Source of the DNA: Bacteroidota bacterium
GTDB taxonomy: Bacteria > Bacteroidota > Ignavibacteria > UBA10030
Direction: 5' to 3'
NCBI GenBank assembly: GCA_021813905.1
Contig: JAKAJH010000009.1
Coordinates: forward strand, 7,346 to 71,345
Length of the DNA stretch: 64,000 nt
Shown here: in pieces, positions 1-64,000 of the stretch
Position numbering within the stretch: position 1 is the stretch's first letter
Layout: each line of letters opens with the position of its first letter
Notes under the pieces: generated by a model
What the model saw: the letters and a program-made list of their open reading frames with translations, nothing else
What the model was told of the DNA's origin: nothing
Databases searched by the model: none
Position numbers and translations under genes: made by a program

Positions 1-1
1 G

Positions 2-1882
2 GCCGAGGTCGGATCGGGACGATTCGGCAACTGGCTGGAAGAAAACAAGGACTGGGCGCTGTCACGCGACCGGTTCTGGGGCACGCCGCTGCCGATCTGG
101 ATCTGCGAGTCCTGCGGGAAGCAGAAGTGCGTCGGAAGCGTGGCGGAGCTGCGGCAGGGAGCCAACGTGCCGGAGCCCCTGGACCTGCACAAGCCGCACG
201 TGGACGCCGTGACGTTCCCCTGCGCCTGCGGCGGCACCATGCGTCGCACGCCCGAGCTGATCGACGTCTGGTTCGATTCCGGCTCCATGCCGTTCGCGCA
301 GTGGCACTACCCGTTCGAGAACAAGGACGTGTTCGAAAAGGCGTATCCCGCCGACTTCATTTCGGAGGGGATCGATCAGACACGCGGCTGGTTCTACACG
401 CTGCACTCCATCGGCACATTCCTGTTCGATCGGCCGACGTTCCGCAACGTGCTGGTCAACGAGCTGATCCTCGATAAGAACGGCCAGAAGATGTCGAAGT
501 CGAAGAAGAACACCGTCGATCCGTTCGCGCTGATGCAGACCTACGGCGCTGACACGGTGCGGTGGTTCCTGGTGGCACAAAGTCCGGTGTGGCGCCCCAC
601 GCTGTTCGACGAGGAAGGTCTGGGCGAGGTGCAGCGGAAGTTCTTCAGCACGCTCGTGAACACGTATTCGTTCCTGGCACTGTACGCGAACATCGACGGA
701 TTCGACGGCACCGCAACGCGCATTCCGGTCGCTGAGCGGCCGGAGATCGACCGGTGGATCCTCTCCGAGCTCAATACGCTCATCCGCAACGAGCGGGAAT
801 GGGTGGATGGATATGATGTGACGCGCGCGGCACGCGGCATCAGCGACTTCACCGTCGATCTGCTCTCGAACTGGTACGTGCGCCGCAACCGGCGCCGGTT
901 CTGGAAGAGCGAGAACGGCACGGACAAACTCGCGGCCTACCAGACGCTCCATGAATGTCTGCGCACGGTCAGCCTGCTCATGGCGCCGTTCGCTCCGTTT
1001 CTCGCGGAGGAGCTGTACCGGAACCTGACCGCGGCGGGGAACCCAGATCCGGCGCGCTCTGTTCATCTGGAGTCGTTGCCGGAACCGGATGCGTCGGCGA
1101 TCGACGCGGAACTGGAACGGCGCATGGAGCGCGCCATCCGCATCGTCGGTCTCGTGCGCGCCATGCGGATGAAGTCCAATCTCAAAGTGCGCCAGCCGCT
1201 GCAAAAGATCATTGTGCCGGTCAAGAGTGCGGCCGATCAGCGCGAGCTGGAGCGCATGCAGGATGTCATCCTCGAAGAGATTAACGTGAAGTCGGTGGAG
1301 TACGTCACGGACGAATCGTCGATCATCAAGAAAAAGGCGAAGCCGAACTTCAAATCGATCGGCCCCAAGTTCGGTAAGGCGGTGCAGCCGGTGGCCGCAC
1401 GGCTCAAAGAGCTCACGGCGGCGGAGATCGCGCGGCTGCAGTCGACGGGATCGCTCACCCTCGCGATCGGCGGCGCGGAGTATGCCGTCACGCCCGACGA
1501 TGTCGAGATCCTGCACGAGGACATCCAGGGCTGGCTCGTGGAAAGCGACGGACAGACGACCATCGCGTTGGATACCGCGCTGACGGATGCGCTGATCGAC
1601 GAAGGGCTTGCGCGCGAGTTCGTCAGCCGCGTCCAAAACCTCCGGAAAGATTCGGGATTCGATGTGACGGACCGGATCCGCATCTACTGCCGCGTCACAG
1701 ACCGGTTGGGACGTGCGTTGGACCGGATGGCTGACTATGTGAAGCAGGAGACGCTTGCGCGGGAGCTGGTCCGGCTGGAGGACGGCACGGCGGCATCCGC
1801 GTCATGGAAGGAAGAAGAGATCAACGGCGAGCATTCCCGCATCGGCGTGGAACGCGTCGCGGAACGGAACGATCACCACTAA
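2..1882 (+). CDS. ileS: Isoleucyl-tRNA synthetase, C-terminal ~627 aa (5' end lies upstream of the window)
   Basis: Open frame from the window edge. The translation contains the class I aaRS KMSKS motif (KMSKSKKN) and a CxxC...CxC zinc-knuckle region typical of IleRS. It is followed by the conserved ileS-lspA gene order. Confidence 0.93.
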   Translation, partial: AEVGSGRFGNWLEENKDWALSRDRFWGTPLPIWICESCGKQKCVGSVAELRQGANVPEPLDLHKPHVDAVTFPCACGGTMRRTPELIDVWFDSGSMPFAQWHYPFENKDVFEKAYPADFISEGIDQTRGWFYTLHSIGTFLFDRPTFRNVLVNELILDKNGQKMSKSKKNTVDPFALMQTYGADTVRWFLVAQSPVWRPTLFDEEGLGEVQRKFFSTLVNTYSFLALYANIDGFDGTATRIPVAERPEIDRWILSELNTLIRNEREWVDGYDVTRAARGISDFTVDLLSNWYVRRNRRRFWKSENGTDKLAAYQTLHECLRTVSLLMAPFAPFLAEELYRNLTAAGNPDPARSVHLESLPEPDASAIDAELERRMERAIRIVGLVRAMRMKSNLKVRQPLQKIIVPVKSAADQRELERMQDVILEEINVKSVEYVTDESSIIKKKAKPNFKSIGPKFGKAVQPVAARLKELTAAEIARLQSTGSLTLAIGGAEYAVTPDDVEILHEDIQGWLVESDGQTTIALDTALTDALIDEGLAREFVSRVQNLRKDSGFDVTDRIRIYCRVTDRLGRALDRMADYVKQETLARELVRLEDGTAASASWKEEEINGEHSRIGVERVAERNDHH

Positions 1883-1899
1883 CCGCTGGGATTGGGCGT

Positions 1900-2400
1900 A
1901 TGGCGAAGAAAATTGTGAAGAAGGCTGCGGCAAAGAAACCGGTGAAACGCGCGACAGCGCGCCCGGCCAAAGCGGCGGCAGCGCGGACGACAAGCTCCAA
2001 GGGTCAGGCCCCCGACAAGGCGCCGGTCCGGAAGGGCTACAGCAAACAGGACCTCGAGCATTTCCGGAAGATCATCCTCGAAAAGCGCAAAGAGATCCTC
2101 GACGAACTCGAGTCGCTCAAATCCACGATGATGGATGTGACGACGGGACAGTACGAGATCGAGAATTCCACCTACTCGCTCCACATGGAGCAGGGGACGG
2201 ACGCCATGGAACGGGAGAAGACGTTTCTGTTCGCCTCCCGCGAAGGCAAGTTCCTGAACTATCTCGACGATGCGCTCAAGCGGATCGACCGCGGCGTGTA
2301 CGGGTTCTGCACGGAGTGCGGCAGCCTCATCGACCGCGAGCGTCTCGAAGCCGTTCCGCACGCGCATCAGTGCGTTAAATGCAAAACGAAGAAGAAGTGA
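1900..2400 (+). CDS. DksA/TraR-family C4-type zinc-finger protein with a Lys/Ala-rich N-terminal tail
   Basis: Real start is MAKKIVKK at 1900, inside the longer tool ORF 1804..2400. The C-terminus has CTECG...CVKC, a four-Cys zinc finger, plus a coiled-coil region typical of DksA/TraR. The N-terminal KKAAAKKPVKRA segment resembles a histone H1-like tail. Confidence 0.7.
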   Translation: MAKKIVKKAAAKKPVKRATARPAKAAAARTTSSKGQAPDKAPVRKGYSKQDLEHFRKIILEKRKEILDELESLKSTMMDVTTGQYEIENSTYSLHMEQGTDAMEREKTFLFASREGKFLNYLDDALKRIDRGVYGFCTECGSLIDRERLEAVPHAHQCVKCKTKKK

Positions 2401-2467
2401 ATGAGTGTGATGAATCTCCGCTTTCGCCGCTCCCCTGATCGGCCCCGGCACCGGGGAGGACGCTGAC

Positions 2468-3103
2468 ATGCGCGTCCTGTACCTGACCGCGAGTGTCGTC
2501 TTCGCCGACCAGCTCACGAAGCTGTTGGTGAAGGGATTCCGCATTCCGTTCCTGCATTTCTATCACGAGGGCATGCAGCTCGGTGAAAGCATCCCCGTCA
2601 TCGGTGATCTGTTTCGTCTGACCTACATTGAGAATCCGGGAATGGCCTTCGGCATCGAGGTCGGCGGACGGCTCTTCATCACGGTGTTCTCGATTCTTGC
2701 CAGTATTGCCATCGCCTGGTACCTCTACAAGATCCGGAACGAATCCTTTGTGATCCGGCTGTCGCTGGCGTTGATCCTCGCCGGAGCCGTCGGCAACCTC
2801 ATCGACCGGGTCTTCTACGGCGTCATCTTCGGCGAGGCCCCGCTGTTCTACGGCAAGGTCGTCGATTTCGTGGACCTGGATTTCATCGACCTGAACTTCC
2901 TGGGCATTCACATGACGCGCTGGGCGGTGTTCAACATCGCCGATGCGTCCGTCACGATCGGCGTGGTGATGATGCTCCTGTTCCACCGGCGGTTCACGCA
3001 CGTGGATGCATCGGCCCGCGAACCGGCCACTCCGCTGGCAAGCGGTGAGACCGGTCCCACGGATGATCCTCCCGCCGGCCCTTCACAACCCGTCTCTTCC
3101 TGA
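2468..3103 (+). CDS. lspA: Lipoprotein signal peptidase (signal peptidase II)
   Basis: Motifs DQLTK, ENPGMAFG, GNLIDR and FNIADASVTIG are present. The protein is multi-TM and the gene sits immediately downstream of ileS. Confidence 0.93.
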   Translation: MRVLYLTASVVFADQLTKLLVKGFRIPFLHFYHEGMQLGESIPVIGDLFRLTYIENPGMAFGIEVGGRLFITVFSILASIAIAWYLYKIRNESFVIRLSLALILAGAVGNLIDRVFYGVIFGEAPLFYGKVVDFVDLDFIDLNFLGIHMTRWAVFNIADASVTIGVVMMLLFHRRFTHVDASAREPATPLASGETGPTDDPPAGPSQPVSS

Positions 3104-3108
3104 TTCCA

Positions 3109-4104
3109 ATGACCGTTTCTGAGCCGACGACCGGTTCGGAATCCGCCCGCGAGACTCTCCGATTCGTTGTCCCGGAGGGAGAGCATCGCAAACGCATCGA
3201 TATCTACCTGACGCGTCAGGTCGAGAACGCCACGCGCACGAAAGTGCAGCGCGCGATCGATGCCGGCGCGGTGCTGGTCAACGGCAAAGCGATCAGGTCC
3301 AGTTATCAGCTCAATCCCGGCGACGTCATCGACATCACGCTCCCGCGGCCGCCGCGACCCCAGGCGCTGCCCGAAGATATCCCGCTCACCATCGTCCACG
3401 AGGACGATGAGATGCTGATCGTCAACAAGCCGGCCGGCATGGTGACGCACCCGGCGTACGGCAATTACACCGGCACGCTTGTCAACGCGCTGCTGCATCA
3501 CTCCCGGTCCCTTTCGCGCGTCCGCTCCGATCTTCGTCCGGGGATCGTGCATCGGCTCGACAAGGACACGACGGGACTGATGGTGGTGGCGAAGACCGAC
3601 CGGGCCCATACGCTCCTGGCGGCGCAATTCTCGAAGCGCACGATCGACCGTGAATACTGGGCGATCGTCTGGGGACGGTTCGGCGAGCCGTCCGGCATCA
3701 TCGAAGCGAATCTTGCGCGCAGCAAGAAGGATCGCAAGAAGGTGGCGGTCTCGGCGGATGGGAAGCCGGCGGTGACCGAGTACCGCGTGCTGAAGGAGTT
3801 CGAATTCCTGTCGCTGGTTCGCCTGAAACTCCGCACCGGGCGCACGCATCAGATCCGTGTGCACCTGGCGCACATCGGCCATCCGGTCTTCGGTGATCCG
3901 ACGTACGGCGGTCGCAACGATCAGTGGGGGGGACTGGAAAAGAAGAAGTCGAAGCAGGCGGCCAATCTTCTCAAGCTGATCTCGCGGCAGGCGCTGCACG
4001 CGAAGACCATCGGCTTCGTGCATCCGGCAACGAACGAGCGGATTTTCTTTGAATCGGATCTGCCTCCCGACATGCAGGACGTGCTCCGTTCCCTGGGGGC
4101 GTGA
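3109..4104 (+). CDS. rluD: RluA-family 23S rRNA pseudouridine synthase (RluD-like)
   Basis: An S4-like N-terminus is followed by the HRLDKDTTGLMVVAKT catalytic motif. The gene occupies the classic ileS-lspA-rluD position. Confidence 0.9.
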   Translation: MTVSEPTTGSESARETLRFVVPEGEHRKRIDIYLTRQVENATRTKVQRAIDAGAVLVNGKAIRSSYQLNPGDVIDITLPRPPRPQALPEDIPLTIVHEDDEMLIVNKPAGMVTHPAYGNYTGTLVNALLHHSRSLSRVRSDLRPGIVHRLDKDTTGLMVVAKTDRAHTLLAAQFSKRTIDREYWAIVWGRFGEPSGIIEANLARSKKDRKKVAVSADGKPAVTEYRVLKEFEFLSLVRLKLRTGRTHQIRVHLAHIGHPVFGDPTYGGRNDQWGGLEKKKSKQAANLLKLISRQALHAKTIGFVHPATNERIFFESDLPPDMQDVLRSLGA

Positions 4105-4123
4105 GCCGGAAGGAACGAAAAGA

Positions 4124-4162
4124 AACGCCCGCTGGCGACCAGGCCCGGCGGGCGTTTGTGTT
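4124..4162. terminator. Intrinsic-terminator-like hairpin between convergent rluD (+) and the 4198..5331 (−) gene
   Basis: Arm AACGCCCGC (4124-4132) pairs with GCGGGCGTT (4148-4156). It is followed by TGTGTTG. Confidence 0.55.
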
Positions 4163-4197
4163 GATGAGGCCGGATCACCCCGTGATCCGGAAAAGCG

Positions 4198-5331
4198 CTA
4201 CCGTCGTCGTTCGCGACGGTCGTTCGAAGGTTCCCGCCGCGGGGAAGGTTCAGCCTCGCGGGTCCGCGTGTTCGGAGCGGGCCGCTGGCGATCGAAGCGC
4301 TCCATCAGGTCCCTCCGCATTTCGCTTCGTTCGCGTGTCGGAGTCCGCCGTTCCATCTTCGGGCGCGATTCCGGCTGCACCTGCCGCTCGCGTTGCGGCC
4401 GCTGCGGCTCAGGCGCCGGCTGGGCTTCCGGACGACGCTGCGGTTCTGTCCGAACGGCTCCCGGTTCGGTCCGTGGCGGCGTGGCAGGCGTGAAGACATC
4501 ATTGCTGATGCGCCGATCGCCGCGCCGGGCGGTGACAGTGCCGGGCGCCGTGCGCAGGTCGCGGTCATTCGGCCGCATGGTCTCGATCCGCTCGATGCGT
4601 TGCGCGCCTCCCGGCCGCACGATCTGCTCTCCCTGTCGGTCGGTCCGGTCGATCACTTCCGTGCGCTCGAATCGCCGGCGTCCGTGCTGCTCGAAGAATG
4701 TCCGATCCACACCGGCGTTGAACACCCGATCACCGCGCATTTCATACGATCGCTGGGTCCGTGTCACGCCGATCAGTCGCCGCGCTCGCGATTCCGGGAC
4801 CACATCGCGATAGCGGATCTCGTCGCCGAAACGATTGACCCCCACGAAGTTCCAGTAGCGCGCCGGCGCCGCCCAGCGATGCCCGAACGAGATGCCGACG
4901 GAAACGTGAAATGTCGCGAACGGAGGTAACGGTGCCCACCCGACATACGCATCGTCGTATCGCCACTCGACCCACGCCGGGCCCCACACGTCGTCGGGCA
5001 CCCAGATCCATCCGCAATAATCGTCGTACGTCCAGCGGCCATAATGGTACGTGACCCACCCGAACGGTTCACTCGAGACCCAGTACCATCCGTAGTCGGT
5101 CCACATCCACCGTCCCAGCATGTACGGCCGCCAACTCCGGCGCATATGCAGCGGACGCCACACGTACATGCCGTCGTTGATGACGATCCATTCTCCGTAG
5201 GGGAGCAGCGGACGATAGAAGTAACCGAACCGGAATTCGACGCCGCTTGCGGGAGTTGCCGCGTGCGATGCTTCCGGCGCGACGGAACCGATCAGCAGCA
5301 CACCGAACAGCAAAAAGAATGTCTTCTTCAT
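4198..5331 (-). CDS. Secreted hypothetical protein: signal peptide, Trp/Tyr-rich domain, Arg/Glu/Pro-rich low-complexity C-terminal tail
   Basis: Probable start is MKKTFFLLFGVLLIGSVAPEASHAA (signal peptide) at 5331, inside tool ORF 4198..5427. The domain has dense W/Y repeats (YGWYWVSSEPFGWVTYHYGRWTY, CGWIWVPDDVWGPAWVEWRY). The last ~150 aa are R/E/P/Q-rich (PEPQRPQRERQ, RRERRR). Confidence 0.6.
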   Translation of the reverse strand: MKKTFFLLFGVLLIGSVAPEASHAATPASGVEFRFGYFYRPLLPYGEWIVINDGMYVWRPLHMRRSWRPYMLGRWMWTDYGWYWVSSEPFGWVTYHYGRWTYDDYCGWIWVPDDVWGPAWVEWRYDDAYVGWAPLPPFATFHVSVGISFGHRWAAPARYWNFVGVNRFGDEIRYRDVVPESRARRLIGVTRTQRSYEMRGDRVFNAGVDRTFFEQHGRRRFERTEVIDRTDRQGEQIVRPGGAQRIERIETMRPNDRDLRTAPGTVTARRGDRRISNDVFTPATPPRTEPGAVRTEPQRRPEAQPAPEPQRPQRERQVQPESRPKMERRTPTRERSEMRRDLMERFDRQRPAPNTRTREAEPSPRREPSNDRRERRR

Positions 5332-5659
5332 GGCAGTCACCTCACTGGAGCCGTTTGCTGATGCAATGGGTGCAAGACTCGTACCACCCGCCGCAGGCGT
5401 AATCAGGGGAATGAATGGCGCTGTCACTCTTCGATCCGTCCACTGAAATATGCAATTCGTGTTGTTGAATGGACAGTGCCTTGGCTTGATTCACTGGACA
5501 AAAAGCCGCAATTTCACGCCAAAGTTCGTTTCAGATACCGTGCGGAACCGGTGCGACGACCCGGAAACTGCCCGGAATTTCGGGTATTGTGGCCGACGCA
5601 AAACCGGCGGGGCCCGTCCTGCACCGCAGGGAAATCTTTAGACAAAGGAGTAAGCGTCA

Positions 5660-5839
5660 ATGGCAGCAATCGATACGTTCGACTGGTACGTGAGCAAATT
5701 CTATCCGCATCCCGATCCGCAGACGGAGCAGAGACTTCGCTCGGAACGGGCAAAACTCCTGGATCTCCGGAACGAGGACATGCGGAAGCGATTCGTCGAC
5801 GCGCTCGTGGCGCGCGCCCACGCGGACGCAAAGCACTGA
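5660..5839 (+). CDS. Small hypothetical protein (59 aa), below the size cutoff of the ORF track
   Basis: ATG at 5660 is preceded by AAAGGAG with 9-nt spacing. Translation is MAAIDTFDWYVSKFYPHPDPQTEQRLRSERAKLLDLRNEDMRKRFVDALVARAHADAKH, stop at 5837-5839. It lies in a 460-bp intergenic region upstream of the GH31 gene. Confidence 0.4.
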   Translation: MAAIDTFDWYVSKFYPHPDPQTEQRLRSERAKLLDLRNEDMRKRFVDALVARAHADAKH

Positions 5840-5893
5840 TTCGCCCCTCATGGTTCTTCCGTCCATCCTCCGTCAATCGATGAGTCTCAGATC

Positions 5894-8368
5894 ATGAAGC
5901 GTCTCTCGCTCTTCCTCGTCCTGATTGCCGTTGCTGCCGCGTCGTTGCGCGCACAGTGGCACTCGATCGGCAACGCCGATTCCGTCCGGATGGCCGACGG
6001 CCGAACCCTCGAGCTGCGTGCCGGAACCACCGGCGTTCGCATCACGATCCTGGCGGACGATCTGGTGAGGATCCAGGCGGATCAACAAGGGACTCCGCCT
6101 TCCGGCTCGTCGGTGGCAGTCGAGAAGACCGACTGGCCCGAGATCCTGCCATCCGCGATGCTCACCGGTGATTCGGCCGTCCTGTCCACGAGTCAGATTA
6201 CTGTTGTCGTGACAAAGTCTCCTGTCCGGATCACTGTGCGGAAGCAGGATGGCACGGTGCTCTGCCAGGATGACGAGCGGGGGATGGCCTGGGACGGCGC
6301 AAACATCCGCGTGTGGAAGAAGCGCCAGGCGGGCGAGCAATTCTTCGGACTGGGAGAGAAGACCGGCGCGCTGAACCGGACCGGCAAGGCGTTCGCCATG
6401 TGGAATTCCGACATCCCCGCGTACAAGGCTGACACGGATCCGCTGTATGAGTCAATCCCGTTTTTCTATTCGCTCCGCCATGGAGCCGTGTACGGGATCT
6501 ACTTCGACGATACGTACCGGACATCATTCGATCTCGGCGTCGAGTCACCGGACGCGTACTCGTTCGGTGCGACAGGCGGGGCCATTGACTACTACGTCTT
6601 CGCCGGACAGACTCCTCGCCAAATCCTCGGACGGTTCACGGAATTGGTCGGGCGCATGCCGATGCCGCCCCGATGGGCGCTCGGCTATCAGCAATGCCGC
6701 TGGAGCTACTCGCCGGAGAGCAAGGTCCGGGCGATCGCAAGAACCTTCCGGCAGAAGAAGATCCCGTGCGACGTGATTTATCTCGACATCGACTACATGG
6801 ACGGCTACCGCGTGTTCACGTGGAGTCCGAAGAATTTTCCCGAACCGAAGAAGCTCCTTGCAGATCTTGCGGCGGAGGGATTCAAGGTCGTGACCATCAT
6901 CGATCCCGGCATCAAGGCCGATTCGGCATACCATGCATTTCAGACGGGACTCGCCGACAACGCGTTTCTGAAGTATCCGGACGGACGGTTGTATCTGGGA
7001 AAGGTCTGGCCGGGCATTTGCGCGTTTCCCGACTTCACGGACGCGGCGGCCCGGGCATGGTGGGGAGCGAATTTCTCCGTTCTGATCGACGCCGGCGTCC
7101 GGGGATTCTGGAATGACATGAATGAACCTTCGGTCTTCGATGTCCCATCGAAGACGATCGACCTCGACGTGGTGCACAACGACGACGGTCGCCGGACATC
7201 GCATGCCGCGAATCACAATATCTACGGTCTGCAGATGACCCGCGCGACGTATGACGGCGTCCGCGCGCTCCGGCCGGAGGAACGGCCGTTCATTCTCACG
7301 CGCGCATCGTTTGCCGGCGGACAGCGCTACGCCGCCGCGTGGACAGGAGACAACGTATCGTCGTGGGAACATCTGCAGCTTGCCGTCCCGATGTGTCTCG
7401 GGCTGAGCATCTCGGGCCAGCCGTTCGTCGGGACGGACATCGGCGGATTCATCGGCGCGCCGGACGGCGAACTGTTCGCCCGATGGCTTCAGCTGGGCGT
7501 CTTCACGCCGCTCATGCGCGCCCATAGCGTCATCAACAGCCCGGACAAGGAGCCGTGGGCGTTCGGTCCGGTGTACGAGGCCGTGAACCGATCGACCATC
7601 GAACTCCGCTACCGGTTGCTGCCGTACATCTACAATGCGATGCATCGTGCCAGCATCACCGGCATTCCGCCCATGCGTCCGTTGATCTTCGACTTTCCGA
7701 ACGACGACGCCTATCTGATGGACGAGACCGACTTCTTGTTCGGGGACGACCTGCTGGTGGCGCCGGTACTCTGGCCGGGACAGCGAACGCAGGACGTGCG
7801 TTTGCCGGCCGGGACGTGGTACGACTACTGGACAGACCGCGAATTCCGAGGCGGCGCGAACGTCACGGTCGAAGCGCCCATTGACCGCGTCCCGTTCTTC
7901 GTGAAGGCCGGTGCCATCCTCCCGACGCAGCAGCCCATGCAGTACGTCGATCAGGCGCCCGTCAGCCCGCTCACGTTGACTGTCTATCCGGCGGATTCAT
8001 CTTCGACGACGTATTACGGCGATGACGGGATTTCATTCGGATACCGGAAGGGCCAGTACTCTGAGCGGACGATCACGCAGCAGCGTTCCGCCGCACGCGT
8101 CGTGCTCACGTTCACGGCGAGCGAGGGTTCCTATCCGGTCCCGCGCCGGTACGTGGATGTTCGGTTTCTGCATGTCGCCGAGGCTCCCGCGTCGGTTGCG
8201 ATCGAAGGAAAGGTGCTTGCGCGTCTGGGGAAGACGGACGGGGGAGAGGGATGGTGGTTCGACGGGAAGAAACATCTGCTCGGCGTCCGCATGACGGATC
8301 GCGCGGAGGCATTTACGGTCTCCGCGACGTTCGCATCGTCCGATGCCGGAGGAGTGCGGCGCCGTTGA
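5894..8368 (+). CDS. Glycoside hydrolase family 31 alpha-glucosidase/alpha-xylosidase, secreted
   Basis: Signal peptide MKRLSLFLVLIAVAAASLRAQ. GH31 signatures WNDMNEPSVFD (nucleophile region) and VGTDIGGFIG (acid/base region). 824 aa. Confidence 0.88.
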   Translation: MKRLSLFLVLIAVAAASLRAQWHSIGNADSVRMADGRTLELRAGTTGVRITILADDLVRIQADQQGTPPSGSSVAVEKTDWPEILPSAMLTGDSAVLSTSQITVVVTKSPVRITVRKQDGTVLCQDDERGMAWDGANIRVWKKRQAGEQFFGLGEKTGALNRTGKAFAMWNSDIPAYKADTDPLYESIPFFYSLRHGAVYGIYFDDTYRTSFDLGVESPDAYSFGATGGAIDYYVFAGQTPRQILGRFTELVGRMPMPPRWALGYQQCRWSYSPESKVRAIARTFRQKKIPCDVIYLDIDYMDGYRVFTWSPKNFPEPKKLLADLAAEGFKVVTIIDPGIKADSAYHAFQTGLADNAFLKYPDGRLYLGKVWPGICAFPDFTDAAARAWWGANFSVLIDAGVRGFWNDMNEPSVFDVPSKTIDLDVVHNDDGRRTSHAANHNIYGLQMTRATYDGVRALRPEERPFILTRASFAGGQRYAAAWTGDNVSSWEHLQLAVPMCLGLSISGQPFVGTDIGGFIGAPDGELFARWLQLGVFTPLMRAHSVINSPDKEPWAFGPVYEAVNRSTIELRYRLLPYIYNAMHRASITGIPPMRPLIFDFPNDDAYLMDETDFLFGDDLLVAPVLWPGQRTQDVRLPAGTWYDYWTDREFRGGANVTVEAPIDRVPFFVKAGAILPTQQPMQYVDQAPVSPLTLTVYPADSSSTTYYGDDGISFGYRKGQYSERTITQQRSAARVVLTFTASEGSYPVPRRYVDVRFLHVAEAPASVAIEGKVLARLGKTDGGEGWWFDGKKHLLGVRMTDRAEAFTVSATFASSDAGGVRRR

Positions 8369-9000
8369 CCATCCGGGCGATCATTGTCATCGCGGCATAT
8401 CTCGCCGCACAGATGCTCTCGGACATCACCAGCCTGAAGATCATCGCGATCGCCGGTCTGTCGATGGATGCGGGAACACTCGTTTATCCGCTGACGTTCA
8501 CTTTGCGCGACCTGGTGCACAAGTCGCTTGGCATGCAGGCGGCGCGGGTTCTCATCGTCACGGCGGCGGTGATCAATGTCGTCATGGCCGTGTTGTTCTG
8601 GCTGGTCTCCGTGATCCCGGGCGATCCGCAGATCGGCCCGCAGACCGCGTTCGCGGCGGTGCTGGCGCCGGTGTGGCGCATCGTCGGCGCGTCCATCGCG
8701 GCGGAGGTGCTGGCGGAGCTGCTTGATACGGAAGTGTATCACCGCTGGTCGCTGAGGATGGGCTCGCGGTACCAGTGGTCGCGCGTGCTGGTCAGCAACG
8801 GCGTCAGCACGCCGATCGACAGCATGCTGTTCGCCTGGCTGGCATTCGGCGGCATGTATCCGGCGGCGGTGGTGTGGGGCATCGTGGCCAGCAACGTTCT
8901 TCTGAAGTACGGCATGACCATCGTCGGTATGCCGCTCATCTATACCGTGCGCGAGCAACCTGCGCACGAAGCCATGCAGGACCCCGGAGCAGTGTCATGA
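8365..9000 (+). CDS. yhhQ: YhhQ/QueT-family (DUF165) queuosine-precursor transporter
   Basis: Multi-TM protein resembling E. coli YhhQ ([14 protein letters not shown]; hydrophobic core). Probable TTG start at 8365 overlaps the GH31 stop (TTGA). The tool ORF starts at 8251 inside GH31. Confidence 0.65.
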
Positions 9001-10541
9001 CCCATACAGAAACGATCCTTGTGCTCGACTTTGGCGCCCAGTACACGCAGCTGATCGGACGGCGGGTGCGGGAGCTGGGCGTGTACTCGGAGATCCATCC
9101 GTTCAACATGCCCCTTGCGAAGATCCGCGATCTTCATCCGGCAGGGATCATCCTCTCGGGGGGGCCGTCGAGCGTGTATGACGATGGCGCACCGCTCCCC
9201 GATCCGGGCATCTTCGAGCTTGGCGTTCCGGTGCTGGGCATCTGTTACGGCCTGCAGATCATCGCGCATACGCTCGGCGGCAAGGTGGATGCGGCGGCGC
9301 GGCGGGAATACGGTCAGGCCGACCTCGCCATCGACGACCATCGCGATCTGTTTGCGGGACTCTCTGAGAAGACATCGGTCTGGATGAGTCATGGCGACGC
9401 GTTGAGCGCCATGCCGAAAGGGTTTGAGCCGATCGGCCATACGTCGAACGCTCCGATCTGCGCCATTCGGAATGCGGCGCGGAAAGTGTTCGGCGTCCAG
9501 TTCCATCCCGAAGTCGTGCACACGCCGGACGGAAAGAAGATCCTCTCGAACTTCGTGATCGGCATTTGCGGCGCCCCGGGGAATTGGACCCCGGCGTCAT
9601 TCATCGAGCAGGCGGTGAAGGATATCCGAGCGCAGGTTGGTGACGGACATGTCCTCTGCGCGCTCAGCGGCGGCGTGGACTCGTCCGTGCTTGCGGTTCT
9701 GCTGCACCGCGCCATCGGCGAACGGCTCCATTGCGTGCATATCAACAACGGGCTGATGCGGAAGAATGAGAGCGAGCAGGTGGTGCGGACCTTCCGCGAT
9801 CTCTTTCATATCCCGATGACGTATCTCGATGCGACGGATCTCTTCCTGGATCGTCTCGCGGGTGTCACCGATCCCGAAAGGAAGCGCAAGATCATCGGAG
9901 CCACGTTCATCGACGCGTTTGAGCAGGAGGCGAAGAAGCTCGGCCGGTCGTTCGAGTTCCTCGCGCAAGGGACCCTGTATCCGGACGTGATCGAATCGGT
10001 CTCGTTCAAAGGCCCGTCGGTCACCATCAAATCCCACCACAATGTCGGCGGACTGCCGGAGCGGATGAAGTTCAAGCTGGTCGAGCCGTTCCGGGAACTG
10101 TTCAAGGACGAAGTGCGGAACATCGGTCGCCTGCTGGGCGTCCCGGAGGAGCTGATCGGCCGCCATCCATTCCCGGGACCGGGACTGGCCGTGCGGGTAC
10201 TGGGCGACATCACGCGCGAAAAGCTGGCGCTCCTTCGCGAAGCGGACGATATCTTCATCAGCGAGATCCGCTCGGCGGGACTCTACGACAGCATCTGGCA
10301 GGCGTTCGTGGTGCTGCTGCCGGTGCGCTCCGTCGGCGTGATGGGGGATGGACGCACGTACGAATCGGCGGTTGCGCTTCGGGCGGTCACGAGCATGGAC
10401 GGCATGACGGCGGACTGGGCGCGCATCCCGCCCGAGGTGCTCGCACGGATCTCGGGACGCATCACGAACGAACTGCGCGGCATTAATCGGGTGGTGTACG
10501 ACATCAGCTCCAAGCCGCCCGCGACCATCGAGTGGGAATAG
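8997..10541 (+). CDS. guaA: GMP synthase (glutamine-hydrolysing)
   Basis: Real start is [19 protein letters not shown] at 8997, giving an ATGA overlap with the yhhQ stop. GATase1 domain (GICYGLQ), ATP-PPase SGGVDSS motif and the conserved C-terminal dimerisation domain are present. 514 aa. Confidence 0.95.
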
Positions 10542-10584
10542 CGGCCGCACGCACGCGTGCCGCCGGACGGACAGGCGGAGGAGT

Positions 10585-11310
10585 ATGATCGAGCTCAAGC
10601 ACGTGACCAAGAAGTTCGGGTCCTTCACGGCGGTCGATGATCTGACGCTGACGATCCCGAAGGGGGAGTTCTTCGGATTCCTGGGCCCCAACGGCGCGGG
10701 GAAGACGACCACGATCAAGATGATCGTCGGGCTGTTCGCCCCGACCGACGGGGCCATCGCGGTGAACGGCTTCGACATCGTGCAGCAGCCGATCGAAGCC
10801 AAGCAGACCCTCGCCTACGTGCCCGATCAGCCGTTCCTCTACGACAAGCTCACCGGCCGCGAATTCCTCTTTTTCATCGGCGGTCTGTACACGCTCGATG
10901 CCGCTCTTCTCACCGAGCGCATCCGGGAACTGATCGATCACTTCGAGATCGGTCCGTGGATCGACCGGCGCACGGAGGACTACTCGCAGGGCATGCGCCA
11001 GCGCATCACGATCGCTGCCGCGCTGATCCATCGCCCGCGGACCATCGTTATCGACGAGCCGATGATCGGACTGGATCCGCGGAGCTCAAAGATCGTGCGC
11101 GCCACGCTCCGGCAGCAGACGGAACAGGGCGTTTCCATTCTCATGTCCACGCACACGCTCGCCGTCGCCGAAGAATTGTGCGACCGGATCGGGATCATTC
11201 ACAACGGCCGTCTGGTGTTCTGCGATACGCGCGAACAGCTCAAACGCGACGAAGACCGGCTGGACGGGCGGTTCGAGTCGCTCTTCCTCGAGGTCACGCG
11301 GAGTTCGTAA
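10585..11310 (+). CDS. ABC transporter ATP-binding protein
   Basis: Walker A GPNGAGKTT, signature motif YSQGMRQR, Walker B IVIDEP. Confidence 0.9.
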   Translation: MIELKHVTKKFGSFTAVDDLTLTIPKGEFFGFLGPNGAGKTTTIKMIVGLFAPTDGAIAVNGFDIVQQPIEAKQTLAYVPDQPFLYDKLTGREFLFFIGGLYTLDAALLTERIRELIDHFEIGPWIDRRTEDYSQGMRQRITIAAALIHRPRTIVIDEPMIGLDPRSSKIVRATLRQQTEQGVSILMSTHTLAVAEELCDRIGIIHNGRLVFCDTREQLKRDEDRLDGRFESLFLEVTRSS

Positions 11311-13013
11311 TGCGGATGTTCCTGCACCTCCTCCGGTACAAATTCATCGCGTTTCTGAAGTCGACCTTCGAGCTTCGGACCTTGAGCATTGTCCGGAGCA
11401 TCGGATCGGCGGTGGTCTTCGGGGCGTTCGCGGTCGGTGCCTATATCCTCGCGCGGAACCTTACCCAGTTCGTCGTCGAGCAGACGCGGGTCGGGCTGTT
11501 TCTGTATCATCAGTTCATCTCGATGATGCTGTTCGTGTTCTTCGTGGCAGTGAACCTCGGCAACATCATCGTCTCGTACGCCACGATCTACCGCTCGACC
11601 GAGGTCTCGTTCCTGATGACGAAGCCGGTCCCGCACCTGACCGTCTTTGTCCTGAAGTTCCTGGACAACTTTCTGTACAGCTCGACCACGCTGTTTCTGA
11701 TGGCGTTCATGACGCTGCTGGGCTACGGGGCCTACTTCGGCCATTCGTGGCTCTTCTATGCGGGCGTGATGGTCGGCATCGTCATTCCCTTCATGTTCCT
11801 GTCGGCTTGTCTGGCGGTGCTGATCCTGATGGGCATCATGCGGCTCGCGGGCCGCTTCGGCTTCCGCCAGGTGATGGCCGGGATCTTTGCGCTCTATTTC
11901 TTCTTCATCTATGTGTTCTTCCGCATTTCAAATCCCATCCGGCTTGTCGAGACGGTCAATCGCTACTATCCGAACATCGATGAATATGTTTCCCGGATCT
12001 CTCCGGGCATCCTGCAGTTCCTGCCGAACCACTGGGTGGCGCAGTTTCTGTACTGGAGTGCGCGCAACGACTGGGCACATGCGCTGCCGTACGGCCTGCT
12101 CGTGCCGGTGATGACCGCGGGAATGTTCGTGATCGTGCTGGTGGTGGCGAAGCACTTCTACTATCGGAGCTGGCTCGTGTCGTTGCAGGTGCAATCTTCG
12201 GCGATGGCACCGTACCATCCGCATCGGATCCACCTGATCGATTTTCGGCGGGGAGGATGGCTGCCGCCGCAATTCGGCGCATTCCTGAAGAAGGAGACGT
12301 TCTCCTTCCTGCGGGAGCCGAGCCAATGGATCCATCTGGTGGTCATGATCGTCCTGGCCGGACTGTTCATCCTGAGCGTGCGGAATCTGAACCTGCGGCT
12401 GCGTGTGGTGGATGTGCAGCTGCTCACGTATCTCGTGCTGCTGTCGTTCGGCGGTTTCCTCACCGGATCGCTGGCGCTGCGGTTCGTCTTTCCGATGACG
12501 GGACTGGAAGGGAAGGCATTCTGGTCCGTTCGGACAAGTCCGGTGGAATTATGGAAGATCTACGCCTTCCGGTTTGTCGCGGGTTTCGCGCTGGTGCTGA
12601 CGATCGCTGTGCTCGTCGCGGTGGCGATGAATACGCCCTTCGTGCGCATGTCGGCCCGCCGGCCGCTGCTGCTGTGGTTCGGACTCTACGATGCGTTCTG
12701 GACGGCGCTCGCCGTGGTCGCCATCAACCTCGGCTTCGGGACGTATTTCGCAAATTACCAGGAGAAGAATCCGATCCGCGCGGCGTCGTCGCAGGGGGCG
12801 ACGCTCACGTTCCTGTTTGTGTTGCTGTTCCTGTTTCTGAAGGTGGTGATCATCCTGTATCCGCTCGCGCGGTACTTCTCATCCCTGTTCCATTTCACTC
12901 CCTTCAACATGCGTCTGATCGTGGCTCCCGGCACGCTGCTGGCGGTCCTCTCCATGCTCGTGGCTGCGTTCGCGTCGGGGCTCGGTCTCCGGGCGCTCCG
13001 TCGTGATTTCTGA
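11310..13013 (+). CDS. Large ABC transporter permease (~567 aa, many TM helices)
   Basis: Start ATG at 11310 overlaps the TAA stop of the ATPase by 1 nt (TAATG). The protein is highly hydrophobic along its full length. The tool ORF 10956..13013 includes a spurious N-terminal extension. Confidence 0.7.
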   Translation: MRMFLHLLRYKFIAFLKSTFELRTLSIVRSIGSAVVFGAFAVGAYILARNLTQFVVEQTRVGLFLYHQFISMMLFVFFVAVNLGNIIVSYATIYRSTEVSFLMTKPVPHLTVFVLKFLDNFLYSSTTLFLMAFMTLLGYGAYFGHSWLFYAGVMVGIVIPFMFLSACLAVLILMGIMRLAGRFGFRQVMAGIFALYFFFIYVFFRISNPIRLVETVNRYYPNIDEYVSRISPGILQFLPNHWVAQFLYWSARNDWAHALPYGLLVPVMTAGMFVIVLVVAKHFYYRSWLVSLQVQSSAMAPYHPHRIHLIDFRRGGWLPPQFGAFLKKETFSFLREPSQWIHLVVMIVLAGLFILSVRNLNLRLRVVDVQLLTYLVLLSFGGFLTGSLALRFVFPMTGLEGKAFWSVRTSPVELWKIYAFRFVAGFALVLTIAVLVAVAMNTPFVRMSARRPLLLWFGLYDAFWTALAVVAINLGFGTYFANYQEKNPIRAASSQGATLTFLFVLLFLFLKVVIILYPLARYFSSLFHFTPFNMRLIVAPGTLLAVLSMLVAAFASGLGLRALRRDF

Positions 13014-13032
13014 TTGAATCTGATGCCGCGGT

Positions 13033-13953
13033 GTGGTACTTTGCGCTCACATGATCGATGAACCGACCATCCACGCCTTGCTGAGTCAGGCCCGGAGCTA
13101 CGCGGCGGACGAGAAGTACCTCCACGCGATCCAGGTCTATCGGCGCGTCACGCGGCTCGCCCCGCGGGTTGAGCAGGCCTGGGTGGAGCTCGCGCACGTC
13201 TATCTGCATCTGAAGCAACGGGTCCCCGCAGAGCGGGCGCTGCAGGGGGCGCTGGCGGTCGCCCGTCAACCGGCGCAGATCCTGTTCCTGCTGGGATCGC
13301 TGCACCGGGAAGCGGGGGATACCTATGAAGCGCTGAAATACCTTCGCCGGCTGCTGGAGATCGAAGCGACGTTGCCGGTCAATCTGAAGGCGCAACTGCA
13401 TTTTGACCTTGGCCTCCTCTATCGTGATCGAATGAACTCACGCGTGGCGGAATACCATTTGCGCACGGCCCACCGGTTGGATCCCAACTTTCCCCGATCG
13501 GGCGAAGCGCTTGCGGAATTGTTGCTGCGGCGCGGGGCCGCGAACGAGGCGATCCGGTTCCTGCACCGCTCGCTGAAGGCCGAACCGTACAGCTGGGAGG
13601 GGCACTATCTGCTCGGGAAAGCCCTGACCCGCAAGGGGGAGTGGGAACACGCGCTCGAAGAGTTCATCGCGTCGGTGGAAATGGATCCGGACGATCCGCG
13701 GGGATGGCATATGTGCGGCAGCACGTTGCTCGCTCTGCAGCGTCTGGACGAGAGCGAACGGTACCTGCGCAAGGCCATCGACCTCCAGCCGGCCATGACG
13801 GACGCGCTCGCGGATCTCGGCATCGTGCTGATGCGGCGCGGAACGCTCGAAGAGGCGCAGGATCTGTTCCGTCGCGCCCTGCAGCAGGTGCCCGATCATC
13901 GTACCGCCCGCGACGGCCAGCGTGAGCTTAATCGTCTGCGGAAAGCCCAATAG
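13033..13953 (+). CDS. Tetratricopeptide-repeat protein
   Basis: Repeated TPR-like helical hairpins (AWVELAHVYLHL..., EALKYLRRLLEIEA..., WEGHYLLGKALTRKGEWEHALEEF). Start may be the MIDEP codon at 13051. Confidence 0.7.
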   Translation: MVLCAHMIDEPTIHALLSQARSYAADEKYLHAIQVYRRVTRLAPRVEQAWVELAHVYLHLKQRVPAERALQGALAVARQPAQILFLLGSLHREAGDTYEALKYLRRLLEIEATLPVNLKAQLHFDLGLLYRDRMNSRVAEYHLRTAHRLDPNFPRSGEALAELLLRRGAANEAIRFLHRSLKAEPYSWEGHYLLGKALTRKGEWEHALEEFIASVEMDPDDPRGWHMCGSTLLALQRLDESERYLRKAIDLQPAMTDALADLGIVLMRRGTLEEAQDLFRRALQQVPDHRTARDGQRELNRLRKAQ

Positions 13954-13967
13954 GAGTCGATCTCACC

Positions 13968-15989
13968 ATGAAACGCCTCTTTCTGATTCTGTCCGGTGTG
14001 ATGGTACTGTCGGGAGCGACGCTTGCGCAGCGGGTGGCGATGCCGTCCGACAGCATCGTGTTCCGGGCCGACGTGGAGCGCGAGTTCGTGGAGGGGATGC
14101 GGTTCTTTCTGGCGCGTCAGTACGACAGCGCCGCTACCGTGTTTGTCAACTGCATCCGTGAGTACCCGCGGAGTCACCGCGCCACCGGGGCGTACATCAT
14201 GGGTGCGAAAGCCTTGTATGAGACCGGCCGGTACCGCGACGCGGTCCGCCTCCTCAAGGATCTGATGGACATCTATCCATATTCGCAGTACGTGGACGAC
14301 GCGCATTACACGCTGGGGCTGGTCTATTTCCGGCTTCGCCGGTACGAGGATGCCGCCTCGGAACTCCTCACCGCTCGGCAGACGGCGGACGACCCGAAGC
14401 TGATGACCCGAGCAGAGCGACTGCTGGGTGATATTGCCGCAGAGCACCTCAGCATCGCCGAGTTGCAGGTTCTGGCGGGCGCCGCGCAGAATGATGTGAT
14501 GAAGGCGCTCCTCAATCTGCGCCTGGCCGAACAGATCTACCGGACCGGCGATGCACGGGCGGCGGAGGAAGTCGCCCGTCCGATCACCACCATGAGTCCG
14601 GCGATCCCCTATGTCGGACAAGCGCTCGATCTTCTGCAACGCATCCGCAGCGGCGGGGTGGTGCGCGTCGGTGTCGTCCTCCCTCTGATGCTGAAGTCCG
14701 AAATGCCTGTCTACCGTGCGGTGGGACTGGACTTTGCGAACGGTATCCAGCTCGCGGTTGATGAGTACAACGCGACAGCCGAAACGAAAGTGAATCTCGA
14801 TATCCGCGATACCGAGCGTGATCCGGCAAAAGCCGCGCAGGTCGTTGCGGAGCTGTGCCGGGATGACAAGGTTACCGCCATCCTCGGGCCGGTGCTCAGC
14901 AACGAAGTGTTCGCCAGCGCGGGGATCGCGAACGAGCGCGGCGTACCCCTGATCACTCCGACCGCCACCTCGAACGGCATTGCGGCGATCGGTCCGTATA
15001 TCTTCCAGGCGAATCCGGATTTCACAATGCGCGGAAAAGCGGCGGCGGCGTACGCCGTGACCGATCTGAACGCCAAGCGGGTAGCCGTCGTTTCGCCCTC
15101 TGATGCCGTGGGTACCGCGGTGTCGAATGCGTTCATTGCGGAGGCGACCCGGCGCGGAGCGACCATTGTGGATGTCGAATGGTATCCGGCCGGTTCCACC
15201 GACATCCGGAGCGAGCTGATGAGCTTGCGCGAGAAGGCGCTCGCCGAGGCGGATACGACGCTCATCGACTTCGGCGGCAAGATGAAACAGGCTGATATTA
15301 CCAGGATCCTTGCGGCGGGGGCGGATCGCCACGTCGTGGACTCGCTGATGGAGCGCGGTGTTCCGATCGACGTCCGGCAGCTGTTCGGTGACAACGGCAG
15401 AGTGATCGCCGACTCGCTCGGTTTCCCGACACGAACGATCATCGTGAAACGGGACAGCCTGGAGCTTCCGGTGAACACGATCGACGTGATCTTCTGCCCC
15501 ATCGCCAGTTCAGACGAGATCGCGGTGGTCAGCACGCAGATGCGCTGGACGAACTTCCACGCTCTGGTGCTGGGCACGGGGGACTGGAATGATCTGAACA
15601 GCCTGGATGAGAACCGTTCGTACACCGACGGGGTGACATTCGTGACGGACGCCTACTACGATCCGAACAGTCAGCCGTTCCGGGAGTTCAAGCTCCGGTA
15701 CGAACGCGCATTCAAAGGACGTCCCCCGACGCTGAATACGCTGTACGGATACGACGCCTGCGCCATGCTGCTGCAGACGATCGGACACGGGGCGGTGAAC
15801 AGGAATCAGCTCGCCTCCGCGCTGGCGGCGGTACGCGGATACACAGGATTGCACACGAAGATTTCCTTCGGCCCCGGACGCGTGAATTCCTGTCTGACGG
15901 TTCTGCAATACCGCGCCCGTCAGATCTGGCGAGTGGGAGAAGTGGATCTGACGGCGCCGGAAGAGACGCAGCAACCGACAACTCCATAA
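13968..15989 (+). CDS. Secreted fusion protein: N-terminal TPR/YbgF-like domain plus C-terminal type I periplasmic-binding-protein fold (Leu/Ile/Val-binding-like)
   Basis: Signal peptide MKRLFLILSGVMVLSGATLAQ. TPR segment (YIMGAKALYETGRYRDAVRLL, HYTLGLVYFRLRRYEDAASEL). The PBP1 region begins VRVGVVLPLMLKS and continues through ILGPVLSNEVFASAGIANERGVPLITPTATSNGIA. Confidence 0.7.
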   Translation: MKRLFLILSGVMVLSGATLAQRVAMPSDSIVFRADVEREFVEGMRFFLARQYDSAATVFVNCIREYPRSHRATGAYIMGAKALYETGRYRDAVRLLKDLMDIYPYSQYVDDAHYTLGLVYFRLRRYEDAASELLTARQTADDPKLMTRAERLLGDIAAEHLSIAELQVLAGAAQNDVMKALLNLRLAEQIYRTGDARAAEEVARPITTMSPAIPYVGQALDLLQRIRSGGVVRVGVVLPLMLKSEMPVYRAVGLDFANGIQLAVDEYNATAETKVNLDIRDTERDPAKAAQVVAELCRDDKVTAILGPVLSNEVFASAGIANERGVPLITPTATSNGIAAIGPYIFQANPDFTMRGKAAAAYAVTDLNAKRVAVVSPSDAVGTAVSNAFIAEATRRGATIVDVEWYPAGSTDIRSELMSLREKALAEADTTLIDFGGKMKQADITRILAAGADRHVVDSLMERGVPIDVRQLFGDNGRVIADSLGFPTRTIIVKRDSLELPVNTIDVIFCPIASSDEIAVVSTQMRWTNFHALVLGTGDWNDLNSLDENRSYTDGVTFVTDAYYDPNSQPFREFKLRYERAFKGRPPTLNTLYGYDACAMLLQTIGHGAVNRNQLASALAAVRGYTGLHTKISFGPGRVNSCLTVLQYRARQIWRVGEVDLTAPEETQQPTTP

Positions 15990-16003
15990 GGGGGAGAGAT
16001 CAG

Positions 16004-16702
16004 ATGAACGGGGTGGGGGAACCACGACGGCTTCGGATAACGGACTGGCCGGTGGCGGAGCGCCCGCGTGAAAAGGCGCTTCGGCACGGTCTGCGAACTC
16101 TCACAGACGCAGAACTCCTTGCGATTCTTCTCCGCACCGGCTCGCGCGGACGCACCGTGCTCGATCGCGCACGGACAATTCTGATGCAGGGCCGCACGCT
16201 CCGTGAATTGTCCGCGCTCTCGCCGGACGCATTGAAACAGCTCCACATCGGAACCGCGCAGGCCGTCACGGTGGCGGCGGCGTTCGAGCTTGCCCGCCGC
16301 TCCGGCGTGGAGGAACAGCGGCCTCGCACCATTCGCGGTCCGGAGGACGTAGTGGAAGCCGTCGGACCGATCCTGCGTTCGCTGAGTCAGGAGGAATTCT
16401 GGTTGCTGCCGCTCAGTTCGTCCAACCGATTGCTCCGTCCCGTCCGAATCACGGTCGGGACGCTCAATTCGTCGCTCGTCCATCCCCGCGAATGCTTTCG
16501 TCCGGCCATTGAGCGATCGGCAGCGGCCATCATCGTTGTGCATAATCATCCGAGCGGGAATCCGGAGCCGAGTCAGGAGGACGTTGCCATCACCCGCCAA
16601 TTGGCGGAAGCCGGGCGTGTCCTGGGCATTCCGCTGCACGATCATGTGATCATCGCGGGATCGGGTTATACAAGCCTGGCGGAGCGGGGCCTTCTTTCAT
16701 AG
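16004..16702 (+). CDS. radC: RadC-family JAB/MPN-domain protein (UPF0758)
   Basis: HhH N-terminal region and JAMM motif HNHPSGNPEPSQEDVAIT. Confidence 0.9.
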   Translation: MNGVGEPRRLRITDWPVAERPREKALRHGLRTLTDAELLAILLRTGSRGRTVLDRARTILMQGRTLRELSALSPDALKQLHIGTAQAVTVAAAFELARRSGVEEQRPRTIRGPEDVVEAVGPILRSLSQEEFWLLPLSSSNRLLRPVRITVGTLNSSLVHPRECFRPAIERSAAAIIVVHNHPSGNPEPSQEDVAITRQLAEAGRVLGIPLHDHVIIAGSGYTSLAERGLLS

Positions 16703-16838
16703 ATGCATTCAGCGGGAAGCGGGGCATGGGCGTTGCGGGACGACGATTCCGATGCGCCACGGCGGGTGAGGTTTGAGCTTCTGCCTGCATATGATTCAGC
16801 CGGAGCATGAAGAATGTGATCGGCGCAACCCTTAGGTC

Positions 16839-16867
16839 TTGACTTTTTCTGACGTTCTGCCTATCAT
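16839..16867 (+). promoter_or_regulatory. Sigma-70-like promoter (TTGACT -N17- TATCAT) upstream of the small lipoprotein gene
   Basis: TTGACT at 16839-16844, 17-nt spacer, TATCAT at 16862-16867. A GAAGGAGA ribosome-binding site sits 7 nt before the ATG at 16932. Confidence 0.5.
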
Positions 16868-16931
16868 AACACAGCGGACGAGCCTGTGAGCGTTTCCGAT
16901 TTGCGCCTATTATCTGAAGGAGACCCTAAAT

Positions 16932-17192
16932 ATGAAGAAGCCCTTCGCTGTCGTTGCAGTGGGATGTGCAATGATGGCTTTGACGGTGGTGGGATGTTCA
17001 AATAAGCCCTCCGACGAAGAGCTGAAACAATTGAATGACCTCAAAGCAGAGGTGACGTCGCTTGAGAAGGACATCGCTGCGCGCCAGGCGGACAAGGACG
17101 CGTTGATGAAGTCTATCGCGGATAAAGATGCCCAGCTGGCACAGTGCGCCAAGGACAAGGAAGCTGTCCAGAAACGGCTGAGCGCAAAGTAA
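16932..17192 (+). CDS. Small coiled-coil lipoprotein (86 aa)
   Basis: Signal peptide with lipobox LTVVGC. The rest is heptad-like charged sequence (LKQLNDLKAEVTSLEKDIAARQADKDALMKS...). Confidence 0.7.
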   Translation: MKKPFAVVAVGCAMMALTVVGCSNKPSDEELKQLNDLKAEVTSLEKDIAARQADKDALMKSIADKDAQLAQCAKDKEAVQKRLSAK

Positions 17193-17222
17193 CCGATGGA
17201 CCCCATCAAGGAGAATGTAACC

Positions 17223-17984
17223 ATGAAGTCCCTTATCCGTTTGAGCATCATTTCTCTTGTCCTCTGCGCGCTCGTGGCCCCTTCCTTTGCCCAACAGGAG
17301 TTGACAAAGGACGACTGGCAGAAGCAGGTGGCCGATTTCACGGCGAAGCGTAATGATCTGAAGAACAAGCTCGACGCCCTTCAGAAAGAGGTCGCTGATC
17401 TGAAGAAGCAGGATAGCGACAAGGCGGAAGCCATCAAGAAGTGCCAGGATGAACTTGCTGCCCTCGTCGGTTCCGAAGAAGCGCCGTTTGGCGCTCAGCT
17501 TGACAAGATCGACGGCCGTCTGAACGAGCTCTCCCGCCTGTCCAATCAGGACCTCTGGGCGCGAAAGGCAGAACTGGACACCGTCCAGAACTGGATCAAC
17601 GATGCGAACAAGATGCCGTTGAGCGGCATGGCAAAGTTTGCGGATCGGCTGCGTGACGAGCAGGCGCGGCTGGATGCGCTGAAGAAGGCGCTTGAGCAGT
17701 ATGTGGCAAGCGGCCAGGCTGAGCAGACGTACACCGTCGGCACGTGGGCCCGCGATCGTGATTGCCTCTGGAACATCGCCAAGAAGCCGAAGATCTACGA
17801 CAACGCGTTCCTCTGGCCGAAGATCTGGCAGGGGAACCGCGATCAGATCAAGAATCCGGATGTCATTCATCCGGGTCAAAAGCTGAAGATCCCGCAGAAG
17901 GCGGATCTGACGAAGGAAGAAAAGTCCGCGGTGCGCAAGTACTGGTCACGGAAGCAGGCAGCACCGGCACCGACCAATCCATAG
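17223..17984 (+). CDS. Secreted coiled-coil protein with C-terminal LysM peptidoglycan-binding domain
   Basis: Start MKSLIRLSIISLVLCALVAPSFAQQ is preceded by AAGGAGA. A long coiled-coil region leads to the LysM motif YTVGTWARDRDCLWNIAKKPKIYDNAFLWPKIWQGNRDQIKNPDVIHPGQKLKIP. Confidence 0.8.
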   Translation: MKSLIRLSIISLVLCALVAPSFAQQELTKDDWQKQVADFTAKRNDLKNKLDALQKEVADLKKQDSDKAEAIKKCQDELAALVGSEEAPFGAQLDKIDGRLNELSRLSNQDLWARKAELDTVQNWINDANKMPLSGMAKFADRLRDEQARLDALKKALEQYVASGQAEQTYTVGTWARDRDCLWNIAKKPKIYDNAFLWPKIWQGNRDQIKNPDVIHPGQKLKIPQKADLTKEEKSAVRKYWSRKQAAPAPTNP

Positions 17985-18032
17985 CAGCACGTGGCTGCAA
18001 CGATTTCTGTGATTGACAGGGATCGTACCCAG

Positions 18033-18077
18033 AACGCCCTCACGGTGCTTCGTGGCACCGGAGGGCGTTTGTTTTTT
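18033..18077 (+). terminator. Rho-independent terminator after the LysM gene
   Basis: AACGCCCTC (18033-18041) pairs with GAGGGCGTT (18061-18069), with an inner GGTGC/GCACC stem. It is followed by TGTTTTTT. Confidence 0.8.
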
Positions 18078-18106
18078 CACCGGACGTCGAGAAGGAGCCG
18101 TCTGCT

Positions 18107-19102
18107 GTGACTGAACGAACGTTTCAACTTGCCGGCGTGGATATGGTTCAACTGTTGGGGTACAATGACGGCAATCTGCAGATGATCGAGGATCACTTCG
18201 ACGCGACGGTGAGCGTCCGCGGTGATCAAGTGACGCTGCGCGGCACCGGGCAGGAAATCACACGGGTTGAGAAGGTCATCAAAGAGCTGGTCTACATCCT
18301 CACCAAGAACGGGAATCTGAACACGGGGGATGTGGAGACGGTGATTGATCTGGTGACCGTGAACGGATCCGGCCCCGAAGTCGCCCCGACTGACTCCGGA
18401 GACGAAGGGGAGGGCGCGATCCTTTACACGAAAACCGGCATCATCAAGGCGAGGACGCCGGGTCAGAAGCTGTATGTGCAGCAGATCCGGAAGAACGATA
18501 TCGTCTTCGCGATCGGACCGGCGGGGACGGGGAAGACGTATCTGGCCGTCGCGATGGCGGTCGCAGCGCTGAAGAATCGGGATATCACCCGGATCATCCT
18601 CTCCCGCCCGGCTGTGGAAGCGGGCGAAAGCCTCGGATTTCTGCCGGGGGACTTCCGTGAGAAGATCGATCCGTACCTCCGTCCCCTCTATGACGCGCTG
18701 GATGATATGCTCTCTGCGGAGCGTCTTCGGTCATACGTGGAGAAACGGATCGTCGAGATCGTTCCATTGGCATACATGCGGGGACGGACACTGCACAATG
18801 CGTTTGTGATCCTGGACGAAGCGCAAAACGCGTCCGCCGTGCAGATGAAGATGTTCCTGACGCGGCTGGGCGTGCATTCGCGGGCCATCATCACGGGGGA
18901 CGTCACCCAGATCGACCTGCCGACGAAGACCACGTCAGGACTGGTGCAGATTCAGAACGTGCTCCGGTCGGTTCCGGGGATCGCGTTCGTGCACTTCGAC
19001 AAGAATGATGTGGTCCGTCACCGGCTGGTGAAGGACATCATCGAGGCGTACGACCGGTATAGCGCAAACGGAGGAGGGGATCCCAAAGGCGCCGCATTAT
19101 GA
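18107..19102 (+). CDS. phoH: PhoH-like ATPase
   Basis: Walker A GPAGTGKTYLAV and the conserved PhoH C-terminal region (ILSRPAVEAGESLGFLPGD...ILDEAQN). Confidence 0.92.
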   Translation: MTERTFQLAGVDMVQLLGYNDGNLQMIEDHFDATVSVRGDQVTLRGTGQEITRVEKVIKELVYILTKNGNLNTGDVETVIDLVTVNGSGPEVAPTDSGDEGEGAILYTKTGIIKARTPGQKLYVQQIRKNDIVFAIGPAGTGKTYLAVAMAVAALKNRDITRIILSRPAVEAGESLGFLPGDFREKIDPYLRPLYDALDDMLSAERLRSYVEKRIVEIVPLAYMRGRTLHNAFVILDEAQNASAVQMKMFLTRLGVHSRAIITGDVTQIDLPTKTTSGLVQIQNVLRSVPGIAFVHFDKNDVVRHRLVKDIIEAYDRYSANGGGDPKGAAL

Positions 19103-19867
19103 GGCGGAGGCACGCTTGCTTTCGTCCCACAAGGCGTCGAGCTCGGTCATCGGGACGTCGGCCGGCGATTTGCCGCGTTCCGCAAGCCGCTGTTCGATGT
19201 ACTGGAACCGGGACGTGAACTTCTCGCAGGCCCGCCGCAACGCGAATTCGGGGTTCGTGTCGATGAAGCGTCCGTAATTGACCACGCTGAAGAGCAGGTC
19301 GCCCAGTTCTTCCTCGATGGCACGCGCGTCGTTGGACTGAACCGCTTCTTCCAGTTCGGTCAGTTCCTCCTTCAGCTTCAGCAGTACATCCTCACGCCGT
19401 TCCCAGTCGAACCCGACCTTGGAAGCCTTCTCTTGCAGGCGCCAGGCCCGGAGGAGGGCAGGAAGTTCCACCGGAACGCCTTCCAACACCGATGTCCGGC
19501 CTTCCGTGAGCTTGATCTGTTCCCAGTTCTTCAGGACGGCCTCCGCGTCGGCAGCGGCGGCCTCGCCGAACACGTGCGGATGCCGGCGGATCATCTTTTC
19601 GCTGATTTCCCGGATGACATCGTCGAGGGTGAACGCCCGTTCTTCCTCGGCGATCACGGAGTGCAGCAGAATATGCAACAGGAGGTCGCCCAGCTCGCCC
19701 CGAAGGGCGGGGAGATCCTTTCCCTCGATGGACTCGAGGACTTCGTACGTCTCTTCGACAAGACTGTGCCGAAGTGACTCGTGCGTCTGCTCGCGATCCC
19801 ACGGGCATTCGGTGCGCAATCGCCGGACGATCCGGACAAACTCCTCAAAGCGTTCGGATTCTGTCAT
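19097..19867 (-). CDS. mazG: MazG nucleoside triphosphate pyrophosphohydrolase
   Basis: Tandem MazG domains with EExxE motifs (EETYEVLE, EELGDLLF) and RHPHVFG. Probable start MTESERF at 19867. Its 3' end overlaps phoH by 6 nt (convergent). Confidence 0.9.
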   Translation of the reverse strand: MTESERFEEFVRIVRRLRTECPWDREQTHESLRHSLVEETYEVLESIEGKDLPALRGELGDLLLHILLHSVIAEEERAFTLDDVIREISEKMIRRHPHVFGEAAAADAEAVLKNWEQIKLTEGRTSVLEGVPVELPALLRAWRLQEKASKVGFDWERREDVLLKLKEELTELEEAVQSNDARAIEEELGDLLFSVVNYGRFIDTNPEFALRRACEKFTSRFQYIEQRLAERGKSPADVPMTELDALWDESKRASAS

Positions 19868-19964
19868 ATCTCTCTGGGTAGTGTGCGCTGGCATCATAGG
19901 CAAAAGGGTTCTGAGAATCAAACGTTGTATGTTTCTCGAATTCTTCGTACCATGAGTGCGTTCA

Positions 19965-20037
19965 GGGGCTGTAGCTCAGCTGGGAGAGCGCTTCGTTCGC
20001 AACGAAGAGGTCGTCGGTTCGAACCCGATCAGCTCCA
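19965..20037 (+). tRNA. tRNA-Ala, anticodon CGC
   Basis: GGGGCTGTAGCTCAGCTGGGAGAGCGC...GGTTCGAACCC cloverleaf. G3:U70 alanine identity pair in the acceptor stem (GGGGCTG/CAGCTCC). Anticodon loop TTCGCAA. Discriminator A. No CCA is encoded. Confidence 0.9.
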
Positions 20038-20717
20038 CGACGGTGCCTCTGCGCGCTTCGGCGTTGTGCCGGAAATCACGGAAGAGCGCCGGCGCATCGA
20101 CCGGTCCAGGTCGCCGGGGAAGACGAAGTTCCGGCGGAGGATCACCCGGACCGAGGTGGGGCATCCGCGGGTATGTGCCGGGATGCTGGCACTGTCCGAA
20201 GTGAAATGTTCCCCGGATCGCCCGTGGCACGCGATGCCGGGGGACCCTGTTCAATGATTCACAAGGACGCAGCGTTGTTCCAGTGTGAGGTCAAGTCCTG
20301 CGCAACAGAACTCTGTCTAACCCCGCCAGATCCGGAAGGAAGCAACGGTCGACACTTCGTTTTGTGTGACGCAGGGGCGCTTGACCTCTTTTTTTGTCCA
20401 ACGCCACACGACTGTCGCGTGACCTTTACGGCCTGACCCGTCGGCCAGCGCGGGTTGCGCAAATGCACGGGCCAAACTCATGCTGCCAGCAGCATTCACT
20501 CTTCTCACTTTCATTCTTATCATCAGCCTGATGCGTCAGGGGGAAACTCGCGCGTGTCGCGAATTGGCGCATGTGCCCGGACGACCCGGAACAACACGAC
20601 ACCAAGTGTATGCCCACCGAGGATGGGTCCTCTCCTCGTACGGGACTGTTCTCCGTCGGACCGAACGGCTCCATGCCCCGTCCCTTCGTCATCGGCTGAA
20701 GTGGAAACGGTCTCCGT
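20038..20717 (+). promoter_or_regulatory. Long (~680 nt) non-coding leader upstream of the RNase E/G gene; candidate autoregulatory 5' UTR
   Basis: No credible ORF on either strand. Several GC-rich inverted repeats are visible. RNase E genes in other bacteria carry long structured autoregulatory leaders. Confidence 0.3.
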
Positions 20718-22364
20718 ATGAAGAAAGACATCCTCATCAATTCCACGGCGAACGAACACCGTATCGCCATTCTTGAAGACGGAAAACTCGCTGAGCTCTT
20801 CGTCGAAGCCCCCGGCAAAGAGCGGAACGTCGGCGACATCTACCTCGGACGCGTCGCGAAAGTGATGCCCGGTATCCGGGCTGCGTTCGTGGATATCGGC
20901 TTTAGCCAGGACGCCTTCCTTCATTTCTCCGACATCGGTTCCATCGACGAATTCAACGCAATGTTCGATGAGGACGACGATGAAGAGGAAGAGAACGGCT
21001 CCGGCACCGCTCCGGCCGCCGCGCCCCAGCAGGCAACGGCAGGCGAACCGCAGGCCGAATCTCACGAACCCCCGGCCGACACCGCGGTCAAAGAACCTCA
21101 CTCCGGGAAACCGGACGGCCAGCATCATCATCACCACCACGACGTGAACCTGCAGCGGGGCCAGGATATTCTGGTTCAGATCATCAAGGAGCCGCAGGGG
21201 AAGAAGGGTGTACGCGTGCGCTCGGCCCTGTCGCTGCCCGGCCGCTTCCTCGTACTCATCCCGTTTGACGGCAAGATCGGCGTCTCGAAAAAATTCGCGA
21301 ATTTCAAGGAGAAACGCCGCCTCCGAAAGATCGTTCGCTCGCTCCTCCCGCAGGGATTCGGCGCCATCATCCGCACGGTCGCGGAGGGAAAGGACGAGGA
21401 ACTGATCAAGCAGGATCTGGAAGAGCTCGTCAAGACGTGGCGCACGATCGAGAAGAACGTCAAGGCCGAAAAGGCGCCCGCCCTCGTCTATAAGGATATG
21501 AATACGACCTCCAGTGTCATCCGCGACCTGTTCCAGGACGTCGTGGAGCACGTGGTCGTGGACGACAAGAAGATGTTCAAGGAGGTGCGGGCCTACGTGC
21601 AGTGGATGTCGCCCGACATGGTGGACCGGGTCGAATTCTACAAAGGCCGCGAGCCGATCTTCGACAAGTACGGCGTCGAGAAAGACATCCAGACCCTGTT
21701 CAGCAAGAAGGTGTGGCTCAAGAGTGGCGGCTATCTCTTCATCGAACGCACCGAAGCGATGACCGTCATCGACGTCAACAGCGGACGATACGCCGCCAAG
21801 CGCGAGCAGGAGCTCAACTCGCTTCGCACCGATCTGGAGGCCGCCCGGGAGATTTGCCGGCAGCTGCGTCTGCGCGACTTCGGCGGCCTCGTCGTGATCG
21901 ACTTCATCGACCTCGAGGATGAGAAGAACCGGAAGAAGATCTACGACGAGATGAAGAAGGAGCTGCGTCGCGACCGCGCGAAGGTCACGGTGCTGCCGAT
22001 GACGGAGTTCGGCATCGTGCAGATGACGCGGCAGCGCATCCGCCAGGGCGTGCAGCTGAGCTTCAGCGAAACGTGCCCGACCTGTGGCGGCACGGGCATG
22101 GTGCAGTCGAAGAATACCACCGCGAACCAGATCGAACGCTGGATCAAGCGGTTCAAGAGCGGCAGCCGTGAGTTCCGGCTGGAGTTGCATGTGAATCCGG
22201 CCATTGCCGACATCCTCGCCAAGGGCACGATCAGCCGGATCACGCGCATCCAGTTCAAGTTCTTCGTCAAAGTGAAACTGGTGCAGGAGCCGTCCATGGC
22301 GCCGGACGAGTTCCGCTTCATCTCGGTTCGCCAGAAGAAAGACATCACCGACCAGTACAAGTGA
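20718..22364 (+). CDS. rng: RNase E/G-family endoribonuclease
   Basis: S1 N-terminus ([26 protein letters not shown]...[23 protein letters not shown]), RNase E/G catalytic core ([11 protein letters not shown]) and CPTCGGTG zinc link. A ~70-aa acidic/His-rich low-complexity insertion is present. Confidence 0.9.
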
Positions 22365-22380
22365 GCGACAGGACATCCGC

Positions 22381-23028
22381 ATGAAATTCTTCATCGACAC
22401 AGCGAACATCCGGGAGATCCGCGAGGCGGCAAGCCTCGGGATCCTTGACGGCGTGACGACCAACCCCAGCCTGGTGGCGAAGGAAGGCAGAGAGTTCCGG
22501 CCGCTCCTCGAGGAAATCTGCTCCATCGTGGACGGACCCATCAGCGCGGAGGTCGTTGCCACGGAGATGTCGGCGATGATGGCGGAAGCCCGCTCGCTCG
22601 CGGCGATCCACAAGAACATCGTCGTCAAGGTGCCCCTCACGCTCGACGGACTCAAGGCGGTGAAGGCGCTGAAGCAGGAAGGGATCCGCTGCAACGTGAC
22701 ACTATGCTTCTCGCCGACGCAGGCGCTCATGGCTGCGAAGGCGGGGGCCACTTTCATCAGTCCGTTCATCGGCCGGCTGGATGACATCAGCCAGGACGGG
22801 ATGGAGCTGGTCCGACAGATCGTGATGATCTACCGCAATTACCGGTTCGACACCGAGGTACTCGTGGCGAGCGTGCGGCATCCGATGCACGTGGTTCAGG
22901 CGGCGATGATCGGCGCCGATGTCTGCACGATGCCGTTCAAGGTGATCGAGCAGCTCGTCCGCCATCCGCTGACCGATATCGGCCTCGAGAAGTTCCTCGC
23001 CGACTGGAAGAAAGGAAACGTGAAATAG
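22381..23028 (+). CDS. tal: Transaldolase-like / fructose-6-phosphate aldolase (short Tal type)
   Basis: [16 protein letters not shown]...GVTTNPSL...KVPLT with the Schiff-base Lys region. 215 aa. Confidence 0.9.
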
Positions 23029-24120
23029 ATGCTGAAGCAGACGCCATTTGATGCGATCCACCGGGAGCTCGGCGCGAAGATCGTTGAGTTCGCCGGATTC
23101 GAAATGCCGGTGCAATACACCGGTATCATGGAAGAACACCTGGCGGTCCGCAGCCGGGTGGGCGTGTTCGATGTCTCGCATATGGGCGAGTTCGAAGTGC
23201 ACGGCGCGGACGCGCTGGCGTTCCTGCAGTCGATGACCGTGAACGACGTCGCCAAGCTCCGTGAAGGAAAGGTACAGTACTCCGCCATGTGTTATGATGA
23301 CGGGGGTATCGTGGACGACCTGCTCGTCTATCGCCTGGCGGACGGGTACATGCTTGTGGTCAATGCGTCGAACATGCACAAGGACTGGGAATGGCTCTCG
23401 TCCCACGTGAAAGGCAATGTCCGGCTCACGAACGTCAGCGATGCCACGGCGCTCCTGGCGGTGCAGGGCCCGAAGTCGCTGGCGACGATCACGAAGCTGA
23501 CCGCCGTGGACCTGAAGCCGATCGAGTACTATTCGTTCGTGCGGGGTACCGTGGCCGGCGTGCCGATGCTCATCTCGCGGACGGGGTACACCGGCGAGTT
23601 GGGATTCGAATTGTACTTCCAGGCTGATCCGAAGACGGCGCGAACCGTGTGGAATGCATTGTTCGAGGCGGGAAAAGAGTTCGGCATCGCTCCGATCGGA
23701 CTTGGTGCACGTGACACGCTGCGGCTGGAGATGGGCTTCTGCCTGTACGGCAACGACATTGACAAGACGACCCATCCTCTGGAAGCCGGGCTGGGTTGGA
23801 TCACGAAGCTGAACAAAGGCGAGTTCCACGGCCGCGACGTCATGCTCCGGGCCAGGGAGCAGGGACTGAAACGCCGGCTGGTCGGCTTCACGCTGCCGGA
23901 TCGGCTGGTGGCGCGGCATGGGTACGAGATCGCGTCGGGAGGCGCGGTCGTCGGACAGGTGACCAGCGGGACGTTCTCGCCTTCGCTGCAGCGATCGATC
24001 GGCATGGGCTATGTGAATGCGGGCCTGGCGTCACCGGGCGCGAAGATCGGCATTGTCATACGAGGAAAGGAATCGGAGGGCACGGTGGTGCCGCTTCCGT
24101 TTGTTCAGAAGCAGCAGTAG
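23029..24120 (+). CDS. gcvT: Glycine cleavage system T protein (aminomethyltransferase)
   Basis: GFEMPVQYTGIMEEHLAVR...GVFDVSHMGEF and the conserved C-terminal barrel. No gcvH or gcvP is adjacent. Confidence 0.92.
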   Translation: MLKQTPFDAIHRELGAKIVEFAGFEMPVQYTGIMEEHLAVRSRVGVFDVSHMGEFEVHGADALAFLQSMTVNDVAKLREGKVQYSAMCYDDGGIVDDLLVYRLADGYMLVVNASNMHKDWEWLSSHVKGNVRLTNVSDATALLAVQGPKSLATITKLTAVDLKPIEYYSFVRGTVAGVPMLISRTGYTGELGFELYFQADPKTARTVWNALFEAGKEFGIAPIGLGARDTLRLEMGFCLYGNDIDKTTHPLEAGLGWITKLNKGEFHGRDVMLRAREQGLKRRLVGFTLPDRLVARHGYEIASGGAVVGQVTSGTFSPSLQRSIGMGYVNAGLASPGAKIGIVIRGKESEGTVVPLPFVQKQQ

Positions 24121-24129
24121 GGGAGGAAT

Positions 24130-24921
24130 ATGAAAATTGATCTGACGTTTACGTCGAGCTCGTTCGACGAGCTTCAGCTCCGCGACAAGAACATCGTGGT
24201 GATCGATGTGCTGCGCGCGAGTACGACGGTGACCGTGGCGCTGGCGAACGGCGCGCGCGAGATCATTCCGGTCGGCTCCATCGAATCAGCCGTGAAGATT
24301 TCCGGGTCGCTGTTCGGCGAAGTCACACTGCGCGGCGGGGAGCGGAACGGCCGCATCATCGAAGGATTCAATCTCGGCAATTCGCCGCTGGAGTACGGTG
24401 AGGCGACGGTCCGCGGAAAATCGATCATCTTCTGCACGACGAACGGATCCGTGGCGATGACCAAGAGCCGGTATGCCCGCTCCCTGGTGATCGGCTCCTT
24501 TGTGAACCTTGGCACCGTCGTGAAATTCATGGAGGAGAAGAACGAGGACTTCCTGCTTCTCTGCGCTGGACGATTGAACACGATCGGGCAGTTCAGCCTC
24601 GAAGATGCCGTGTGTGCGGGGATGATGGTCCAACGGCTCGAGGCGGGAGGGAATGCGAAGGTGGAACTCACGGATGCGTCGCGCGCGGCGCTGGCGCTGT
24701 ACAAAGCGCATGGCCGCTCGATCCTGAAGCTGCTGAAGAACTGTGAGCACGGCGAATACCTGGCGGAGATCGGGTTCGAAAGCGATCTGAAGCTCTGCGC
24801 GGACGTGGACACCGTTCCTGTGCTTCCGATGCTTTCGGGGACGGTGATCAAATTGCGACGCGACGAACAGCGTCCTGAAAATGCGGATCCGACCGCAGCA
24901 GGCCGGACATCCGGCGTCTGA
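24130..24921 (+). CDS. comB: 2-phosphosulfolactate phosphatase family protein (ComB-like)
   Basis: VVIDVLRASTTV and EGFNLGNSP motifs, characteristic of the ComB family. Confidence 0.8.
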   Translation: MKIDLTFTSSSFDELQLRDKNIVVIDVLRASTTVTVALANGAREIIPVGSIESAVKISGSLFGEVTLRGGERNGRIIEGFNLGNSPLEYGEATVRGKSIIFCTTNGSVAMTKSRYARSLVIGSFVNLGTVVKFMEEKNEDFLLLCAGRLNTIGQFSLEDAVCAGMMVQRLEAGGNAKVELTDASRAALALYKAHGRSILKLLKNCEHGEYLAEIGFESDLKLCADVDTVPVLPMLSGTVIKLRRDEQRPENADPTAAGRTSGV

Positions 24922-24936
24922 GGCATTCATTCTTCC

Positions 24937-27372
24937 ATGGCCGACGCCCAGAATAAGGAACAGAAGTCGCAACGTCCCAACCATCGCCGCCAGATTGCGG
25001 CGTTTGCCGGACTGCTCTGCTCGCTGATGCTGCTGCTGAGTCTCGTGTCGTACACCGCGGCGGATCAGGCCAGCGGCGAGATCGCCTTCACGGATCTGTG
25101 GAGGGTGTTCACGAACAATGAGGTGATCCTGGCGAAGGCGGAGCAGACGCAGAACTGGCTGGGGCTGGCCGGTGCGATCGTCTCGAACTGGCTGATCAAC
25201 GCCACCCTCGGCTATGCGGCGATCATCTTCCCTTTCCTTGGATTTCTCTGGTCGATCTATCTGCTCAATCGCAAGGATCTGCGGCGCAAGATCACGATCA
25301 CGAATTACGTGATCCTGCTCGCCGTGCTGTTCGCGTCGTTCACCGGTGTGCTGAAGCTCTTTGATGACGCTCTGCCGACGGAATGGAGCGGTGTGGTCGG
25401 CCATTTTGTGGCGCATATCCTCTCCCGCACGATCGGACTGACCGGCGCAGTGCTGGTGGTGGGCGCGGCATTCATCGTGGTGATCACGCTGCTCGTCGAT
25501 CTGGACTATCGGGTGACCTTCCAGCGCCTGCGCACTCTCGTCGACGCGGCATCGGCACGGCTCGACGCGTGGTGGAACGCCTGGAGCGCCCGCCGTGCGG
25601 AATCCCGTGCCACTCGATCGGCCAAAGCGCCCTCAGCGGCTCCCTCCGTAAAGATCAAGCGGCCCGACGGTGAGCCGCAGCCGGTCAAACCGATCCCGCC
25701 GGTGAATCCCGTTGTGAAATCGGTGCCGGCACCCCCTCCGTTACCGTCACCGACCCCGCTTCATCCGCCGGTGACTCCTCCATCCGCCCCGGAAGATCTG
25801 CAGGTGGACATCCAGGAAGGTGTGAAGGAAGAAGAAGTGGACTTCGACGAACGGAGGTCGCCGGTCGAAGAAGGAGTGGAAGAAGAGATCGACTTCGTTC
25901 CGCCGTCGGTGGAACTGCTCGACGCGCACCGGGCGAGCGAAGAAGTGAACGATGAAGAACTGAAGGCCAACGCGGAGCTGCTGCGCGCGAAGCTGGCGGA
26001 TTTCTCGGTGGAAATCGACAGCGTTTCCGTCACGCCCGGTCCGGTGGTGACGCTTTACGAGCTTGTGCCGGCGGCGGGAGTGAAGATCAGCCGGATCGAG
26101 AGTCTGCAGGACGATATCGCGCTGGCGCTGAAGGCGCGCGGTATCCGCATCATCGCACCGATGCCGGGAAAAGGAACCGTCGGCGTCGAGATCCCGAATC
26201 ACAATCCGTCGCTCGTGACCATCCGGAGCGTGATCAATTCGACCAAGTTCCGGGACGCGAAGGCGGCGCTGCCGCTGGCGATGGGGAAGACCATCTCGGG
26301 CGAAGTGTACGTGGACGATCTTTCCAAAATGCCGCATGTGCTGATCGCCGGCGCCACGGGATCCGGCAAGAGCGTCGGCATCAACACGATCATCACCAGT
26401 CTCATCTACCGGCTCCACCCGAGCGATGTGAAGTTCGTCATCATCGATCCGAAGAAGATCGAGCTGACGCTGTTCTCCAAGCTCCGGAATCATTATCTCG
26501 CGGTTTCGCCCGACTTCAAGGAAGAGATCGTCACGACGCCGGAGAACGCCGTGATGGTGCTGAAGAGCGTCGAGCTGGAAATGGAGCGCCGCTACGACCG
26601 TCTGGCCCAGGCCGCCGTGCGCAACATCGCCGACTACAACGAGCGGTTCAAGGCCGGGCGCCTGCATGACACCGAGACGATCAAGCACCGGAAGCTGCCG
26701 TATCTCGTCGTCATCGTGGATGAGCTGGCGGATCTGATGATCACCGCGGCGCGGGAGGTCGAGGAACCGATTGCGCGACTGGCGCAGCTGGCGCGGGCTG
26801 TCGGTATTCACCTGGTGCTGGCCACCCAGCGGCCGTCGGTCGACGTCATCACGGGCGTCATCAAGGCAAACTTCCCGGCGCGGATCGCCTACCAGGTCTC
26901 GTCAAAAATCGACTCGCGCACGATCCTGGACATGAACGGCGCGGACCAGCTGTTGGGCAACGGCGACATGCTGTACCTGCCCTCCGGCTCGCCGAAACCG
27001 ATCCGCATGCAGAACGCGTTCATCTCGACGGACGAGGTGGAGCGGGTGACGGGCCACATCGGCAAGCAGAAGGGCTATACGAATGCCTTCCGTCTTCCGT
27101 CGGTGCTCGAAAAGAAACGCGCGTCGGGTTCCGGGGTGGATTCGTCGCGGGATGAACTGTTCGAAGAAGCGGCTCGCATCATCGTGCGTCATCAGCAGGG
27201 CTCGGTGTCCCTGCTGCAGCGGCGGCTGAAAGTAGGATATTCCCGGGCAGCCCGGCTGGTGGACGAGTTGGAGGCCGCCGGCGTCGTGGGACCATTCGAC
27301 GGCAGCAGACCGCGGGATGTACTGTACGATTCCGAGGCTCAACTCGAAGCATTGTTCAAGGCGCTGGAATGA
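24937..27372 (+). CDS. ftsK: DNA translocase FtsK/SpoIIIE
   Basis: N-terminal TM segments, a Pro-rich linker, a motor domain with Walker A GATGSGKSVGINT, and a C-terminal gamma winged-helix (SVSLLQRRLKVGYSRAARLVDELE). Confidence 0.95.
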   Translation: MADAQNKEQKSQRPNHRRQIAAFAGLLCSLMLLLSLVSYTAADQASGEIAFTDLWRVFTNNEVILAKAEQTQNWLGLAGAIVSNWLINATLGYAAIIFPFLGFLWSIYLLNRKDLRRKITITNYVILLAVLFASFTGVLKLFDDALPTEWSGVVGHFVAHILSRTIGLTGAVLVVGAAFIVVITLLVDLDYRVTFQRLRTLVDAASARLDAWWNAWSARRAESRATRSAKAPSAAPSVKIKRPDGEPQPVKPIPPVNPVVKSVPAPPPLPSPTPLHPPVTPPSAPEDLQVDIQEGVKEEEVDFDERRSPVEEGVEEEIDFVPPSVELLDAHRASEEVNDEELKANAELLRAKLADFSVEIDSVSVTPGPVVTLYELVPAAGVKISRIESLQDDIALALKARGIRIIAPMPGKGTVGVEIPNHNPSLVTIRSVINSTKFRDAKAALPLAMGKTISGEVYVDDLSKMPHVLIAGATGSGKSVGINTIITSLIYRLHPSDVKFVIIDPKKIELTLFSKLRNHYLAVSPDFKEEIVTTPENAVMVLKSVELEMERRYDRLAQAAVRNIADYNERFKAGRLHDTETIKHRKLPYLVVIVDELADLMITAAREVEEPIARLAQLARAVGIHLVLATQRPSVDVITGVIKANFPARIAYQVSSKIDSRTILDMNGADQLLGNGDMLYLPSGSPKPIRMQNAFISTDEVERVTGHIGKQKGYTNAFRLPSVLEKKRASGSGVDSSRDELFEEAARIIVRHQQGSVSLLQRRLKVGYSRAARLVDELEAAGVVGPFDGSRPRDVLYDSEAQLEALFKALE

Positions 27373-28016
27373 AACGACTTTCCCTGATCCTGTCTGCTTG
27401 GTGTCTCCTGCTGCCGGGGGCTCTTTCTGCCCAGGATGAACCGCTCACGGCCAAAGAGCTGACGGCTCGTCTTCAACGCCGCTCGGATATGATCGACGAT
27501 GCGGTCGCGACGTTCGAGCAGCATGTGAAGTTCGGCTACTCCAGCATCGAGCAGACGTTCGAAGGGACACTGACCTTCCGCAAGCCGAATCGCTACCGCA
27601 TCGAATCGGACGCGCAGACGATCGTAACGGACGGCGTGACGGTATGGGCATATTCGGCCGCCAACAAGCAGGTGATCATCGACCGATACAAGGAAAACCA
27701 GAATTCCGTGTCCCCGGAGCAGTTCCTGCTCAATCTGCCGTCGGCGTACTACGTCTCGTTGCTTGGCGCGGACAAGGGGCCGAAGGGGCAGCAGTACGAG
27801 CTGAAGCTGGTGCCGAAGGACGACCGCTCCTTCATCCGTTCCGTCAAGATGTGGATCGATGCCGGTACCTGGACGATCCGCAAGGTGCTGATCACGGATG
27901 TGAACGACACGGAAACCACGTACACCGTCAAGGATCTGCGGCTGAACACGAATGTCCGGGATACGGAATTCACGTTCACGCCTCCACCGGGCACTGACGT
28001 CGTCGATCTCCGCTGA
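27369..28016 (+). CDS. lolA: Outer-membrane lipoprotein carrier LolA-like protein
   Basis: Signal peptide followed by the LolA-fold signature (FEQHVKFGYSS...GTLTFRKPNRYRIE...TDGVTVWAY). The ftsK-lolA gene order is conserved. ATGA overlap with ftsK. Confidence 0.85.
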   Translation: MKRLSLILSAWCLLLPGALSAQDEPLTAKELTARLQRRSDMIDDAVATFEQHVKFGYSSIEQTFEGTLTFRKPNRYRIESDAQTIVTDGVTVWAYSAANKQVIIDRYKENQNSVSPEQFLLNLPSAYYVSLLGADKGPKGQQYELKLVPKDDRSFIRSVKMWIDAGTWTIRKVLITDVNDTETTYTVKDLRLNTNVRDTEFTFTPPPGTDVVDLR

Positions 28017-28032
28017 CGGACCCCCTCCGCTG

Positions 28033-29070
28033 ATGTCCCGCTCGATGAAATCCTTCGTCCGGAACGCGTTCAGCTTCGTGCTGGCCTTCGCGTTTCTGTA
28101 CTTCGCGTTCCGGGACGTTCATTTCTCCGACCTGTGGTATTCGCTGCGCACGGCCAATTACGGGTGGATCCTTCTGCTGATCCCCGTCAACATCGCGAGT
28201 CACTGGATTCGCGCGGTCCGGTGGCGGTATCTGCTCGCGCCGGTCAAGAGCGGACTCTCCGACCGGAACCTGTTCTCCGGCGTCATGATCGGATACGCTG
28301 TAAACAACGTCCTGCCGCGGGTGGGAGAATTCGTGCGGCCGTACGTGCTCGGACGTCTGGAGAACATCTCCAAGAGCGCCGCGCTCGGCACGGTCGTCAT
28401 CGAACGCATCCTCGACTTCACCAGCTTCTACTTCATCGTGTGCGTGATGATTGCGATCTATCCGCATTCGCTCGACCCGTTCCTGCCGAATACCGCCGCA
28501 GTCGGTCCGCTCTTCCTTCTGGCATCCATGGCGGCACTGGTTGTGTTTGTGCTGATGTTCTTCAAGGCTGAGGCGATGATGCGCTTCCTGACACGCTGGA
28601 AGCACCTCGTTCCGGCGCGCTATCGGGCGACGACGGATCACATCCTCGAATCCTTTGCCACCGGTCTGAACGTCTCGCGCTTGCGGGAGCACTCCGTGGC
28701 GATCCTGTCGCTGAGTCTGGCGATGTGGGGCGTCTATGCGCTGGGCATGTATCTGCCGTTCTTTTCGCTCGACGCGCTGGCGGCGAAGGGATTGCATATG
28801 GGAGACGCGGTGCTTCTTCTGGTGATCTCGTCCATCGCGTGGGTGCTCCCGGCACCGGGAGCCATGGGCACGTACCATTCCTTTGTCACCGTTGTGCTGA
28901 TGCGTCTGTACGGCGTGGACATGACGACGGCGCTGAGTTACTCGATCATTACACATGAGGTCGGCTACATCGTGGTGATGGCGCTGGGGGCGGGATTCTA
29001 TCTGCGGGACAGGGCGAAGATCGGAAATTTCATGATGATGTCCGGGAAAGGAGAAGCATCCTCCACATGA
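28033..29070 (+). CDS. UPF0104 / lysyl-phosphatidylglycerol-synthase-TM-region-like (flippase-like) integral membrane protein
   Basis: About 8 TM helices. Conserved region RAVRWRYLLAPVKSGLSDRNLFSGVMIGYAVNNVLPRVGEFVRPYVL. Start at 28033 or 28045, after the lolA stop. Confidence 0.65.
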   Translation: MSRSMKSFVRNAFSFVLAFAFLYFAFRDVHFSDLWYSLRTANYGWILLLIPVNIASHWIRAVRWRYLLAPVKSGLSDRNLFSGVMIGYAVNNVLPRVGEFVRPYVLGRLENISKSAALGTVVIERILDFTSFYFIVCVMIAIYPHSLDPFLPNTAAVGPLFLLASMAALVVFVLMFFKAEAMMRFLTRWKHLVPARYRATTDHILESFATGLNVSRLREHSVAILSLSLAMWGVYALGMYLPFFSLDALAAKGLHMGDAVLLLVISSIAWVLPAPGAMGTYHSFVTVVLMRLYGVDMTTALSYSIITHEVGYIVVMALGAGFYLRDRAKIGNFMMMSGKGEASST

Positions 29071-31262
29071 AACAGGTTGCGCAGCAGAACAGACGCGGTA
29101 CCGTGAGCGTGATGCGCGTGCCGCCTCCGGCCCTCCGGCCGGGATTCGTGCTCGTGCGGACACGGTGGTCCGTGATCAGTGCGGGGACGGAACGTGCGTC
29201 GGTCTCCTCCCGGCAGAGTTCATTGCTGGATCGCGCGCGCAAGAACCCGGATCTCGTGGCGAAGGTCCTGGAACAGATGCGTCAGTACGGCTTGTCGGCG
29301 ACGATGCGGCGTGTGCGCGGCCGGCTGGAATCATGGAGCGCGATGGGATATTCTTCCGCGGGAACCGTCGTGGCGGTGGGTGACGGCGTGGAAGGAGTGC
29401 GACCGGGTGATGCGGTGGCGTGTGCCGGTGCCGGCTATGCGAGCCATGCGGAATATGTCATTGTTCCGAAGAACCTGTGCGTCCGGATCCCCAAAGGCGT
29501 TGATCTCGCGGATGCCGCCTATGCGCCCATTGGATCCATTGCCCTGCAGGGAGTGCGTCAGGCCGGACCCACACTCGGCGAGACGGTGGTGGTCATCGGT
29601 CTCGGCCTCATCGGGCAGATTACGGTCCAGTTGCTGAAGGCCGATGGATGCCGGGTGGTGGGCGTGGATCCCGACGCCGCCGCGGTTGCGTTGGCGGGAG
29701 AATCGGGCGCCGATCTGGCGCTGCACCGGACCCGCGATGATGTGAAGAAGGTCGTTCAGACGCTGACGGAGGGCCGCGGGGCGGATGCCGTGGTGATCAC
29801 CGCCGCGACGCCCAGCGATGATCCGGTTCGGCTCGCGGGCGAACTGTGCCGTGAGCGGGGACGCGTCGTACTGGTGGGAGATGTGGGATTGCACTTGCCG
29901 CGCGGTCCCTACTACATGAAAGAGCTGGATTTCCGTTTTTCGCGCTCGTACGGTCCCGGTCGCTACGATACGACGTATGAAGAACACGGACATGACTATC
30001 CGGCCGGCTTCGTGCGATGGACGGAAAATCGGAACATGCAGGAGTTTCTGCGGCTCATCAAGTCGGGTCGCGTTGATGTCGCGCGGCTGACCACGCACCG
30101 CTTCACCGTTGACCAGGCGCCGGCGGCGTACGCGCTGCTGGCCGGGAAGAAAGGAGGCGCTCGCGAGCGCTCAGTGGGCGTCCTGCTGGAGTATCCTCCG
30201 GAGCCGTCCACGGAACTGGGATCAGACGCCGTGGTGGCTGTGAGCGCTGCTCCCGCAGCGGATGTGGCGGGTGCGATGTCGGTCGGATTTGTCGGCGCGG
30301 GGAGCTTCGCCCAGAGTTCGCTTCTTCCACCGTTGCAAGGATACAGCGGAGCACGACTGACGACCGTGTGCACGGCCAACGGCATGAGTGCCGCGAATGT
30401 CGCACGCATGTTCGGCTTCGCAAAGGCGACTGCCGATCCGGAAGAGGTGTTTCGCGCCGCAGAGATCGGCACGGTCTTCATCGCCACGCGGCATAACCTG
30501 CACGCGCCGTTCGTGCTCCGCGCGATCGAGCAGGGCAAGCATGTGTTCGTGGAAAAACCGCTCGCCCTCAACGAGTCGGAGCTGCAACAGATCGTCGCGG
30601 CGTTGAGCAAGGCGCGCAAGAAGCAGCCGGTGAAGCTGATGGTGGGATTCAATCGCCGGTTCGCCCCCCTGGTTTCGGAAATGAAGCAGTTCCTCCGTAC
30701 CGCGGTCGGACCCTCCGTCATGAACTACCGCATCAGCGCCGGTTATCTGCCGGCATCGCACTGGACTCGTGATCCCGTCGAAGGAGGAGGACGCATCGTC
30801 GGTGAGGTGTGCCATTTCGTCGATCTGATGCAGTTCCTGTGCGGATCGGCGCCCGTCTCCGTCTTCGCGACGCCGCTGGGAACCGGTGTCGAATCCCCCG
30901 CGGACGATGACTCCGTGATCGCAACGGTGCGGTTTGCCAACGGATCGATCGGCACCATCACGTATGCCGCCAACGGCGACTCGGCGGTCCCGAAAGAGTA
31001 CCTCGAAGTGTTCACCACGGGGAGAAGCGCGGTCCTCAACAACTTCCGGACACTTACGCTGTATCAGCAGGGCAGGAGCCGGACGCTGAAGAAGGCCACT
31101 ATCGACAAAGGGCACCGCGAAGAAGTCAACCGGTTCCTTTCCGCTGTGCAGAGCGGCGGAGAAGCGCCGATCCCCTTCGCGGAGATCGTCGCCGCCACAC
31201 GGGCGACCTTCCGGATGCAGGAATCGCTCCGACTTTCCGTGCCGCGAGAGGTGACGCCGTGA
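29067..31262 (+). CDS. Two-domain oxidoreductase: zinc-type alcohol dehydrogenase (MDR)-like N-terminus fused to a Gfo/Idh/MocA NAD(P)-binding C-terminus
   Basis: N-terminus has the MDR fold with GLGLIGQ Rossmann motif. C-terminus has FVGAGSFAQ and EKPLAL (Gfo/Idh/MocA). ATGA overlap with the upstream gene and GTGA overlap with the downstream gene. Confidence 0.75.
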   Translation: MKQVAQQNRRGTVSVMRVPPPALRPGFVLVRTRWSVISAGTERASVSSRQSSLLDRARKNPDLVAKVLEQMRQYGLSATMRRVRGRLESWSAMGYSSAGTVVAVGDGVEGVRPGDAVACAGAGYASHAEYVIVPKNLCVRIPKGVDLADAAYAPIGSIALQGVRQAGPTLGETVVVIGLGLIGQITVQLLKADGCRVVGVDPDAAAVALAGESGADLALHRTRDDVKKVVQTLTEGRGADAVVITAATPSDDPVRLAGELCRERGRVVLVGDVGLHLPRGPYYMKELDFRFSRSYGPGRYDTTYEEHGHDYPAGFVRWTENRNMQEFLRLIKSGRVDVARLTTHRFTVDQAPAAYALLAGKKGGARERSVGVLLEYPPEPSTELGSDAVVAVSAAPAADVAGAMSVGFVGAGSFAQSSLLPPLQGYSGARLTTVCTANGMSAANVARMFGFAKATADPEEVFRAAEIGTVFIATRHNLHAPFVLRAIEQGKHVFVEKPLALNESELQQIVAALSKARKKQPVKLMVGFNRRFAPLVSEMKQFLRTAVGPSVMNYRISAGYLPASHWTRDPVEGGGRIVGEVCHFVDLMQFLCGSAPVSVFATPLGTGVESPADDDSVIATVRFANGSIGTITYAANGDSAVPKEYLEVFTTGRSAVLNNFRTLTLYQQGRSRTLKKATIDKGHREEVNRFLSAVQSGGEAPIPFAEIVAATRATFRMQESLRLSVPREVTP

Positions 31263-31954
31263 GCGGTCGTTCGCGTCTCTTGCCGCTGCTCATCATCGGC
31301 CTCGCGATCGCATGGCTGACTCCGGAACGGCTTTCCGCGCAGGATCAGACGACGGCGGCAGATTCGCGGGTCGTGCAAATCTCTGCGGGGATGGGAATCG
31401 ACGGCGTTCGCGCAAAATCCATGACAGACTGGATGACCGAGGAAGCGAAACCGGCCGATCAGCTGGGATTATTCGCGACGGCGATCGAGTTCTTCGTGAC
31501 GCCGGAGGTTCAGGTCGGCGAAAACTGGTCGATCGGCGTGGATTACAGTTATCTGTTCAGTTCACGGACCATCGATGGCTCCACCGGACGATGGACGTTC
31601 GCGTATCAGGCGCATCTTCCCATCGCACAAGTGCATTATCTCCTGCGGGGAACGGGGTACTGGCTGAAGGCCGGAGGCGGGATCGGCTATTGGTGGGCGA
31701 ATCTGCAGGAGCAGTACGTCACGCTCGGCTCGGAGCGTGACGGTACCGCGTCGGGTCCCGGTCTGAAGCTCGACGTCGTGGCGAACACGGCGTTTGACGA
31801 TCATTTGTTCGGGTCGATCGGCGTGGAATTCCGCGCCGGGGTGCTCGGCACCTTCAAAGACCGGAATGGCTCTGCGATCCAGTCGCTCGGCAGCGACGTC
31901 AATCTCAATTTCATCTCCGCCGGGGTCAAGTTCGGGTTGATGTACCAGTTCTGA
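31259..31954 (+). CDS. Small outer-membrane beta-barrel protein
   Basis: Signal peptide (LLPLLIIGLAIAWLTPERLSAQ), alternating amphipathic beta-strands, and a C-terminal aromatic residue (GLMYQF). Confidence 0.6.
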   Translation: MSGRSRLLPLLIIGLAIAWLTPERLSAQDQTTAADSRVVQISAGMGIDGVRAKSMTDWMTEEAKPADQLGLFATAIEFFVTPEVQVGENWSIGVDYSYLFSSRTIDGSTGRWTFAYQAHLPIAQVHYLLRGTGYWLKAGGGIGYWWANLQEQYVTLGSERDGTASGPGLKLDVVANTAFDDHLFGSIGVEFRAGVLGTFKDRNGSAIQSLGSDVNLNFISAGVKFGLMYQF

Positions 31955-31988
31955 CCGATGTGCGTGAAGTTCTCAAGGACAACGACGC

Positions 31989-32798
31989 GTGACGATACTC
32001 GATGCGGTGTGGCTTTCGATTCTGCAGGGATTCACGGAATTTCTTCCCGTCAGCAGTTCGGGACATCTCGTGCTGTTGCAGCAGCTTCTGGGAACGGCCG
32101 GTCCCGGCATGGTTTTCTTCGATGTCGCGCTGCATGTCGGGACGCTGATCAGTCTGCTGGTGGTCTTCTGGAAGGATGTGGTGGGGATGATCCGCAGCCT
32201 CGCGCGAGCGATCGTGCGCGGCCATGTGGTGACTTCGTATCGGACTGATGAGGCGGTGCGAACGGCGATCATGGTGATTGTGGCCTCCGTGCCGGCCGGC
32301 GTCGTCGGTTTCGTCTATCAGAAACAGATCGAGGAAGCGTTCACCGACCCGAAACTGGTCGCGGTCAATCTGGTGATCACCGGCCTGGTGCTCTTTTTGA
32401 CGCGTCTGGCGAAGCCGGTCGTGGGAAAAGAGGTCGGTTTCTGGACGGCGCTGCTGATCGGCGTGGGGCAGGCGTTCGCGATCCTGCCGGGAATTTCACG
32501 GTCGGGTACCACCATCAGCGCCGGCATGTATGCAAAGTTGACGCCGGACCGTGCGGCGCGGTTCTCGTTCCTGATGGCCATGCCGGTCATCGCGGGTGCG
32601 GGCCTGCTGGAGTTCAGGCACATGGCGGGAGCCTCCGATCCGATCCCGCTGATCCCCACGCTGATCGGGACGACCGTGTCGGCGGTGGTCGGCTATTTCG
32701 CCATCAAGCTGCTGCTCGGGATCGTACACCGCGGAAAGTTCAGTCTGTTCGCGTTCTACTGCCTGCTGCTCGGGACGACGGGCATCCTGTTTATCTGA
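31989..32798 (+). CDS. uppP: Undecaprenyl-diphosphate phosphatase
   Basis: FLPVSSSGHL and PGISRSG motifs. Multi-TM. Confidence 0.93.
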   Translation: MTILDAVWLSILQGFTEFLPVSSSGHLVLLQQLLGTAGPGMVFFDVALHVGTLISLLVVFWKDVVGMIRSLARAIVRGHVVTSYRTDEAVRTAIMVIVASVPAGVVGFVYQKQIEEAFTDPKLVAVNLVITGLVLFLTRLAKPVVGKEVGFWTALLIGVGQAFAILPGISRSGTTISAGMYAKLTPDRAARFSFLMAMPVIAGAGLLEFRHMAGASDPIPLIPTLIGTTVSAVVGYFAIKLLLGIVHRGKFSLFAFYCLLLGTTGILFI

Positions 32799-32811
32799 TC
32801 GAAGGGACGAC

Positions 32812-33390
32812 ATGAGACGGTTCACGATGTGGTTGCTGACGGGCGCGATGCTGATCGTGTCCGGGGTCAATTGCCAGAACACGAGGAGAGACACAGTGCA
32901 CGTTCAGATCGAAACCACCAAAGGTACGTTCGAAGTCGAGCTGTACCCGGATGATGCCCCAAAGACTGTCGCGAATTTTGTCGGCCTCGCCGAGGAAGGA
33001 TACTACAACGGTGTACTCTTCCACCGGATCGCGAAGAACTTCGTCCTGCAGGGCGGGGATTCCACCGGGACCGGTGCGGGCGGACGCAGCATCTACGGCG
33101 GTGATTTCGCCGACGAACTCAATCCCAAGGCGCCGTCGTACCAGACCGGCTATGTGCGGGGAACGCTGGCGATGGCGAATCGCGGTCCGAACACGAACAC
33201 CAGCCAGTTCTTCATCGTCCTCAACGATGCGCAATACCTCCCGAAACATTACACGATCTTCGGCAAGGTCGTGAAGGCGATGGATGTGGTGGATTCGCTG
33301 GCCGCCGTGCCGATCACTCCGATGATGGGGCCGATGGACGGCACGCCGAAGGAAAAGATCAAGATGATCAAGCTCACGGTGATCAAGTAG
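32812..33390 (+). CDS. ppiB: Cyclophilin-type peptidyl-prolyl cis-trans isomerase, secreted
   Basis: FHRIAKNFVLQGGD...GTGAGGRSIYG...FFIV. N-terminal signal peptide. Confidence 0.9.
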   Translation: MRRFTMWLLTGAMLIVSGVNCQNTRRDTVHVQIETTKGTFEVELYPDDAPKTVANFVGLAEEGYYNGVLFHRIAKNFVLQGGDSTGTGAGGRSIYGGDFADELNPKAPSYQTGYVRGTLAMANRGPNTNTSQFFIVLNDAQYLPKHYTIFGKVVKAMDVVDSLAAVPITPMMGPMDGTPKEKIKMIKLTVIK

Positions 33391-33401
33391 TCACCGTCCG
33401 C

Positions 33402-34436
33402 ATGGACGATCTTCCCTACACGTCGTTCCTGGAGCACGTCCGGAAGAAGAAGATCCCGCCCGTCGTCCTTATTCACGGAGAGGAGGATCTTCTCCGCGAT
33501 GAGTGTGTCGATGCGATCGTGGACGCGCTCCTTGATAAGGCGGCGCGGAGCTTCAATCTCGATATCCTCGACGGCGCCCGAACGGAGATCCGCGATGTGC
33601 TTTCGATCGCCGCGTCCTACCCGATGGGCACTGAGCGCCGCGTGGTCGTCGTGCGCGACGCGGAGAAGCTGCTTGCGGATCGCGGGGCGGCGGAACGGCT
33701 CGACGCCTATCTGCAGCATCCGTCCGAATCAACCTGCCTCATCCTTACCGCAGAGAAGGCGGACGGCCGCCAGAAGTTCATCAAATCCCTCCGCGAGACG
33801 AATGCCGCAGTGCTCGTTCCGCGCCTGTACGAGAATCAGATCCCGGAATGGATCGCCGCACGCATCCGCGCGTACGGCCGAACGATGGAAGACGATGCGT
33901 GCCGTCTGCTGCAGGCATACGTCGGCAGCTCGCTGCGGGTGGTGGACCAGGAGATCCGTAAACTGCTGCTGTTCGTAGGGGATCGCAAAGAGATTGTGCT
34001 GGAAGATGTCGCCGCCGTGGCGGGCGCCTCGCGCGGCTACACGATCTTCGATCTGCAGGGTGCCGTCGGCCGGCGGAATCTTCCGGAAGCGCTCCGCATC
34101 CTCGCGCGCATGCTGGAGATGGGCGAATATCCCTTGTTGATCGTGACGATGCTGGCGCGCTTCTTCGTCTCACTCTGGAAGGTGCATGAACTCAAGCGTG
34201 CCCGGGCGAGCGAGCAGCAGATTGCATCCGAGCTGCGGATGAAGCCGTTCTTCGTGAAACAGACAATCCGGTTTGCGGCGGAGTTTACACCGGCGGAGAT
34301 CGAGCGCGCGCTTGCCGCGTTGTACGAAGCGGACCTCCAGCTGAAATCGTCGGCCGTCGACCCGCGCGTGGGCCTCGATGTGCTCATCTACACCATCACC
34401 TCCACGGGTGCGGCAGTGCCGGTGCCGCAGCACTGA
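33402..34436 (+). CDS. holA: DNA polymerase III delta subunit
   Basis: Length and N-terminal clamp-loader delta fold pattern (VVLIHGEEDLLRDE...VVVVRDAEKL). Weaker similarity across the C-terminus. Confidence 0.7.
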   Translation: MDDLPYTSFLEHVRKKKIPPVVLIHGEEDLLRDECVDAIVDALLDKAARSFNLDILDGARTEIRDVLSIAASYPMGTERRVVVVRDAEKLLADRGAAERLDAYLQHPSESTCLILTAEKADGRQKFIKSLRETNAAVLVPRLYENQIPEWIAARIRAYGRTMEDDACRLLQAYVGSSLRVVDQEIRKLLLFVGDRKEIVLEDVAAVAGASRGYTIFDLQGAVGRRNLPEALRILARMLEMGEYPLLIVTMLARFFVSLWKVHELKRARASEQQIASELRMKPFFVKQTIRFAAEFTPAEIERALAALYEADLQLKSSAVDPRVGLDVLIYTITSTGAAVPVPQH

Positions 34437-34447
34437 TCGCCGACCAC

Positions 34448-35947
34448 ATGCCCGTCGCCGAGCTCCTGCATCGACTGTTGCTGACACCGGCCGCGTGGGA
34501 ATGGGGCCGCTTTGCGTTGATTCTGACGGGACTGGGAACGGTCGTCGGGATCGGTGAGTTCATTCGGCGGAAGCTCGGCTGGAAGGCGGAGGTCACGCGC
34601 AAGTTCGTGCACGTCAGCGTCGGGCTTCTGATCTTCTTCGCACCGTCGCTCTTCGAGGTGGCGTTCCTTCCGATGCTCCTCGCCGGTACGTTCATTCTGG
34701 TCGACCTTGTCGCGGTGCGCAAGGGACTCCTCGTGGGCATGCACGGAACGGCGCGGTATTCCTACGGGACCGTGTACTATCCGTTCTCTTTCCTTGTTCT
34801 GATCATCTTCTTTTGGTACGACGCTCCCGAGATTGTCTCGCTTGGCATGGCGAGTCTTGCGCTGGGTGATGCTGCCGCCGCCATTGTCGGCGAATCGCTC
34901 CATGCGCCGCACGAGTACCATCTGACGCGAGACAAGAAGTCGCTGGAAGGAAGCGCGGCGATGTTCGTCGTCACCGCCGTGACGCTTGCCGGCGCGATGG
35001 CGCTATTGGGCTTGCCGCCGCGTCTCGGGTGGCCGTCGGTTCTGACGGCGTCGCTGGCGGCGTCCGTGGTGGCGACGGCCTGGGAGGCGATCTCTTCCAA
35101 AGGGCTCGATAATTTCACAGTGCCGCTTTCGGTTGCGTGGGCGCTGTCGTTCTTCCTTCTGCCCGGTGGTGATGCAGTGCAACTGGAATGGGGGATCGTG
35201 CTGGCGATTCTCATCAGCATCGCGTCGTGGCGGCTCAAATTTCTGACGCCGAGCGGCGCGGTCGCGACATTTCTTCTCGCATCGGCCATGTTCAGCGTCG
35301 GCGGTTGGAAGTGGACGGTGCCGATCCTGACGTTCTTTGTGCTGTCGAGCCTCCTTTCGGTGATGGGGAAAGAGCGCAAACGGTCGTTCGAGGCGATCTT
35401 CGAGAAAGGCGGTACGCGAGACCATCTGCAGGTGGCCGCCAACGGCGGGATTCCGGGAGTTCTGGTGCTGCTCCATTACCTGCTGCCTTCGATGGATCTG
35501 TATCCCCTCTATGTCGGTGCGTTGGCGGCAGCGACCGCCGACACGTGGGGAACAGAAATCGGGACATTCGTTCGCGGTCGGACAATCGTTCTGCCGGCCT
35601 TCCGTCCGGTGCCGCCGGGTACGAACGGCGGGATCTCGGGGGCCGGATTCCTGGGCGGTCTTGCGGGTGCGATGGTCATTGCGCTGAGTGCGAGCGGATG
35701 GCCGGGAGATCCGTTCCCGACAGGCGCGGTGGCGGCAGCGGGCGTCATCGGCGCTTTGGCGGACAGCATGCTTGGTTCGTCGATTCAGGCGCGGTTCGAA
35801 TGCGTCGTATGCGGCAAATCGACGGAGCGGGCCGTCCATTGTGAGCGGGAAAGCCGGCAAATCGGGGGTATCGGCTGGATACGGAATGATGCGGTGAACG
35901 CTTTTTGCACGTTGACCGGCGCGATCGCCGTGCTGATCATACGGTAG
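34448..35947 (+). CDS. Membrane fusion protein: CTP-dependent polyprenol (dolichol/phytol)-kinase-like domain plus DUF92/TMEM19-like domain
   Basis: N-terminal half resembles the CdsA/dolichol-kinase family (KFVHVSVGLLIFF...LGDAAAAIVG). C-terminal half carries the DUF92-type motif AAATADTWGTEIG and GGISGAGFLGG. A CxxC...HC patch lies near the end. Confidence 0.55.
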   Translation: MPVAELLHRLLLTPAAWEWGRFALILTGLGTVVGIGEFIRRKLGWKAEVTRKFVHVSVGLLIFFAPSLFEVAFLPMLLAGTFILVDLVAVRKGLLVGMHGTARYSYGTVYYPFSFLVLIIFFWYDAPEIVSLGMASLALGDAAAAIVGESLHAPHEYHLTRDKKSLEGSAAMFVVTAVTLAGAMALLGLPPRLGWPSVLTASLAASVVATAWEAISSKGLDNFTVPLSVAWALSFFLLPGGDAVQLEWGIVLAILISIASWRLKFLTPSGAVATFLLASAMFSVGGWKWTVPILTFFVLSSLLSVMGKERKRSFEAIFEKGGTRDHLQVAANGGIPGVLVLLHYLLPSMDLYPLYVGALAAATADTWGTEIGTFVRGRTIVLPAFRPVPPGTNGGISGAGFLGGLAGAMVIALSASGWPGDPFPTGAVAAAGVIGALADSMLGSSIQARFECVVCGKSTERAVHCERESRQIGGIGWIRNDAVNAFCTLTGAIAVLIIR

Positions 35948-35997
35948 AGCAGTGAACGATACGGGCTCCGGGTCCGTCCCGGCAGGAGGAACGAGCG

Positions 35998-37545
35998 ATG
36001 AGCACAGACCGGATACGCCATCTGCGTCAGCAGCGTGAGAAGGCCCTGGAGGGGGGCGGCAGCGCGAAGCTCGCAGACGTGCACAAGCGCGGGAAGTTGT
36101 CGGCGCGTGAACGCATCGCGCTGCTGTTGGACGAGGGGAGCTTCGAGGAGATCGGCATGCTTGTCCGGCATCGCTCCCGCGATTTCGGACTCGAGAAGCA
36201 GCACTATCCGGGAGACGGGGTCGTCACCGGCCGCGGCACGATCAACGGCCGGGCGGTCGTGGTGTACAGTCAGGACTTCACCGTGTTCGGCGGGTCATTG
36301 TCCGAAACGCATGCGGAGAAGATCTGTGCGATCATGGACCATGCATTGAAGAACGGCGTGCCGATCATCGGCCTCAACGATTCCGGCGGGGCCCGGATTC
36401 AGGAAGGCGTGGTGTCGCTCGGCGGTTATGCCGACATTTTTCTGCGGAACACGCTGGCGTCCGGTGTCGTGCCGCAGATCTCGGCCGTCATGGGCCCGTG
36501 TGCGGGCGGGGCGGTCTATTCACCGGCCATCACGGATTTTGTGTTCATGGTGAAGGATACGAGCTACATGTTCGTCACCGGACCGAACGTGGTCAAGACG
36601 GTGACGCACGAGGACGTCTCGTTCGAGGATCTTGGCGGAGCGCTGACGCATGCCACCAAGAGCGGCGTGGCCCATTTTGCCATGGAGAACGAGGTCGCCT
36701 GCATCGACGGCATCAAGCGTCTGCTGTCGTTCATTCCCTCCAATAACGCCGACGATCCGCCGCTGATCGAATCGGACGATGATGCCGGACGGGTGGACGC
36801 GGATCTCGATACGCTTATCCCCGAGAATCCCAACCGTCCGTATGACATGAAGGAAGTGATCCGACGTCTGGTGGATCACGGGGATTTCTTTGAGGTCCAT
36901 GAGCTGTACGCGCCGAATCTCATCGTCGGATTCGCCCGTCTCGGCGGCGCGCCGGTGGGGATTGTGGCGAACCAGCCATCGGTCCTGGCGGGCGTGTTGG
37001 ACATTGACTCGTCGGTGAAGGGCGCGCGCTTCGTGCGCTTCTGCGACGCGTTCAATATTCCGCTGCTCGTCCTGGAAGATGTCCCGGGATTCCTCCCGGG
37101 TACCGATCAGGAGTGGCGGGGCATCATCAAGCATGGTGCGAAGCTGCTGTACGCGCTGTGTGAGGCAACAGTGCCGAAGATCACCGTCATCACGCGCAAA
37201 GCATACGGCGGAGCGTACTGCGTGATGAATTCGAAGCACATTCGCGGCGACGTGAACTACGCGTGGCCGTCCGCCGAGATCGCCGTCATGGGACCGAAGG
37301 GTGCGGTCGAGATCATCTTCCGGAAAGAGATCGCGCAATCCGGCGATCCGGAGGGAGCGCTGCGCGAACGCGAAGCGGAATACGGCGCCAAGTTCGCGAA
37401 TCCCTACATCGCGGCCGAGCGCGGCTTCGTCGATGAAGTGATCATTCCGCACGAAACCCGACCCAAGCTCATCCGCGCGCTGCGATTTCTCCGGAACAAA
37501 GTCGACACCAATCCGAAAAAGAAGCACGGCAACATCCCGCTTTGA
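35998..37545 (+). CDS. pccB: Acyl-CoA carboxylase carboxyltransferase subunit (propionyl-CoA carboxylase beta / methylmalonyl-CoA decarboxylase alpha type)
   Basis: Hallmark motifs [37 protein letters not shown] and [12 protein letters not shown]. Confidence 0.92.
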
Positions 37546-37620
37546 CGCGGGGAACTTGCATCCCGACCGGAATGGCCGTATCTTGAGTTTAGAAGAATTA
37601 TTTGCCACTCCCGGAAATTC

Positions 37621-39993
37621 GTGAGGATGATGCGGTATCTTCTTGGGTCAATTCTCGTTGTTCTGCTGACAGGTTGTAATTCCCACCAGTCTCTCCGTTC
37701 CGAGACCGATCCGGGTTCATCACCCCCCAGCCGTCCGGTGGCGGTGCATGCCGCGCATCCGGCTGATCCATCGGCGTCCGCGCCGCAGCGGTCCATTGCG
37801 GCCACGGCTGCGTCATCCGAGACCACCTTCGTGTCGATTGATACCGCGGGATTCAAACCCCGGAGCGGGCTTGTGCAGTCCGTCGCACCTTCTCCCGACG
37901 ATTCAGACTATGTTGCCGTTCGTCTTGAGGATGTCCGTCAGCACTATCTGCTGGCGTTGGCTTCGCAGGAGGCAGGCGACACCGTCTCGGCGGAGCAGGA
38001 ATTCGATGTGGCGCTGCAGGAACTCAGCGATCTCGGTGACCTCGACGGAGCGGATTCGACAAGAGATTTCCTCGAACTCAGCAAGAGTATCGTCGAGGAT
38101 TATCAACGATATATCGCGGAGATCGACAGCCTGAGTCCATATGCATCGTTGGCGGCGTTGCAGGAGAAGCTGAATCAAGCGGTGGATGAGGGGGATACGA
38201 CGGGGTTGGTTGTCCCGCACGATGTGATCACGGGAACAGGCGTGCCGCTGCCATTCAATGAATACGTGGAGCGGGCGCTCGCCTTCTTCATGGGCCGCGG
38301 TCGGCCGTTCATGGAGCGATGGCTGTATCTGTCCGGACGCTATTTTCCGATGATGAAACGCATCTTCCATGAGGAGGGCGTTCCGCCGGAGCTTGTAATC
38401 CTCTCCATGCCGGAAAGCGGCCTGCGGAACGATGCCCGCTCCTGGGCGCGTGCGGTCGGACTTTGGCAGTTTATGAAAGGAACCGGCTCCTTGTACGGAC
38501 TGCGCGTCAACTGGTGGTACGACGAACGGCGGGATTTTGAGAAAGCGACCCGCGCGGCGGCCCGGCATCTGAAGGATCTGTATCAGGAATTGGGAGACTG
38601 GAATCTGGTTCTCGGTGCGTACAATGCCGGTCCCGGTCGCATCTTCCGGGCGATCCGACGGAGCGGCTCCACGGACTTCTGGGAAATGCGGAAATACCTG
38701 CCGCGGCAGACGCGCAACTACGTGCCCCAGTTCATCGCCGTTGCCCGCATCGTGCTGAATCCGCGTGAGCATGGATTCACCGACTACGCGCTGGCCGATT
38801 CGCTGGTGTACGATGTCGTCGAGATCAACGATTGCGTCGATCTCCGGATCCTTGCCCGATGCGCCGGCACGACCGTCGACAGCCTGCAGGATCTGAATCC
38901 GGAACTTCTTCGCTGGTGCACGCCGCCGGGCGTGACAGGCTATCGCTTGCGCATTCCGCCGGGCACGCGTGACTCATTTGCTGTGCGGTACGCCCAGGTG
39001 CCCCCGCAGCAGCGCAAGGATTGGGCGATCCATGCCGTGCGTCGGGGCGAGACGCTTTCGTCGATCGCACGTCGGTATGACGTCAGTACATCCCTTCTGA
39101 TGGATCTCAATAATATCCGCAGTGCACGGCGATTGTCCATCGGTGCCACGCTGGCGATTCCTATTCCGCGGGACGCCGCTGGAAACGGCGAAAAGGTGCC
39201 ATTCGACTATTCACGCTCCGCGCGACATGTCGATTTCGGCGCGGTGCGCGCCTATGTTGCGAAGCGGGACGAACGCCGGGAGCGATCGGAGGCCTCACGG
39301 AAGGCCGCGAAGCCGCCGAAGGATAAGGAACGTCTCGTATACCACGTGAAGCGCGGTGACACGATCGGACATATTGCCGAGTGGTACGGCGTCCGCGCGA
39401 GCGACATCCGAAACTGGAATGATATCGCGTACGGGAGGTACATCTACGCCGGGCAGGCGCTGACGGTGTGGGTGGACGAATCGGTGGCGTCACGTCTTCG
39501 CGGTGTGGACAAGATGTCGTTCACGAACAAGCAGGAGCTCGGAAACAAAGAGGTGGTGGAAGCGGCCGCTCCCGGTCCGGTGAAGCACGGCAGTCGTGCG
39601 TTTTCGAACGAATGGCTCCAGCACGAAGTGAAACCGGGCGAATCGCTCGATCGGATCGCAAAGATGTATGATGTGAGCGTTGCCGATCTGAAGCGCTGGA
39701 ACAACCTCCGGAGCTCGCGGATCAACGCCGGTCAGTCGCTGGACATCTACGATACGCCGGAAGAACGGGTAAAGGTCGTTCCACAGCATTCCGGCAGATT
39801 GGGGGAGCAGCATCCGGCGCCCGTCGCAAAGCGGAGCGGGATGTTCGCGCGCACGCACAAGGTGAAACGTGGTGAAACTCTGTATGATATCGCACGTCGG
39901 TATGGCATTGAAATGAAACAGCTTAAGTCGCACAACGGATTGCGCGGCAACAAGATCGTCGTCGGACAGATCCTGCGGATCCCGACGCCGTGA
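37621..39993 (+). CDS. mltD: Membrane-bound lytic murein transglycosylase D-like lipoprotein with four LysM domains
   Basis: Lipobox LLTGC. SLT catalytic domain ([21 protein letters not shown]...AYNAGPGRI). Four LysM repeats ([64 protein letters not shown]). Confidence 0.9.
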
Positions 39994-40113
39994 GGAGTTG
40001 ACGGGAACGGGAGCCATCCTGTCTTGCGGCGGCTTGATCGGGTGCGCGACGTTCGCGCGTTGATGGTGGGGGAGGGGGGCGAAGAAAAATCTTCGCGTTA
40101 ACAATTTGGTCAT

Positions 40114-40142
40114 TTGCATTTCTGGGTACTAGGCTCTATCTT
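40114..40142 (+). promoter_or_regulatory. Candidate sigma-70-like promoter (TTGCAT -N17- TATCTT) for the 40.2-kb secreted-protein locus
   Basis: TTGCAT at 40114-40119 and TATCTT at 40137-40142, in a locally AT-richer stretch 58 nt upstream of the ATG at 40200. Confidence 0.35.
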
Positions 40143-40199
40143 GGAATCCACGATGGCAGTTGATACAACCTCTTTCGTTCACCGAACGTACTTCGCCTG

Positions 40200-42251
40200 A
40201 TGTCTCTGAAATTCTCCCTGCCCGCGACGGCACTGTGGCTCGTCTGCACCCTTTCGGCTCAGGATGTGCCTCAACTCCCGAAGCGGTCGACTGACGACAA
40301 TACAAAATACACCACGGTCGGCAACATCTCGATCACGGTTACGAACTTTGGCGTGATCGGCAACGGATTCAAGCCGTTCCCCGGTCCACCGTCATTTCAG
40401 TACCCCCGCGGTTCCGGCATCGAACATCTGTTCGTCGGCGGTCTGTGGGTCGGCGCCTCCACACCGACCGGGATTCATGTGACCACCGGCGCGGTGGACA
40501 TTTCGTCGCTCCGGAGCGGTGTATCGGAGGGATTCGAATTTACGACGGGCGTTGATTCGCGGGTCATCGAACGCTCGTCGCTCCTCGACAACCGGTTCTA
40601 CAGTCCGTCGGCGATCAGTCACCAGGACTTTCTGGCCGACTTTACCGACACCAATACGACCAACCCGAACCAGAACAACGAACCGATTCCGAACCACGTG
40701 CCGCTCGGCATCAACGTGCACATGGAATCGTACGCGTTCAACTTCGCGTTCGCGGACAATTTTGTGATCTTCAACTATTGGATCAAGAACGTCAGCGGCG
40801 CCTCGCTCGACAGCGTGTATGTCTCACTGTGGGGCGACATCGTGGTGCGGAACACCAATATCACTCCGCCCACCGTCGGCTCGCCTTTTTACAGCCACGG
40901 GGCGCTGGGATACATCGACACGCTCAATCTCGCCTACGCATACGACTATGACGGCGACGGCGGACTGGCGGACAGTTACGGCGCGTTCAAATTCCTCGGT
41001 TCATCGCCGTACCGGAACACCACGACGTATCAGGTGTGGCAGTTCCGGAATTCGAGCGATCCGACGTATTTCTCTCCCGCGACCGATATTGACAAGTACA
41101 GCAAAATGACGAACGGGCTCCTGCCCAGTCAGGTCACTTCTATCCCGAAACCGAGCAACTTTATGACGTTGCTCTCAGTCGGCCCGTTTTCGCACATCGC
41201 GCCGGGCGATTCGGTGAACGTGGTCTTTGCGCTGATGGCGGCGAAAATGGTGAACTGGAGTGTTCCGAAGCCGGAGGGTCCCGACATCGCGAGCAACCGC
41301 ACGAATCTGAACTTAGCGTCGTCGTGGGCTCAGCGCACATATAACGGTGAAGATCGGAACGGCAACGGGGTGCAGGATTCAAATGAGGTATGGACGGACA
41401 ACGGACGTCCGAAGCGCTACTTCCTGCCGGCTCCACCGGCGGCGCCGCATGTGAAGGTCGTGCCGAATGACAAATCCGTCGAGATCTACTGGGATGATGT
41501 GTCCGAGCGATCCGTGGATCCGATCACAAACCTGAAGGATTTTGAAGGGTATCGCATCTACGGCACGAATGCCGGATTCGACCTGACGGCGTCGCAGAAT
41601 ATCCTCGCGAATCTGGTGATGTTGGGCGAATACGATCGCGCCGATGACGACATCGGATACAATACGGGCTTCGGCGGCATTCGCCTGGCACAGGCGGTGC
41701 AATTTCCGCCCGATACCACGCACTACGTGTATCGGTTCGAGGTGCCGCATGTGCTCAACGGGTGGCAGTACGGTTTTGCCGTGACCGCTTTTGACTCCGG
41801 GGATGCGAGCACGAATCTGCAAAGTCTGGAAAGCAGCAAGCTTCAAACGCTTCAACGGGTGCTTCCCGGCACGCCTCCCGCGAAGGACGCCTCGGTGCAG
41901 CCGGGCGTGTATCCGAATCCGTACTATGCGCACGCGTACTGGGATGGCGGCGTGGAGCGCCAGCGGAAGCTGTATTTCTACAACATTCCGGCGCATGCCG
42001 AGATCCGGGTGTACACGCTGGCGGGCGATCTCGTGGATGTGTTCGAGCATGACGCGGCGACGTACAATGCATCGGATATCCAGTGGTTCCAGACCTACGC
42101 CGACGGCACGCAGCAGCTGGCCGGTGGCGAGCACGCCTGGGATCTGATTACGAAGAATGATCAGGCCGTCGCGACGGGGCTGTATCTGTTTACCGTCAAG
42201 AATCTCGATACGGGCAATATGCAGCGTGGCAAGTTCCTTGTGATCAAGTAG
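40200..42251 (+). CDS. Large secreted hypothetical protein with a divergent T9SS-CTD-like C-terminal domain
   Basis: Signal peptide MSLKFSLPATALWLVCTLSAQ. No catalytic motif recognized. The last ~110 aa (GVYPNPYYAHAYWDG...KLYFYNIPAHAEIRVYTLAGDLVDVFEH...GEHAWDL...ATGLYLFTVKN...GKFLVIK) follow the spacing and consensus of T9SS sorting domains. Confidence 0.55.
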   Translation: MSLKFSLPATALWLVCTLSAQDVPQLPKRSTDDNTKYTTVGNISITVTNFGVIGNGFKPFPGPPSFQYPRGSGIEHLFVGGLWVGASTPTGIHVTTGAVDISSLRSGVSEGFEFTTGVDSRVIERSSLLDNRFYSPSAISHQDFLADFTDTNTTNPNQNNEPIPNHVPLGINVHMESYAFNFAFADNFVIFNYWIKNVSGASLDSVYVSLWGDIVVRNTNITPPTVGSPFYSHGALGYIDTLNLAYAYDYDGDGGLADSYGAFKFLGSSPYRNTTTYQVWQFRNSSDPTYFSPATDIDKYSKMTNGLLPSQVTSIPKPSNFMTLLSVGPFSHIAPGDSVNVVFALMAAKMVNWSVPKPEGPDIASNRTNLNLASSWAQRTYNGEDRNGNGVQDSNEVWTDNGRPKRYFLPAPPAAPHVKVVPNDKSVEIYWDDVSERSVDPITNLKDFEGYRIYGTNAGFDLTASQNILANLVMLGEYDRADDDIGYNTGFGGIRLAQAVQFPPDTTHYVYRFEVPHVLNGWQYGFAVTAFDSGDASTNLQSLESSKLQTLQRVLPGTPPAKDASVQPGVYPNPYYAHAYWDGGVERQRKLYFYNIPAHAEIRVYTLAGDLVDVFEHDAATYNASDIQWFQTYADGTQQLAGGEHAWDLITKNDQAVATGLYLFTVKNLDTGNMQRGKFLVIK

Positions 42252-42285
42252 TCCAACTCAACATCAACCAGAGAGGGAGAGTCCT

Positions 42286-44628
42286 ATGAAACATCGATGG
42301 CTCCAGTTTGCGGTAGCGGTTCTGGTGCTCGCGGGTCTGTCGGTGCCGGCGTCTGCGCAGACGATCGGTCACCCGGCGACGATTCCGCAGCTTCAGACTG
42401 TTCCGATGGATTCACTCTATGCCCTTGACACTCTGCAGGCGGCATCGGCAGGAAAGTACAAGGATAAGTCGCCGTACTGGAACGGCTCCGATTCGAAAGC
42501 GGACACCGTGATCGTGACCGGTGTCGTGATCGTGAAGCCGCGCATTCTGACGTATACGCTGGCGCGCTACAACATCTTCATCCAGGACACGACGACCGGT
42601 CAGCTGTGGGCAGGTCTGAACGTCCTGACGAATGACACATCGACGACCGCCCAGGGTACCGGCATCACGGCGCTCGATAGCGGCATGGTTGTCCGGCTGA
42701 CGGGTCGCGTTACGGAATACGGCAGCCAGAACAACAGCTTGACCGAAATGTTCATGTACAACGTCGGCTTCTTCGAGTCCGTGGTGACGGCGGAAATCCT
42801 GAGCGTCGGCGGCAACCGTCCGAACCCGGTCCCGGTGACGGTGGATAGTTTCGCGGTCGGTACCAAGCCGATGCCGTCGCGCGGAGAGAAGTACGAAGGG
42901 ATGTATGTGACGATTCCGAATGTCACGGTCATCTCCGTCGATGTTTCTTCCGGTCGGTTCACCTTTGCGGACTCGGCGGGAAACCAGATGACGATGTATG
43001 ACGGTTCGGGTTGGTACACATATCGCGGACACAAGATCACCGGTTCGAAGTACTCGGCGCCTCCCGTCGGCACGAAGCTGAAGTACATCCGTGGCGTCGT
43101 CATCGTGCAGACGAAGAGCAACACCTGCGGCGACTATGAAGTCATGCCGTTGTATCCGGGACCGCGTGAGCTTGGAAAAGCGACCTCCTATCCGGGTGAT
43201 GTCGTGATCGATAAGTTTGCCCCGTCGATCACCACGATCCGCCGCAATCCGACACCGCCGAAGTCCACGGACAACGTGATCGTCACGTTCCAGGCGAAGG
43301 ACCTGAACACGAACGGGAATGTGGACAGTGCCTTTGTCGCGGTGCAAAAAGGCCTGAGCGGCGCATGGGTGAAGACGAAGGTGGCGACTCCGTCCTTTGT
43401 TGGCGCGGACACGCTGTACTCCTTCACGGTGGGAACGACACCGGCGGACAGCATCGTCAGTTACTACGTCGAGGCATACTCGGGCGGCATCTACGGCGCA
43501 TCACCGGACCCGGCCATTCCGTACTACTACGTGGTCCGGGATAACGGATACTCCATCTACGACGTGCAATACACGCCGTACAGTAACGGTCTCCCTGGCA
43601 TGCAGTACGACACGCTGACGGTGAAGGGCGTGGTCGTGGCGGATACGTCGGACATCAAAGAGATCCCGAAAAGCGGTGCGCAGGCAAATCGGCCGTCGCT
43701 CTGGATTGCATCCGCTCCTGGAAAGTGGAACGGAGTCTGCGTCTGGGGCGCCAGCGCTTCGGTAGGCGTCGATACGCTGCAGAAGGGCGACAGTGTCTCC
43801 GTGCGCGGTGTCGTGTATGACTACAACTCGCGAACGGTGCTGAAGGTCGTCTCCTGCACGCTGATCCAGCGCGGCGTGCCGGTCCCCGGTCCTGCGACGA
43901 TGAGCATCTCCGGAAAGGGATCGGTGAGCTATCAGATCAGCAATCCTCCGGTGAACGGCGATCCGATCTTCGAGGCCTGGGAAGGCGTGCTCGTTCGCAT
44001 CAACAATCCGTATCTCGTGGTTCGCAATGCGGATGACCTTACGAACGGCAGCAGCTCCTGCTTCGGCGAGTTCCTGATCAGCTCGAGTTCGTATCTCAGC
44101 AATCCGTACGGACTGCGCGTGGATGATAACGGCATCAACAACTTCTACGCGGACACGAATTCGTACTACGCAACAACGAAGTACAACTCGGATCATCCGC
44201 TCACGCCCGGTCTGAAGACCACGCTGATCCCGATCGGGTCAAAGCTGACGTTCCTCCAGGGTATTCTGGATTACTCATACAGCAACTACAAGCTCGAGCC
44301 GCGGACGAATGCGGACTTCGGCACGATCACCAGCGTGGTCCTGCAGGATCCCATGGCGATCGCCCGGACGTTCGAGCTCAGCCAGAACTACCCGAATCCC
44401 TTCAACCCCTCGACGGAGATCCGCTACAGCGTTCCGATGTCCGGCCGGGTATCGCTGAAGGTGTTCAACCTGCTCGGCCAGGTGGTCGAGACGCTTCTCG
44501 ATCGTGACATGGTGGCCGGTTCATACGTCGTGCGGTTCGACGCGTCCCGACTTGCCACCGGCGTGTATTTCTATCAGCTCCGCGCCGGCGATGTGGTCAT
44601 GACGAAGAAGATGGTTCTGATGAAGTAA
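42286..44628 (+). CDS. Large secreted multi-module protein with canonical T9SS type A C-terminal sorting domain
   Basis: Signal peptide MKHRWLQFAVAVLVLAGLSVPASAQ. The body has repeated beta-rich modules (VTGVVIVKP..., VKGVVVADTSD..., VRGVVYDYNSRTVLKV...). The C-terminus NYPNPFNPSTEIRYSVPMSGRVSLKVFNLLGQVVETLLDRDMVAGSYVVRFDASRLATGVYFYQLRAGDVVMTKKMVLMK matches the Por/T9SS sorting domain consensus. Confidence 0.8.
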   Translation: MKHRWLQFAVAVLVLAGLSVPASAQTIGHPATIPQLQTVPMDSLYALDTLQAASAGKYKDKSPYWNGSDSKADTVIVTGVVIVKPRILTYTLARYNIFIQDTTTGQLWAGLNVLTNDTSTTAQGTGITALDSGMVVRLTGRVTEYGSQNNSLTEMFMYNVGFFESVVTAEILSVGGNRPNPVPVTVDSFAVGTKPMPSRGEKYEGMYVTIPNVTVISVDVSSGRFTFADSAGNQMTMYDGSGWYTYRGHKITGSKYSAPPVGTKLKYIRGVVIVQTKSNTCGDYEVMPLYPGPRELGKATSYPGDVVIDKFAPSITTIRRNPTPPKSTDNVIVTFQAKDLNTNGNVDSAFVAVQKGLSGAWVKTKVATPSFVGADTLYSFTVGTTPADSIVSYYVEAYSGGIYGASPDPAIPYYYVVRDNGYSIYDVQYTPYSNGLPGMQYDTLTVKGVVVADTSDIKEIPKSGAQANRPSLWIASAPGKWNGVCVWGASASVGVDTLQKGDSVSVRGVVYDYNSRTVLKVVSCTLIQRGVPVPGPATMSISGKGSVSYQISNPPVNGDPIFEAWEGVLVRINNPYLVVRNADDLTNGSSSCFGEFLISSSSYLSNPYGLRVDDNGINNFYADTNSYYATTKYNSDHPLTPGLKTTLIPIGSKLTFLQGILDYSYSNYKLEPRTNADFGTITSVVLQDPMAIARTFELSQNYPNPFNPSTEIRYSVPMSGRVSLKVFNLLGQVVETLLDRDMVAGSYVVRFDASRLATGVYFYQLRAGDVVMTKKMVLMK

Positions 44629-44641
44629 TTGTTCACCCCGA

Positions 44642-44672
44642 GGGAGGAGAAGGGCCTGTCCCTTCTCCTCCC
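44642..44672 (+). terminator. Perfect 13-bp GC-rich hairpin immediately after the T9SS-cargo gene (terminator/attenuator or RNA-processing stem)
   Basis: GGGAGGAGAAGGG (44642-44654), loop CCTGT, then CCCTTCTCCTCCC (44660-44672). Followed by CGGATATTTCAGG, which is only a weak U-tract. Confidence 0.45.
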
Positions 44673-44693
44673 CGGATATTTCAGGATACTCTC

Positions 44694-46076
44694 GTGCGGT
44701 TCCTCTCGTCACTCGCGATCCTCATCGTCCTTCTTGTCAGCGGATGCTCGGAGCATTTCCCGAATCAGCCGCTCGGCAACCTTCCGCCGGAGACATTCCT
44801 GGCGCTGCGTCCCGACAGCACGCTGCGCCGGACGGCCAGCCAGCAGGATATTCACTGGTGGGGCGAGGATCCGGACGGATTCGTTGCCGGCTATTACTTT
44901 TCATTCGACAGCACGCACTGGACGTTCACGACGGCGAATGACAGCCTCTTCGGTCTCAAGCTGAATACGACCGATACCACATACTCGTTCTTTGTCAAGG
45001 CGGTGGACAACGAAGGAGCCGAGGATCCGACTCCCGCGTCGCTCCGGTACCCGATCATGAATACACCGCCGACGGTCAGCTTCGTCCTGAAATCCGATGT
45101 GCCCGACACGACGTATCCGGTTGCCAGCTTCCAGTGGGTGGGACTTGATATCGACGGGGATGAGACCATCACGAGCTTCTGGTACGCCCTCGACGATACC
45201 TCCAATCCGAACAACTGGAAGAGCGTTCCGGGATACGCGCGCAGCGTGACGTTGTACAAAGCCGACGGTCTGGTGGAAGGCGATCACACCTTCTATCTCC
45301 GCGCGCGCGATGTGGCCGGTGCCTGGAGCAAGACAATCCAGATGCCCGATACGGTGAAGCGGACGTGGCATGTGCGCGAGCCGAAGGGCGCCTTCCTGAT
45401 CATCGACGATTACCAGCCGGCCGATGCCGCCGCCGGATACTACGCGACGATGTTCGACACGCTGACGGTCAACGGACGGCATCTTGGCAGTCAGGATGTG
45501 TGGGATATCAAAAAGGGTGCGTCCCCGACGAAGCGCGGTGATCTTGTCCCGGCGCTTATCAATCCGACGTTCATCGAAACCCTGAAACTGTTCAAGTATG
45601 TGTTCTGGTATGCGGATAACAACCCGAGCCTCGAAATCGCGCAGGCGTCTCTGGGCGCGTTTACACGCGCCGGCGGGAAGGTTCTGTTCTCCAGCTCGTT
45701 CCCGGAGCTGAGCAGCGGACAGGGCGGCGTCGGCGATTTCGCACCGATCGATAATACCGAGCCGTCGTATTTTACCACGATCCTGATGTCGGGGGACACG
45801 CTCCAGGCGGTGGATCCGATCTATCCCACGCTGGTACGGGACGCCAATCCCACGATCTATCTCTTTCCACGCGGACTTCTGCCGAAGGTCAATGCACGCG
45901 TGATCTATCAGATGCAGTCCTCATCCCGATGGAGCGGGCAGCCCGTGATGGGCGTGCAGGACGGTGATTCTCCGAGCTTTGTACTGATGGCAGTGCTGCT
46001 CCACCGGTTCGGTCCTCCGGCGAGCGCGGCGGAGTTCTTCCGCACGGTATTCGGGAAGGAGTTTGGCGCGCAATGA
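44694..46076 (+). CDS. Hypothetical lipoprotein (460 aa)
   Basis: Lipobox LLVSGC. No recognizable catalytic motif. ATGA overlap with the downstream TonB-dependent-receptor-like gene. Confidence 0.6.
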   Translation: MRFLSSLAILIVLLVSGCSEHFPNQPLGNLPPETFLALRPDSTLRRTASQQDIHWWGEDPDGFVAGYYFSFDSTHWTFTTANDSLFGLKLNTTDTTYSFFVKAVDNEGAEDPTPASLRYPIMNTPPTVSFVLKSDVPDTTYPVASFQWVGLDIDGDETITSFWYALDDTSNPNNWKSVPGYARSVTLYKADGLVEGDHTFYLRARDVAGAWSKTIQMPDTVKRTWHVREPKGAFLIIDDYQPADAAAGYYATMFDTLTVNGRHLGSQDVWDIKKGASPTKRGDLVPALINPTFIETLKLFKYVFWYADNNPSLEIAQASLGAFTRAGGKVLFSSSFPELSSGQGGVGDFAPIDNTEPSYFTTILMSGDTLQAVDPIYPTLVRDANPTIYLFPRGLLPKVNARVIYQMQSSSRWSGQPVMGVQDGDSPSFVLMAVLLHRFGPPASAAEFFRTVFGKEFGAQ

Positions 46077-48883
46077 CCCGGAGAATCGGCAGAACGCTCC
46101 TCCTGGTGCTCGCGCTGGCGTTCATGATGCCGGCACTGTCGGCGCAGGAAAAAGGCAGCATCAAAGGACTTGTGAAAGACGCCAAGACCAAGGAAGGTCT
46201 TCCGGTCGTCAACGTCAAAGTGAAGGGGACGTACTATGGCGCTGTGACGGACATGGACGGCAATTACATCATTGCGAACGTCAATCCCGGCAGCTACGTG
46301 GTCGAGTTCACGCTTCTCGGCTATACGGCCGTTCAAGTGACGGACGTGCGCGTCCAGGCGGGCAAGTCGACGGAGCTGAATCAGAACCTCTCCGAGACAG
46401 TGCTCTCGCTCGGACAGGAAGTCGTCGTGGTCGGCGAGAAACCGCTGTTGAACGTGGAAGAAACCTCGAGCAAGCGCTCGGTGACCGCGGATGACCTCAA
46501 GGCCACCGCCGTCGTAAACGTGAAGGATGTGGTGGGTCAGCAGGTGGGCGTCGTCGAAGCCGATAACGAGGTGCATATCCGCGGCGGTCGTGCGAGCGAA
46601 AATGCATACTTGCTTGACGGGATCTCGGTGCAGGATCCGTTGGCAGGCACGGGCTTCGGGCTCCAACTCAGCGCGGATGCCGTCCAGCAGATCGAGGTGA
46701 TCACGGGCGGATACAATGCGGAGTATGGACAGGCAACGTCGGGCGTCGTGAACGTGCAATTGAAGGACGGATCCGACCGGTTCGAGGGAAGCGTCGGGGT
46801 GAAGCGGGATAACCTGGGCATCTTCCCGGAAACCTTCAAGCCCTTCAACTCGGAGAGCTACGAGGGATCGCTCAGCGGTCCAATTCCAGTTTCGGCGATC
46901 ACCGATCTTGTGGGTCTCGGCGATATCGGCACCATGAGCTTCTTCACGAGCGCCTATGCGGGCTTTACGGACGGCTTCATGGGCAAGACCGCGCATCGGC
47001 TGAATTCATCGACATTCTACGGGACGCGGTTCACCCCTCGCGAAGAGAACAATCTCTTCTTCCTCGGGAAAGTGACGTGGAAGATCACGCCGCTGGTTCG
47101 CCTGGCATATTCCTACACGCATTCGGTGGCGATCAACCAGAATTCCCAGTCATTGCAGACCAACCTGGAATACGTCGAGCCCAGTCCCGGATTTCAGTAC
47201 GAGTTCGAAAACATCCTCGACAACGCAAACACGTACACGCACAACAACCAGATTCATACGCTGTCGTTGACGCACACGCTGTCGAACTCCATGTTCTATG
47301 AGCTGCGGCTGTCGCACTTCTTCACGAATCTCCGCGCGGATGCAAACGGAACGCCATACAACCAGTACCGCGAGCCGAAGGACATCGTCACGTTCCCGCT
47401 CTCGTATTACAATCTTGGCCACGACACGGTCGGCGTGATTCCGGGCGACGGTTTCTACGATTTCGGCAATGCGTTCACGTGGCACGATCACTTCGTGGCC
47501 GAGAATACGGTGAAGTTCGATCTGACAAAGAACTTCTCCGACAAGAATAAGTTCAAGACCGGTGTCGAGGCGACGTTCCAGGAGATGCAGAACGTCGATA
47601 TCTATGAGCCGTGGATCGGGACACTCGGACTGAACAACGACATCTATCACGTCTACCCGGCGTTCGGTGCGCTCTACGCACAGGATAACATCACGTTCAG
47701 CGGCATGATCCTGAACTTCGGCCTGCGGTTCGATTACTGGTTCCCGGGCAAGTATGTGGATGATGCGGTGAACAATCCGGCGGTCATCACCATCCCCGAT
47801 CAGGTGCGGCAGCACTATCTTGATCATACCTATACGTTGTTCGGGCGCCACTGGAAGGGCCGCCTCAGCCCGCGCCTCGGCATCTCGCATCCGGTCTCGG
47901 ACAATCAGATGCTGTATTTCTCGTACGGCCATTTTTCAAAGCGGCCGAAGCCTCAATTTCTCTATGCGAAGCTCAGTCCGAGCTCGGCCCAATCGACCTT
48001 CCAGAAGTTCGGCAATCCGGATCTGAATCCGGAGACGACCGTGGCCTATGAGCTCGGCCTCCAGACGCAGTTCACGAATGACGACGTGCTCAGCGTGACG
48101 GTGTACTACAAGGACATCTTTGATTACGTGTCGACACGCACGGCCCGGATCACCTCGGCCCGACTTGCCAGTACGAATTACGTCACGTACGTGAACCAGG
48201 ACTACGCGCGCTCGCGCGGTGTCGAGGTCGAATACCGGAAGCGAATCGGCCGCTGGTTCCGGGGGACGGCCTCCGGCTCGTATTCAATCACGACGGGCAA
48301 GAGCTCCTCGGCCGATCAGGGACTGCTCATCGCGCGCGGGCTGGAAGATGAGTCGGTGAAAGAGAATTACGTGGTTTGGGATCGTCCGCTCCAGTTCACG
48401 GTCACGTCAACGGTGACGGTGGAGAAGGGGAAAGGGCTGTTCGGCTTTGGCAAGAACATCCTGGACAACCTTTCGGTCTACGCACGGGCGTTCTATGAAT
48501 CCGGCAAGCGGTATACGCCGTACATCTACGACGGCGTGCTGACGAGCAACGGCCGGCCTGACTACATTCAGGACCGGAATAACCTGCTGGGCGGCATCGG
48601 TGAAAATTGGTTCTGGATCGACATGAACATCGAGAAGTACTTCGATGTGGCCGGTCTGGAATTCACCTTCTCGGTCCAGGTGAAGAACATCCTGAACAAC
48701 AGGAACTCCACGATTATCAATCCGGTGACCGGTCGAGCCTATGAGTACGGCGATCCCACGCCCACCAACTGGAACGATCCGCTCTATCCGTCATTGCAGG
48801 CTCCGGTGTCTCCATTTCCGTACAATCCCGCGCGCTATCTCGCGCCGCGGGAGATGATCCTTGGACTTTCGGTGAAATTCTGA
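46073..48883 (+). CDS. TonB-dependent-receptor-like outer-membrane protein with N-terminal carboxypeptidase-regulatory-like domain
   Basis: Signal peptide. CarboxypepD_reg-like segment (GSIKGLVKDAKTKEGLPVVNVKVKG...TDMDGNYIIANVNPGSYVVEFTLLGY). Plug region (NVEETSSKRSVTADDLKA...HIRGGRASENAYLLDGISVQDPL). Long beta-barrel ending in F (LGLSVKF). Confidence 0.85.
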   Translation: MTRRIGRTLLLVLALAFMMPALSAQEKGSIKGLVKDAKTKEGLPVVNVKVKGTYYGAVTDMDGNYIIANVNPGSYVVEFTLLGYTAVQVTDVRVQAGKSTELNQNLSETVLSLGQEVVVVGEKPLLNVEETSSKRSVTADDLKATAVVNVKDVVGQQVGVVEADNEVHIRGGRASENAYLLDGISVQDPLAGTGFGLQLSADAVQQIEVITGGYNAEYGQATSGVVNVQLKDGSDRFEGSVGVKRDNLGIFPETFKPFNSESYEGSLSGPIPVSAITDLVGLGDIGTMSFFTSAYAGFTDGFMGKTAHRLNSSTFYGTRFTPREENNLFFLGKVTWKITPLVRLAYSYTHSVAINQNSQSLQTNLEYVEPSPGFQYEFENILDNANTYTHNNQIHTLSLTHTLSNSMFYELRLSHFFTNLRADANGTPYNQYREPKDIVTFPLSYYNLGHDTVGVIPGDGFYDFGNAFTWHDHFVAENTVKFDLTKNFSDKNKFKTGVEATFQEMQNVDIYEPWIGTLGLNNDIYHVYPAFGALYAQDNITFSGMILNFGLRFDYWFPGKYVDDAVNNPAVITIPDQVRQHYLDHTYTLFGRHWKGRLSPRLGISHPVSDNQMLYFSYGHFSKRPKPQFLYAKLSPSSAQSTFQKFGNPDLNPETTVAYELGLQTQFTNDDVLSVTVYYKDIFDYVSTRTARITSARLASTNYVTYVNQDYARSRGVEVEYRKRIGRWFRGTASGSYSITTGKSSSADQGLLIARGLEDESVKENYVVWDRPLQFTVTSTVTVEKGKGLFGFGKNILDNLSVYARAFYESGKRYTPYIYDGVLTSNGRPDYIQDRNNLLGGIGENWFWIDMNIEKYFDVAGLEFTFSVQVKNILNNRNSTIINPVTGRAYEYGDPTPTNWNDPLYPSLQAPVSPFPYNPARYLAPREMILGLSVKF

Positions 48884-49869
48884 TGCGCCGCACACTTCTC
48901 ATCGTATTCATTGTCGCGCTGATCGTCGGATGTGTCCCGGCGCAGGCGCAGATCGTTCCTGTTCTCGGCGCGCAGCGGGCCGGTACCTCGACCGCCCAGT
49001 TCCTCAAGATCGCTGTTGGTGCACGGGCGGCGGCAATGGGAGAAAGCTTTGTGGCCGTGGCGAATGACGCGTCGGCGCTCTTCTGGAACCCGGCGGGCAT
49101 CACCCAGTTCACGCAGACGGAGGTGATCCTGGCGCACACGACATGGGTGGTGGATGTGCAGCACGAATTTGCCGGCCTGGTGTATCACCTCACTCCCGAC
49201 GATGCCGTCGGCGTGTCGGTGACATCCGTGCACACCGATGACATGCAGGTGACAACGGAGCTTCAGCCCCGGGGGACAGGAGACTACTTCAGCTACGGCG
49301 ACCTCGCTATCGGAGTCACGTACGGCCGCCGCATGACGAATCAGTTCAGCTTCGGAGCGACCGTTCGATATCTTGAAGAGACGATGGCCTCGCTGAAGAT
49401 GCGCGGGGTGGTGCTCGATTTCGGAACGTATTACTGGACCGGATTAGGAACGTCCCGGTTCTCGGCGGTGGTGACGAATTTCGGCAATCAGATCGGACCG
49501 ACCGGCACGGCACCGCAGGTCGGAGGAGGTACCGTCACGTCGTTCCAGCAGTACCCGCCGCCGACGATGTTCAAATTCGGTTTCGCGCTCGATCCGATCA
49601 AAGATGAGTCCAACATTCTGACGACATCGATCCAGTTGAATCACCCCAACGACAACTCCGAGAACGTCGGCCTCGGTGTTGAATACGGATGGATGAATGC
49701 GTTCTTCCTGCGGGGGGGATATAAACTGAATGTCGAGGAACAGGCGCTTTCCTTCGGTGCCGGCGTCGCGGCTTCACTGGGCATCGCCCATGTGGCCGTC
49801 GACTACGCCTATGCCTCGTTTACGAATCTCGGTCCGACCCATCGGATCTCAATGCTGGTGACGTTGTGA
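48883..49869 (+). CDS. PorV/PorQ-like (FadL-like) outer-membrane beta-barrel protein
   Basis: Signal peptide. N-terminal motif GARAAAMGESFVAVANDASALFWNPAGI, as I recall for the PorV/PorQ family. Alternating beta-strand pattern. C-terminal hydrophobic/aromatic end. Start overlaps the upstream stop by 1 nt (TGATG). Confidence 0.55.
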   Translation: MRRTLLIVFIVALIVGCVPAQAQIVPVLGAQRAGTSTAQFLKIAVGARAAAMGESFVAVANDASALFWNPAGITQFTQTEVILAHTTWVVDVQHEFAGLVYHLTPDDAVGVSVTSVHTDDMQVTTELQPRGTGDYFSYGDLAIGVTYGRRMTNQFSFGATVRYLEETMASLKMRGVVLDFGTYYWTGLGTSRFSAVVTNFGNQIGPTGTAPQVGGGTVTSFQQYPPPTMFKFGFALDPIKDESNILTTSIQLNHPNDNSENVGLGVEYGWMNAFFLRGGYKLNVEEQALSFGAGVAASLGIAHVAVDYAYASFTNLGPTHRISMLVTL

Positions 49870-50963
49870 GACAATTCGCGCCCCTTGCTCTGCTGCTTTT
49901 GATGCTGGCCGCCTGCCAGGAATATCGCTTCCCTGTGGAAACGCTGCCTCAGGGCGGTCAACGGACCGGCCAGATCGGCGACACGCTCTATGTTCAGCAA
50001 TATCCGAATTGGGAGGGATTCAACCAACCCCAGGCCATTGCTGTTGGATTTGAACCCCTGCTCTATGTCGCCGACACGGACAACGACCGGGTCGTCATGC
50101 TCGATCTGGCCGGACGCGTCATCGGCTATTCACCGATGATCAAGCATCCGGTGGCAATCGCGGAGGATCGGAGACTGCAGCTGCTCGTCTGCGCCGAATT
50201 CGATACGCTTCTGGCGGGACAGAGCCATCCGACCACCTTCGGAGCGATCTATCGGATTGACCTTGTGGCCACGGGCCATGACATCACGACCGCCACTCCG
50301 GTCCGCGTGTTCACGGAGTTGAGTGACTCGAGCCGGCGGTACAGCGCCGTCGCGACGATGTACGACAATTCATACTACGTGACGCGGGTAGGGCCGAAGA
50401 ACGCTTTGACGAGCTTTGACCGGGATAACGCCATTCTGCTGTTTGCGAAGAATGATTCGCTCATCACCCCGGTGACGGCAAACTTCTCTCCGGATGGCAC
50501 CGGCCTCCTGTCGATCCATGCCGCCACCGGCATCGCCACGATGCCGACGGGCAAGAGCGTGGAATTCGTCTTTTCCCAGGTGGAATCGAACTCCGGGATC
50601 ACTCCGCTGTACAAAGTACAATGGATCCGGCTCGTCTCGGAAGGACAGACGACCAACTACCTGTCGAAGTTCTATCCGAGCGTGGATGGCGATATAGATC
50701 TGCTGCGCATCAACCGGTTCACCCATCCGACGGGCGTCACGCTTGATCCGTCCGGGAATCTCTACGTGACCGATGCAGGAACCGACAGTCTCTATCGCTT
50801 CACGCCGCGGGGTGTGGAAGCGTACTCCTTCGGTGGGACCGGATCGGGGGAACGGCAGTTCCGGCAACCGGCCGGGGTGGCGTACTTCGACAAAACAGTG
50901 TATGTGGCGGACAAGGGAAACAACCGCATTGTTCGCTTCAAACTTTCGACAGATCTGCAGTGA
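49866..50963 (+). CDS. NHL-repeat beta-propeller lipoprotein
   Basis: Lipobox LLMLAAC. NHL repeats LYVADTDNDRVVMLD, LYVTDAGTDSLYRFT, VYVADKGNNRIVRFK. GTG start in a GTGA overlap with the upstream gene. Confidence 0.75.
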   Translation: MRQFAPLALLLLMLAACQEYRFPVETLPQGGQRTGQIGDTLYVQQYPNWEGFNQPQAIAVGFEPLLYVADTDNDRVVMLDLAGRVIGYSPMIKHPVAIAEDRRLQLLVCAEFDTLLAGQSHPTTFGAIYRIDLVATGHDITTATPVRVFTELSDSSRRYSAVATMYDNSYYVTRVGPKNALTSFDRDNAILLFAKNDSLITPVTANFSPDGTGLLSIHAATGIATMPTGKSVEFVFSQVESNSGITPLYKVQWIRLVSEGQTTNYLSKFYPSVDGDIDLLRINRFTHPTGVTLDPSGNLYVTDAGTDSLYRFTPRGVEAYSFGGTGSGERQFRQPAGVAYFDKTVYVADKGNNRIVRFKLSTDLQ

Positions 50964-50967
50964 CGTG

Positions 50968-50995
50968 TGCCGGCCCTGCGAGTGCCGGGCCGGCA
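50968..50995. terminator. GC-rich hairpin between the convergent NHL gene (+) and ecfA2 (−); candidate bidirectional terminator
   Basis: TGCCGGCCC (50968-50976) pairs with GGGCCGGCA (50987-50995). The flanking U-tracts are poor. Confidence 0.4.
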
Positions 50996-51003
50996 TGCCT
51001 TCG

Positions 51004-51771
51004 TTACGCTGATTCCTCCGTCGTACCTCGTTCAAGCATTTCGATCACACGCTGCGGCCAGGAGAATCGTACACCGGCTGCGCGTACCTGCGTCTGGTAC
51101 AGCCGCAATTCCTGAGGCGGTCCCGCGACCATCACTCCGCCCTTGTTGAGAACCAGCACCTGCGTCGCCAGCGGCAGCAGCGTTTCTACGTCGTGCGTGG
51201 CAACGACGAGCGTCCTTCCACGGTCCCGGAGCTGCTGAAAGGCAGTCAACGCCGTCCGGCGCTGTCCGTACGAGAGTCCGGCCGTCGGTTCGTCGAACGC
51301 GAGGACCGGCGTTTCCATCGCAACCGCAGAAGCCAATGTCAGAAGCTTCCGATACGAGGGATGAAGATCGTACGGATGGGTGGTTCGGTGCGCCAGCAAT
51401 CCGAAGAGTTCCAGCGCATGTGCCGCGGAACGGTCAGGATCAGCGCGGCGGAGATTGTGCGGACCGTACTGAACCTCGTCGATGACCGTGTGACGGAAGA
51501 TCTGATCGGCCGCACGCTGAAAGGTCACCGCGACGTGTCCGGCAAGGACTGAGACGGGATGCTCACTGGTGCGCAATCCATTCACCCGGATCGATCCCGA
51601 GGTCGGCTGCAGGAGTCCGTTGAGGAGCTTCAGAAGCGTGCTTTTGCCGGCGCCGTTGTGCCCGAGGATCAGCAGACAGGATCCTGGCGGCGCGGACAGA
51701 TCGATGGCGTGCAGCGCGCTTGCCGTGCATCCGGGGTACGTGAACGATACGCTGGAGATCTCGAGGATCAC
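51004..51771 (-). CDS. ecfA2: ECF transporter ATPase component A' (second ABC ATPase)
   Basis: Walker A GHNGAGKST, signature motif, Walker B LAFDEPTAGL. GTG start at 51771-51769 overlaps the TGA stop of ecfA1 (GTGA). Confidence 0.85.
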   Translation of the reverse strand: MILEISSVSFTYPGCTASALHAIDLSAPPGSCLLILGHNGAGKSTLLKLLNGLLQPTSGSIRVNGLRTSEHPVSVLAGHVAVTFQRAADQIFRHTVIDEVQYGPHNLRRADPDRSAAHALELFGLLAHRTTHPYDLHPSYRKLLTLASAVAMETPVLAFDEPTAGLSYGQRRTALTAFQQLRDRGRTLVVATHDVETLLPLATQVLVLNKGGVMVAGPPQELRLYQTQVRAAGVRFSWPQRVIEMLERGTTEESA

Positions 51772-52649
51772 GTCATACCCGCCAGTCGCCGGAGCCGGCG
51801 GACCAGTGGATCGCCGGCTGGGGCACGTTCGAGACGCCGAAGGGCCGTGGTCCACGGTTCGGTCGGCAGCATGTCGCAGTACAGCGATCCGCTCCGGATA
51901 AGATCGGCGGGTGATCCGGTGAAACGAACACCGCCGGCGTCGAACACGCAAACGGTATCCGCACATCGTACGGCAAGATCAAGCGTCGTGTCCGTGAACA
52001 TGATGGTCGACCGGTGCGCCAGACGACGCAACAGGGATGCGAGCGCGATTGCAGACGCCGGATCCAGAGCGCTCGCCGGTTCGTCGAGCAGGAGCACAGA
52101 TGGTCCTGTGGCGATAGCACTTGCCAGTGCGACCTTCTGAATCTCTCCACCCGAAAGAGAACGAAGCGTCCGATCACGCAGATGAGGAATGCCGAGCAAC
52201 CGGAGACTCTCTTCCAGATGATGCTCTGCGTTTTCACGCGCGACACCGGCATGACGCAATCCGAGCAGTATCTCTTCCTGTACAGTGTCCGTCAGACCGG
52301 AGATCTGAACGGCCGGATCCTGAAGCAGCATGGAAACGTGCGGAAATTCCGGGTGTGAGGGGAACGGGGTGAACGCATGACCGAGCACCGCGACGCTTCC
52401 GGACGATGAGGCACCGGTCCCGTGGATCCCGAGCAGCCCCGCGATGGCAAACAGGAGCGTGGTCTTTCCGGCTTCGCTGGGGCCGAGGATGGCCATCACA
52501 GACCCTTCGGGCACGCGCAGAGATACGTGTTCAAGCGCAGGCCGGGAGCTGTGCGCGTACGTGTAGGACAGATCTCGTATGTCTATCGCTGGATCCACGC
52601 GAGGAGTCTCCAGGCAACAGTGATAAAGCTGAGCGACAGCAAGGGCCAC
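51768..52649 (-). CDS. ecfA1: ECF transporter ATPase component A (first ABC ATPase)
   Basis: Walker A GPSEAGKTT, LSGGEIQKVALASAI signature, Walker B LLLDEPASALD. The true start may lie downstream of 52649, because the 5' end overlaps ecfT by 67 nt. Confidence 0.85.
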   Translation of the reverse strand: MALAVAQLYHCCLETPRVDPAIDIRDLSYTYAHSSRPALEHVSLRVPEGSVMAILGPSEAGKTTLLFAIAGLLGIHGTGASSSGSVAVLGHAFTPFPSHPEFPHVSMLLQDPAVQISGLTDTVQEEILLGLRHAGVARENAEHHLEESLRLLGIPHLRDRTLRSLSGGEIQKVALASAIATGPSVLLLDEPASALDPASAIALASLLRRLAHRSTIMFTDTTLDLAVRCADTVCVFDAGGVRFTGSPADLIRSGSLYCDMLPTEPWTTALRRLERAPAGDPLVRRLRRLAGMT

Positions 52650-53323
52650 GTCCAGCGGGATGCCGACGAGGCGGTCGAATAGGACGGGAGGATCCGCGCG
52701 CTCCCCAGACCGCGCAAAGCGTACGCATGACCTCGTTCGATCGCTTCGGCGAGGGAGGAGACCGTCAGCGGACCGAGGACGGCAATGAGACTCCGAAATC
52801 GGGCGAGCAGAGAGCCCCGAACCGGAGCCCCGCGCGCCTCCTGCGCTGCCAGAATGTCGTGAATGCGGTCCGGAAGCATCTCGACGATGTGAACCGAGAG
52901 CAGCGTGAGGATGGCCAGTGCGGAGGGCAGGCCGCGATCCTCGATGAAATCCGCGATGGCCCGCATGGGCGTGCTCAGGAAGAAGAACAGCACGCTTGCC
53001 GACAGCAGGATCAGACGCAGGGCTACCGTGGAGGCAAAAAGGACTCCCGATCTATTCAGCGCGATGCCTCCGACAATGAGTGTGCGCCCGGCGCCGGAGA
53101 ACATCAATCCGTTGACGATGAGCAGGACGATACTGAGGATCGCGAGAAAGGCGAGGAAACGTCGCGCCGTGTGTTTCGCACGCTCCGACGGCAATCTCCA
53201 CATCGGGGAGAACAACGGAAGTGCGAAGAGGGTCAGCACAAGGACAATCTGCAGCGTCCATGGAGCGGCGACGGCGGAGATCCAGCAGTACAGCACGAAC
53301 GCCAGTTTCGGCGCCGGTTTCAT
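52583..53323 (-). CDS. ecfT: ECF transporter transmembrane (T) component, CbiQ/EcfT family
   Basis: Multi-TM protein. Its C-terminal region has the ARG..G-type motifs of EcfT coupling helices (AAQEARGAPVRG, ERGHAYALRG). Confidence 0.75.
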   Translation of the reverse strand: MKPAPKLAFVLYCWISAVAAPWTLQIVLVLTLFALPLFSPMWRLPSERAKHTARRFLAFLAILSIVLLIVNGLMFSGAGRTLIVGGIALNRSGVLFASTVALRLILLSASVLFFFLSTPMRAIADFIEDRGLPSALAILTLLSVHIVEMLPDRIHDILAAQEARGAPVRGSLLARFRSLIAVLGPLTVSSLAEAIERGHAYALRGLGSARILPSYSTASSASRWTWPLLSLSFITVAWRLLAWIQR

Positions 53324-53973
53324 GCGACGTGGTCTGCCGCGGGCGGCTGGATCCGGACTGCACCCGGAAATCGCATCAGCAGACGGGAGGGGAGGCGGGA
53401 GAGGAGCGCCACCACGAGCAGATAGGAGATCACCTTGTCGACCGGATCGGACGTGAGTCCCTGCAGCAACGTGCTCCGGAGGATGTCGTTTCCGAGGGAC
53501 CGGTACAGGATCACGAGCAGATCAGTGCCGGCCAGCATCGTCCCCCCGAAGACGTACGCCGCGATGGGTGCGGAGATGAGCGCCGCAATGACTCCCTGCA
53601 AAACGCCGCCGAGGACCGTGAGCGGCCATCGACGGAACCAGCCCCATCGGGCAACCAGGGAAGTCCAGATTGCGATGACGCAGACGACGGGGATGAAGAA
53701 TGCCATTGCGGGATTGCCGAACGCGGCCGCAAGCAGATTGGCCAGTGATCCGGAAATTGCGGCCTGCCACGGTCCGGCGAGCACCGCGACAAGTATGGTA
53801 CCCAGCGAGTCGAGGTAAATCGGAATCTTCAGAGCGGCCGTGATCTGACCGACGACGAGATTCAGCGCGGTCCCGAACGCCATGAGGGGCAGAACGGGAC
53901 CGGCGAAGAGAGAATGAAAGCGCGTGGAGTTCATGACAGGGCGAAGCGGCCGTGCGTCCGTGTCGGCGCGCAT
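53320..53973 (-). CDS. ECF transporter substrate-specific (S) component, substrate unknown
   Basis: About 180-aa six-TM hydrophobic core. ATGA overlap with ecfT. Likely start MNSTRF at 53934. It begins 25 nt after the stop of the PDH E2 gene. Confidence 0.6.
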   Translation of the reverse strand: MRADTDARPLRPVMNSTRFHSLFAGPVLPLMAFGTALNLVVGQITAALKIPIYLDSLGTILVAVLAGPWQAAISGSLANLLAAAFGNPAMAFFIPVVCVIAIWTSLVARWGWFRRWPLTVLGGVLQGVIAALISAPIAAYVFGGTMLAGTDLLVILYRSLGNDILRSTLLQGLTSDPVDKVISYLLVVALLSRLPSRLLMRFPGAVRIQPPAADHVA

Positions 53974-53998
53974 GCCTGGCTCAGGGTCCGGATCGGGA

Positions 53999-55231
53999 TT
54001 ACAGGAGCAACTGCGCAGGGCGTTCCAGGGTCGCCTTCAGTTCCTGCAGGAACCGGGCGGCCACGGCGCCGTCGATGATGCGATGGTCGGACGAGAGCGT
54101 CATCTTCATGTGATGGCCGACCACGATCTGGCCATTGCGTACCACCGGCGCCTCCAGGATCGCCCCGACGGCAAGGATCGCACCCTCCGGCGGATTGATG
54201 ATAGCGACGAAATCCTCAACGCCGAACATCCCCAGGTTGCTGATGGTGAACGTGGCTCCCTGATACTCCTCGGCCTTCAGACGGCGGTTGCGCGCTCGCT
54301 CGACAAGATCACGCAGTTCGGTGTTGATCTGGAAGAGGCCCTTCCGTTCGCAATTCCGGAGCACCGGCGTGACGAGGCCGTCCTCGAGGGCGACCGCGAC
54401 GGCGATGTTGGCCTCGCCGAACTGTCGCATCCGATCGCCGAGATACGTGGCGTTGACGTTGGGATGTTTCAGAAGGGTGGCGGCGCACGCTTTCACGAGA
54501 AGATCTGTGAAGCTGAGCTTCACGGCGGAGACGGCATTCAGCTGTTCGCGAAATGCCATCGCCGGCTCCATGTCCACGTCCATTGTCACATAAAAATGCG
54601 GCGCGGTCTGCTTGCTCTCCTGCATTCGCCTGGCGATCGTCTTGCGGATGAGCGAAAGTTCGACATCCTTCGTCTCGCCGGTGGGGACGGTGGCGGACAC
54701 GGGGGCCGCCGGCACCTTCCCGGAGATCAGCGGCTCAAGATCCCGCTTGATCACACGTCCCTGCGGACCGGACCCGGAGATCCGACGAAGATCGATCCGG
54801 TTCTCTTCCGCCAGCCGCCGGGCGAGCGGGGAAGCTTTTGCTTTTCCGGTCTCGACGACGGGCGACGGAGTCACGCTCAGAGCAGCTGGTGCCGTTGCAG
54901 GGGCAGGGGCTTGGGCTGCGGGCGACGTCGCAGGCTGAGGCTTTGACGCTCCCGGGGGCGGGACGTCCGTGAGGAGCGCGGAAATATCCTCATCTGCCGC
55001 CGCAATCACCGCGATCGGTGCGCCGATCGGTGCCTTGCCCCCCTGGGAAACGATGATCTTCCGGAGAAGCCCGGAGTCGTACGCCTCCAGCTCCATATCG
55101 GCTTTGTCCGATTCGATTTCGACGAGGATTTCGCCCTGCTTGACCTTCTCACCTTCGGCTTTCAACCACTTCAGGATGAGACCTTCGGTCATGGTGTCGC
55201 TGAGCTTCGGCATCAGGATCTTGGTTGCCAT
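53999..55231 (-). CDS. pdhC: Dihydrolipoamide acetyltransferase (E2) of a pyruvate/2-oxoacid dehydrogenase complex
   Basis: Lipoyl domain with EIESDKADMEL, Ala/Pro-rich linker, E3-binding segment, catalytic domain with DHRIIDGA. Start MATKILMPKL at 55231. Confidence 0.92.
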   Translation of the reverse strand: MATKILMPKLSDTMTEGLILKWLKAEGEKVKQGEILVEIESDKADMELEAYDSGLLRKIIVSQGGKAPIGAPIAVIAAADEDISALLTDVPPPGASKPQPATSPAAQAPAPATAPAALSVTPSPVVETGKAKASPLARRLAEENRIDLRRISGSGPQGRVIKRDLEPLISGKVPAAPVSATVPTGETKDVELSLIRKTIARRMQESKQTAPHFYVTMDVDMEPAMAFREQLNAVSAVKLSFTDLLVKACAATLLKHPNVNATYLGDRMRQFGEANIAVAVALEDGLVTPVLRNCERKGLFQINTELRDLVERARNRRLKAEEYQGATFTISNLGMFGVEDFVAIINPPEGAILAVGAILEAPVVRNGQIVVGHHMKMTLSSDHRIIDGAVAARFLQELKATLERPAQLLL

Positions 55232-55250
55232 AGTGTGTCCCCGGAGCGGA

Positions 55251-56234
55251 TCAGTCGAGATACATCGCTTTGCGGACGGCGCGAATGACGCGCTGGATGT
55301 TGGGCAGTGAACTGACCTCGAGGTTGTGCGCGTAGGGCAGGGGCACGTCCTCCTGGGTGACGCGTTCCACAGGAGCGTCGAGATCGTCGAAGCAGTGCTT
55401 TTGCACTTCATCCACGATCTGTGCGCCGACGCCCGCGAAGGGCCAGCCTTCCTCGACGATGACGAGCCGGTTCGTCTTGCGCACCGATGCGAAAATGAGT
55501 TCCCAGTCCATTGGCTTGATGGTGCGGGGGTCGATCAGTTCCACGCTGATGCCTTCCTCGGCCAGGCGTTGAACCGCCTTGACCGTCACATGCTGAAGGA
55601 TCTTGGACCAGGAGACCACCGTGACGTCCGTGCCTTCACGAAGAATCTCTCCCACGCCGAGGGGAATTGTGTATTCGCCGTCCGGGATCTCGCCCTTCTC
55701 GCCGTACATCACTTCACTTTCGATGAAGATGATGGGATTGTCGTCGCGAATGGCGGTCTTCAGCAATCCCTTGGCATCCCGAGGATTGGAGGGCATGACC
55801 ACCTTTAAGCCGGGAATGTGCGCGTAGATCGACTCGAGTGCCTGGGAATGCGTCGCGCCCAGATTGTGGGCCGCTCCGCCGGGTCCGCGGAAGACGATGG
55901 GAACGTGAAAATGCCCGCCCGACATGGAAAGCATCTTGGCGGCGTGATTGACGATCTGGTCGTACGCGACGAGCGAGAAGTTCCACGTCATGAACTCCAC
56001 GATGGGGCGCAGGCCAACCATGGCGGCGCCGATGCCGACACCGGCAAATCCTGCCTCCGCGATCGGTGTGTCGATGATCCGCCGGGGACCGAATTTTTGC
56101 AGGAGACCCTGGCTGACCTTGTAGGCCCCGTTGTACTGCGCCACTTCTTCACCCATGAGGAAGACCCGCTCATCGCGGGTCATTTCCTCGTCCATCGCCT
56201 GATTCAACGCTTCACGGATACTGACAACCGCCAT
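55251..56234 (-). CDS. pdhB: Pyruvate dehydrogenase E1 component beta subunit
   Basis: Transketolase-like pyrimidine-binding and C-terminal domains (RVFLMGEEV...IIDTPIAEAGFAGVGIGAAMVGLRPI). Confidence 0.93.
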   Translation of the reverse strand: MAVVSIREALNQAMDEEMTRDERVFLMGEEVAQYNGAYKVSQGLLQKFGPRRIIDTPIAEAGFAGVGIGAAMVGLRPIVEFMTWNFSLVAYDQIVNHAAKMLSMSGGHFHVPIVFRGPGGAAHNLGATHSQALESIYAHIPGLKVVMPSNPRDAKGLLKTAIRDDNPIIFIESEVMYGEKGEIPDGEYTIPLGVGEILREGTDVTVVSWSKILQHVTVKAVQRLAEEGISVELIDPRTIKPMDWELIFASVRKTNRLVIVEEGWPFAGVGAQIVDEVQKHCFDDLDAPVERVTQEDVPLPYAHNLEVSSLPNIQRVIRAVRKAMYLD

Positions 56235-56237
56235 TCC

Positions 56238-57269
56238 TTAAAACCCTCCCCGTTCGAAATACACGTCCTTCCACAACTCATCCGCCGGTGGCTCCGGACT
56301 GTTCTCGGCAAACTCCACGCATTCGTCCACCACGGCCTTGATCCGCTTTTCGGCGTTTTCGAAGTACTCGTCAGACGCGAGGCCGTCACGCTTCAGCGAT
56401 TCGGCAAAGACGACGAGCGGATCCAGTTTCTTCTGTGTCTCGACTTCTTCCTTCGTGCGGTAATGGCCGCTCACCGGGTCCGACATGGAGTGGCCGCGGT
56501 ACCGGAATGTCTGGATCTCGAGCAGGCTCGGTTCATACGTCGCACGGGCGTGATCCACGGCGGCCTTCACCGCCTTGTGTACGGCCAGGACGTCGTAGCC
56601 GGACTCCACCACCTCATTGCGCATGTCATACGCTGCGGCCTTCTGGTGAAGTTCCTCCACGGCGGATGCGCGGGCCACCGCGGTGCCCATGCCATACTTG
56701 TTATTCTCGATGATGTAGATCACCGGAAGCTTCCAGAGCGCCGCCAGATTCAGCGATTCGTGAAATGTGCCGATGTTCGTCGCCCCGTCGCCGATAAAAC
56801 AAAGGCAAACCCGCTTTTCGCCGCGGTACTTGCTGGCGAATGCGACCCCGGCCGCGATCGGGATATGACCGCCCACGATCGCATGACCGCCGAGGAAATT
56901 CTTCTCGCGGTCGAAGATGTGCATCGAGCCGCCCTTGCCTTTCGTGGTGCCGGTATGCTTTCCAAGCAGTTCGGCCAGAATGGCCCTGGGATCGACTCCC
57001 TTTGAGATCGCCAGACCGTGGTCACGGTAGGCGGTGATGACGTAGTCTTCGGGGTTGATGGCGCCGAGCGATCCGGTCGAGACTGCCTCTTGACCGTTAT
57101 AGAGATGGCAGAAGCCTCCGATCTTTCCCATGCCGTACAACTGCGCGCTCTTCTCCTCAAACCGGCGAATGAGAAGCATTTCATCGTACCACTTGAGGAG
57201 CGTGTCTGGAGGAAGCCCGGGGTCGCGGGTTGGTTTTGAGGGGGCTGAACCGATTGCTGAATTGTTCAT
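56238..57269 (-). CDS. pdhA: Pyruvate dehydrogenase E1 component alpha subunit (TPP-binding)
   Basis: TPP motif CFIGDGATNIGTFHESLNLAALWKLPVIYIIENNKYGMGT. Phosphorylation-loop-like YRGHSMSDP. Start MNNSAIG at 57269. Confidence 0.9.
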   Translation of the reverse strand: MNNSAIGSAPSKPTRDPGLPPDTLLKWYDEMLLIRRFEEKSAQLYGMGKIGGFCHLYNGQEAVSTGSLGAINPEDYVITAYRDHGLAISKGVDPRAILAELLGKHTGTTKGKGGSMHIFDREKNFLGGHAIVGGHIPIAAGVAFASKYRGEKRVCLCFIGDGATNIGTFHESLNLAALWKLPVIYIIENNKYGMGTAVARASAVEELHQKAAAYDMRNEVVESGYDVLAVHKAVKAAVDHARATYEPSLLEIQTFRYRGHSMSDPVSGHYRTKEEVETQKKLDPLVVFAESLKRDGLASDEYFENAEKRIKAVVDECVEFAENSPEPPADELWKDVYFERGGF

Positions 57270-57809
57270 CAATACGTGGACCAGGTGCTGTGAGAGAAGT
57301 TGCCGGCGCATTATGAACATCAAAATATACGATTTAGTTGCAATATATGCGCACTGAGAAGATGTCAGCTGCATTGTAGAAAATTCAGACGATTGCGTCC
57401 GATCTTCGCGGAAACCTTGTCCCCGCACGTGTGGCGCGGAAATTGCCCGCTTAAGCATGCTCGAGTCCCGGCTCTATCGCGATATTGCGCTATGCCCGAG
57501 AGCGGACGTTCATGAGCCTTCAACCTGCTGGAGATCGGGCGGCACGCAGCAACGTCTCAGCAGTGCCGTGCGGTCGTGACGGGGTGCCCTGATCTGCCGG
57601 ACACAAGCTCCGGAGGATCTCAACGCAACGACCGATGGGGCCGTCGCACGGCTCGGAGGCAGGACATTGACAGTCCTTGAAATTGCGCGAGGTCGGCTTT
57701 GCGAGATGAGTATGGAACGCGGGGAGGCTGGGCAGCGACCGATCCGATCGGCGTTCAGCCGATTGCTTCTGATGCCGAGCCCGCTGATCACGGACAAGAG
57801 CAGAATACT

Positions 57810-58193
57810 ATGTCGACCGGAACCGTATTGGTGATCGATGACGAAGAACTCGTTCGGGATGTTGTCGAAGACACCCTGCGCTCCGAGGGGATTACTGTCT
57901 CGTTGGCGGCGAACGGGACGGAGGGGATTCGTCTGTTCCGCGATCACTGGCGGGAGGTCGGCGTTGTCCTGCTTGACCTCTCCATGCCCGGACTGAGCGG
58001 TGAAGAGACATATCGGCTCCTTCGGGAGATTGATCCTTCCGTCAAAGTCATTTTCTCCTCCGGCTATAGCGCCAACGATGCGCTCAGTATGCTTCCGGAA
58101 GGTGACACCACGAACTTCATCAAAAAGCCGTACAAAGGAACATCCCTCGTCGAAATGATTTGCCGGATCATGCGGAGTTCGACAACAGCGTAG
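57810..58193 (+). CDS. Single-domain response regulator (CheY-like receiver)
   Basis: VLVIDDEELVRD...LLDLSMPGLSG...KPY receiver motifs. 127 aa from MSTGTV. Confidence 0.8.
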   Translation: MSTGTVLVIDDEELVRDVVEDTLRSEGITVSLAANGTEGIRLFRDHWREVGVVLLDLSMPGLSGEETYRLLREIDPSVKVIFSSGYSANDALSMLPEGDTTNFIKKPYKGTSLVEMICRIMRSSTTA

Positions 58194-58369
58194 AAGGGGC
58201 GATTCAACGCGGCGCGTGAGTCCCGAGGAGCGCTCCGATCCGTCGGCAAAAACAGTCACGTGTCCGCCGGAAACTTGAAGTATCCTCGGATCTTCCGCCA
58301 CCGTGGCTTTCCTCCTGTTCGATCCCTGCCTTTCATTTTCAGCAAAAAAATGATTACACTGACATCAAT

Positions 58370-59233
58370 ATGTCAGTGCCGAACCCGGATATTGTGGATC
58401 TCGTGGATCGCGCGTTGGCCGAAGATATCGGCGCAGGCGATGCCACCACGAACAGCATCATCCCGGCGGACGCAATGATGCGGGGAACGATCGTCGCCAA
58501 GCAGCACGGCGTGATCGCCGGTCTAGATATCGTCGGGATCGTCTTCAGCAGGCTGGATGGGACTTCGAACGTTACTGCGCTGGCGGGCGAAGGATCCAGG
58601 GTTGCCACAGGAAGTCCCGTGGCGGAGATTGTGGGCCTGACCCGGGCACTCTTGACAGGCGAGCGGACCGCGCTGAATATCCTCGGCCGGATGTCCGGCA
58701 TAGCGACGTCGACGCGTGCGTTCGTGGACGCTGTTGCGGGAACGAAGGCGGTCATTCTCGACACGCGAAAGACGGTCCCCGGATTGCGCACCCTGGATAA
58801 GCTGGCGGTCCGACGGGGCGGAGGCCGGAATCATCGCATGGGCCTCTTCGATATGGTGTTGATCAAAGATAATCATATTGATGCGGCGGGATCGATTCGG
58901 AACGCGGTTGCGCGCGTGCGCTCGGCGGCGCCGGGACTACCGGTGGAAGTGGAAGCCCGCACGCTGGCGGACGTGCGTGAAGCGCTGGAACTGGGGGTCG
59001 AACGGATTCTGTTGGATAATATGACGCCGGCGATGATGCGTGAGGCGGTCGGCATCACGGCCGGGCGCGCACGCCTGGAAGCATCGGGGAACGTGACGCT
59101 CAAAACGGTCCGTGCGATCGCTGAGACGGGAGTGGACGAGATCTCTGTCGGAGCCCTGACGCATTCGCCGACATCCCTGGATGTCAGTTTCCGTTGGAGC
59201 GGAACTGGTCCTGCACCGGCGAACCGGAACTGA
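58370..59233 (+). CDS. nadC: Nicotinate-nucleotide pyrophosphorylase (quinolinate phosphoribosyltransferase)
   Basis: ALAEDIGAGDATT...ERTALNILGRMSGIAT...DNHI. Confidence 0.93.
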   Translation: MSVPNPDIVDLVDRALAEDIGAGDATTNSIIPADAMMRGTIVAKQHGVIAGLDIVGIVFSRLDGTSNVTALAGEGSRVATGSPVAEIVGLTRALLTGERTALNILGRMSGIATSTRAFVDAVAGTKAVILDTRKTVPGLRTLDKLAVRRGGGRNHRMGLFDMVLIKDNHIDAAGSIRNAVARVRSAAPGLPVEVEARTLADVREALELGVERILLDNMTPAMMREAVGITAGRARLEASGNVTLKTVRAIAETGVDEISVGALTHSPTSLDVSFRWSGTGPAPANRN

Positions 59234-59252
59234 GTTAATCGAAGACGCGACG

Positions 59253-60293
59253 ATGGAAGCAGCGATCACGGCGATGTATCAGCGGTTGCACGAAAAGCTC
59301 CGGACGACGGTCCCCGACGCGGAGATCCGCATCAAAGCGAGACTCGCAGCAGAGATCAACCGCCTGAAACAGGAGCGGAACGCCGTCATTTTGGGGCACA
59401 ACTACATGGAGCCGGCGCTTTATCATTCAATCCCGGATTTCCAGGGTGACTCGCTCGAGCTCTGTCGCGAAGCGGCGAAGACTGATCGGGACATCATCGT
59501 GTTTTGCGGCGTCCGGTTCATGGCGGAAACGGCGAAGATCCTGAATCCCGAGCGAACGGTCCTGCTGCCGTCCCTTGAGGCGGGATGTTCGCTCGCCGGA
59601 AGCATCACGGCTGCAGACGTCCGGGCGTTGAAGATGCGGTATCCCGGCGTCCCGGTGGTGAGCTATGTGAACACCTACGCGGATGTGAAAGCGGAATCCA
59701 CGATCTGCTGCACGTCGGGAAATGCCGCTGCCGTGGTCGAGTCGTTGGGCACGGACACCGTGATCTTCCTTCCGGACGAGTTCCTCGCACGGAACGTTGC
59801 GCGGGAGACCGGACGGCACATCATCTTCCCGTCCGCGATGTCGCCTGCCCCCGCGGAGACCGAACTGGACGTGCAAATGATCGGCTGGCGCGGACGGTGC
59901 GAGGTGCATGAGCGGTTCACGACGCAGGATATCGCGAATGTTCGGGCTCAATTCCCCGATGCGGTGATCCTGGCGCATCCGGAATGCAGTCCCGAAGTGA
60001 CTGCGGCCTCGGATTTCTCCGGCAGCACCGGCGCCATGATCCGCTATGTGGAGCAGACGAAAGCGCCCCGCTATCTGCTGTTGACGGAATGTGCGATGGG
60101 GGACAATATCGCCGCAGCGAATCCCGACAAGGAAATGCTCCGACTCTGTTCCGTTCGCTGTCCGCATATGAACCAGATTACGCTCGAGGATACGCTCGAG
60201 TCGCTGCAGCACAATCGGCATATCATCGACCTGCCCGCGGACATCATCGAGCGGGCGGCCGCTGCGGTGGAACGAATGATCGCGGTCGGATGA
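59253..60293 (+). CDS. nadA: Quinolinate synthase A
   Basis: VILGHNYMEP...VFCGVRFMAETAKIL and Cys ligands for the 4Fe-4S cluster. Start MEAAITAMYQ. Confidence 0.92.
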   Translation: MEAAITAMYQRLHEKLRTTVPDAEIRIKARLAAEINRLKQERNAVILGHNYMEPALYHSIPDFQGDSLELCREAAKTDRDIIVFCGVRFMAETAKILNPERTVLLPSLEAGCSLAGSITAADVRALKMRYPGVPVVSYVNTYADVKAESTICCTSGNAAAVVESLGTDTVIFLPDEFLARNVARETGRHIIFPSAMSPAPAETELDVQMIGWRGRCEVHERFTTQDIANVRAQFPDAVILAHPECSPEVTAASDFSGSTGAMIRYVEQTKAPRYLLLTECAMGDNIAAANPDKEMLRLCSVRCPHMNQITLEDTLESLQHNRHIIDLPADIIERAAAAVERMIAVG

Positions 60294-60312
60294 CCGGTCG
60301 CAGGACACTCCA

Positions 60313-61923
60313 TTGAAGCATCCGCACGTTCTGATCATCGGCTGTGGTGTGGCGGGGGCAACAACCGCGCTGCGGCTTTCGGAACAGCCGGGCGTTCGGG
60401 TGACGGTCGTGACCCGTGAGCCGGACGCGCTGGAGTCGAACACCCGCTATGCACAGGGCGGCATCACCACCGTGGCGGACGACGATCGGCCGGAAAACCT
60501 CATCCACGACATTCTGGAGGCGGGGGCGGGCGCAAGCTCACCGGCTGCGGCGAAGATCCTTGCGGAGGAAGGTCCGCTTCTTCTTGACCGGATCCTTCGC
60601 CGGAGCGCGGGCGTGGTGTTCGATCAGCACGCCGACGGGTCGCCGTACTACGGACAGGAAGCGGTCCATTCCCGGCCGCGCATTCTGCATGTGGGGGATC
60701 GGACGGGCGAAGCCATCATGCGCGGATTGCTCGCCGAGATGCACCGTCGGCCCAATGTGACGCTGCTGTCGAACGCGACAGTGGTGGACCTCCTGACCTT
60801 CCCGCACCATTCCCGCGACCCGCTTGCAACCTACGGAGCGATCACGTGCCATGGCGCGTATGTCTTTGACCGAACGCGACGCACGGTGGAGGCGATCGTG
60901 GCGGACCGCACGGTTCTGGCGACCGGCGGACTGGGGCGCATTTATCGGAACACGACCAATCCGCCCGGAGCACGGGGAGACGGGCTTGCGATGGCCCATC
61001 GGGCCGGCGCCCGCATCGTGAATACCGAGTACATTCAGTTTCACCCCACGGCGCTCGCCGTGCCGGGCGGGGAAGGATTCCTGATCAGCGAAGCGGTCCG
61101 GGGAGAAGGAGGGGTCCTGCTGACGCCGGATGGACGGGCGTTCATGGGGGACTATGCGCCGGACCGGAAGGATCTTGCCCCGCGTGACGTCGTGGCGCGG
61201 GCCATTCATCACGAGATGGAAAGCAACGGATACTCCCACGTGCTGCTGGATATCGGCTCGCACATGGATGCCGCCGGTATCCGCGAGCGCTTCCCGACAA
61301 TTTACGCGCGATGCCTCCAGCTGGGAATCGACATGACGCGGGAGCCGATCCCGGTCGTTCCCGCGGCGCACTACTCCTGCGGCGGCGTGTGGGTCGACGA
61401 ATGGGGACGCTCGAGCATCGGTCGGCTGTTTGCCGTCGGAGAGGTCAGTTGCACAGGGCTGCACGGCGCGAATCGTCTCGCGTCCACATCACTGCTGGAA
61501 GGTGTGGTGTGGGGAGATCGTGCGGCGCGAAATATCCTGGCATCGGTCGACGCGGAACCGGAATCGGTGATTAACGCGGCGGATATTCCACGCTGGGATG
61601 AACGGGGACTCGTCTCGGATGCCGATCCGGCGCTGATCCAGGGGGACATGCAGACGGTACAGAACATCATGTGGCACTATGTGGGACTGGTGCGGAACGA
61701 GGAGCGGCTGTCGAGGGCGATCCGCGAGTTGCGGCACCTGTGGACCGAGATCGAGATGTTCTATCGGACCACACGGCTCAGCGACGGCCTCATCGGACTT
61801 CGCAACGCGGTTGAAACCGCTTTGATCGTCGCACAGGCTGCGCGCCACAATCCCATCAATCGGGGATGTCACTTCCGGCAGGATTCGCGGGAAGAGACCG
61901 GCCGACAATCCCTCGCCCCGTAG
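60313..61923 (+). CDS. nadB: L-aspartate oxidase
   Basis: FAD motif VLIIGCGVAGATTAL, YAQGGI, HYSCGGV. Confidence 0.93.
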   Translation: MKHPHVLIIGCGVAGATTALRLSEQPGVRVTVVTREPDALESNTRYAQGGITTVADDDRPENLIHDILEAGAGASSPAAAKILAEEGPLLLDRILRRSAGVVFDQHADGSPYYGQEAVHSRPRILHVGDRTGEAIMRGLLAEMHRRPNVTLLSNATVVDLLTFPHHSRDPLATYGAITCHGAYVFDRTRRTVEAIVADRTVLATGGLGRIYRNTTNPPGARGDGLAMAHRAGARIVNTEYIQFHPTALAVPGGEGFLISEAVRGEGGVLLTPDGRAFMGDYAPDRKDLAPRDVVARAIHHEMESNGYSHVLLDIGSHMDAAGIRERFPTIYARCLQLGIDMTREPIPVVPAAHYSCGGVWVDEWGRSSIGRLFAVGEVSCTGLHGANRLASTSLLEGVVWGDRAARNILASVDAEPESVINAADIPRWDERGLVSDADPALIQGDMQTVQNIMWHYVGLVRNEERLSRAIRELRHLWTEIEMFYRTTRLSDGLIGLRNAVETALIVAQAARHNPINRGCHFRQDSREETGRQSLAP

Positions 61924-61930
61924 ATTCCGT

Positions 61931-62830
61931 TCAGGGCTTTTCCCTCGCCGCGTTCGTATCGATGGTCACGCGCACGGTGTTGCCGTTGCCGAGAAATTCG
62001 AGTCCGAGCGACGACTGCACCATCGCGATGCCGCGACCGTGCGTATCGAAGGCCCGGCGTTCGTCGAACTCGAGATAGGTGGAGAAGTCGAATCCGTTCC
62101 CGCAGTCAGTGACCGTGACGACCATGACGTCTGCGGTGCGCTCGAGAGTCACGGTGACGTCCCTGTCGGCGTGTTCGGGAAGCGCGAGCCGTCGCCGGAC
62201 CTCGGCCTCCCAGGATCCCGATTCCAGCAGCACGGACTTCTCCGCGTAGGTGATGCCGAGGTTGCCGTGCTCGACGGCATTCAGCATGAGCTCACTGATG
62301 ACCATCGCGCGCTTCGGAGCGGGAGAGGAATTGGCGATCTGCAGCGCGAGCCGCTCGCCGTCTGCGATCGTCCGGTACCGGAATGTGCCGGACGTCAGGA
62401 GCGCAAAAGGATTCTGGCAGGCGGCGAGTTCATCGATCAATCGTTGCTTGTATGCATGGTCATTGAGAGCCGCGTGTACGATCGACAGAAGCAGCTTCGG
62501 CTGAACCGGCTTGGTCAGATAGTAGAACGCACCGGCGTCGATGCCCTCTTTGATGAAGGCAGGATCGGTCAGGCCGGTCTGTACGACAACGGGGATGTGG
62601 GCCGTGTCCTCCTGCACCTTCATCCAACGCAGCAGCTCGATGCCGGTCATGCGGGGCATGGACCAGTCGAGCAGCACGCAACCCACCTGCTCCCCGCGCT
62701 TCCGGAGCAACTCTTGGGCGTCGAGACCGTCGACGGCGAGAAGGGGAGAAAATCCTTCCTGCCCGAGGAATTCGGTAAGAAGGTTCTGCGCCACCGGATC
62801 ATCTTCCACCACGAGAATCGTCTTACTCAT
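61931..62830 (-). CDS. Response-regulator receiver fused to a GHKL (HATPase_c / RsbW-like) ATPase domain
   Basis: N-terminal ILVVEDDPVAQNL...LLDWSMPRMTG...KP receiver. C-terminal ELMLNAVEHGN...DCGNGFD...HGRGIAMV, i.e. N, G1 and G2 boxes of the GHKL fold. Start MSKTIL at 62830. Confidence 0.75.
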   Translation of the reverse strand: MSKTILVVEDDPVAQNLLTEFLGQEGFSPLLAVDGLDAQELLRKRGEQVGCVLLDWSMPRMTGIELLRWMKVQEDTAHIPVVVQTGLTDPAFIKEGIDAGAFYYLTKPVQPKLLLSIVHAALNDHAYKQRLIDELAACQNPFALLTSGTFRYRTIADGERLALQIANSSPAPKRAMVISELMLNAVEHGNLGITYAEKSVLLESGSWEAEVRRRLALPEHADRDVTVTLERTADVMVVTVTDCGNGFDFSTYLEFDERRAFDTHGRGIAMVQSSLGLEFLGNGNTVRVTIDTNAAREKP

Positions 62831-63008
62831 CACGAGTTCCCTCCGATCGTGCATCCCGCGGAAGATACACGCCGGAGGATGCAAAAGCAATCGGCGACAC
62901 CGTGCCTTGCCGTCTCGCCCGGCGCAACATGATCGGTCTGGGATGCGTATGCTAGAAGAATGTGCGGTCCAAGCGATCTCTCCCATCATTCACATCGCTG
63001 AGGGTAGT

Positions 63009-64000
63009 ATGATGACACGTCGAAGTTTCGGTCTGCTCGGCGTCGCGCTGGTGGCGCTTCTGATGACCACCGCGGAAGCGGCCGAGAAGGGATTTCAGGT
63101 CCCGGTCGAGTATGTCAAACTGGACAACGGCCTGAAGGTAGTGCTCTCGCCCGACCATACGGCGCCGACCGTCGTGGTCGCGGTCTATTACAATATCGGC
63201 TTTCGCATTGAGCCGAAGGATCGAACGGGATTTGCGCATCTCTTCGAGCACATGATGTTCCAGGGATCGGAGAACCTGGGGAAAATGGAGTTCATCCGTC
63301 TGGTGCAGCGCAACGGCGGCGTGCTGAACGGTTCAACGCGATTCGACTTCACAAACTACTTCGAGATTCTGCCGTCGAACAAGCTGGAGACGGCCCTCTG
63401 GGCCGAAGCGGACCGGATGAAGGGATTGAACATCACCCAGGAGAACCTGACGAACCAGCAGGGGGTGGTGATGAATGAAGTGCGGGTGAACGTGTTGAAT
63501 CAGCCGTATGGCGGATTCCCGTGGCTGGACATGCCGCAGGTGGCGAACAGCAACTGGTACAACGCGCACAATTTCTACGGGGATTTGAAGGACCTCGAGG
63601 CCGCGACGCTCGGAGATGTGCAGCAGTTCTTCCGGACGTACTATGCGCCGAATAATGCCGCGTTGGTGGTGGTCGGCGATTTCGATCCGCCGGAAGGTCT
63701 CGCGCTGGTGAAGAAGTACTTCGGCGGCATCCCGGCCGTAGCGCAGCCTCCGAAGCCCGATCTGACCGAGCCGCGCCAGGAGGCGGAGAAGCGGGTGACG
63801 AAAGTTGACACGCTGGCCAACCGGCCGGCGATCGCGATCGCGTATCATATGCCGGACCGGAACACTCCTGAGTACTACGCGATGGGGCTTCTGGATGAGA
63901 TCCTGTTGCAGGGAGACGACAGCCGGCTGCGTCAGCAGCTGGTGCAGAAGAAGGGATATACCGGGAGCGTGGACGGTGGGATCAACCTCCTGGGAAATAT
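63009..64000 (+). CDS. M16-family zinc metallopeptidase (pitrilysin-like), secreted; 3' end beyond the window
   Basis: Signal peptide. Inverted zinc-binding motif HLFEHMMFQG (HxxEH). Open frame continues to the window end. Confidence 0.85.
   Translation, partial: MMTRRSFGLLGVALVALLMTTAEAAEKGFQVPVEYVKLDNGLKVVLSPDHTAPTVVVAVYYNIGFRIEPKDRTGFAHLFEHMMFQGSENLGKMEFIRLVQRNGGVLNGSTRFDFTNYFEILPSNKLETALWAEADRMKGLNITQENLTNQQGVVMNEVRVNVLNQPYGGFPWLDMPQVANSNWYNAHNFYGDLKDLEAATLGDVQQFFRTYYAPNNAALVVVGDFDPPEGLALVKKYFGGIPAVAQPPKPDLTEPRQEAEKRVTKVDTLANRPAIAIAYHMPDRNTPEYYAMGLLDEILLQGDDSRLRQQLVQKKGYTGSVDGGINLLGN

What the first reader, a model, noticed from the sequence alone, without database searches (positions are those of the whole stretch)
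28033..31954. Translationally coupled trio: flippase-like UPF0104 membrane protein, MDR+Gfo/Idh/MocA two-domain oxidoreductase, outer-membrane beta-barrel
Genes overlap by ATGA (29067–29070) and GTGA (31259–31262). The first is a UPF0104 (lysyl-PG-synthase TM region-like) protein. Standalone versions of this family are proposed lipid or lipid-linked-sugar flippases. The second fuses a zinc-type alcohol dehydrogenase-like domain to a Gfo/Idh/MocA dehydrogenase; I recall this architecture mainly from O-antigen/capsule sugar-modification loci. The third is a small OM beta-barrel. uppP (undecaprenyl-PP recycling) lies immediately downstream. Together they look like an uncharacterized envelope glycolipid or lipid-headgroup modification and export route.
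Basis: partly seen in the sequence, partly recalled or inferred. Interest (0 to 1): 0.55.

Follow-up and report, generated by a model that had tools for sequence, protein, structure and literature searches.

The report
Three envelope genes, not one pathway
The three overlapping genes are real and correctly identified, but relatives show that the two-domain oxidoreductase is a late, dispensable addition between an older membrane-protein and outer-membrane-barrel pair, so the proposed three-gene lipid export route is not supported.

Summary
ORFs 28033-29070 (UPF0104/LPG_synthase_TM), 29067-31262 (731-aa MDR + Gfo/Idh/MocA fusion) and 31259-31954 (small OM beta-barrel) overlap by ATGA and GTGA, and uppP follows.

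The fusion is not an artefact. Collinear homologues of 705-753 aa were confirmed in at least 600 stretches of species-representative genomes from many phyla.

The trio is not a conserved unit:
- In 76 of 80 such loci no UPF0104 or barrel lies within 10 kb. Neighbours there are glycosyltransferases, heparinase II/III-like proteins, asparagine synthase and carbamoyltransferase, which mark polysaccharide loci.
- In 80 low-GC relatives and two mid-GC ones, the order is FtsK-LolA-UPF0104-barrel-UppP with no oxidoreductase. UPF0104 and the barrel overlap there by 4 nt.
- In the window's own clade the fusion, the barrel and UppP are each lost from the slot independently.
- The block lies in a 13-gene housekeeping array in which unrelated genes (FtsK/LolA) also overlap by ATGA.

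Best reading: the oxidoreductase is a lineage-specific insertion into an older lolA-UPF0104-omp-uppP envelope gene string. It is a cytoplasmic sugar or cyclitol dehydrogenase without the canonical catalytic zinc site. No glycosyl- or acyl-transferase is present to build a modified lipid. Interest is modest. The older LolA-UPF0104-barrel-UppP string is the more interesting lead.

The parts
27369..28016 (+). lolA (periplasmic lipoprotein carrier). It is the conserved upstream partner of the UPF0104 gene in every related locus.
   Evidence: Pfam LolA 4.1e-20 (72.6 bits against 23.6). NCBIfam LolA1_Flavo 96.4 bits against a cut-off of 100, and TIGR00547 95.2 against 112, so both are just below cut-off. 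It overlaps the ftsK stop by ATGA at 27369-27372. It is adjacent to UPF0104 wherever the contig reaches that far upstream.
28033..29070 (+). Standalone UPF0104 / LPG_synthase_TM (PplT-type, MprF-flippase-domain-like) polytopic inner-membrane protein, 345 aa.
   Evidence: PF03706 7.4e-45 covering 300 of 302 profile positions; TIGR00374 1e-22. At least 5 strongly hydrophobic 19-residue segments. Orthologues are 334-352 aa. The ORF could start at 27952, but database gene calls and homologue lengths favour 28033.
29067..31262 (+). 731-aa cytoplasmic bi-domain oxidoreductase: N-terminal MDR (alcohol-dehydrogenase-fold) half, linker, C-terminal Gfo/Idh/MocA half.
   Evidence: Pfam ADH_N, ADH_zinc_N, GFO_IDH_MocA, GFO_IDH_MocA_C and C3. 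NCBI sources name it 'bi-domain-containing oxidoreductase'. At least 600 confirmed stretches in species-representative genomes. The AF2 model has pLDDT 77, and its PDB fold matches fall into two kinds, Gfo-type sugar/cyclitol dehydrogenases and alcohol/threonine dehydrogenases, with target TM 0.71-0.85 but query TM only 0.36-0.41.
29067..30191 (+). MDR half (aa 1-375). It has a Rossmann GLGLIG motif, but the canonical catalytic-zinc ligands are replaced.
   Evidence: G178, G180 and G183 are invariant. The 'GHE' of ketose reductase 1e3j aligns to G94-Y95-S96, which is invariant in the family. The family-specific invariant stretch at aa 273-318 is modelled with pLDDT below 50.
30276..31259 (+). 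Gfo/Idh/MocA half (aa 404-731), with a GAGSFA Rossmann motif, the EKP lysine and a conserved His583.
   Evidence: G407, G410, A411, G412, E496-K497-P498 and H583 are invariant in 12 sequences down to 52% identity. Best sequence matches are levoglucosan dehydrogenase 6a3f and inositol 2-dehydrogenase 4hkt. TIGR04380 iolG scores 116 bits, far below its cut-off of 355.
31259..31954 (+). 231-aa small outer-membrane beta-barrel (about 10 strands) of a narrow family found so far only in Ignavibacteria-type genomes.
   Evidence: AF2 pLDDT 79. Foldseek PDB matches OmpA-TM, OpcA, Ail, OmpW, OmpX and NspA at E 1e-7 to 1e-6. Only 237 representatives at 50% clustering among 1.84 billion proteins. 16 of 63 relatives hit PF13505.
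31989..32798 (+). uppP/bacA, undecaprenyl-diphosphate phosphatase.
   Evidence: PF02673 3.9e-75. NCBIfam UppP models score 185-202 bits, all below their curated cut-offs. It follows the barrel in all 77 low-GC loci that reach that far but is absent from the slot in L008, L091 and L092.
29067..29070 (+). ATGA start/stop overlap between UPF0104 and the oxidoreductase.
   Evidence: A GGAAAGGAGAAG purine-rich stretch lies about 10-20 nt upstream.
31259..31262 (+). GTGA start/stop overlap between the oxidoreductase and the barrel.
   Evidence: The same GTGA overlap is recovered in L087.

Best explanation
The 'trio' is a composite. An older, tightly packed envelope gene string, lolA-UPF0104-small OMP-uppP, is conserved across Ignavibacteria-type bacteria and lies inside a long housekeeping array (RNase G-TAL-gcvT-comB-ftsK-...-PPIase-holA-DUF92). 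In one mid/high-GC subclade this string acquired a bi-domain oxidoreductase gene exactly between UPF0104 and the OMP. The window belongs to that subclade.

The three proteins most likely work separately.
1. The UPF0104 protein is a PplT/MprF-flippase-type translocator of cytoplasmic-membrane lipids. This is inferred from family membership.
2. The 731-aa enzyme is a cytoplasmic NAD(P)-dependent oxidoreductase acting on a sugar, nucleotide-sugar or cyclitol. Its Gfo/Idh/MocA half uses the EKP lysine and a histidine to oxidise a ring hydroxyl. Its zinc-less MDR half carries out, or recycles cofactor for, a second redox step. This is inferred from motifs, fold matches and the polysaccharide-locus context of the family elsewhere.
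3. The 231-aa protein is a generic small outer-membrane barrel.

Co-transcription and start/stop coupling are likely, but they reflect the compact co-directional organisation of the whole array rather than a dedicated three-step pathway.
For: The fusion family is widespread and elsewhere unlinked to UPF0104 or the barrel.
- At least 600 confirmed stretches in species-representative genomes of many phyla.
- In 76 of 80 sampled loci there is no UPF0104, barrel or UppP within 10 kb, even with HMMs.
- Neighbours there are GT1/GT4 glycosyltransferases, heparinase II/III-like proteins, AsnB, carbamoyltransferase, UDP-Glc dehydrogenase, WecG and UDP-GlcNAc 2-epimerase.
- In Kapaibacterium, L010 and low-GC Ignavibacteria contigs the fusion stands among unrelated genes.

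The UPF0104-barrel pair exists without the fusion.
- All 80 loci recovered with distant barrel homologues show gcvT-comB-FtsK-LolA-UPF0104-barrel-UppP-PPIase with no oxidoreductase.
- The junction overlaps there are -14, -4 and -4 nt.
- L173 and L174 are as close to the window as fusion-bearing L089 and also lack the fusion, with an ATGA overlap between UPF0104 and the barrel.

Gain and loss are independent. A concatenated FtsK+LolA+UPF0104 tree puts the fusion at the base of the mid/high-GC clade, with L173/L174 nested inside it, which implies loss. The barrel is missing in L007. UppP is missing in L008, L091 and L092.

The fusion tree is congruent with vertical descent inside the slot and places the clade among other FCB-group sequences.

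The array is large and functionally mixed, and it is conserved as a whole. ATGA overlaps also join unrelated genes such as FtsK and LolA.

No glycosyl-, acyl- or aminoacyl-transferase lies in the block.
Against: - Within the subclade the fusion has stayed in the slot, with tight or overlapping junctions, down to about 53% identity. This is compatible with recruitment into a shared function.
- All four core products (LolA, UPF0104, OMP, UppP) deal with envelope lipids or lipid-anchored molecules, so some functional relation among them is plausible and is not excluded.
- The trees are neighbour-joining trees without support values.
- Gene absence 'from the slot' does not prove absence from the genome.
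- All comparisons come from MAG or metagenome contigs of one class, so synteny conservation and functional coupling cannot be cleanly separated.
- No biochemical data exist for the fusion family. A literature search for its name found one paper, which uses the phrase once and which I did not open.
Confidence: 0.6

Rival explanations
1. The three genes encode one pathway: the oxidoreductase modifies the sugar or polyol headgroup of a lipid or lipid-linked sugar at the cytoplasmic face, UPF0104 flips it, and the barrel receives or exports it at the outer membrane, with UppP recycling the carrier.
For: - Overlapping start/stop codons on both sides of the oxidoreductase.
- The arrangement is retained in most sampled members of the subclade, down to 53% identity.
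- UPF0104 proteins are paired with lipid-headgroup enzymes in gpgSDF and MprF (PMC12713373; bioRxiv 10.1101/2022.03.11.483950).
- The fusion family is tied to sugar chemistry elsewhere.
Against: - The fusion is absent from the slot in 82 related loci in which UPF0104 and the barrel stay coupled.
- It is lost within the clade.
- It is never next to UPF0104 in 76 other loci.
- The barrel is lost in L007 and UppP in three relatives while the others stay.
- No transferase that would create the lipid-linked substrate is in the block.
- Overlaps are equally present between unrelated neighbours.
Confidence: 0.12
2. The functional unit is the older four-gene string lolA-UPF0104-OMP-uppP. It would be a trans-envelope trafficking module for lipids or lipid-anchored molecules: inner-membrane translocator, periplasmic LolA carrier and outer-membrane barrel acceptor. 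The oxidoreductase is an unrelated passenger or a late accessory.
For: - In low-GC relatives, LolA/UPF0104 overlap by 14 nt in 43 of 53 junctions, UPF0104/barrel by 4 nt in 54 of 76, and barrel/UppP by 4 nt in 34 of 77. The next junction, UppP/PPIase, has a median gap of 42 nt.
- The pair persists down to about 27% barrel identity.
- The barrel family is narrow and, in every locus where its context could be read, lies in this slot.
- LolA-like proteins are implicated in non-protein lipid (flexirubin) handling in Bacteroidota (PMC11885536; NCBIfam NF053544).
Against: - All examples come from one class, in which a 13-gene mixed-function array is conserved as a whole, so adjacency may be inherited rather than selected.
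- ftsK-lolA adjacency also occurs in E. coli without a known functional link. This rests on my own knowledge.
- The barrel (L007) and UppP (L008, L091, L092) can be lost individually.
- The barrel shows no conserved catalytic-type residues across the family and looks like a generic OMP.
- No interaction evidence exists.
Confidence: 0.25
3. The 731-aa fusion is an assembly or frameshift artefact that joins two separate dehydrogenase genes.
For: None found. The only weak point is a linker at aa 380-401 that is modelled with low confidence.
Against: - The identical protein is found on 11 independently assembled contigs.
- Thousands of collinear homologues of 705-753 aa exist, with at least 600 confirmed stretches in species-representative genomes.
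- Residues are invariant across both halves.
Confidence: 0.01

Closest known systems
PplT / YbhN / GpgF, the standalone UPF0104 (PF03706) proteins homologous to the MprF flippase domain
   Same: Single-domain polytopic membrane protein of about 345 aa with a full-length PF03706 match. Like E. coli ybhN (with clsB) and P. aeruginosa gpgF (with gpgS and gpgD), it is encoded in an operon-like string with envelope genes.
   Different: In those examples the partner is a lipid synthase or headgroup transferase (cardiolipin synthase, GT4, deacetylase, aminoacyl-PG synthase). Here no such enzyme is present. The constant partners are LolA upstream and a small OMP downstream. No PDB sequence match was found, even at E = 1.
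'Bi-domain-containing oxidoreductase' (NCBI protein name): MDR + Gfo/Idh/MocA fusions in polysaccharide biosynthesis loci
   Same: Same collinear architecture, length and invariant motifs. Identity is 43-51% to members from Acidobacteriota, Chloroflexota, Planctomycetota, Bacteroidota and others.
   Different: Genomic context. Elsewhere the gene is flanked by glycosyltransferases, heparinase II/III-like proteins, AsnB and carbamoyltransferase. Here it is wedged into a housekeeping envelope string. I found no study of any member of the family.
Gfo/Idh/MocA sugar and cyclitol dehydrogenases (levoglucosan dehydrogenase, 1,5-anhydrofructose reductase, scyllo/myo-inositol dehydrogenases, GFOR, DgpA, WbpB-type UDP-sugar 3-dehydrogenases)
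   Same: The C-terminal half shares the fold (target TM 0.74-0.85, E about 1e-22), the Rossmann motif, the EKP lysine and a conserved histidine.
   Different: Scores are far below every NCBIfam equivalog cut-off (for example iolG 116 against 355). The domain is fused to an MDR domain. The Asp of the usual D-x-x-x-H motif appears replaced; this rests on my manual motif comparison with the usual Gfo/Idh/MocA consensus recalled from memory, not on a computed alignment. The substrate is unknown.
Zinc-dependent medium-chain alcohol, polyol and threonine dehydrogenases
   Same: The N-terminal half has the ADH_N/ADH_zinc_N fold and the GxGxxG motif.
   Different: The catalytic-zinc GHE motif is GYS. 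The Cys of the first ligand position is Ser/Ala ('ISAGTE'), and the four-Cys structural-zinc lobe is missing; both points are read directly from the sequence. An insertion of about 50 residues (aa 43-93) and an invariant family-specific segment (aa 273-318) are present. It behaves like the zinc-less MDR branches (quinone oxidoreductase or BchC-like).
Small OMP beta-barrels (OmpA-TM, OmpX, Ail, OmpW, NspA, OpcA; Pfam OMP_b-brl clan)
   Same: Signal peptide, C-terminal aromatic residue, and a barrel of 8-10 strands with fold matches at probability 1.0.
   Different: No Pfam hit for the window protein itself. It belongs to a narrow family of 237 representatives with a GYxxKxGGGxG signature. There is no OmpA-like periplasmic domain.

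Membership tests
UPF0104 / LPG_synthase_TM (PF03706; PplT) | Full-length match to the family profile above the curated threshold | tested here: met
   154.1 bits against 33.4, covering profile positions 3-302 of 302. TIGR00374 scores 81 bits against 43.2.
UPF0104 / LPG_synthase_TM (PF03706; PplT) | Polytopic membrane protein (8 TM segments in the MprF flippase domain) | tested here: inconclusive
   A Kyte-Doolittle scan finds 5 segments at a strict threshold. More are visible by eye, but no dedicated topology predictor was available.
UPF0104 / LPG_synthase_TM (PF03706; PplT) | Lipid translocation activity | not testable with these tools
   Activity has been shown only for MprF. For standalone members it is predicted (bioRxiv 10.1101/2022.03.11.483950; PMC12713373).
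Bi-domain-containing oxidoreductase (MDR + Gfo/Idh/MocA) | Both domains in one polypeptide, collinear with family members over the full length | tested here: met
   99-100% query coverage for all but three partial sequences among the 120 listed hits, which are 705-753 aa long. Confirmed in 80 of 80 retained genome loci.
Bi-domain-containing oxidoreductase (MDR + Gfo/Idh/MocA) | Family signature motifs KEL[DE]F[RK]xSRS and GPGRYDxxYE | tested here: met
   K285-S294 and G296-E305 are invariant in alignment A1. They served as the search patterns that recovered the family.
Bi-domain-containing oxidoreductase (MDR + Gfo/Idh/MocA) | Usual genomic setting in polysaccharide biosynthesis clusters | tested here: not met
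   The window gene is flanked by UPF0104 and an OMP inside a housekeeping array. The polysaccharide setting holds for out-of-clade members.
Zinc-dependent alcohol dehydrogenase (MDR, zinc-type) | Catalytic zinc ligands (Cys, the His of GHE, Glu or Cys) | tested here: not met
   The GHE of 1e3j aligns to GYS. Y95 and S96 are invariant in the family. The first-ligand Cys position reads Ser/Ala in 'ISAGTE' (sequence).
Gfo/Idh/MocA oxidoreductases | N-terminal Rossmann GxGxxG, the EKP catalytic lysine, and a conserved His in the C-terminal domain | tested here: met
   G407, G410, G412, E496-K497-P498 and H583 are invariant. PF01408 3e-21 and PF22725 8.9e-11.
myo-Inositol 2-dehydrogenase IolG (TIGR04380), or any NCBIfam equivalog | Score at or above the equivalog cut-off | tested here: not met
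   116.2 bits against 355. All other equivalogs are also far below their cut-offs.
Small outer-membrane beta-barrel proteins (OMP_b-brl clan) | Signal peptide, closed antiparallel barrel and a C-terminal aromatic residue | tested here: met
   An N-terminal hydrophobic segment at residues 7-25, followed by LSAQ. AF2 barrel and Foldseek matches. The C-terminus is ...MYQF.
Small outer-membrane beta-barrel proteins (OMP_b-brl clan) | Profile match to a Pfam OMP family | tested here: inconclusive
   None for the window protein, even at E of 10 or less. 16 of 63 relatives match PF13505 and 9 of 63 match PF13568.
Lipid-headgroup modification plus flippase operons (MprF, gpgSDF, hexSDF type) | A synthase or transferase that attaches the headgroup to the lipid | tested here: not met
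   No glycosyl-, acyl- or aminoacyl-transferase lies between gcvT and the carboxyltransferase gene.
Lipid-headgroup modification plus flippase operons (MprF, gpgSDF, hexSDF type) | Conserved co-occurrence of the modifying enzyme with the UPF0104 gene | tested here: not met
   The fusion is absent next to UPF0104 in 82 related loci. UPF0104 is absent next to the fusion in 76 loci.
Lol lipoprotein pathway (LolA) | A LolA-family periplasmic carrier | tested here: met
   PF03548 72.6 bits against 23.6. It scores just under the NCBIfam equivalog cut-offs (96.4 against 100; 95.2 against 112).
Lol lipoprotein pathway (LolA) | Functional link of LolA to the downstream UPF0104 and barrel genes | not testable with these tools
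   Only conserved adjacency and overlaps are available.

The most novel reading that the evidence does not exclude
In Ignavibacteria-type bacteria, lolA-UPF0104-small OMP(-uppP) may be a dedicated trans-envelope route for a lipid or lipid-anchored cargo. The parts would be an inner-membrane PplT-type translocator, the LolA periplasmic carrier and a lineage-specific outer-membrane barrel acting as acceptor, a possible functional stand-in for LolB. In the window's subclade a zinc-less MDR-Gfo/Idh/MocA oxidoreductase would have been recruited into the operon to remodel the cargo's sugar or polyol headgroup.
Probability: 0.1. Interest if true: 0.65.

Novelty: new member of a known kind. Interest (0 to 1): 0.3.

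Why it matters
This is mainly a caution. Two consecutive start/stop overlaps and a plausible functional story did not survive comparative genomics. The central enzyme is a movable gene that entered, and in some lineages left, an older gene string.

Two useful leads remain.
1. The 'bi-domain-containing oxidoreductase' is a very large family with no studied member that I could find. It is strongly tied to polysaccharide loci, has a zinc-less MDR half and carries an invariant signature segment. Characterising one member would annotate thousands of genes.
2. The lolA-UPF0104-OMP-uppP string is a concrete place to test whether standalone UPF0104 (PplT) proteins cooperate with periplasmic and outer-membrane partners. 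It is testable in cultured Ignavibacterium or Melioribacter, provided they carry the string.

Tried and rejected
- Artefact hypothesis for the fusion: rejected.
- HMM searches for UPF0104 and the barrel within 10 kb of 76 out-of-clade fusion genes: none found.
I replaced it with a 12-sequence subset.
- PDB sequence search with the UPF0104 protein: no hit, even at E = 1.
- Catalytic-residue idea for the barrel (a PagL/PagP-like outer-membrane lipid enzyme): dropped. No polar residue is invariant across the family, His126 of the window's subgroup aligns with Tyr in the low-GC subgroup, and PagP/PagL are not among the top 50 fold hits.
- Recent horizontal acquisition of the fusion from Acidobacteria or Chloroflexi: not supported by the NJ tree, in which the clade sits among FCB-group sequences.
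- Promoter and terminator scan of 22.5-38.5 kb: nothing informative at the junctions, and sigma-70 consensus scanning is probably unsuitable for this phylum.
- Literature: a search for the family name found one paper that uses the phrase once, which I did not open. Searches for the heparinase/AsnB/Gfo cluster context found none.
- Pfam search of the N-terminal extension of the DUF92 protein: no credible hit.
- Cluster-member look-up for barrel taxonomy: it gave only 'Ignavibacteria bacterium' names.

Full report
**1. Observation**

- 28033-29070: 345 aa. The ORF could start at 27952, but database gene calls and homologue lengths of 334-352 aa favour 28033.
- 29067-31262: 731 aa.
- 31259-31954: 231 aa.

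The ATGA at 29067-29070 and the GTGA at 31259-31262 are present.

Family assignments:
- Gene 1 matches PF03706 LPG_synthase_TM over the whole profile (7.4e-45) and TIGR00374.
- Gene 2 carries ADH_N, ADH_zinc_N, GFO_IDH_MocA and the GFO C-terminal domains.
- Gene 3 has no family hit of its own. It has a signal-like N-terminus and ends in ...MYQF. AlphaFold folds it into a barrel of about ten strands (pLDDT 79). Its best PDB matches are OmpA-TM, OpcA, Ail, OmpW, OmpX and NspA. 16 of 63 distant relatives hit PF13505 OMP_b-brl.
- uppP follows at 31989-32798.

The overlaps, however, are not distinctive. The trio sits in a run of 22 co-directional genes (20718-50963). In that run FtsK/LolA also overlap by ATGA (27369-27372), and three further junctions in my ORF-based gene list (first-start coordinates) show 4-nt overlaps.

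**2. The fusion is real and widespread**

- The identical 731-aa protein occurs on 11 independently assembled contigs.
- Thousands of collinear homologues of 705-753 aa exist, which NCBI names 'bi-domain-containing oxidoreductase'.
- A scan of one genome per species confirmed at least 600 stretches in Bacteroidota, Acidobacteriota, Chloroflexota, Planctomycetota, Nitrospirota, Proteobacteria and others.
- Both Rossmann motifs (GLGLIG and GAGSFA), the Gfo EKP lysine and His583 are invariant.
- The MDR half lacks the canonical zinc site. The GHE of ketose reductase 1e3j aligns to invariant GYS. The first-ligand Cys position is Ser/Ala in 'ISAGTE'. No four-Cys structural-zinc lobe is present (sequence).
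- The AF2 model (pLDDT 77) matches two kinds of solved structure. One kind is Gfo-type sugar and cyclitol dehydrogenases: 1,5-anhydrofructose reductase, levoglucosan dehydrogenase, scyllo-inositol dehydrogenase, GFOR and DgpA. The other is alcohol and threonine dehydrogenases. Query TM is only 0.36-0.41, so each hit covers about half of the model, and none of the 50 listed hits spans both halves.
- The family-specific invariant segment at aa 273-318 is modelled poorly.
- I found no study of the family. A search for its name returned one paper that uses the phrase once, which I did not open. Context searches found none.

**3. Is the trio a conserved unit? It is not.**

(a) Out-of-clade fusion loci. 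In 76 of the 80 genome loci fetched with the fusion (43-51% identity), neither phmmer nor purpose-built HMMs find a UPF0104, barrel or UppP gene within 10 kb. Immediate and second neighbours are:
- GT1/GT4 glycosyltransferases, WecG, DUF354 and methyltransferases;
- heparinase II/III-like proteins and asparagine synthase;
- carbamoyltransferase, UDP-glucose dehydrogenase and UDP-GlcNAc 2-epimerase.

In Kapaibacterium, in L010 and in low-GC Ignavibacteria contigs the fusion sits among unrelated genes.

(b) Close relatives. In relatives with 53-74% fusion identity, the whole 13-gene array is conserved: RNase G-TAL-gcvT-comB-ftsK-lolA-UPF0104-fusion-barrel-(uppP)-PPIase-holA-DUF92. Trio conservation there cannot be separated from general synteny.

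(c) Distant barrel homologues. The barrel family is small, with 237 representatives among 1.84 billion. I used a subgroup at about 27% identity to the window barrel to fetch 80 metagenome loci with GC of 30-38%. Every one shows ...ftsK-lolA-UPF0104-barrel-uppP-PPIase..., as far as the contig reaches, with no oxidoreductase. The junctions are very tight:

| Junction | Result |
|---|---|
| LolA/UPF0104 | -14 nt in 43 of 53 |
| UPF0104/barrel | -4 nt in 54 of 76 |
| barrel/UppP | -4 nt in 34 of 77 |
| UppP/PPIase | median +42 nt |

(d) Relatives at the same distance as fusion-bearing ones. Two mid-GC relatives, L173 and L174, are as close to the window as fusion-bearing L089 (FtsK 72% and 69% identity against 70%). 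They also lack the fusion and have an ATGA overlap between UPF0104 and the barrel.

(e) Gain and loss. A concatenated FtsK+LolA+UPF0104 NJ tree places the fusion at the base of the mid/high-GC clade. L173 and L174 are nested inside it, which implies secondary loss. The barrel is missing in L007. UppP is missing from the slot in L008, L091 and L092. The fusion tree is congruent with that topology. It places the clade, plus L010, among other FCB-group sequences, which argues for vertical descent after one relocation rather than recent foreign acquisition. These are NJ trees without support values.

**4. Interpretation**

It is met for the oxidoreductase. No transferase that could attach a sugar or other headgroup to a lipid is present anywhere in the block, unlike MprF or gpgSDF, where a UPF0104 flippase accompanies the synthase (PMC12713373; bioRxiv 10.1101/2022.03.11.483950).

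I therefore favour a composite (confidence 0.6). An older lolA-UPF0104-OMP-uppP envelope string acquired a bi-domain sugar or cyclitol oxidoreductase in one subclade, and the three proteins act separately.

Which steps are shown and which are inferred:
- Shown: gene identities, folds, motif states, distribution, and insertion and loss patterns.
- Inferred: lipid translocation by the UPF0104 protein (by homology), the chemistry of the enzyme (by motif, fold and family context), and co-transcription.

**5. Rivals**

Retention of the fusion in the slot with tight junctions down to 53% identity is compatible with recruitment.
- The four-gene lolA-UPF0104-OMP-uppP string as a real trans-envelope module gets about 0.25. 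The overlaps are unusually conserved and all four products handle envelope lipids. Against it, every example comes from one class with strong global synteny, and members are individually lost.
- An assembly or frameshift artefact is excluded.

**6. Comparison and novelty**

Each gene is a member of a known family:
- PF03706/PplT;
- the NCBI-named bi-domain oxidoreductase family;
- the generic OMP beta-barrel clan.

The enzyme fails the membership test for zinc-type ADHs and for every NCBIfam equivalog, including IolG (116 bits against a cut-off of 355). The arrangement is lineage-specific and is not a new system. I rate it 'new member of a known kind', with interest 0.3.

The most novel reading not excluded is a LolA-linked lipid-trafficking module with a recruited headgroup oxidoreductase. 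I give it a probability of about 0.1 and an interest of 0.65 if true.

Noticed in passing
L093-L172 (for example L094 6313-9495); window 27369-32798: A four-gene string, lolA-UPF0104-small OMP-uppP, is conserved with overlapping start/stop codons (-14, -4 and -4 nt) in 80 low-GC Ignavibacteria-type metagenome contigs. It is older and more constant than the trio that was flagged.
   Followed up: partly
window 29883-30020 (aa 273-318 of the fusion): The most conserved, family-defining segment of the bi-domain oxidoreductase (KELDFRxSRS...GPGRYDxxYE...RW) is invariant across 12 sequences, yet AlphaFold models it with pLDDT below 50. It may be a substrate-binding or oligomerisation element with no structural precedent.
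   Followed up: partly
window 34448-35947: The DUF92 membrane protein is 499 aa, with a hydrophobic N-terminal extension of about 250 aa that has no Pfam match. Relatives carry either this long form (L087, L088, L090, L173, L174: 497-511 aa) or a short form of 262-297 aa (L089, L091, L092). A KKSLEGS motif reminded me of polyprenol or phytol kinases. That is from memory only and is not supported by any search.
   Followed up: partly
window 20718-50963: A run of 22 consecutive plus-strand genes with very short spacers and several 4-nt overlaps. The part from RNase G to DUF92 is syntenic in every relative whose contig reached that far, down to about 53% protein identity. This is an unusually stable mixed-function 'superoperon'.
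   Followed up: partly
L087 9187-9891: The database gene call for the barrel in this relative is only 173 aa. The ORF actually has a GTG/ATG start at 9187/9190 that overlaps the oxidoreductase stop and restores a full-length protein with a signal peptide.
   Followed up: yes
L042 4301-7779: In a low-GC Ignavibacteriales contig, the bi-domain oxidoreductase start abuts the stop of a UDP-glucose/GDP-mannose dehydrogenase family gene (4301-5650 and 5650-7779). This is a direct link to nucleotide-sugar metabolism.
   Followed up: no
window 24130-24921: A 2-phosphosulfolactate phosphatase (ComB family, PF04029, 1.1e-68) is conserved between gcvT and ftsK in all relatives. Its role in a non-methanogen is unclear.
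   Followed up: no
window 19965-20038 and 20289-20389: tRNA-Ala(CGC) and the bacterial small SRP RNA lie just upstream of the long gene array.
   Followed up: no
L173 8235-9734; L174 8245-9753: A sodium:neurotransmitter symporter (SNF) gene lies between the PPIase and holA genes in these two relatives only. This is another example of single-gene turnover within the conserved array.
   Followed up: no
L010 1518-6229: In this 58%-GC Bacteroidota MAG the oxidoreductase is still followed by uppP-PPIase-holA. Upstream, an anti-sigma (zf-HC2) gene and an opposite-strand ORF replace ftsK-lolA-UPF0104, and there is no barrel. The array therefore broke exactly at the UPF0104/oxidoreductase junction.
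   Followed up: partly

What the first reader, a model, noticed from the sequence alone, without database searches (positions are those of the whole stretch)
40114..50995. Six-gene outer-membrane locus: two T9SS-CTD cargo proteins, lipoprotein, TonB-dependent-receptor-like barrel, PorV-like barrel, NHL lipoprotein
All six genes are co-directional. The last four (44694–50963) are joined by overlapping stop/start codons (ATGA at 46073–46076, TGATG at 48881–48885, GTGA at 49866–49869), which implies strict translational coupling. Every product is exported: four carry signal peptides and three of those have lipoboxes. Both large upstream proteins end in T9SS-type sorting domains, and a PorV/PorQ-like barrel is encoded in the same operon. 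PorV-family proteins shuttle CTD cargo. No hydrolase, peptidase or transporter signature is recognizable in the 683-, 780- or 460-aa proteins. This does not look like a standard SusC/SusD polysaccharide-utilization locus: there is no SusD and no glycoside hydrolase. It also does not look like a known T9SS core cluster. I interpret it as a dedicated outer-membrane secretion-and-anchoring or uptake module for two novel surface proteins.
Basis: partly seen in the sequence, partly recalled or inferred. Interest (0 to 1): 0.85.

Follow-up and report, generated by a model that had tools for sequence, protein, structure and literature searches.

The report
Conserved six-gene outer-membrane capture-and-import module
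This is a real, previously undescribed six-gene set, conserved across several deep branches of the Bacteroidota-related (FCB) bacteria, that pairs a TonB-powered outer-membrane importer and a PorV-like barrel with two lipoproteins and two type IX-secreted surface proteins. It most likely captures and imports an external polymer, possibly nucleic acid.

Summary
All six + strand genes and the three stop/start overlaps exist as described.

**Confirmed identities**
- P4 is a TonB-dependent transporter with a CarboxypepD_reg domain, a plug and a barrel.
- P5 is a PorV/PorQ-family barrel, but it is not PorV, PorQ or PorV2.
- P6 is an NHL lipoprotein.
- P2 carries a canonical type A T9SS sorting domain (CTD).

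**Corrections**
- All six have signal peptides.
- Only P3 and P6 are conserved lipoproteins.
- P1's CTD is atypical and is seen only by profile-profile comparison.
- A conserved strong hairpin separates P1-P2 from the tightly coupled P3-P6.

**New findings**
- The six-gene set recurs in about 60 species-level MAGs of Ignavibacteria-like Bacteroidota, Calditrichota, KSB1 and Fermentibacteria. It survives rearrangement, and fusions occur (P1+P3+CTD; P3+beta-propeller).
- P2 is a nuclease-less copy of the non-catalytic part of ExeM/NucH nucleases.
- Related loci recruit CTD-bearing nucleases, phosphoesterases, a 5'-nucleotidase and proteases, but no glycoside hydrolase.

**Best reading (about 0.4):** a SusD-less, T9SS-assembled surface capture and TonB-dependent import complex, possibly for extracellular nucleic acids.

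**Rival readings:** a T9SS attachment accessory, glycan uptake, or transformation.

**Novelty:** a new variant of known kinds.

The parts
40200..42251 (+). P1: SPI signal peptide (cleavage before Gln), N-terminal galactose-mutarotase-like beta-supersandwich (about 30-380), acidic Ca-loop-like NGEDRNGNG, FN3-like domain (about 415-560), and an atypical T9SS CTD-like sandwich with a conserved insertion (about 565-683).
42286..44628 (+). P2: SPI signal peptide, two ExeM/NucH-type non-catalytic modules (OB-fold/LTD-like; about 25-300 and 431-690) around an Ig-like domain, and a canonical type A T9SS CTD (702-777). It has no nuclease domain.
   Evidence: Por_Secre_tail E 1e-8, TIGR04183 at 40.2 bits (cut-off 23), and NF033681 ExeM_NucH E 1.7e-12 over model positions 30-216. 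Among 50 orthologs, 50 have the CTD, 49 match ExeM_NucH, 24 the OB-fold PF01336, 11 LTD and 16 CBM_56. None has Exo_endo_phos.
44638..44675 (+). Strong stem-loop in the P2-P3 intergenic gap. It is a putative attenuator, terminator or mRNA-processing element that separates P1-P2 from P3-P6.
   Evidence: RNAfold dG is -32.4 kcal/mol. Hairpins of -15 to -37 kcal/mol per 45 nt lie in the same gap in about 40 orthologous loci. No T-tract follows, so the consensus terminator scan does not call it.
44694..46076 (+). P3: lipoprotein (conserved lipobox, Cys18) with two Ig/FN3-like sandwiches (about 30-230) and a C-terminal class-I glutamine-amidotransferase-like/ThuA-like domain. The only conserved Cys is the lipobox one, so the domain is non-catalytic.
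46073..48883 (+). P4: TonB-dependent transporter with an N-terminal CarboxypepD_reg domain (28-110), a TonB-box-like EVVVVGEKPLL motif (115-125), a plug (130-224), a 22-strand-type barrel and a C-terminal Phe.
   Evidence: PF13715 at 61.4 bits, PF07715 at 44.2 bits and PF00593 at 94.9 bits are all above cut-off. The closest solved plug is the colicin I receptor. Mean identity over 64 orthologs is 0.61, and the TonB-box region scores 0.68.
48883..49869 (+). P5: PorV/PorQ-family 14-strand-type outer-membrane barrel, SPI-processed with a mature N-terminus at Gln. It is a distinct subfamily.
   Evidence: NF033709 scores 216.7 bits (cut-off 90). PorQ scores 92 (cut-off 220), PorV 88 (cut-off 250) and PorV2 78 (cut-off 325), all below cut-off. 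The only solved relative is F. johnsoniae PorV 6h3i_F, E 6e-5. The Cys17 'lipobox' is not conserved.
49866..50963 (+). P6: lipoprotein (conserved lipobox) with an NHL-repeat beta-propeller. Acidic residues follow the lipid Cys (C-x-E-D/E), which resembles the Bacteroidota surface-export signal.
   Evidence: NHL PF01436 E 7e-16. The lipobox is conserved in 40/56 orthologs, and the post-Cys motif is visible in the alignment.
50965..50998 (+). GC-rich stem-loop directly after the P6 stop codon. It is the likely end of the transcription unit, and the next gene is convergent.
   Evidence: RNAfold dG is -28.0 kcal/mol. The downstream ORF 51004-51966 lies on the - strand and is an ABC ATPase.

Best explanation
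The six genes encode one outer-membrane apparatus that captures an external polymer at the cell surface and imports its breakdown products with TonB energy.

**Shown**
- P4 is a TonB-dependent transporter with an N-terminal extension domain, a TonB-box-like motif and a plug.
- P5 is a PorV/PorQ-family barrel.
- P3 and P6 are lipoproteins.
- P2 is a type A T9SS substrate, and P1 is probably one.
- The six co-occur as a set across phylum-level distances.

**Inferred**
- P1 and P2 cross the outer membrane through the T9SS. P5 then holds them at the surface, much as PorV and PorQ hold PorU and PorZ, next to P4.
- P6 (an NHL propeller with an acidic post-Cys motif), and perhaps P3, sit on P4 as lid or binding lipoproteins. 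This would resemble the way SusD, BtuG or DdbD cap their transporters.
- P1's supersandwich and P3's Ig plus GATase-like module act together outside the cell.

**Substrate sub-claim (weaker, about 0.25-0.3)**
The polymer is extracellular nucleic acid or another phosphodiester polymer. P2 would bind it through ExeM/NucH-type OB/LTD modules. T9SS-secreted nucleases and phosphoesterases, encoded in or beside the cluster in other lineages and elsewhere in this genome, would cut it. P4 would import the products.
For: **Domain identities:**

**Synteny:** next to P3, where the contig leaves room, P4 is present in 64/68 loci, P5 in 59/63, P6 in 55/62, P2 in 61/66 and P1 in 48/55. These loci come from MAGs of Ignavibacteria-like Bacteroidota, SZUA-365, Calditrichota, KSB1 and Fermentibacteria.

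**Coupling:** the P3-P4, P4-P5 and P5-P6 gaps have medians of 0-2 nt.

**The set survives rearrangement:** L091 reads 5'-nucleotidase, P1, P3::BNR-propeller, P4, P5, P6, P2.

**Fusions**
- P0343 (L089) combines the P1 supersandwich, P3 and a type A CTD.
- At least 7 distant P3 relatives carry a C-terminal BNR/Ycf48-like propeller. The three whose contigs were read (P0265, P0269, P0278) are followed by a large gene. That gene is a P4-like TBDT in L090 and L091. In the P0265 contig it is cut off and unannotated.

**Transporter features:** the TonB-box-like motif and the plug are conserved.

**P2:** 49 of 50 P2 orthologs match the non-catalytic part of ExeM/NucH. 24 match the OB-fold and 11 match LTD.

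**Accessory genes**
- The 31 CTD-bearing ORFs in or beside the cluster include 5 EEP proteins (4 matching ExeM/NucH), 3 NucT-like PLD nucleases, 1 AcpA/PLC phosphoesterase, 12 M4 and 2 S8 peptidases, and no glycoside hydrolase.
- L088 has an EEP-CTD gene upstream of P1.

**Precedents**
- DdbC/DdbD and Riemerella RA0C_RS04915/04920 pair a CarboxypepD_reg-type TBDT with an OB-fold DNA-binding partner and nucleases (bioRxiv 10.1101/2025.03.18.642099; PMC8459023).
- In Bacteroidota BAM, the FadL-family barrel BamG is bound to another barrel and holds a surface lipoprotein (PMC12578637).
Against: - No nuclease or other hydrolase is encoded in this window's locus.
- None of the six proteins matches DUF5689, the DdbD family, at E <= 0.1.
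- Homology of P4 to DdbC could not be tested.
- P2 orthologs are acidic (median pI about 5), so charge gives no support for DNA binding.
- 14 of the 31 accessory CTD proteins are peptidases. 12 of these belong to one clade.
- P1's fold is otherwise associated with carbohydrate enzymes, and 16 of 50 P2 orthologs hit CBM_56.
- P4 is 61% identical on average across phyla. This is unusually high for a nutrient transporter and would also fit a housekeeping machine.
- P3 has basic residues (S-K-R) after its lipid Cys, which does not look like a surface-export signal.
- Binding of the P1 or P2 CTD to P5, and contact between P5 and P4, are inferred only.
- A few genomes split the set.
Confidence: 0.4

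Rival explanations
1. T9SS accessory or attachment module. In this reading P4 is a PorF-like TonB-receptor-like T9SS outer-membrane protein, P5 is a PorQ-like anchor, and P1 is a PorZ-like CTD-retaining partner whose carbohydrate-type supersandwich presents a glycolipid. The module would serve surface attachment of T9SS cargo in FCB lineages outside Bacteroidia, not nutrient import.
For: - P5 is in the PorV/PorQ family.
- P1's CTD-like domain is its most conserved part and carries a conserved insertion. PorU and PorZ also keep their CTDs.
- P1 has a sugar-enzyme-type fold.
- P4, P5 and P1 are very highly conserved across phyla, as expected of a machine.
- PorF of P. gingivalis is a TonB-receptor plug-domain protein needed for late T9SS steps, and its role is unknown (PMC12704123).
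- T9SS cargo genes cluster around the locus.
Against: - P5 scores far below the PorQ and PorV equivalog cut-offs.
- The weak PorZ hit of P1 (E 0.008) covers only the generic CTD, and P2 orthologs hit PorZ and PorU tails as well.
- P1 has no propellers and no PorZ architecture.
- P2's nuclease-type modules and the bias of accessory genes towards nucleases and phosphoesterases are not explained.
- No T9SS core gene lies nearby.
- Homology of P4 to PorF was not testable here.
Confidence: 0.2
2. SusD-less glycan-utilization locus. P1 (supersandwich) and P2 (CBM-like domains) bind a polysaccharide at the surface, and P4 imports oligosaccharides.
For: - P1's N-domain resembles the N-domains of GH94, GH15, GH65 and GH116 and also aldose epimerases.
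- 16 of 50 P2 orthologs hit CBM_56.
- P3's GATase-like fold recurs in GH42 and ThuA-like sugar enzymes.
- TBDT-plus-lipoprotein loci for glycans are the rule in Bacteroidota.
Against: - No glycoside hydrolase, lyase or esterase is found in the window locus or among the 31 CTD-bearing accessory proteins of related loci.
- The matched GH N-domains are non-catalytic.
- There is no SusD, and P4 falls far below the SusC/RagA cut-off.
Confidence: 0.12
3. Outer-membrane DNA uptake for natural transformation, as proposed for Riemerella RA0C_RS04915/04920, rather than for nutrition.
For: - The same components support this reading as support the nucleic-acid reading: a CarboxypepD_reg-TBDT plus an OB-fold surface protein.
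- In Riemerella such a pair is essential for transformation (PMC8459023).
Against: - No competence genes (comEC, dprA, comF) lie in the window or the loci examined.
- Co-located nucleases, phosphoesterases and a 5'-nucleotidase argue for degradation.
- The DUF5689 family is not matched.
Confidence: 0.06
4. Chance juxtaposition of unrelated exported-protein genes.
For: The flanking genes are unrelated housekeeping genes.
Against: - Order and strand are conserved in dozens of species across several phyla.
- Stop and start codons overlap.
- Gene fusions occur between members.
Confidence: 0.01

Closest known systems
DNA-utilization loci ddbABCDEF of Bacteroides thetaiotaomicron and the related Riemerella anatipestifer natural-transformation pair RA0C_RS04915/RA0C_RS04920 (bioRxiv 10.1101/2025.03.18.642099; PMC8459023)
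   Same: An outer-membrane TonB-dependent-type transporter with a carboxypeptidase-regulatory-like domain is encoded next to a surface protein built from OB-folds. Secreted nucleases are encoded with it; here they appear only in related loci. The overall organisation is PUL-like but has no SusD.
   Different: The binding partner there is a DUF5689 lipoprotein. Here it is a T9SS-secreted protein with ExeM/NucH-type modules, and DUF5689 is not matched. The Ddb loci have no PorV-family barrel, no NHL lipoprotein and no P1 or P3 families. The window locus itself has no nuclease. Homology between P4 and DdbC was not tested.
SusC/SusD polysaccharide-utilization loci and other Bacteroidota TBDT-lipoprotein pairs (RagAB; BtuB-BtuG and XusA-XusB with beta-propeller lid lipoproteins; the last two from my own knowledge)
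   Same: A TonB-dependent transporter with an N-terminal extension is translationally coupled to lipoprotein genes. A beta-propeller lipoprotein (P6) is a plausible lid. Surface proteins for substrate capture are encoded alongside.
   Different: There is no SusD-family protein. P4 scores 61 bits against the 368-bit cut-off of the SusC/RagA model. Two components reach the surface through the T9SS rather than as lipoproteins. A PorV-family barrel belongs to the operon.
T9SS carrier/anchor pairs: PorV-PorU and PorQ-PorZ of the attachment complex, and PorP/SprF-like proteins encoded next to their type B cargo
   Same: A PorV/PorQ-family barrel is encoded with CTD proteins. One of these (P1) has a highly conserved, atypical CTD, in line with the retained CTDs of PorU and PorZ.
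   Different: P5 is below the cut-offs of the PorV, PorQ and PorV2 models. P1 and P2 share no passenger architecture with PorU or PorZ. A TonB-dependent transporter and two lipoproteins are translationally coupled to the barrel.
Bacteroidota BAM complex with BamG (PMC12578637)
   Same: It shows that a 14-strand FadL/PorV-type barrel can be a permanent structural partner of a larger barrel and can hold a surface protein with its extracellular loops. That is the role proposed here for P5 beside P4.
   Different: BamG belongs to the FadL/Toluene_X branch and partners BamA. No BamA or BamD is involved here.
PorF (PG0534) of Porphyromonas gingivalis (PMC12704123)
   Same: It is a TonB-receptor plug-domain outer-membrane protein functionally tied to late steps of type IX secretion.
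   Different: Its function is unknown, it is not known to be encoded with a PorV paralog, and its relationship to P4 was not tested.

Membership tests
T9SS type A sorting-domain (CTD) proteins (TIGR04183 / PF18962) | C-terminal about 75-aa sorting domain scoring above the curated cut-off: P2 | tested here: met
   TIGR04183 scores 40.2 bits (cut-off 23) and PF18962 scores 35.6 bits (cut-off 27), over residues 702-777. All 50 orthologs match.
T9SS type A sorting-domain (CTD) proteins (TIGR04183 / PF18962) | C-terminal sorting domain: P1 | tested here: inconclusive
   There is no hit to PF18962, TIGR04183 or a locus-derived CTD HMM. hhalign against the CTD profile gives 92% probability, E 6e-7, aligned to the very C-terminus with an insertion of about 20 aa. 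The AF2 model shows a 7-strand sandwich.
T9SS type A sorting-domain (CTD) proteins | Actual secretion through the T9SS and the fate of the CTD (cleaved or retained) | not testable with these tools
   This needs proteomics or genetics.
PorV/PorQ family (NF033709) | Full-length match above the family cut-off: P5 | tested here: met
   216.7 bits against a cut-off of 90, covering 35-326 of 328 aa.
PorV proper (NF033710), PorQ proper (NF033711), PorV2 (NF052325) | Equivalog-level score | tested here: not met
   88.4 bits against 250, 92.1 against 220, and 77.6 against 325. F. johnsoniae PorV 6h3i_F aligns over the N-terminal half only, E 6e-5.
TonB-dependent transporters | Plug domain plus 22-strand barrel domain | tested here: met
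   PF07715 scores 44.2 bits (cut-off 23.9) and PF00593 scores 94.9 bits (cut-off 27).
TonB-dependent transporters | TonB box upstream of the plug | tested here: met
   The motif EVVVVGEKPLL (residues 115-125) lies between the CarboxypepD_reg domain and the plug. The region is 0.68 identical over 64 orthologs. That it matches the TonB-box consensus is my own judgement.
TonB-dependent transporters | TonB/ExbBD-dependent substrate import | not testable with these tools
   This needs an experiment.
SusC/SusD polysaccharide-utilization locus | SusC/RagA-family transporter (TIGR04056) | tested here: not met
   61 bits against a cut-off of 368.25, and only the N-terminal 205 residues match.
SusC/SusD polysaccharide-utilization locus | Adjacent SusD-family lipoprotein and carbohydrate-active enzymes | tested here: not met
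   No SusD or GH family is found in P1-P6 or in the flanking genes. None of the 31 accessory CTD proteins in related loci has one either.
Ddb-type DNA-utilization / Riemerella DNA-uptake locus | DUF5689 (PF18942) substrate-binding lipoprotein next to the transporter | tested here: not met
   None of P1-P6 hits PF18942 at E <= 0.1. None of the 50 P2 orthologs does at E <= 0.01. One accessory CTD protein in L076 hits it weakly, E 3.9e-5.
Ddb-type DNA-utilization / Riemerella DNA-uptake locus | Secreted nucleases encoded in the locus | tested here: not met
   There are none in the window locus. They are present beside the cluster in some relatives: EEP in L068, L070, L079 and L088, and NucT-like PLD in L064, L075 and L077.
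Ddb-type DNA-utilization / Riemerella DNA-uptake locus | Transporter homologous to DdbC / RA0C_RS04915 | not tested
The only shared feature established is the CarboxypepD_reg domain (PMC8459023).
ExeM/NucH extracellular nucleases (NF033681) | Full-length match including the endonuclease/exonuclease/phosphatase catalytic domain: P2 | tested here: not met
   47 bits against a cut-off of 300, and only model positions 30-216 of 546 match. No PF03372 hit occurs in any of the 50 orthologs.
NHL-repeat beta-propeller proteins | NHL repeats above cut-off: P6 | tested here: met
   PF01436 scores 57.8 bits (cut-off 20), E 7e-16.

The most novel reading that the evidence does not exclude
A PorV-family barrel (P5) permanently docks T9SS-delivered proteins onto a TonB-dependent transporter. 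P1 would dock through its atypical, insertion-bearing CTD, and P2 would be docked as well. This would create a T9SS-assembled 'utilisome' ancestral to the deep FCB lineages. In it, the two unannotated families P1 (supersandwich) and P3 (Ig plus GATase-like), which are fused in some organisms, would form a new extracellular binding or catalytic unit for nucleic-acid-type polymers. It would be the first case of type IX secretion being used to build a nutrient importer, and it would give a function to non-canonical PorV paralogs.
Probability: 0.25. Interest if true: 0.85.

Novelty: new variant of a known kind. Interest (0 to 1): 0.62.

Why it matters
- **Uptake without SusD.** Ignavibacteria-like Bacteroidota, Calditrichota, KSB1 and Fermentibacteria are abundant polymer degraders in sediments, soils and bioreactors. 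I found no SusD in any locus I examined. How they couple surface capture to uptake is, to my knowledge, not known.
- **A candidate answer.** This six-gene set is highly conserved in those lineages and contains two large protein families with no annotation. P1 has more than 2,300 homologs. P3 has more than 1,000 clusters at 50% identity. It is therefore a concrete candidate for that missing link.
- **A link between two systems.** If the proposed mechanism holds, type IX secretion and TonB-dependent import, so far studied separately, would be connected. PorV paralogs, and possibly PorF-like proteins, would gain a role. The recent discovery of DNA-utilization loci in gut Bacteroidales would extend to environmental phyla, with consequences for extracellular DNA and phosphorus turnover.

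Tried and rejected
- **Sequence search of P1 and P2 against PDB chains.** Nothing useful came back.
- **A CTD HMM built from P2-like tails.** It did not detect P1. The profile-profile comparison was needed instead.
- **The weak PorZ hit of P1.** I rejected it as evidence of a PorZ relationship, because P2 orthologs hit the PorZ and PorU tails too. It reflects generic CTD similarity only.
- **CTD more conserved than passenger.** I considered this as evidence for a retained CTD in P1. P2 shows the same pattern, so the argument is weak.
- **Charge test for DNA binding.** The P2 family has a median pI of about 5, which gives no support.
- **Consensus promoter and terminator scan.** It was uninformative: 1 promoter-like site against 4.3 expected, and the big hairpins lack T-tracts.
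- **Rfam.** There is no RNA family in the locus.
- **Literature searches for the cluster.** Combinations of PorV, TonB-dependent, Ignavibacteria, NHL, Calditrichaeota and KSB1 found no description of it. 'PorV2' led only to the T9SS translocon paper, which is not relevant.
- **Exceptional loci (L054, L066, L061, L045, L030).** Their neighbours are housekeeping genes and say nothing about function.
- **AFDB fold search.** The library was unavailable.
- **Lookups of distant P3 relatives.** L093 has P3 alone and L094 is truncated, so they added little.
- **Unused resource.** The third large homolog search was not run. Its top-120 output would have returned only close orthologs.

Full report
**1. 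Observation**

The region holds six + strand ORFs:

| Name | Coordinates | Length |
|---|---|---|
| P1 | 40200-42251 | 683 aa |
| P2 | 42286-44628 | 780 aa |
| P3 | 44694-46076 | 460 aa |
| P4 | 46073-48883 | 936 aa |
| P5 | 48883-49869 | 328 aa |
| P6 | 49866-50963 | 365 aa |

- The flanks are unrelated housekeeping genes. Upstream lie acyl-CoA carboxyltransferase and a LysM/SLT transglycosylase. Downstream lie a convergent ABC ATPase and 2-oxoacid dehydrogenase genes.
- P3 of the window is identical to a protein encoded in MAG GCA_027400455.1 and on a 583-kb ENA metagenome contig.

**2. Identities of the six proteins**

- **P4.** It carries CarboxypepD_reg, Plug and TonB-dependent-receptor barrel domains, all above Pfam cut-offs. 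It is far below the SusC/RagA and siderophore or heme receptor cut-offs of NCBIfam.
- **P5.** It matches the generic PorV/PorQ family model at 216.7 bits (cut-off 90). It falls well below the PorV, PorQ and PorV2 equivalogs. Its only solved relative is F. johnsoniae PorV, E 6e-5, over the N-terminal half.
- **P6.** It has NHL repeats.
- **P2.**
  - It has a canonical type A CTD.
  - It also matches positions 30-216 of the 546-position ExeM/NucH nuclease model, E 1.7e-12.
  - Of 50 P2 orthologs, all have the CTD, 49 match ExeM/NucH, 24 match the OB-fold PF01336, 11 match LTD and 16 match CBM_56. None has the endonuclease/exonuclease/phosphatase domain.
  - P2 is therefore a nuclease-less copy of the non-catalytic modules of this class of extracellular nucleases.
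- **P1.**
  - It has no Pfam or NCBIfam family. It has more than 2,326 homologs, all 'hypothetical'.
  - An FN3-like domain and a C-terminal 7-strand sandwich follow.
  - That C-terminal domain is missed by the standard CTD models and by a CTD HMM I built from the loci. It aligns to a type A CTD profile with 92% probability, to the last residue, with a conserved insertion of about 20 residues.
- **P3.**
  - It has no family either. Its family spans 1,086 clusters at 50% identity.
  - The only conserved Cys is the lipobox one, so the domain is non-catalytic.

**3. Export signals and transcription units**

- All six proteins have signal peptides.
- The lipobox Cys is conserved only in P3 (59/80) and P6 (40/56). 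The 'IVGC' of P5 is conserved in 4/61.
- P1, P2, P4 and P5 are all predicted to be cleaved in front of a Gln.
- P6 orthologs carry acidic residues after the lipid Cys, which resembles the Bacteroidota surface-export signal. P3 orthologs carry S-K-R. What this implies for topology is inference.
- The P3-P4, P4-P5 and P5-P6 gaps have medians of 0-2 nt across loci.
- The P2-P3 gap has a median of 103 nt. In the window it contains a hairpin of -32.4 kcal/mol at 44638-44675. Comparably strong hairpins lie in that gap in about 40 orthologous loci.
- A second hairpin (-28 kcal/mol) follows P6.
- The locus therefore reads as P1-P2 | hairpin | P3-P4-P5-P6.

**4. Conservation of the set**

- **Scan.** A scan of one genome per GTDB species, using P3 motifs, returned 120 relatives. 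The 80 loci kept are all MAGs. They are labelled Ignavibacteria/Ignavibacteriales, unclassified Bacteroidota including SZUA-365, Calditrichota/Caldithrix, KSB1, Fermentibacteria and others.
- **Synteny.** Where the contig leaves room, the genes lie next to P3 in the same order and on the same strand. P4 is present in 64/68 loci, P5 in 59/63, P6 in 55/62, P2 in 61/66 and P1 in 48/55.
- **Identity to the window proteins.** The means are 0.61 (P4), 0.57 (P5), 0.54 (P1), 0.48 (P3 and P6) and 0.34 (P2). The TonB-box-like EVVVVGEKPLL motif is conserved.
- **Exceptions.** L045 and L030 have the quartet without P1-P2. L061 and L041 have P1-P2-P3 without P4-P6. Four loci have P3 alone, in housekeeping contexts.
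- **Rearrangement.** L091 reads 5'-nucleotidase, P1, P3 fused to a BNR propeller, P4, P5, P6, P2.
- **Fusions.**
  - At least seven distant P3 relatives carry a C-terminal BNR/Ycf48-like propeller. The three whose contigs were read are followed by a large gene. That gene is a P4-like TBDT in L090 and L091. In the P0265 contig it is cut off and unannotated.
  - One protein (P0343, L089 9001-12159) fuses the P1 supersandwich, 39.5% identical over residues 1-407, to the P3 module and a type A CTD.
  - These fusions link P1 with P3, and P3 with a propeller. They also place the P3 module outside the cell in at least that organism.

**5. Accessory genes**

I found 31 non-core ORFs with a C-terminal CTD in or beside the clusters. 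Their domains are:

| Accessory protein | Count | Note |
|---|---|---|
| M4 peptidase | 12 | one clade, inserted between P2 and P3 |
| EEP protein | 5 | 4 match ExeM/NucH |
| PLD-type protein matching nuclease NucT | 3 | |
| S8 peptidase | 2 | |
| AcpA/PLC-type phosphoesterase | 1 | |
| Glycoside hydrolase | 0 | |

L088 adds an EEP-CTD gene upstream of P1, and L091 adds a 5'-nucleotidase.

**6. Mechanism**

The best-supported reading is a surface capture and TonB-dependent import complex.

*Shown*
- The domain identities.
- The translational coupling.
- The conserved TonB-box-like motif and plug.
- The co-inheritance of the six genes and the fusions between them.

*Inferred*
- The T9SS exports P1 and P2.
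- P5 holds them beside P4, by analogy with PorV-PorU, PorQ-PorZ and PorP-type B cargo, and with BamG holding BamH beside BamA (PMC12578637).
- P6, and perhaps P3, cap P4.
- P1 and P3 act together.

*Substrate guess*

The substrate guess is nucleic acid or another phosphodiester polymer. It rests on three things:
- P2's ExeM/NucH-type OB/LTD modules.
- The repeated, apparently independent recruitment of nucleases, phosphoesterases and a nucleotidase to the cluster.
- The precedent of DdbC/DdbD and the Riemerella pair (bioRxiv 10.1101/2025.03.18.642099; PMC8459023).

*Against the guess*
- This locus has no nuclease.
- DUF5689 is not matched.
- P2 orthologs are acidic.
- Peptidases are as frequent as nucleases among the accessory genes.
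- P1's fold and the CBM_56 hits point towards sugars.

*Rivals*
- **T9SS attachment-type accessory module (0.2).** P4 would be PorF-like and P5 PorQ-like, as discussed in PMC12704123.
- **SusD-less glycan locus (0.12).**
- **DNA uptake for transformation (0.06).**
- **Chance juxtaposition.** This is excluded.

**7. Comparison and novelty**

- The locus fails the membership tests for a SusC/SusD PUL, for PorV/PorQ/PorV2 proper, for ExeM/NucH nucleases and for Ddb-type loci (no DUF5689).
- It passes those for the TBDT, PorV/PorQ-family, NHL and type A CTD (P2) families.
- I found no paper describing the cluster.
- It is best filed as a new variant of known kinds. It combines a TBDT-lipoprotein uptake locus with a T9SS cargo-carrier pair. 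It contains two large unannotated protein families.

**8. Limits**

- All relatives are MAGs, and no cultured host was identified.
- Whole genomes could not be inspected for canonical T9SS genes.
- No multimer prediction was possible.
- The AFDB fold library was unavailable.

Noticed in passing
window 44638-44675; same gap in about 40 related loci (e.g. L057, L020, L014): A very stable hairpin (-32.4 kcal/mol in the window) lies between P2 and P3. Hairpins of similar strength, though not necessarily of similar sequence, are conserved at this position across lineages. No T-tract follows. It may set the ratio of P1/P2 to P3-P6 expression, or it may mark an mRNA processing site.
   Followed up: partly
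window 40200-40270, 42286-42365, 46073-46150, 48883-48955: P1, P2, P4 and P5 all have predicted signal-peptidase I sites immediately before a Gln (…SA|Q, …QA|Q). This holds in their orthologs too. It fits the N-terminal pyroglutamate habit described for Bacteroidota exported proteins (from my own knowledge).
   Followed up: partly
L089 9001-12159 (protein P0343): A single 1052-aa T9SS substrate fuses a P1-like supersandwich, a P3-like Ig plus GATase-like module and a type A CTD. Next to it lies a 1300-aa FGE-sulfatase/FN3 protein. On the other strand lies a CarboxypepD_reg-Plug protein with a DUF4249 partner.
   Followed up: partly
L091 4610-5050 and 6191-7738: Just upstream of a rearranged copy of the cluster lie a cytidine/dCMP deaminase-family gene (opposite strand) and a Metallophos plus 5'-nucleotidase gene. 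This is reminiscent of the deaminated-nucleobase output of the Bacteroides ddb pathway, but it could be coincidence.
   Followed up: no
L045 6211-9849; L041 11918-17146: A 1212-aa ORF with no Pfam match sits directly upstream of a P3-P6 quartet that lacks P1-P2. In L041 a 1742-aa CTD-bearing ORF follows P3 where P4-P6 are missing. They may be replacements for the missing members.
   Followed up: no
window 10956-15989: Three consecutive + strand genes lie here: a 685-aa protein matching PF16949 (ABC_tran_2, 'putative ATP-binding cassette'), a 306-aa TPR protein, and a 673-aa protein with TPR/YfiO-like and periplasmic-binding-protein domains. Together they look like an uncharacterised envelope-associated trio.
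   Followed up: no
window 4198-5427 (- strand) and 5894-8368 (+): A DUF6600 protein and a GH31 glycosidase are the only carbohydrate-active gene context seen in the window. They lie 32 kb from the locus.
   Followed up: no
window 19965-20038 and 20289-20389: tRNA-Ala(CGC) and the small SRP RNA lie side by side upstream of RNase E/G. The 754-aa ORF at 20523-22787 on the - strand is antisense to the RNase E/G gene. It has no family hit and is probably a high-GC artefact.
   Followed up: yes
window 27369-28016: A LolA homolog lies directly after ftsK and overlaps the next gene, an LPG_synthase_TM-family membrane protein. LolA has been linked to T9SS and gliding in Bacteroidota (PMC11885536, title and abstract only).
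   Followed up: no

What the first reader, a model, noticed from the sequence alone, without database searches (positions are those of the whole stretch)
41920..42251. Divergent T9SS-like C-terminal domain on the 683-aa secreted protein
The C-terminus reads GVYPNPYYAHAYWDG...KLYFYNIPAHAEIRVYTLAGDLVDVFEH...GGEHAWDL...ATGLYLFTVKN...GKFLVIK. It shows the same ordered landmarks as T9SS CTDs: YPNP, a hydrophobic beta-strand, a G-x-L-V strand, W-D/N, a GLY-hydrophobic strand and a terminal K-hydrophobic-V-hydrophobic-K. The domain is longer and clearly diverged from type A. Two adjacent cargo proteins with different CTD flavours next to a PorV-like gene suggests a cargo-specific recognition variant.
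Basis: inference. Interest (0 to 1): 0.55.

Follow-up and report, generated by a model that had tools for sequence, protein, structure and literature searches.

The report
Extended T9SS sorting domain with partner barrel
The last 115 residues of this 683-residue exported protein are a real but unusually long relative of the type IX secretion sorting domain; the long version is found on only one uncharacterised protein family, and that family is nearly always encoded beside its own PorV/PorQ-type outer-membrane barrel, so the tail may act as a permanent anchor rather than a removable tag.

Summary
ORF 40200-42251 (+) encodes 683 aa, and every quoted landmark is present. The quoted text starts at nt 41904 (G569), not 41920.

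The tail is homologous to T9SS C-terminal domains (CTDs):
- Profile-profile alignment to Pfam-labelled type A CTDs is end-to-end (P 1.8e-5; shuffled controls at best 0.014).
- It needs two loop expansions of about 10 and 19 aa.
- A confident AF2 model (pLDDT 93) has PorZ and PorU CTDs as its three best matches in the whole PDB.
- The window sequence itself fails every curated CTD cut-off.

The tail is not a modular tag. In 92 sequences it occurs once each, always on the same family: an N-terminal beta-supersandwich, an FN3-like region, then the tail.

That family has no Pfam or NCBIfam model. It is present in at least 582 species genomes (the best 80 are labelled Ignavibacteria or Bacteroidota) and in Cloacimonadota.

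It sits in a conserved operon with a canonical type A CTD protein, a lipoprotein, a TonB-dependent-receptor-like barrel, a PorV/PorQ-family barrel below all equivalog cut-offs, and an NHL protein.

Best reading: an export signal that also docks the protein on its cognate barrel, as PorZ does on PorQ. Retention is inferred, not shown.

Verdict: a new variant of a known kind, of moderate interest.

The parts
40200..42251 (+). Gene for the 683-aa protein (called T683 here), founding member in this window of an uncharacterised family
   Evidence: ORF. No Pfam or NCBIfam family. More than 2326 homologues, all 'hypothetical'. Relatives in at least 582 species genomes.
40200..40259 (+). Predicted Sec signal peptide (aa 1-20, MSLKFSLPATALWLVCTLSA|QD)
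   Evidence: Read directly from the sequence. In the AF2 model there is a helix at 6-18 followed by a low-confidence stretch at 17-30. No signal-peptide predictor was available.
40302..41399 (+). N-terminal beta-supersandwich domain (about aa 35-400)
   Evidence: AF2 model. Weak Foldseek similarity to the N-terminal domains of GH94 phosphorylases and dextran dextrinase, TMq 0.25-0.29. Present in 60 of the 64 long top hits that carry the tail.
41442..41864 (+). FN3-like region (about aa 415-555)
   Evidence: AF2 strands. Foldseek hits to FN3 arrays. Present in 63 of 64 long top hits.
41904..42248 (+). Extended T9SS-type C-terminal domain (aa 569-683), the subject of the finding
   Evidence: HMM hits to PorZ, PorU, type A and type B CTD models. 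(hhalign to a type A profile, with controls). (AF2 pLDDT 93.3). (Foldseek: PorZ, then PorU).
41910..41921 (+). YPNP (aa 571-574), equivalent to type A motif B at the first strand
   Evidence: Invariant in 61 full-length homologues; P-N-P is invariant in 50 diverse tails. Aligns to the YPNP of type A CTDs.
41937..41966 (+). Loop expansion 1 (about aa 580-589, YWDGGVERQR) between strands 1 and 2
   Evidence: Shows as a 10-residue insertion relative to the type A profile. W-D-G and R-x-R-K are invariant within the close family. Length and sequence vary in the wider family.
42024..42026 (+). Gly609 at the strand 3 / strand 4 turn (TLAGDLV)
   Evidence: Invariant in all alignments. Aligns to the Gly of type A 'NLLGQVV'. 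This glycine and loop are needed for secretion of RgpB (PMC11285876).
42063..42119 (+). Loop expansion 2 (about aa 622-640, YNASDIQWFQTYADGTQQL) between strands 4 and 5, containing a short helix
   Evidence: Shows as a 19-residue insertion relative to the type A profile. Helix at tail residues 62-67 in the AF2 model.
42177..42185 (+). G-L-Y (aa 660-662), equivalent to type A motif D
   Evidence: Invariant. Aligns to the G-V-Y of type A.
42228..42248 (+). C-terminal strand GKFLVIK (aa 677-683), equivalent to type A motif E / 'motif C-t.'
   Evidence: G-K-F is nearly invariant in 50 diverse tails. Aligns to KKMVLMK of the neighbour. A lysine in the last strand is conserved and required in known CTDs (PMC11285876).
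42286..44628 (+). Neighbouring 780-aa protein with a canonical type A CTD (aa 702-777, nt 44389-44625)
   Evidence: PF18962 1.2e-8; TIGR04183 40.2 bits against a cut-off of 23. Present downstream in 51 of 51 informative loci.
44694..46076 (+). 460-aa predicted lipoprotein (LLVSGC lipobox), no known family
   Evidence: Sequence; no family hits. Syntenic in 50 of 51 loci. Its stop overlaps the next start by 4 nt.
46073..48883 (+). 936-aa TonB-dependent-receptor-like barrel (CarboxypepD_reg + Plug + barrel)
   Evidence: Syntenic in 50 of 51 loci. Also lies beside distant family members.
48883..49869 (+). 328-aa PorV/PorQ-family barrel, the proposed cognate partner of the extended tail
   Evidence: NF033709 216.7 bits (cut-off 90), but below the PorQ, PorV and PorV2 equivalog cut-offs. 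PF19572 1.8e-10. Seen in 44 of 51 loci; in six of the other seven the lipoprotein and TonB-receptor-like genes are shifted several kb downstream, so its expected position falls beyond the fetched 10 kb. Adjacent or near in three distant family members.
49866..50963 (+). NHL-repeat protein, last gene of the conserved cluster (public gene callers start it at about nt 49902)
   Evidence: PF01436 7e-16. Syntenic in 44 of 51 loci. Gene call.

Best explanation
Residues 569-683 are a T9SS C-terminal domain of the type A lineage. It keeps the seven-stranded Ig-like sandwich and the positions known to matter for secretion: YPNP, the Gly at the strand 3/4 turn, G-x-Y, and the terminal K-containing strand. 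Two loops are greatly expanded (strand 1-2 and strand 4-5). This makes it about 115 aa long and pushes it below the curated type A and type B model cut-offs.

Proposed mechanism:
1. The protein is exported by Sec.
2. It crosses the outer membrane through the T9SS by means of this domain.
3. The tail then stays attached, docking the protein non-covalently on the PorV/PorQ-family barrel encoded three genes downstream. PorZ is held on PorQ, PorU on PorV, and type B cargo on PorP/SprF proteins in the same way.
4. The result is a surface complex with the co-encoded TonB-dependent-receptor-like barrel, lipoprotein, NHL protein and a conventional type A cargo.

Shown here: homology and fold; terminal position; restriction to one protein family; conserved synteny with a distinct PorV/PorQ-family barrel.

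Inferred: use of the T9SS, non-cleavage, physical binding to that barrel, and a role of the expanded loops in partner specificity.
For: Homology by sequence:
- The window tail hits only CTD-type models, all weakly: PorZ C-end 1.9e-4, type B 0.047, CHU_C 0.2.
- Across 24 close tails: PorZ end 24/24, TIGR04183 23/24, PF18962 20/24, CHU_C 21/24.
- Across 50 diverse tails: PorZ end 48/50 (best 9.4e-10), TIGR04183 39/50, PorU 19/50, type B 7/50.
- hhalign of 119 tails against 120 Pfam-labelled type A CTDs: probability 78%, P 1.8e-5, collinear 5-117 to 10-88 with two insertions. Twenty shuffled controls gave P of 0.014 or worse.

Fold:
- AF2 pLDDT 93.3, pTM 0.86, seven strands plus one helix.
- Foldseek ranks 1-3 in the PDB are PorZ 5m11 (E 1.3e-5, TMq 0.62, rmsd 3.2 A over 116 columns) and PorU 6za2 chains A and B.
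- FlgD and the translocon-bound NucA CTD (8glk_D, TMt 0.69) also appear.

Position and specificity:
- The match lies at the extreme C-terminus in nearly all full-length hits among the listed 150 of 3353 representative hits.
- 60 of 64 long hits share the N-terminal domain and 63 of 64 share the FN3 region.
- In the window plus 91 loci there is exactly one extended tail per sequence, against 100 canonical type A tails. Only 9 ORFs were hit by both models.

Synteny:
- The six-gene order is kept in Ignavibacteria at 50-72% identity: 51/51, 50/51, 50/51, 44/51 and 44/51 for the five downstream genes.
- Distant members (993-1136 aa, including Cloacimonadota) sit next to TonB-dependent-receptor-like and/or PorV-family genes, one with ExbB-ExbD-ExbD-TonB.
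- All four partner barrels tested score 187-230 bits on NF033709 but fail the PorV, PorQ and PorV2 equivalog cut-offs.

Precedent:
- Uncleaved CTDs are longer (PorZ 96 aa, PorU 108 aa) than processed ones (67-88 aa) (PMC11285876).
- PorZ and PorU are anchored through PorQ and PorV (PMC12365241).
- Cognate PorV-like barrels have been proposed to protect CTDs from cleavage (PMC10202324).
Against: - No T9SS core gene (SprA/Sov, GldK-N/PorK-N, PorU) lies in the 64-kb window. The rest of the genome could not be searched, so use of a T9SS rests on the CTD proteins, the PorV-family gene and literature statements that Ignavibacteriota may have T9SS.
- The window sequence fails every curated CTD cut-off.
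- Top structural hits to PorZ and PorU do not indicate non-cleavage. A cleaved CTD (mirolase) also finds them first (PMC11285876).
- The tail is better conserved than its passenger domain (66% against 54%). This does not discriminate, because the neighbour's ordinary type A CTD shows the same pattern (49% against 33%).
- The variable 7-10 residue linker before the tail could hold a PorU site.
- FadL/PorV-like barrels can be structural parts of unrelated complexes, such as BamG in the Bacteroidota BAM complex (PMC12578637). Adjacency therefore does not prove CTD binding.
- The operon holds two CTD proteins, and either could be the barrel's client.
Confidence: 0.6

Rival explanations
1. Ordinary cleavable type A sorting signal with lineage-specific long loops. 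The protein is a normal T9SS cargo: the general PorV shuttles it, PorU removes the tail, and the protein is released or lipid-anchored. The nearby PorV/PorQ-family barrel serves another purpose in the operon.
For: Collinear alignment to type A with every key motif kept. 39 of 50 diverse tails hit TIGR04183. A variable linker precedes the tail. Cleaved CTDs also resemble PorZ and PorU most closely (PMC11285876). Inserting the PorZ hairpin into RgpB did not block its cleavage (PMC11285876).
Against: The long form is never seen on other passenger domains in 92 sequences or among the top representative hits, unlike a generic exchangeable tag. The loop expansions persist across phyla. At about 115 aa, its length exceeds the 67-88 aa of processed CTDs and even the uncleaved ones (PMC11285876). 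It keeps tight synteny with a distinct PorV/PorQ-family barrel.
Confidence: 0.27
2. Not a secretion signal. The tail is a structural or ligand-binding Ig-like (FlgD-Ig type) domain that only shares ancestry with CTDs. The protein reaches its site by another route, or stays periplasmic as part of the TonB-dependent-receptor-like complex.
For: FlgD and other Ig-like domains appear among structural and HMM hits. No T9SS core genes are in the window. FadL-like barrels can be scaffolds unrelated to secretion (PMC12578637).
Against: Invariable extreme C-terminal position. The secretion-critical motifs are retained: YPNP, strand 3/4 Gly, G-x-Y, terminal K strand. The best sequence and structure matches are T9SS CTDs rather than FlgD. 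The adjacent gene has a bona fide type A CTD, and the barrel is PorV/PorQ family by a curated cut-off.
Confidence: 0.08
3. A type B CTD relative that depends on a PorP/SprF-type carrier.
For: TIGR04131 hits 12 of 24 close tails (best 7e-4) and CHU_C hits 21 of 24 (best 5e-4). Type B cargo is typically encoded next to its carrier and is not cleaved (PMC10202324, PMC12618676).
Against: Type B matches cover only the last two thirds of the tail, and only 7 of 50 diverse tails hit the model. The tail starts with the type A YPNP motif. The partner barrel is PorV/PorQ family, with no TIGR03519 PorP/SprF hit in the window. No profile-profile test against a type B alignment could be run.
Confidence: 0.05

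Closest known systems
T9SS type A C-terminal sorting domain (TIGR04183 / PF18962)
   Same: Extreme C-terminal position on a protein with a signal-peptide-like N-terminus. Seven-stranded Ig-like sandwich. YPNP, strand 3/4 Gly, G-x-Y and terminal K-containing strand in the same order. Collinear profile-profile alignment.
   Different: About 115 aa instead of about 70-88. Two expanded loops (about 10 and 19 extra residues, the second with a helix). Below the curated cut-offs. Confined to one protein family instead of being shuffled among many passenger domains.
Uncleaved CTDs of the attachment-complex proteins PorZ (on PorQ) and PorU (on PorV) of Porphyromonas gingivalis (PDB 5M11, 6ZA2)
   Same: Best sequence-profile match (PorZ end in 48 of 50 tails; PorU in 19 of 50) and best structural matches. 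Longer than processed CTDs. Encoded with, or functionally paired to, a PorV/PorQ-family barrel.
   Different: The passenger domain is unrelated: no beta-propellers and no C25 peptidase (PorZ model 14.6 bits against a cut-off of 260). The extra length sits in the strand 1-2 and strand 4-5 loops, not the strand 5-6 hairpin of PorZ and PorU (PMC11285876). The partner barrel is neither a PorQ nor a PorV equivalog. Retention is untested.
Type B CTD and cognate PorP/SprF carrier pairs (TIGR04131 / PF13585; Flavobacterium johnsoniae, P. gingivalis PG1035)
   Same: The logic is the same: a CTD subclass genetically linked to its own FadL-like barrel, which anchors or targets the protein after export (PMC9143113, PMC12618676).
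   Different: Sequence relationship is weak and partial. The partner is PorV/PorQ family, not PorP/SprF. The tail has the type A YPNP start.
FlgD Ig-like domain (PF13860)
   Same: Same general sandwich. Weak HMM hits (10 of 24 tails) and Foldseek hits (3osv).
   Different: FlgD_ig is not a terminal sorting module. The CTD models and structures match better.

Membership tests
T9SS type A CTD (TIGR04183 / PF18962) | Scores at or above the curated model cut-off (23 bits TIGR04183; 27 bits PF18962) | tested here: not met
   The window tail gives no TIGR04183 or PF18962 hit at E up to 10. Relatives hit only weakly: 23/24 and 39/50 for TIGR04183 (best 1.7e-5 and 2.1e-6) and 20/24 for PF18962. The neighbour passes with 40.2 bits.
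T9SS type A CTD (TIGR04183 / PF18962) | Homology detectable by profile-profile comparison over the whole domain | tested here: met
   hhalign probability 78%, P 1.8e-5, 77 collinear columns covering 5-117 against 10-88. Twenty shuffled controls gave P of 0.014 or worse.
T9SS type A CTD (TIGR04183 / PF18962) | Seven-stranded Ig-like beta-sandwich at the extreme C-terminus | tested here: met
   AF2 pLDDT 93.3 with seven strands. PorZ and PorU CTDs are the top PDB matches; the NucA CTD also matches. Terminal position in representative hits.
T9SS type A CTD (TIGR04183 / PF18962) | Conserved motifs B (YPNP), strand 3/4 glycine, D (G-x-Y) and E / C-terminal K strand | tested here: met
   These positions are invariant or nearly invariant. 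They align to the same type A positions. Their functional relevance comes from PMC11285876 and PMC10202324.
T9SS type A CTD (TIGR04183 / PF18962) | Modular: the same tail class occurs on many unrelated passenger domains in one genome | tested here: not met
   60 of 64 and 63 of 64 long hits share the same N-terminal and FN3 regions. There is one extended tail per locus, always on this family.
T9SS type A CTD (TIGR04183 / PF18962) | Removed by PorU, with A-LPS attachment or release | not testable with these tools
   Needs mass spectrometry or N/C-terminal mapping of the mature protein.
T9SS substrate in general | Genome encodes the T9SS core (SprA/Sov, GldK-N/PorK-N, PorV, PorU) | not tested
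   Only a PorV/PorQ-family gene is in the window. The one TPR protein hit to PorW is far below cut-off (30 bits against 250). The literature says a T9SS may be present in Ignavibacteriota and Cloacimonadota (PMC11285876, PMC5837995).
T9SS substrate in general | N-terminal Sec signal peptide | tested here: inconclusive
   The sequence has a typical n-h-c pattern with LSA|QD, and AF2 gives a helix at 6-18. No predictor was available.
T9SS type B CTD (TIGR04131 / PF13585) | Scores at or above the curated cut-off (35 bits; 27 bits) | tested here: not met
   Window tail: 13.8 bits (TIGR04131) and 12.2 bits (CHU_C), covering only the last two thirds. Hits in 12 of 24 close tails and 7 of 50 diverse tails.
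T9SS type B CTD (TIGR04131 / PF13585) | Genetically linked PorP/SprF-family carrier (TIGR03519) | tested here: not met
   The linked barrel is NF033709 PorV/PorQ family; there is no TIGR03519 hit in the window. One distant partner has a 22-bit hit against a cut-off of 90.55.
PorZ (NF052228) | Full-length match including the two beta-propeller domains (cut-off 260 bits) | tested here: not met
   Only residues 569-683 match model positions 674-757, at 14.6 bits. AF2 shows a supersandwich plus FN3, with no propeller.
Cognate 'CTD plus PorV-like barrel' anchoring pairs (PorZ-PorQ, PorU-PorV, type B-PorP) | CTD-bearing protein and a dedicated FadL/PorV-like barrel are co-inherited | tested here: met
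   44 of 51 Ignavibacteria loci; in six of the other seven the lipoprotein and TonB-receptor-like genes are shifted several kb downstream, putting the barrel's expected position beyond the fetched flank. Three of three distant members with visible downstream sequence. The barrels form a set outside the PorV, PorQ and PorV2 equivalogs.
Cognate 'CTD plus PorV-like barrel' anchoring pairs (PorZ-PorQ, PorU-PorV, type B-PorP) | The CTD is retained and physically binds the barrel | not testable with these tools
   Needs co-purification, cross-linking, or a complex prediction. The structure-prediction tool takes single chains only.

The most novel reading that the evidence does not exclude
The extended tail and its PorV/PorQ-family neighbour would be a third class of T9SS signal/carrier pair, beside type A with PorV and type B with PorP/SprF. 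It would be widespread outside the classical Bacteroidota, in Ignavibacteria and Cloacimonadota. The uncleaved tail would permanently plug a surface protein onto a dedicated barrel that works with a TonB-dependent transporter. That makes a T9SS-assembled, TonB-powered surface uptake machine that uses a CTD-barrel dock where Bacteroidota Sus-like systems use lipoproteins.
Probability: 0.35. Interest if true: 0.72.

Novelty: new variant of a known kind. Interest (0 to 1): 0.55.

Why it matters
T9SS sorting signals are currently sorted into types A, B and C, almost entirely from Bacteroidota. Two questions are open: what decides whether a CTD is cut off or kept, and how a cargo is routed to a particular PorV-like barrel (PMC11285876, PMC10202324, PMC12618676).

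This locus offers a natural, phylogenetically broad test case. Within one operon there is a canonical type A CTD protein, a sharply distinct long CTD restricted to one protein family, and a PorV/PorQ-family barrel that is neither PorV nor PorQ.

If the long tail is the barrel's dedicated, uncleaved ligand, comparing the two tails would point to the determinants of carrier specificity and of protection from the sortase. It would also tie type IX secretion to TonB-dependent transport in Ignavibacteria and Cloacimonadota.

There is a practical point too. Current models (TIGR04183, PF18962, TIGR04131) miss this tail, so T9SS substrate counts in these phyla are underestimates. The roughly 700-aa family (thousands of members, at least 582 species genomes) has no family model at all.

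Tried and rejected
1. PDB sequence searches with the tail profile and with the full-length profile found nothing, even at E of 10 and 1.
2. The first hhalign, using only the 24 close tails (Neff 1.8), aligned just 24 columns at 7% probability. It needed the broader 119-sequence tail profile.
3. The reversed type A control scored P 3.6e-4, but over only 12 columns. This is the palindrome-like PNPY/YPNP match and was dismissed.
4. Whole-protein Foldseek gave only low-TM matches (0.25-0.29) to GH94-type N-terminal sandwiches and FN3 arrays. No function could be assigned to the passenger domain.
5. I expected a modular tag shared by many cargoes. This was rejected: the tail is family-specific.
6. 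I tried 'tail better conserved than passenger domain' as evidence for retention. It was rejected as non-discriminating, because the neighbour's ordinary type A CTD behaves the same way.
7. I considered that the protein is the local PorZ orthologue. Rejected: only the tail matches, and there are no propellers.
8. Type B membership is not supported.
9. Literature searches for this family, this operon, or FlgD-Ig/T9SS links found no description.
10. Promoter and terminator scans of the operon were at or below chance.
11. One operon-linked C11 peptidase tail in L091 scored similarly on both tail models. On inspection it has canonical length with no expanded loops, so it is a bridging sequence rather than a second host for the long tail.
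Full report
**1. The observation**

The quoted text begins at G569, which is nt 41904. The end coordinate is the last base of the stop codon. The N-terminus (MSLKFSLPATALWLVCTLSA|QD) reads as a Sec signal peptide; I judged this from the sequence, as no predictor was available.

The next gene, 42286-44628, carries a textbook type A CTD: PF18962 at 1.2e-8 and TIGR04183 at 40.2 bits against a cut-off of 23. The 'PorV-like gene' is 48883-49869, three genes further on. It scores 216.7 bits on NF033709 'PorV/PorQ family protein' (cut-off 90) but stays below the PorQ, PorV and PorV2 equivalog cut-offs.

**2. Is the tail a T9SS CTD?**

On its own, the window sequence fails every curated model. Its only hits are weak:
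- the C-terminal end of the PorZ model (E 1.9e-4);
- FlgD (0.043);
- type B TIGR04131 (0.047);
- CHU_C (0.2).

The picture becomes clear with relatives.

| Model | 24 close tails | 50 diverse tails |
|---|---|---|
| PorZ end | 24/24 | 48/50 (best 9.4e-10) |
| TIGR04183 (type A) | 23/24 | 39/50 |
| PF18962 | 20/24 | not scanned |
| CHU_C | 21/24 | not scanned |
| TIGR04131 (type B) | 12/24 | 7/50 |
| PorU | 6/24 | 19/50 (best 9.5e-8) |

I built a 119-sequence profile of the tail family. hhalign gives 78% probability, P 1.8e-5, and an end-to-end collinear alignment (tail 5-117 against type A 10-88). It places:
- YPNP on YPNP;
- IRVYTLAGDLV on LKVFNLLGQVV;
- ATGLYLF on ATGVYFY;
- GKFLVIK on KKMVLMK.

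It opens two gaps: about 10 residues after the first strand, and about 19 residues between strands 4 and 5. Twenty column-shuffled type A profiles reached at best P 0.014. The FN3 region of the same protein reached 0.015.

An AF2 model of the tail alone is confident (pLDDT 93.3, pTM 0.86). It shows seven strands plus a short helix in the second insertion. Against 350,542 PDB chains its three best matches are:
- the PorZ CTD (5m11; E 1.3e-5, TMq 0.62, rmsd 3.2 A over 116 columns);
- both chains of PorU (6za2; E 1.1e-4).

FlgD and the translocon-bound NucA CTD (8glk_D) appear further down.

The positions shown experimentally to matter for secretion are invariant or nearly so in the family. These are the glycine at the strand 3/4 turn and the lysine-containing last strand (PMC11285876).

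Conclusion: homology to the type A lineage of T9SS CTDs is well supported. Membership in TIGR04183/PF18962 as those models are currently drawn is not met. The relationship to type B is weak and partial.

**3. What kind of CTD?**

A search of 1.84 billion representative proteins with the tail profile gave 3353 hits at E of 0.001 or better. In the listed 150 the match lies at the extreme C-terminus in nearly all full-length hits. Contrary to what a generic tag would show, 60 of the 64 long hits also carry the same N-terminal domain, and 63 of 64 carry the same FN3-like region.

In the window plus 91 fetched loci, 92 ORFs carry the long tail: one per sequence, always this family. A further 100 ORFs carry ordinary type A tails. 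Only nine are touched by both models, eight of them with large score margins. The ninth, a C11 peptidase in L091, has canonical length with no loop expansions.

The long tail is therefore a discrete subclass welded to one protein family. The two loop expansions persist across the whole family, although their sequence and length drift.

**4. The protein and its neighbourhood**

The family has no Pfam or NCBIfam model. It has more than 2326 close homologues, all 'hypothetical', and relatives in at least 582 GTDB species genomes. The best 80 are nearly all labelled Ignavibacteria, Melioribacteraceae or unclassified Bacteroidota, with a few other bin labels.

The full-length AF2 model (pLDDT 80.5) shows a large N-terminal beta-supersandwich, an FN3-like region and the tail. 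Structural matches for the passenger domain are weak: GH94-type N-terminal domains at TMq 0.25-0.29. They do not assign a function.

The gene order is: [this protein] - [type A CTD protein] - [lipoprotein] - [CarboxypepD_reg-Plug-TonB-type barrel] - [PorV/PorQ-family barrel] - [NHL protein]. It is conserved down to 50% identity. Among 51 loci with enough downstream sequence, the five partners were found in 51, 50, 50, 44 and 44. In six of the seven loci without the last two genes, the lipoprotein and TonB-receptor-like genes sit several kb further downstream, so the expected position of the last two genes falls beyond the fetched 10 kb; in L029 none of the four distal genes was detected. The last four genes overlap start-to-stop.

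Distant family members of 993-1136 aa show the same core:
- In Candidatus Syntrophosphaera (Cloacimonadota) the order is TonB-dependent-receptor-like, ExbB, ExbD, ExbD, TonB, family protein, PorV-family barrel, then two CTD proteins.
- Others show family protein, NHL, PorV-family barrel.
- TonB-dependent-receptor-like, then family protein.
- TonB-dependent-receptor-like, family protein, PorV-family barrel, C11 peptidase with CTD.

All the partner barrels behave like the one in the window. They are clearly PorV/PorQ family (187-230 bits) but never a PorV, PorQ or PorV2 equivalog.

**5. Mechanism**

The following is known. PorU and PorZ keep their CTDs and are held on the cell surface by PorV and PorQ (PMC12365241, PMC10202324). 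Type B cargo depends on, and is anchored by, cognate PorP/SprF barrels encoded next door (PMC9143113, PMC12618676). Uncleaved CTDs are longer than processed ones (PMC11285876). Cognate PorV-like barrels have been proposed to shield CTDs from the sortase (PMC10202324).

The present case fits that pattern. It has a long, family-restricted CTD whose closest sequence and structure relatives are the PorZ and PorU CTDs, and it is co-inherited with its own PorV/PorQ-family barrel.

I therefore favour this sequence of events: Sec export, T9SS translocation through the tail, then permanent docking of the uncleaved tail on the operon's barrel. This would build a surface complex around the TonB-dependent-receptor-like protein.

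- Shown: homology, fold, position, family restriction, synteny.
- Inferred: T9SS use, retention, the binding partner, and a specificity role for the expanded loops.

**6. Caveats and rivals**

- The window holds no T9SS core genes, and I could not scan the rest of the genome.
- PorZ and PorU as top structural hits do not indicate non-cleavage, because the cleaved mirolase CTD also finds them first (PMC11285876).
- The tail is better conserved than its passenger domain (66% against 54%), but so is the neighbour's ordinary CTD (49% against 33%).
- The linker before the tail is variable and could hold a sortase site.
- FadL-like barrels can be scaffolds with no shuttle role, such as BamG (PMC12578637).

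The main rival is an ordinary cleavable type A signal with long loops (about 0.27). The minor rivals are a non-secretory Ig-like domain (about 0.08) and a type B relative (about 0.05).

**7. Novelty and score**

The domain belongs to a known superfamily, and the proposed logic has direct precedents. This is a new variant of a known kind rather than something categorically new. It is still worth attention for four reasons:
- Current CTD models miss it.
- The host family and its operon are undescribed despite being core to Ignavibacteria and present in Cloacimonadota.
- One operon contains a canonical and a divergent CTD plus a non-canonical PorV/PorQ barrel, which is a ready-made system for asking what determines carrier specificity and CTD retention.
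- It hints at a link between type IX secretion and TonB-dependent transport.

Interest 0.55.

Noticed in passing
window 40200-50963 (+); also L004-L085, L086, L089-L091: A six-gene same-strand cluster is conserved throughout Ignavibacteria: extended-tail protein, type A CTD protein, lipoprotein, TonB-dependent-receptor-like barrel, PorV/PorQ-family barrel, NHL protein. Its core trio recurs in Cloacimonadota, once with its own ExbB-ExbD-ExbD-TonB set. I found no description of it in the searchable literature.
   Followed up: partly
window 40257-40265, 42355-42363, 46139-46147: Three proteins of the cluster have signal-peptide-like N-termini whose likely cleavage site is followed by Gln (LSA|QD, ASA|QT, LSA|QE). 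This matches the 'Q-rule' reported for Bacteroidetes and the high Q-value (77%) reported for Ignavibacterium album (PMC5837995).
   Followed up: partly
window 46073-46076, 48883, 49866-49869: Start and stop codons of the last four genes of the cluster overlap (4 nt, 1 nt, 4 nt), which suggests translational coupling. Public gene callers instead start the NHL gene at about 49902.
   Followed up: no
window 40200-42251, protein residues 140-143, 240-260, 381-396: The passenger domain has invariant acidic, Gly-rich stretches (YDYDGDGGLADSY and YNGEDRNGNG) that look like calcium-binding loops, plus an invariant S-H-Q-D. No function could be assigned.
   Followed up: no
L091 8269-10374: A Peptidase_C11 protein in the same operon type has a canonical-length CTD that shares the 'RIYTVAGDLV' strand with the extended family. 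It scores about equally on both tail models (35 against 30 bits), making it a possible evolutionary bridge between the classes.
   Followed up: partly
window 42286-44628, residues 478-678: The type A CTD neighbour matches only the N-terminal, non-catalytic part of the ExeM/NucH extracellular nuclease model (E 1.7e-12, 47 bits against a cut-off of 300). It is much less conserved than the rest of the cluster (27-64% identity).
   Followed up: no
window 10956-13013 (+) and 20523-22787 (-): Two long ORFs (685 and 754 aa) have no NCBIfam match. In this 58-60% GC sequence, long spurious antisense ORFs are common, so they may or may not be genes.
   Followed up: no
window 13968-15989 (+): A 673-aa TPR protein has weak similarity to BamD, YbgF and the TPR part of PorW/SprE (30 bits against a cut-off of 250). 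This is not enough to call it a T9SS component.
   Followed up: no
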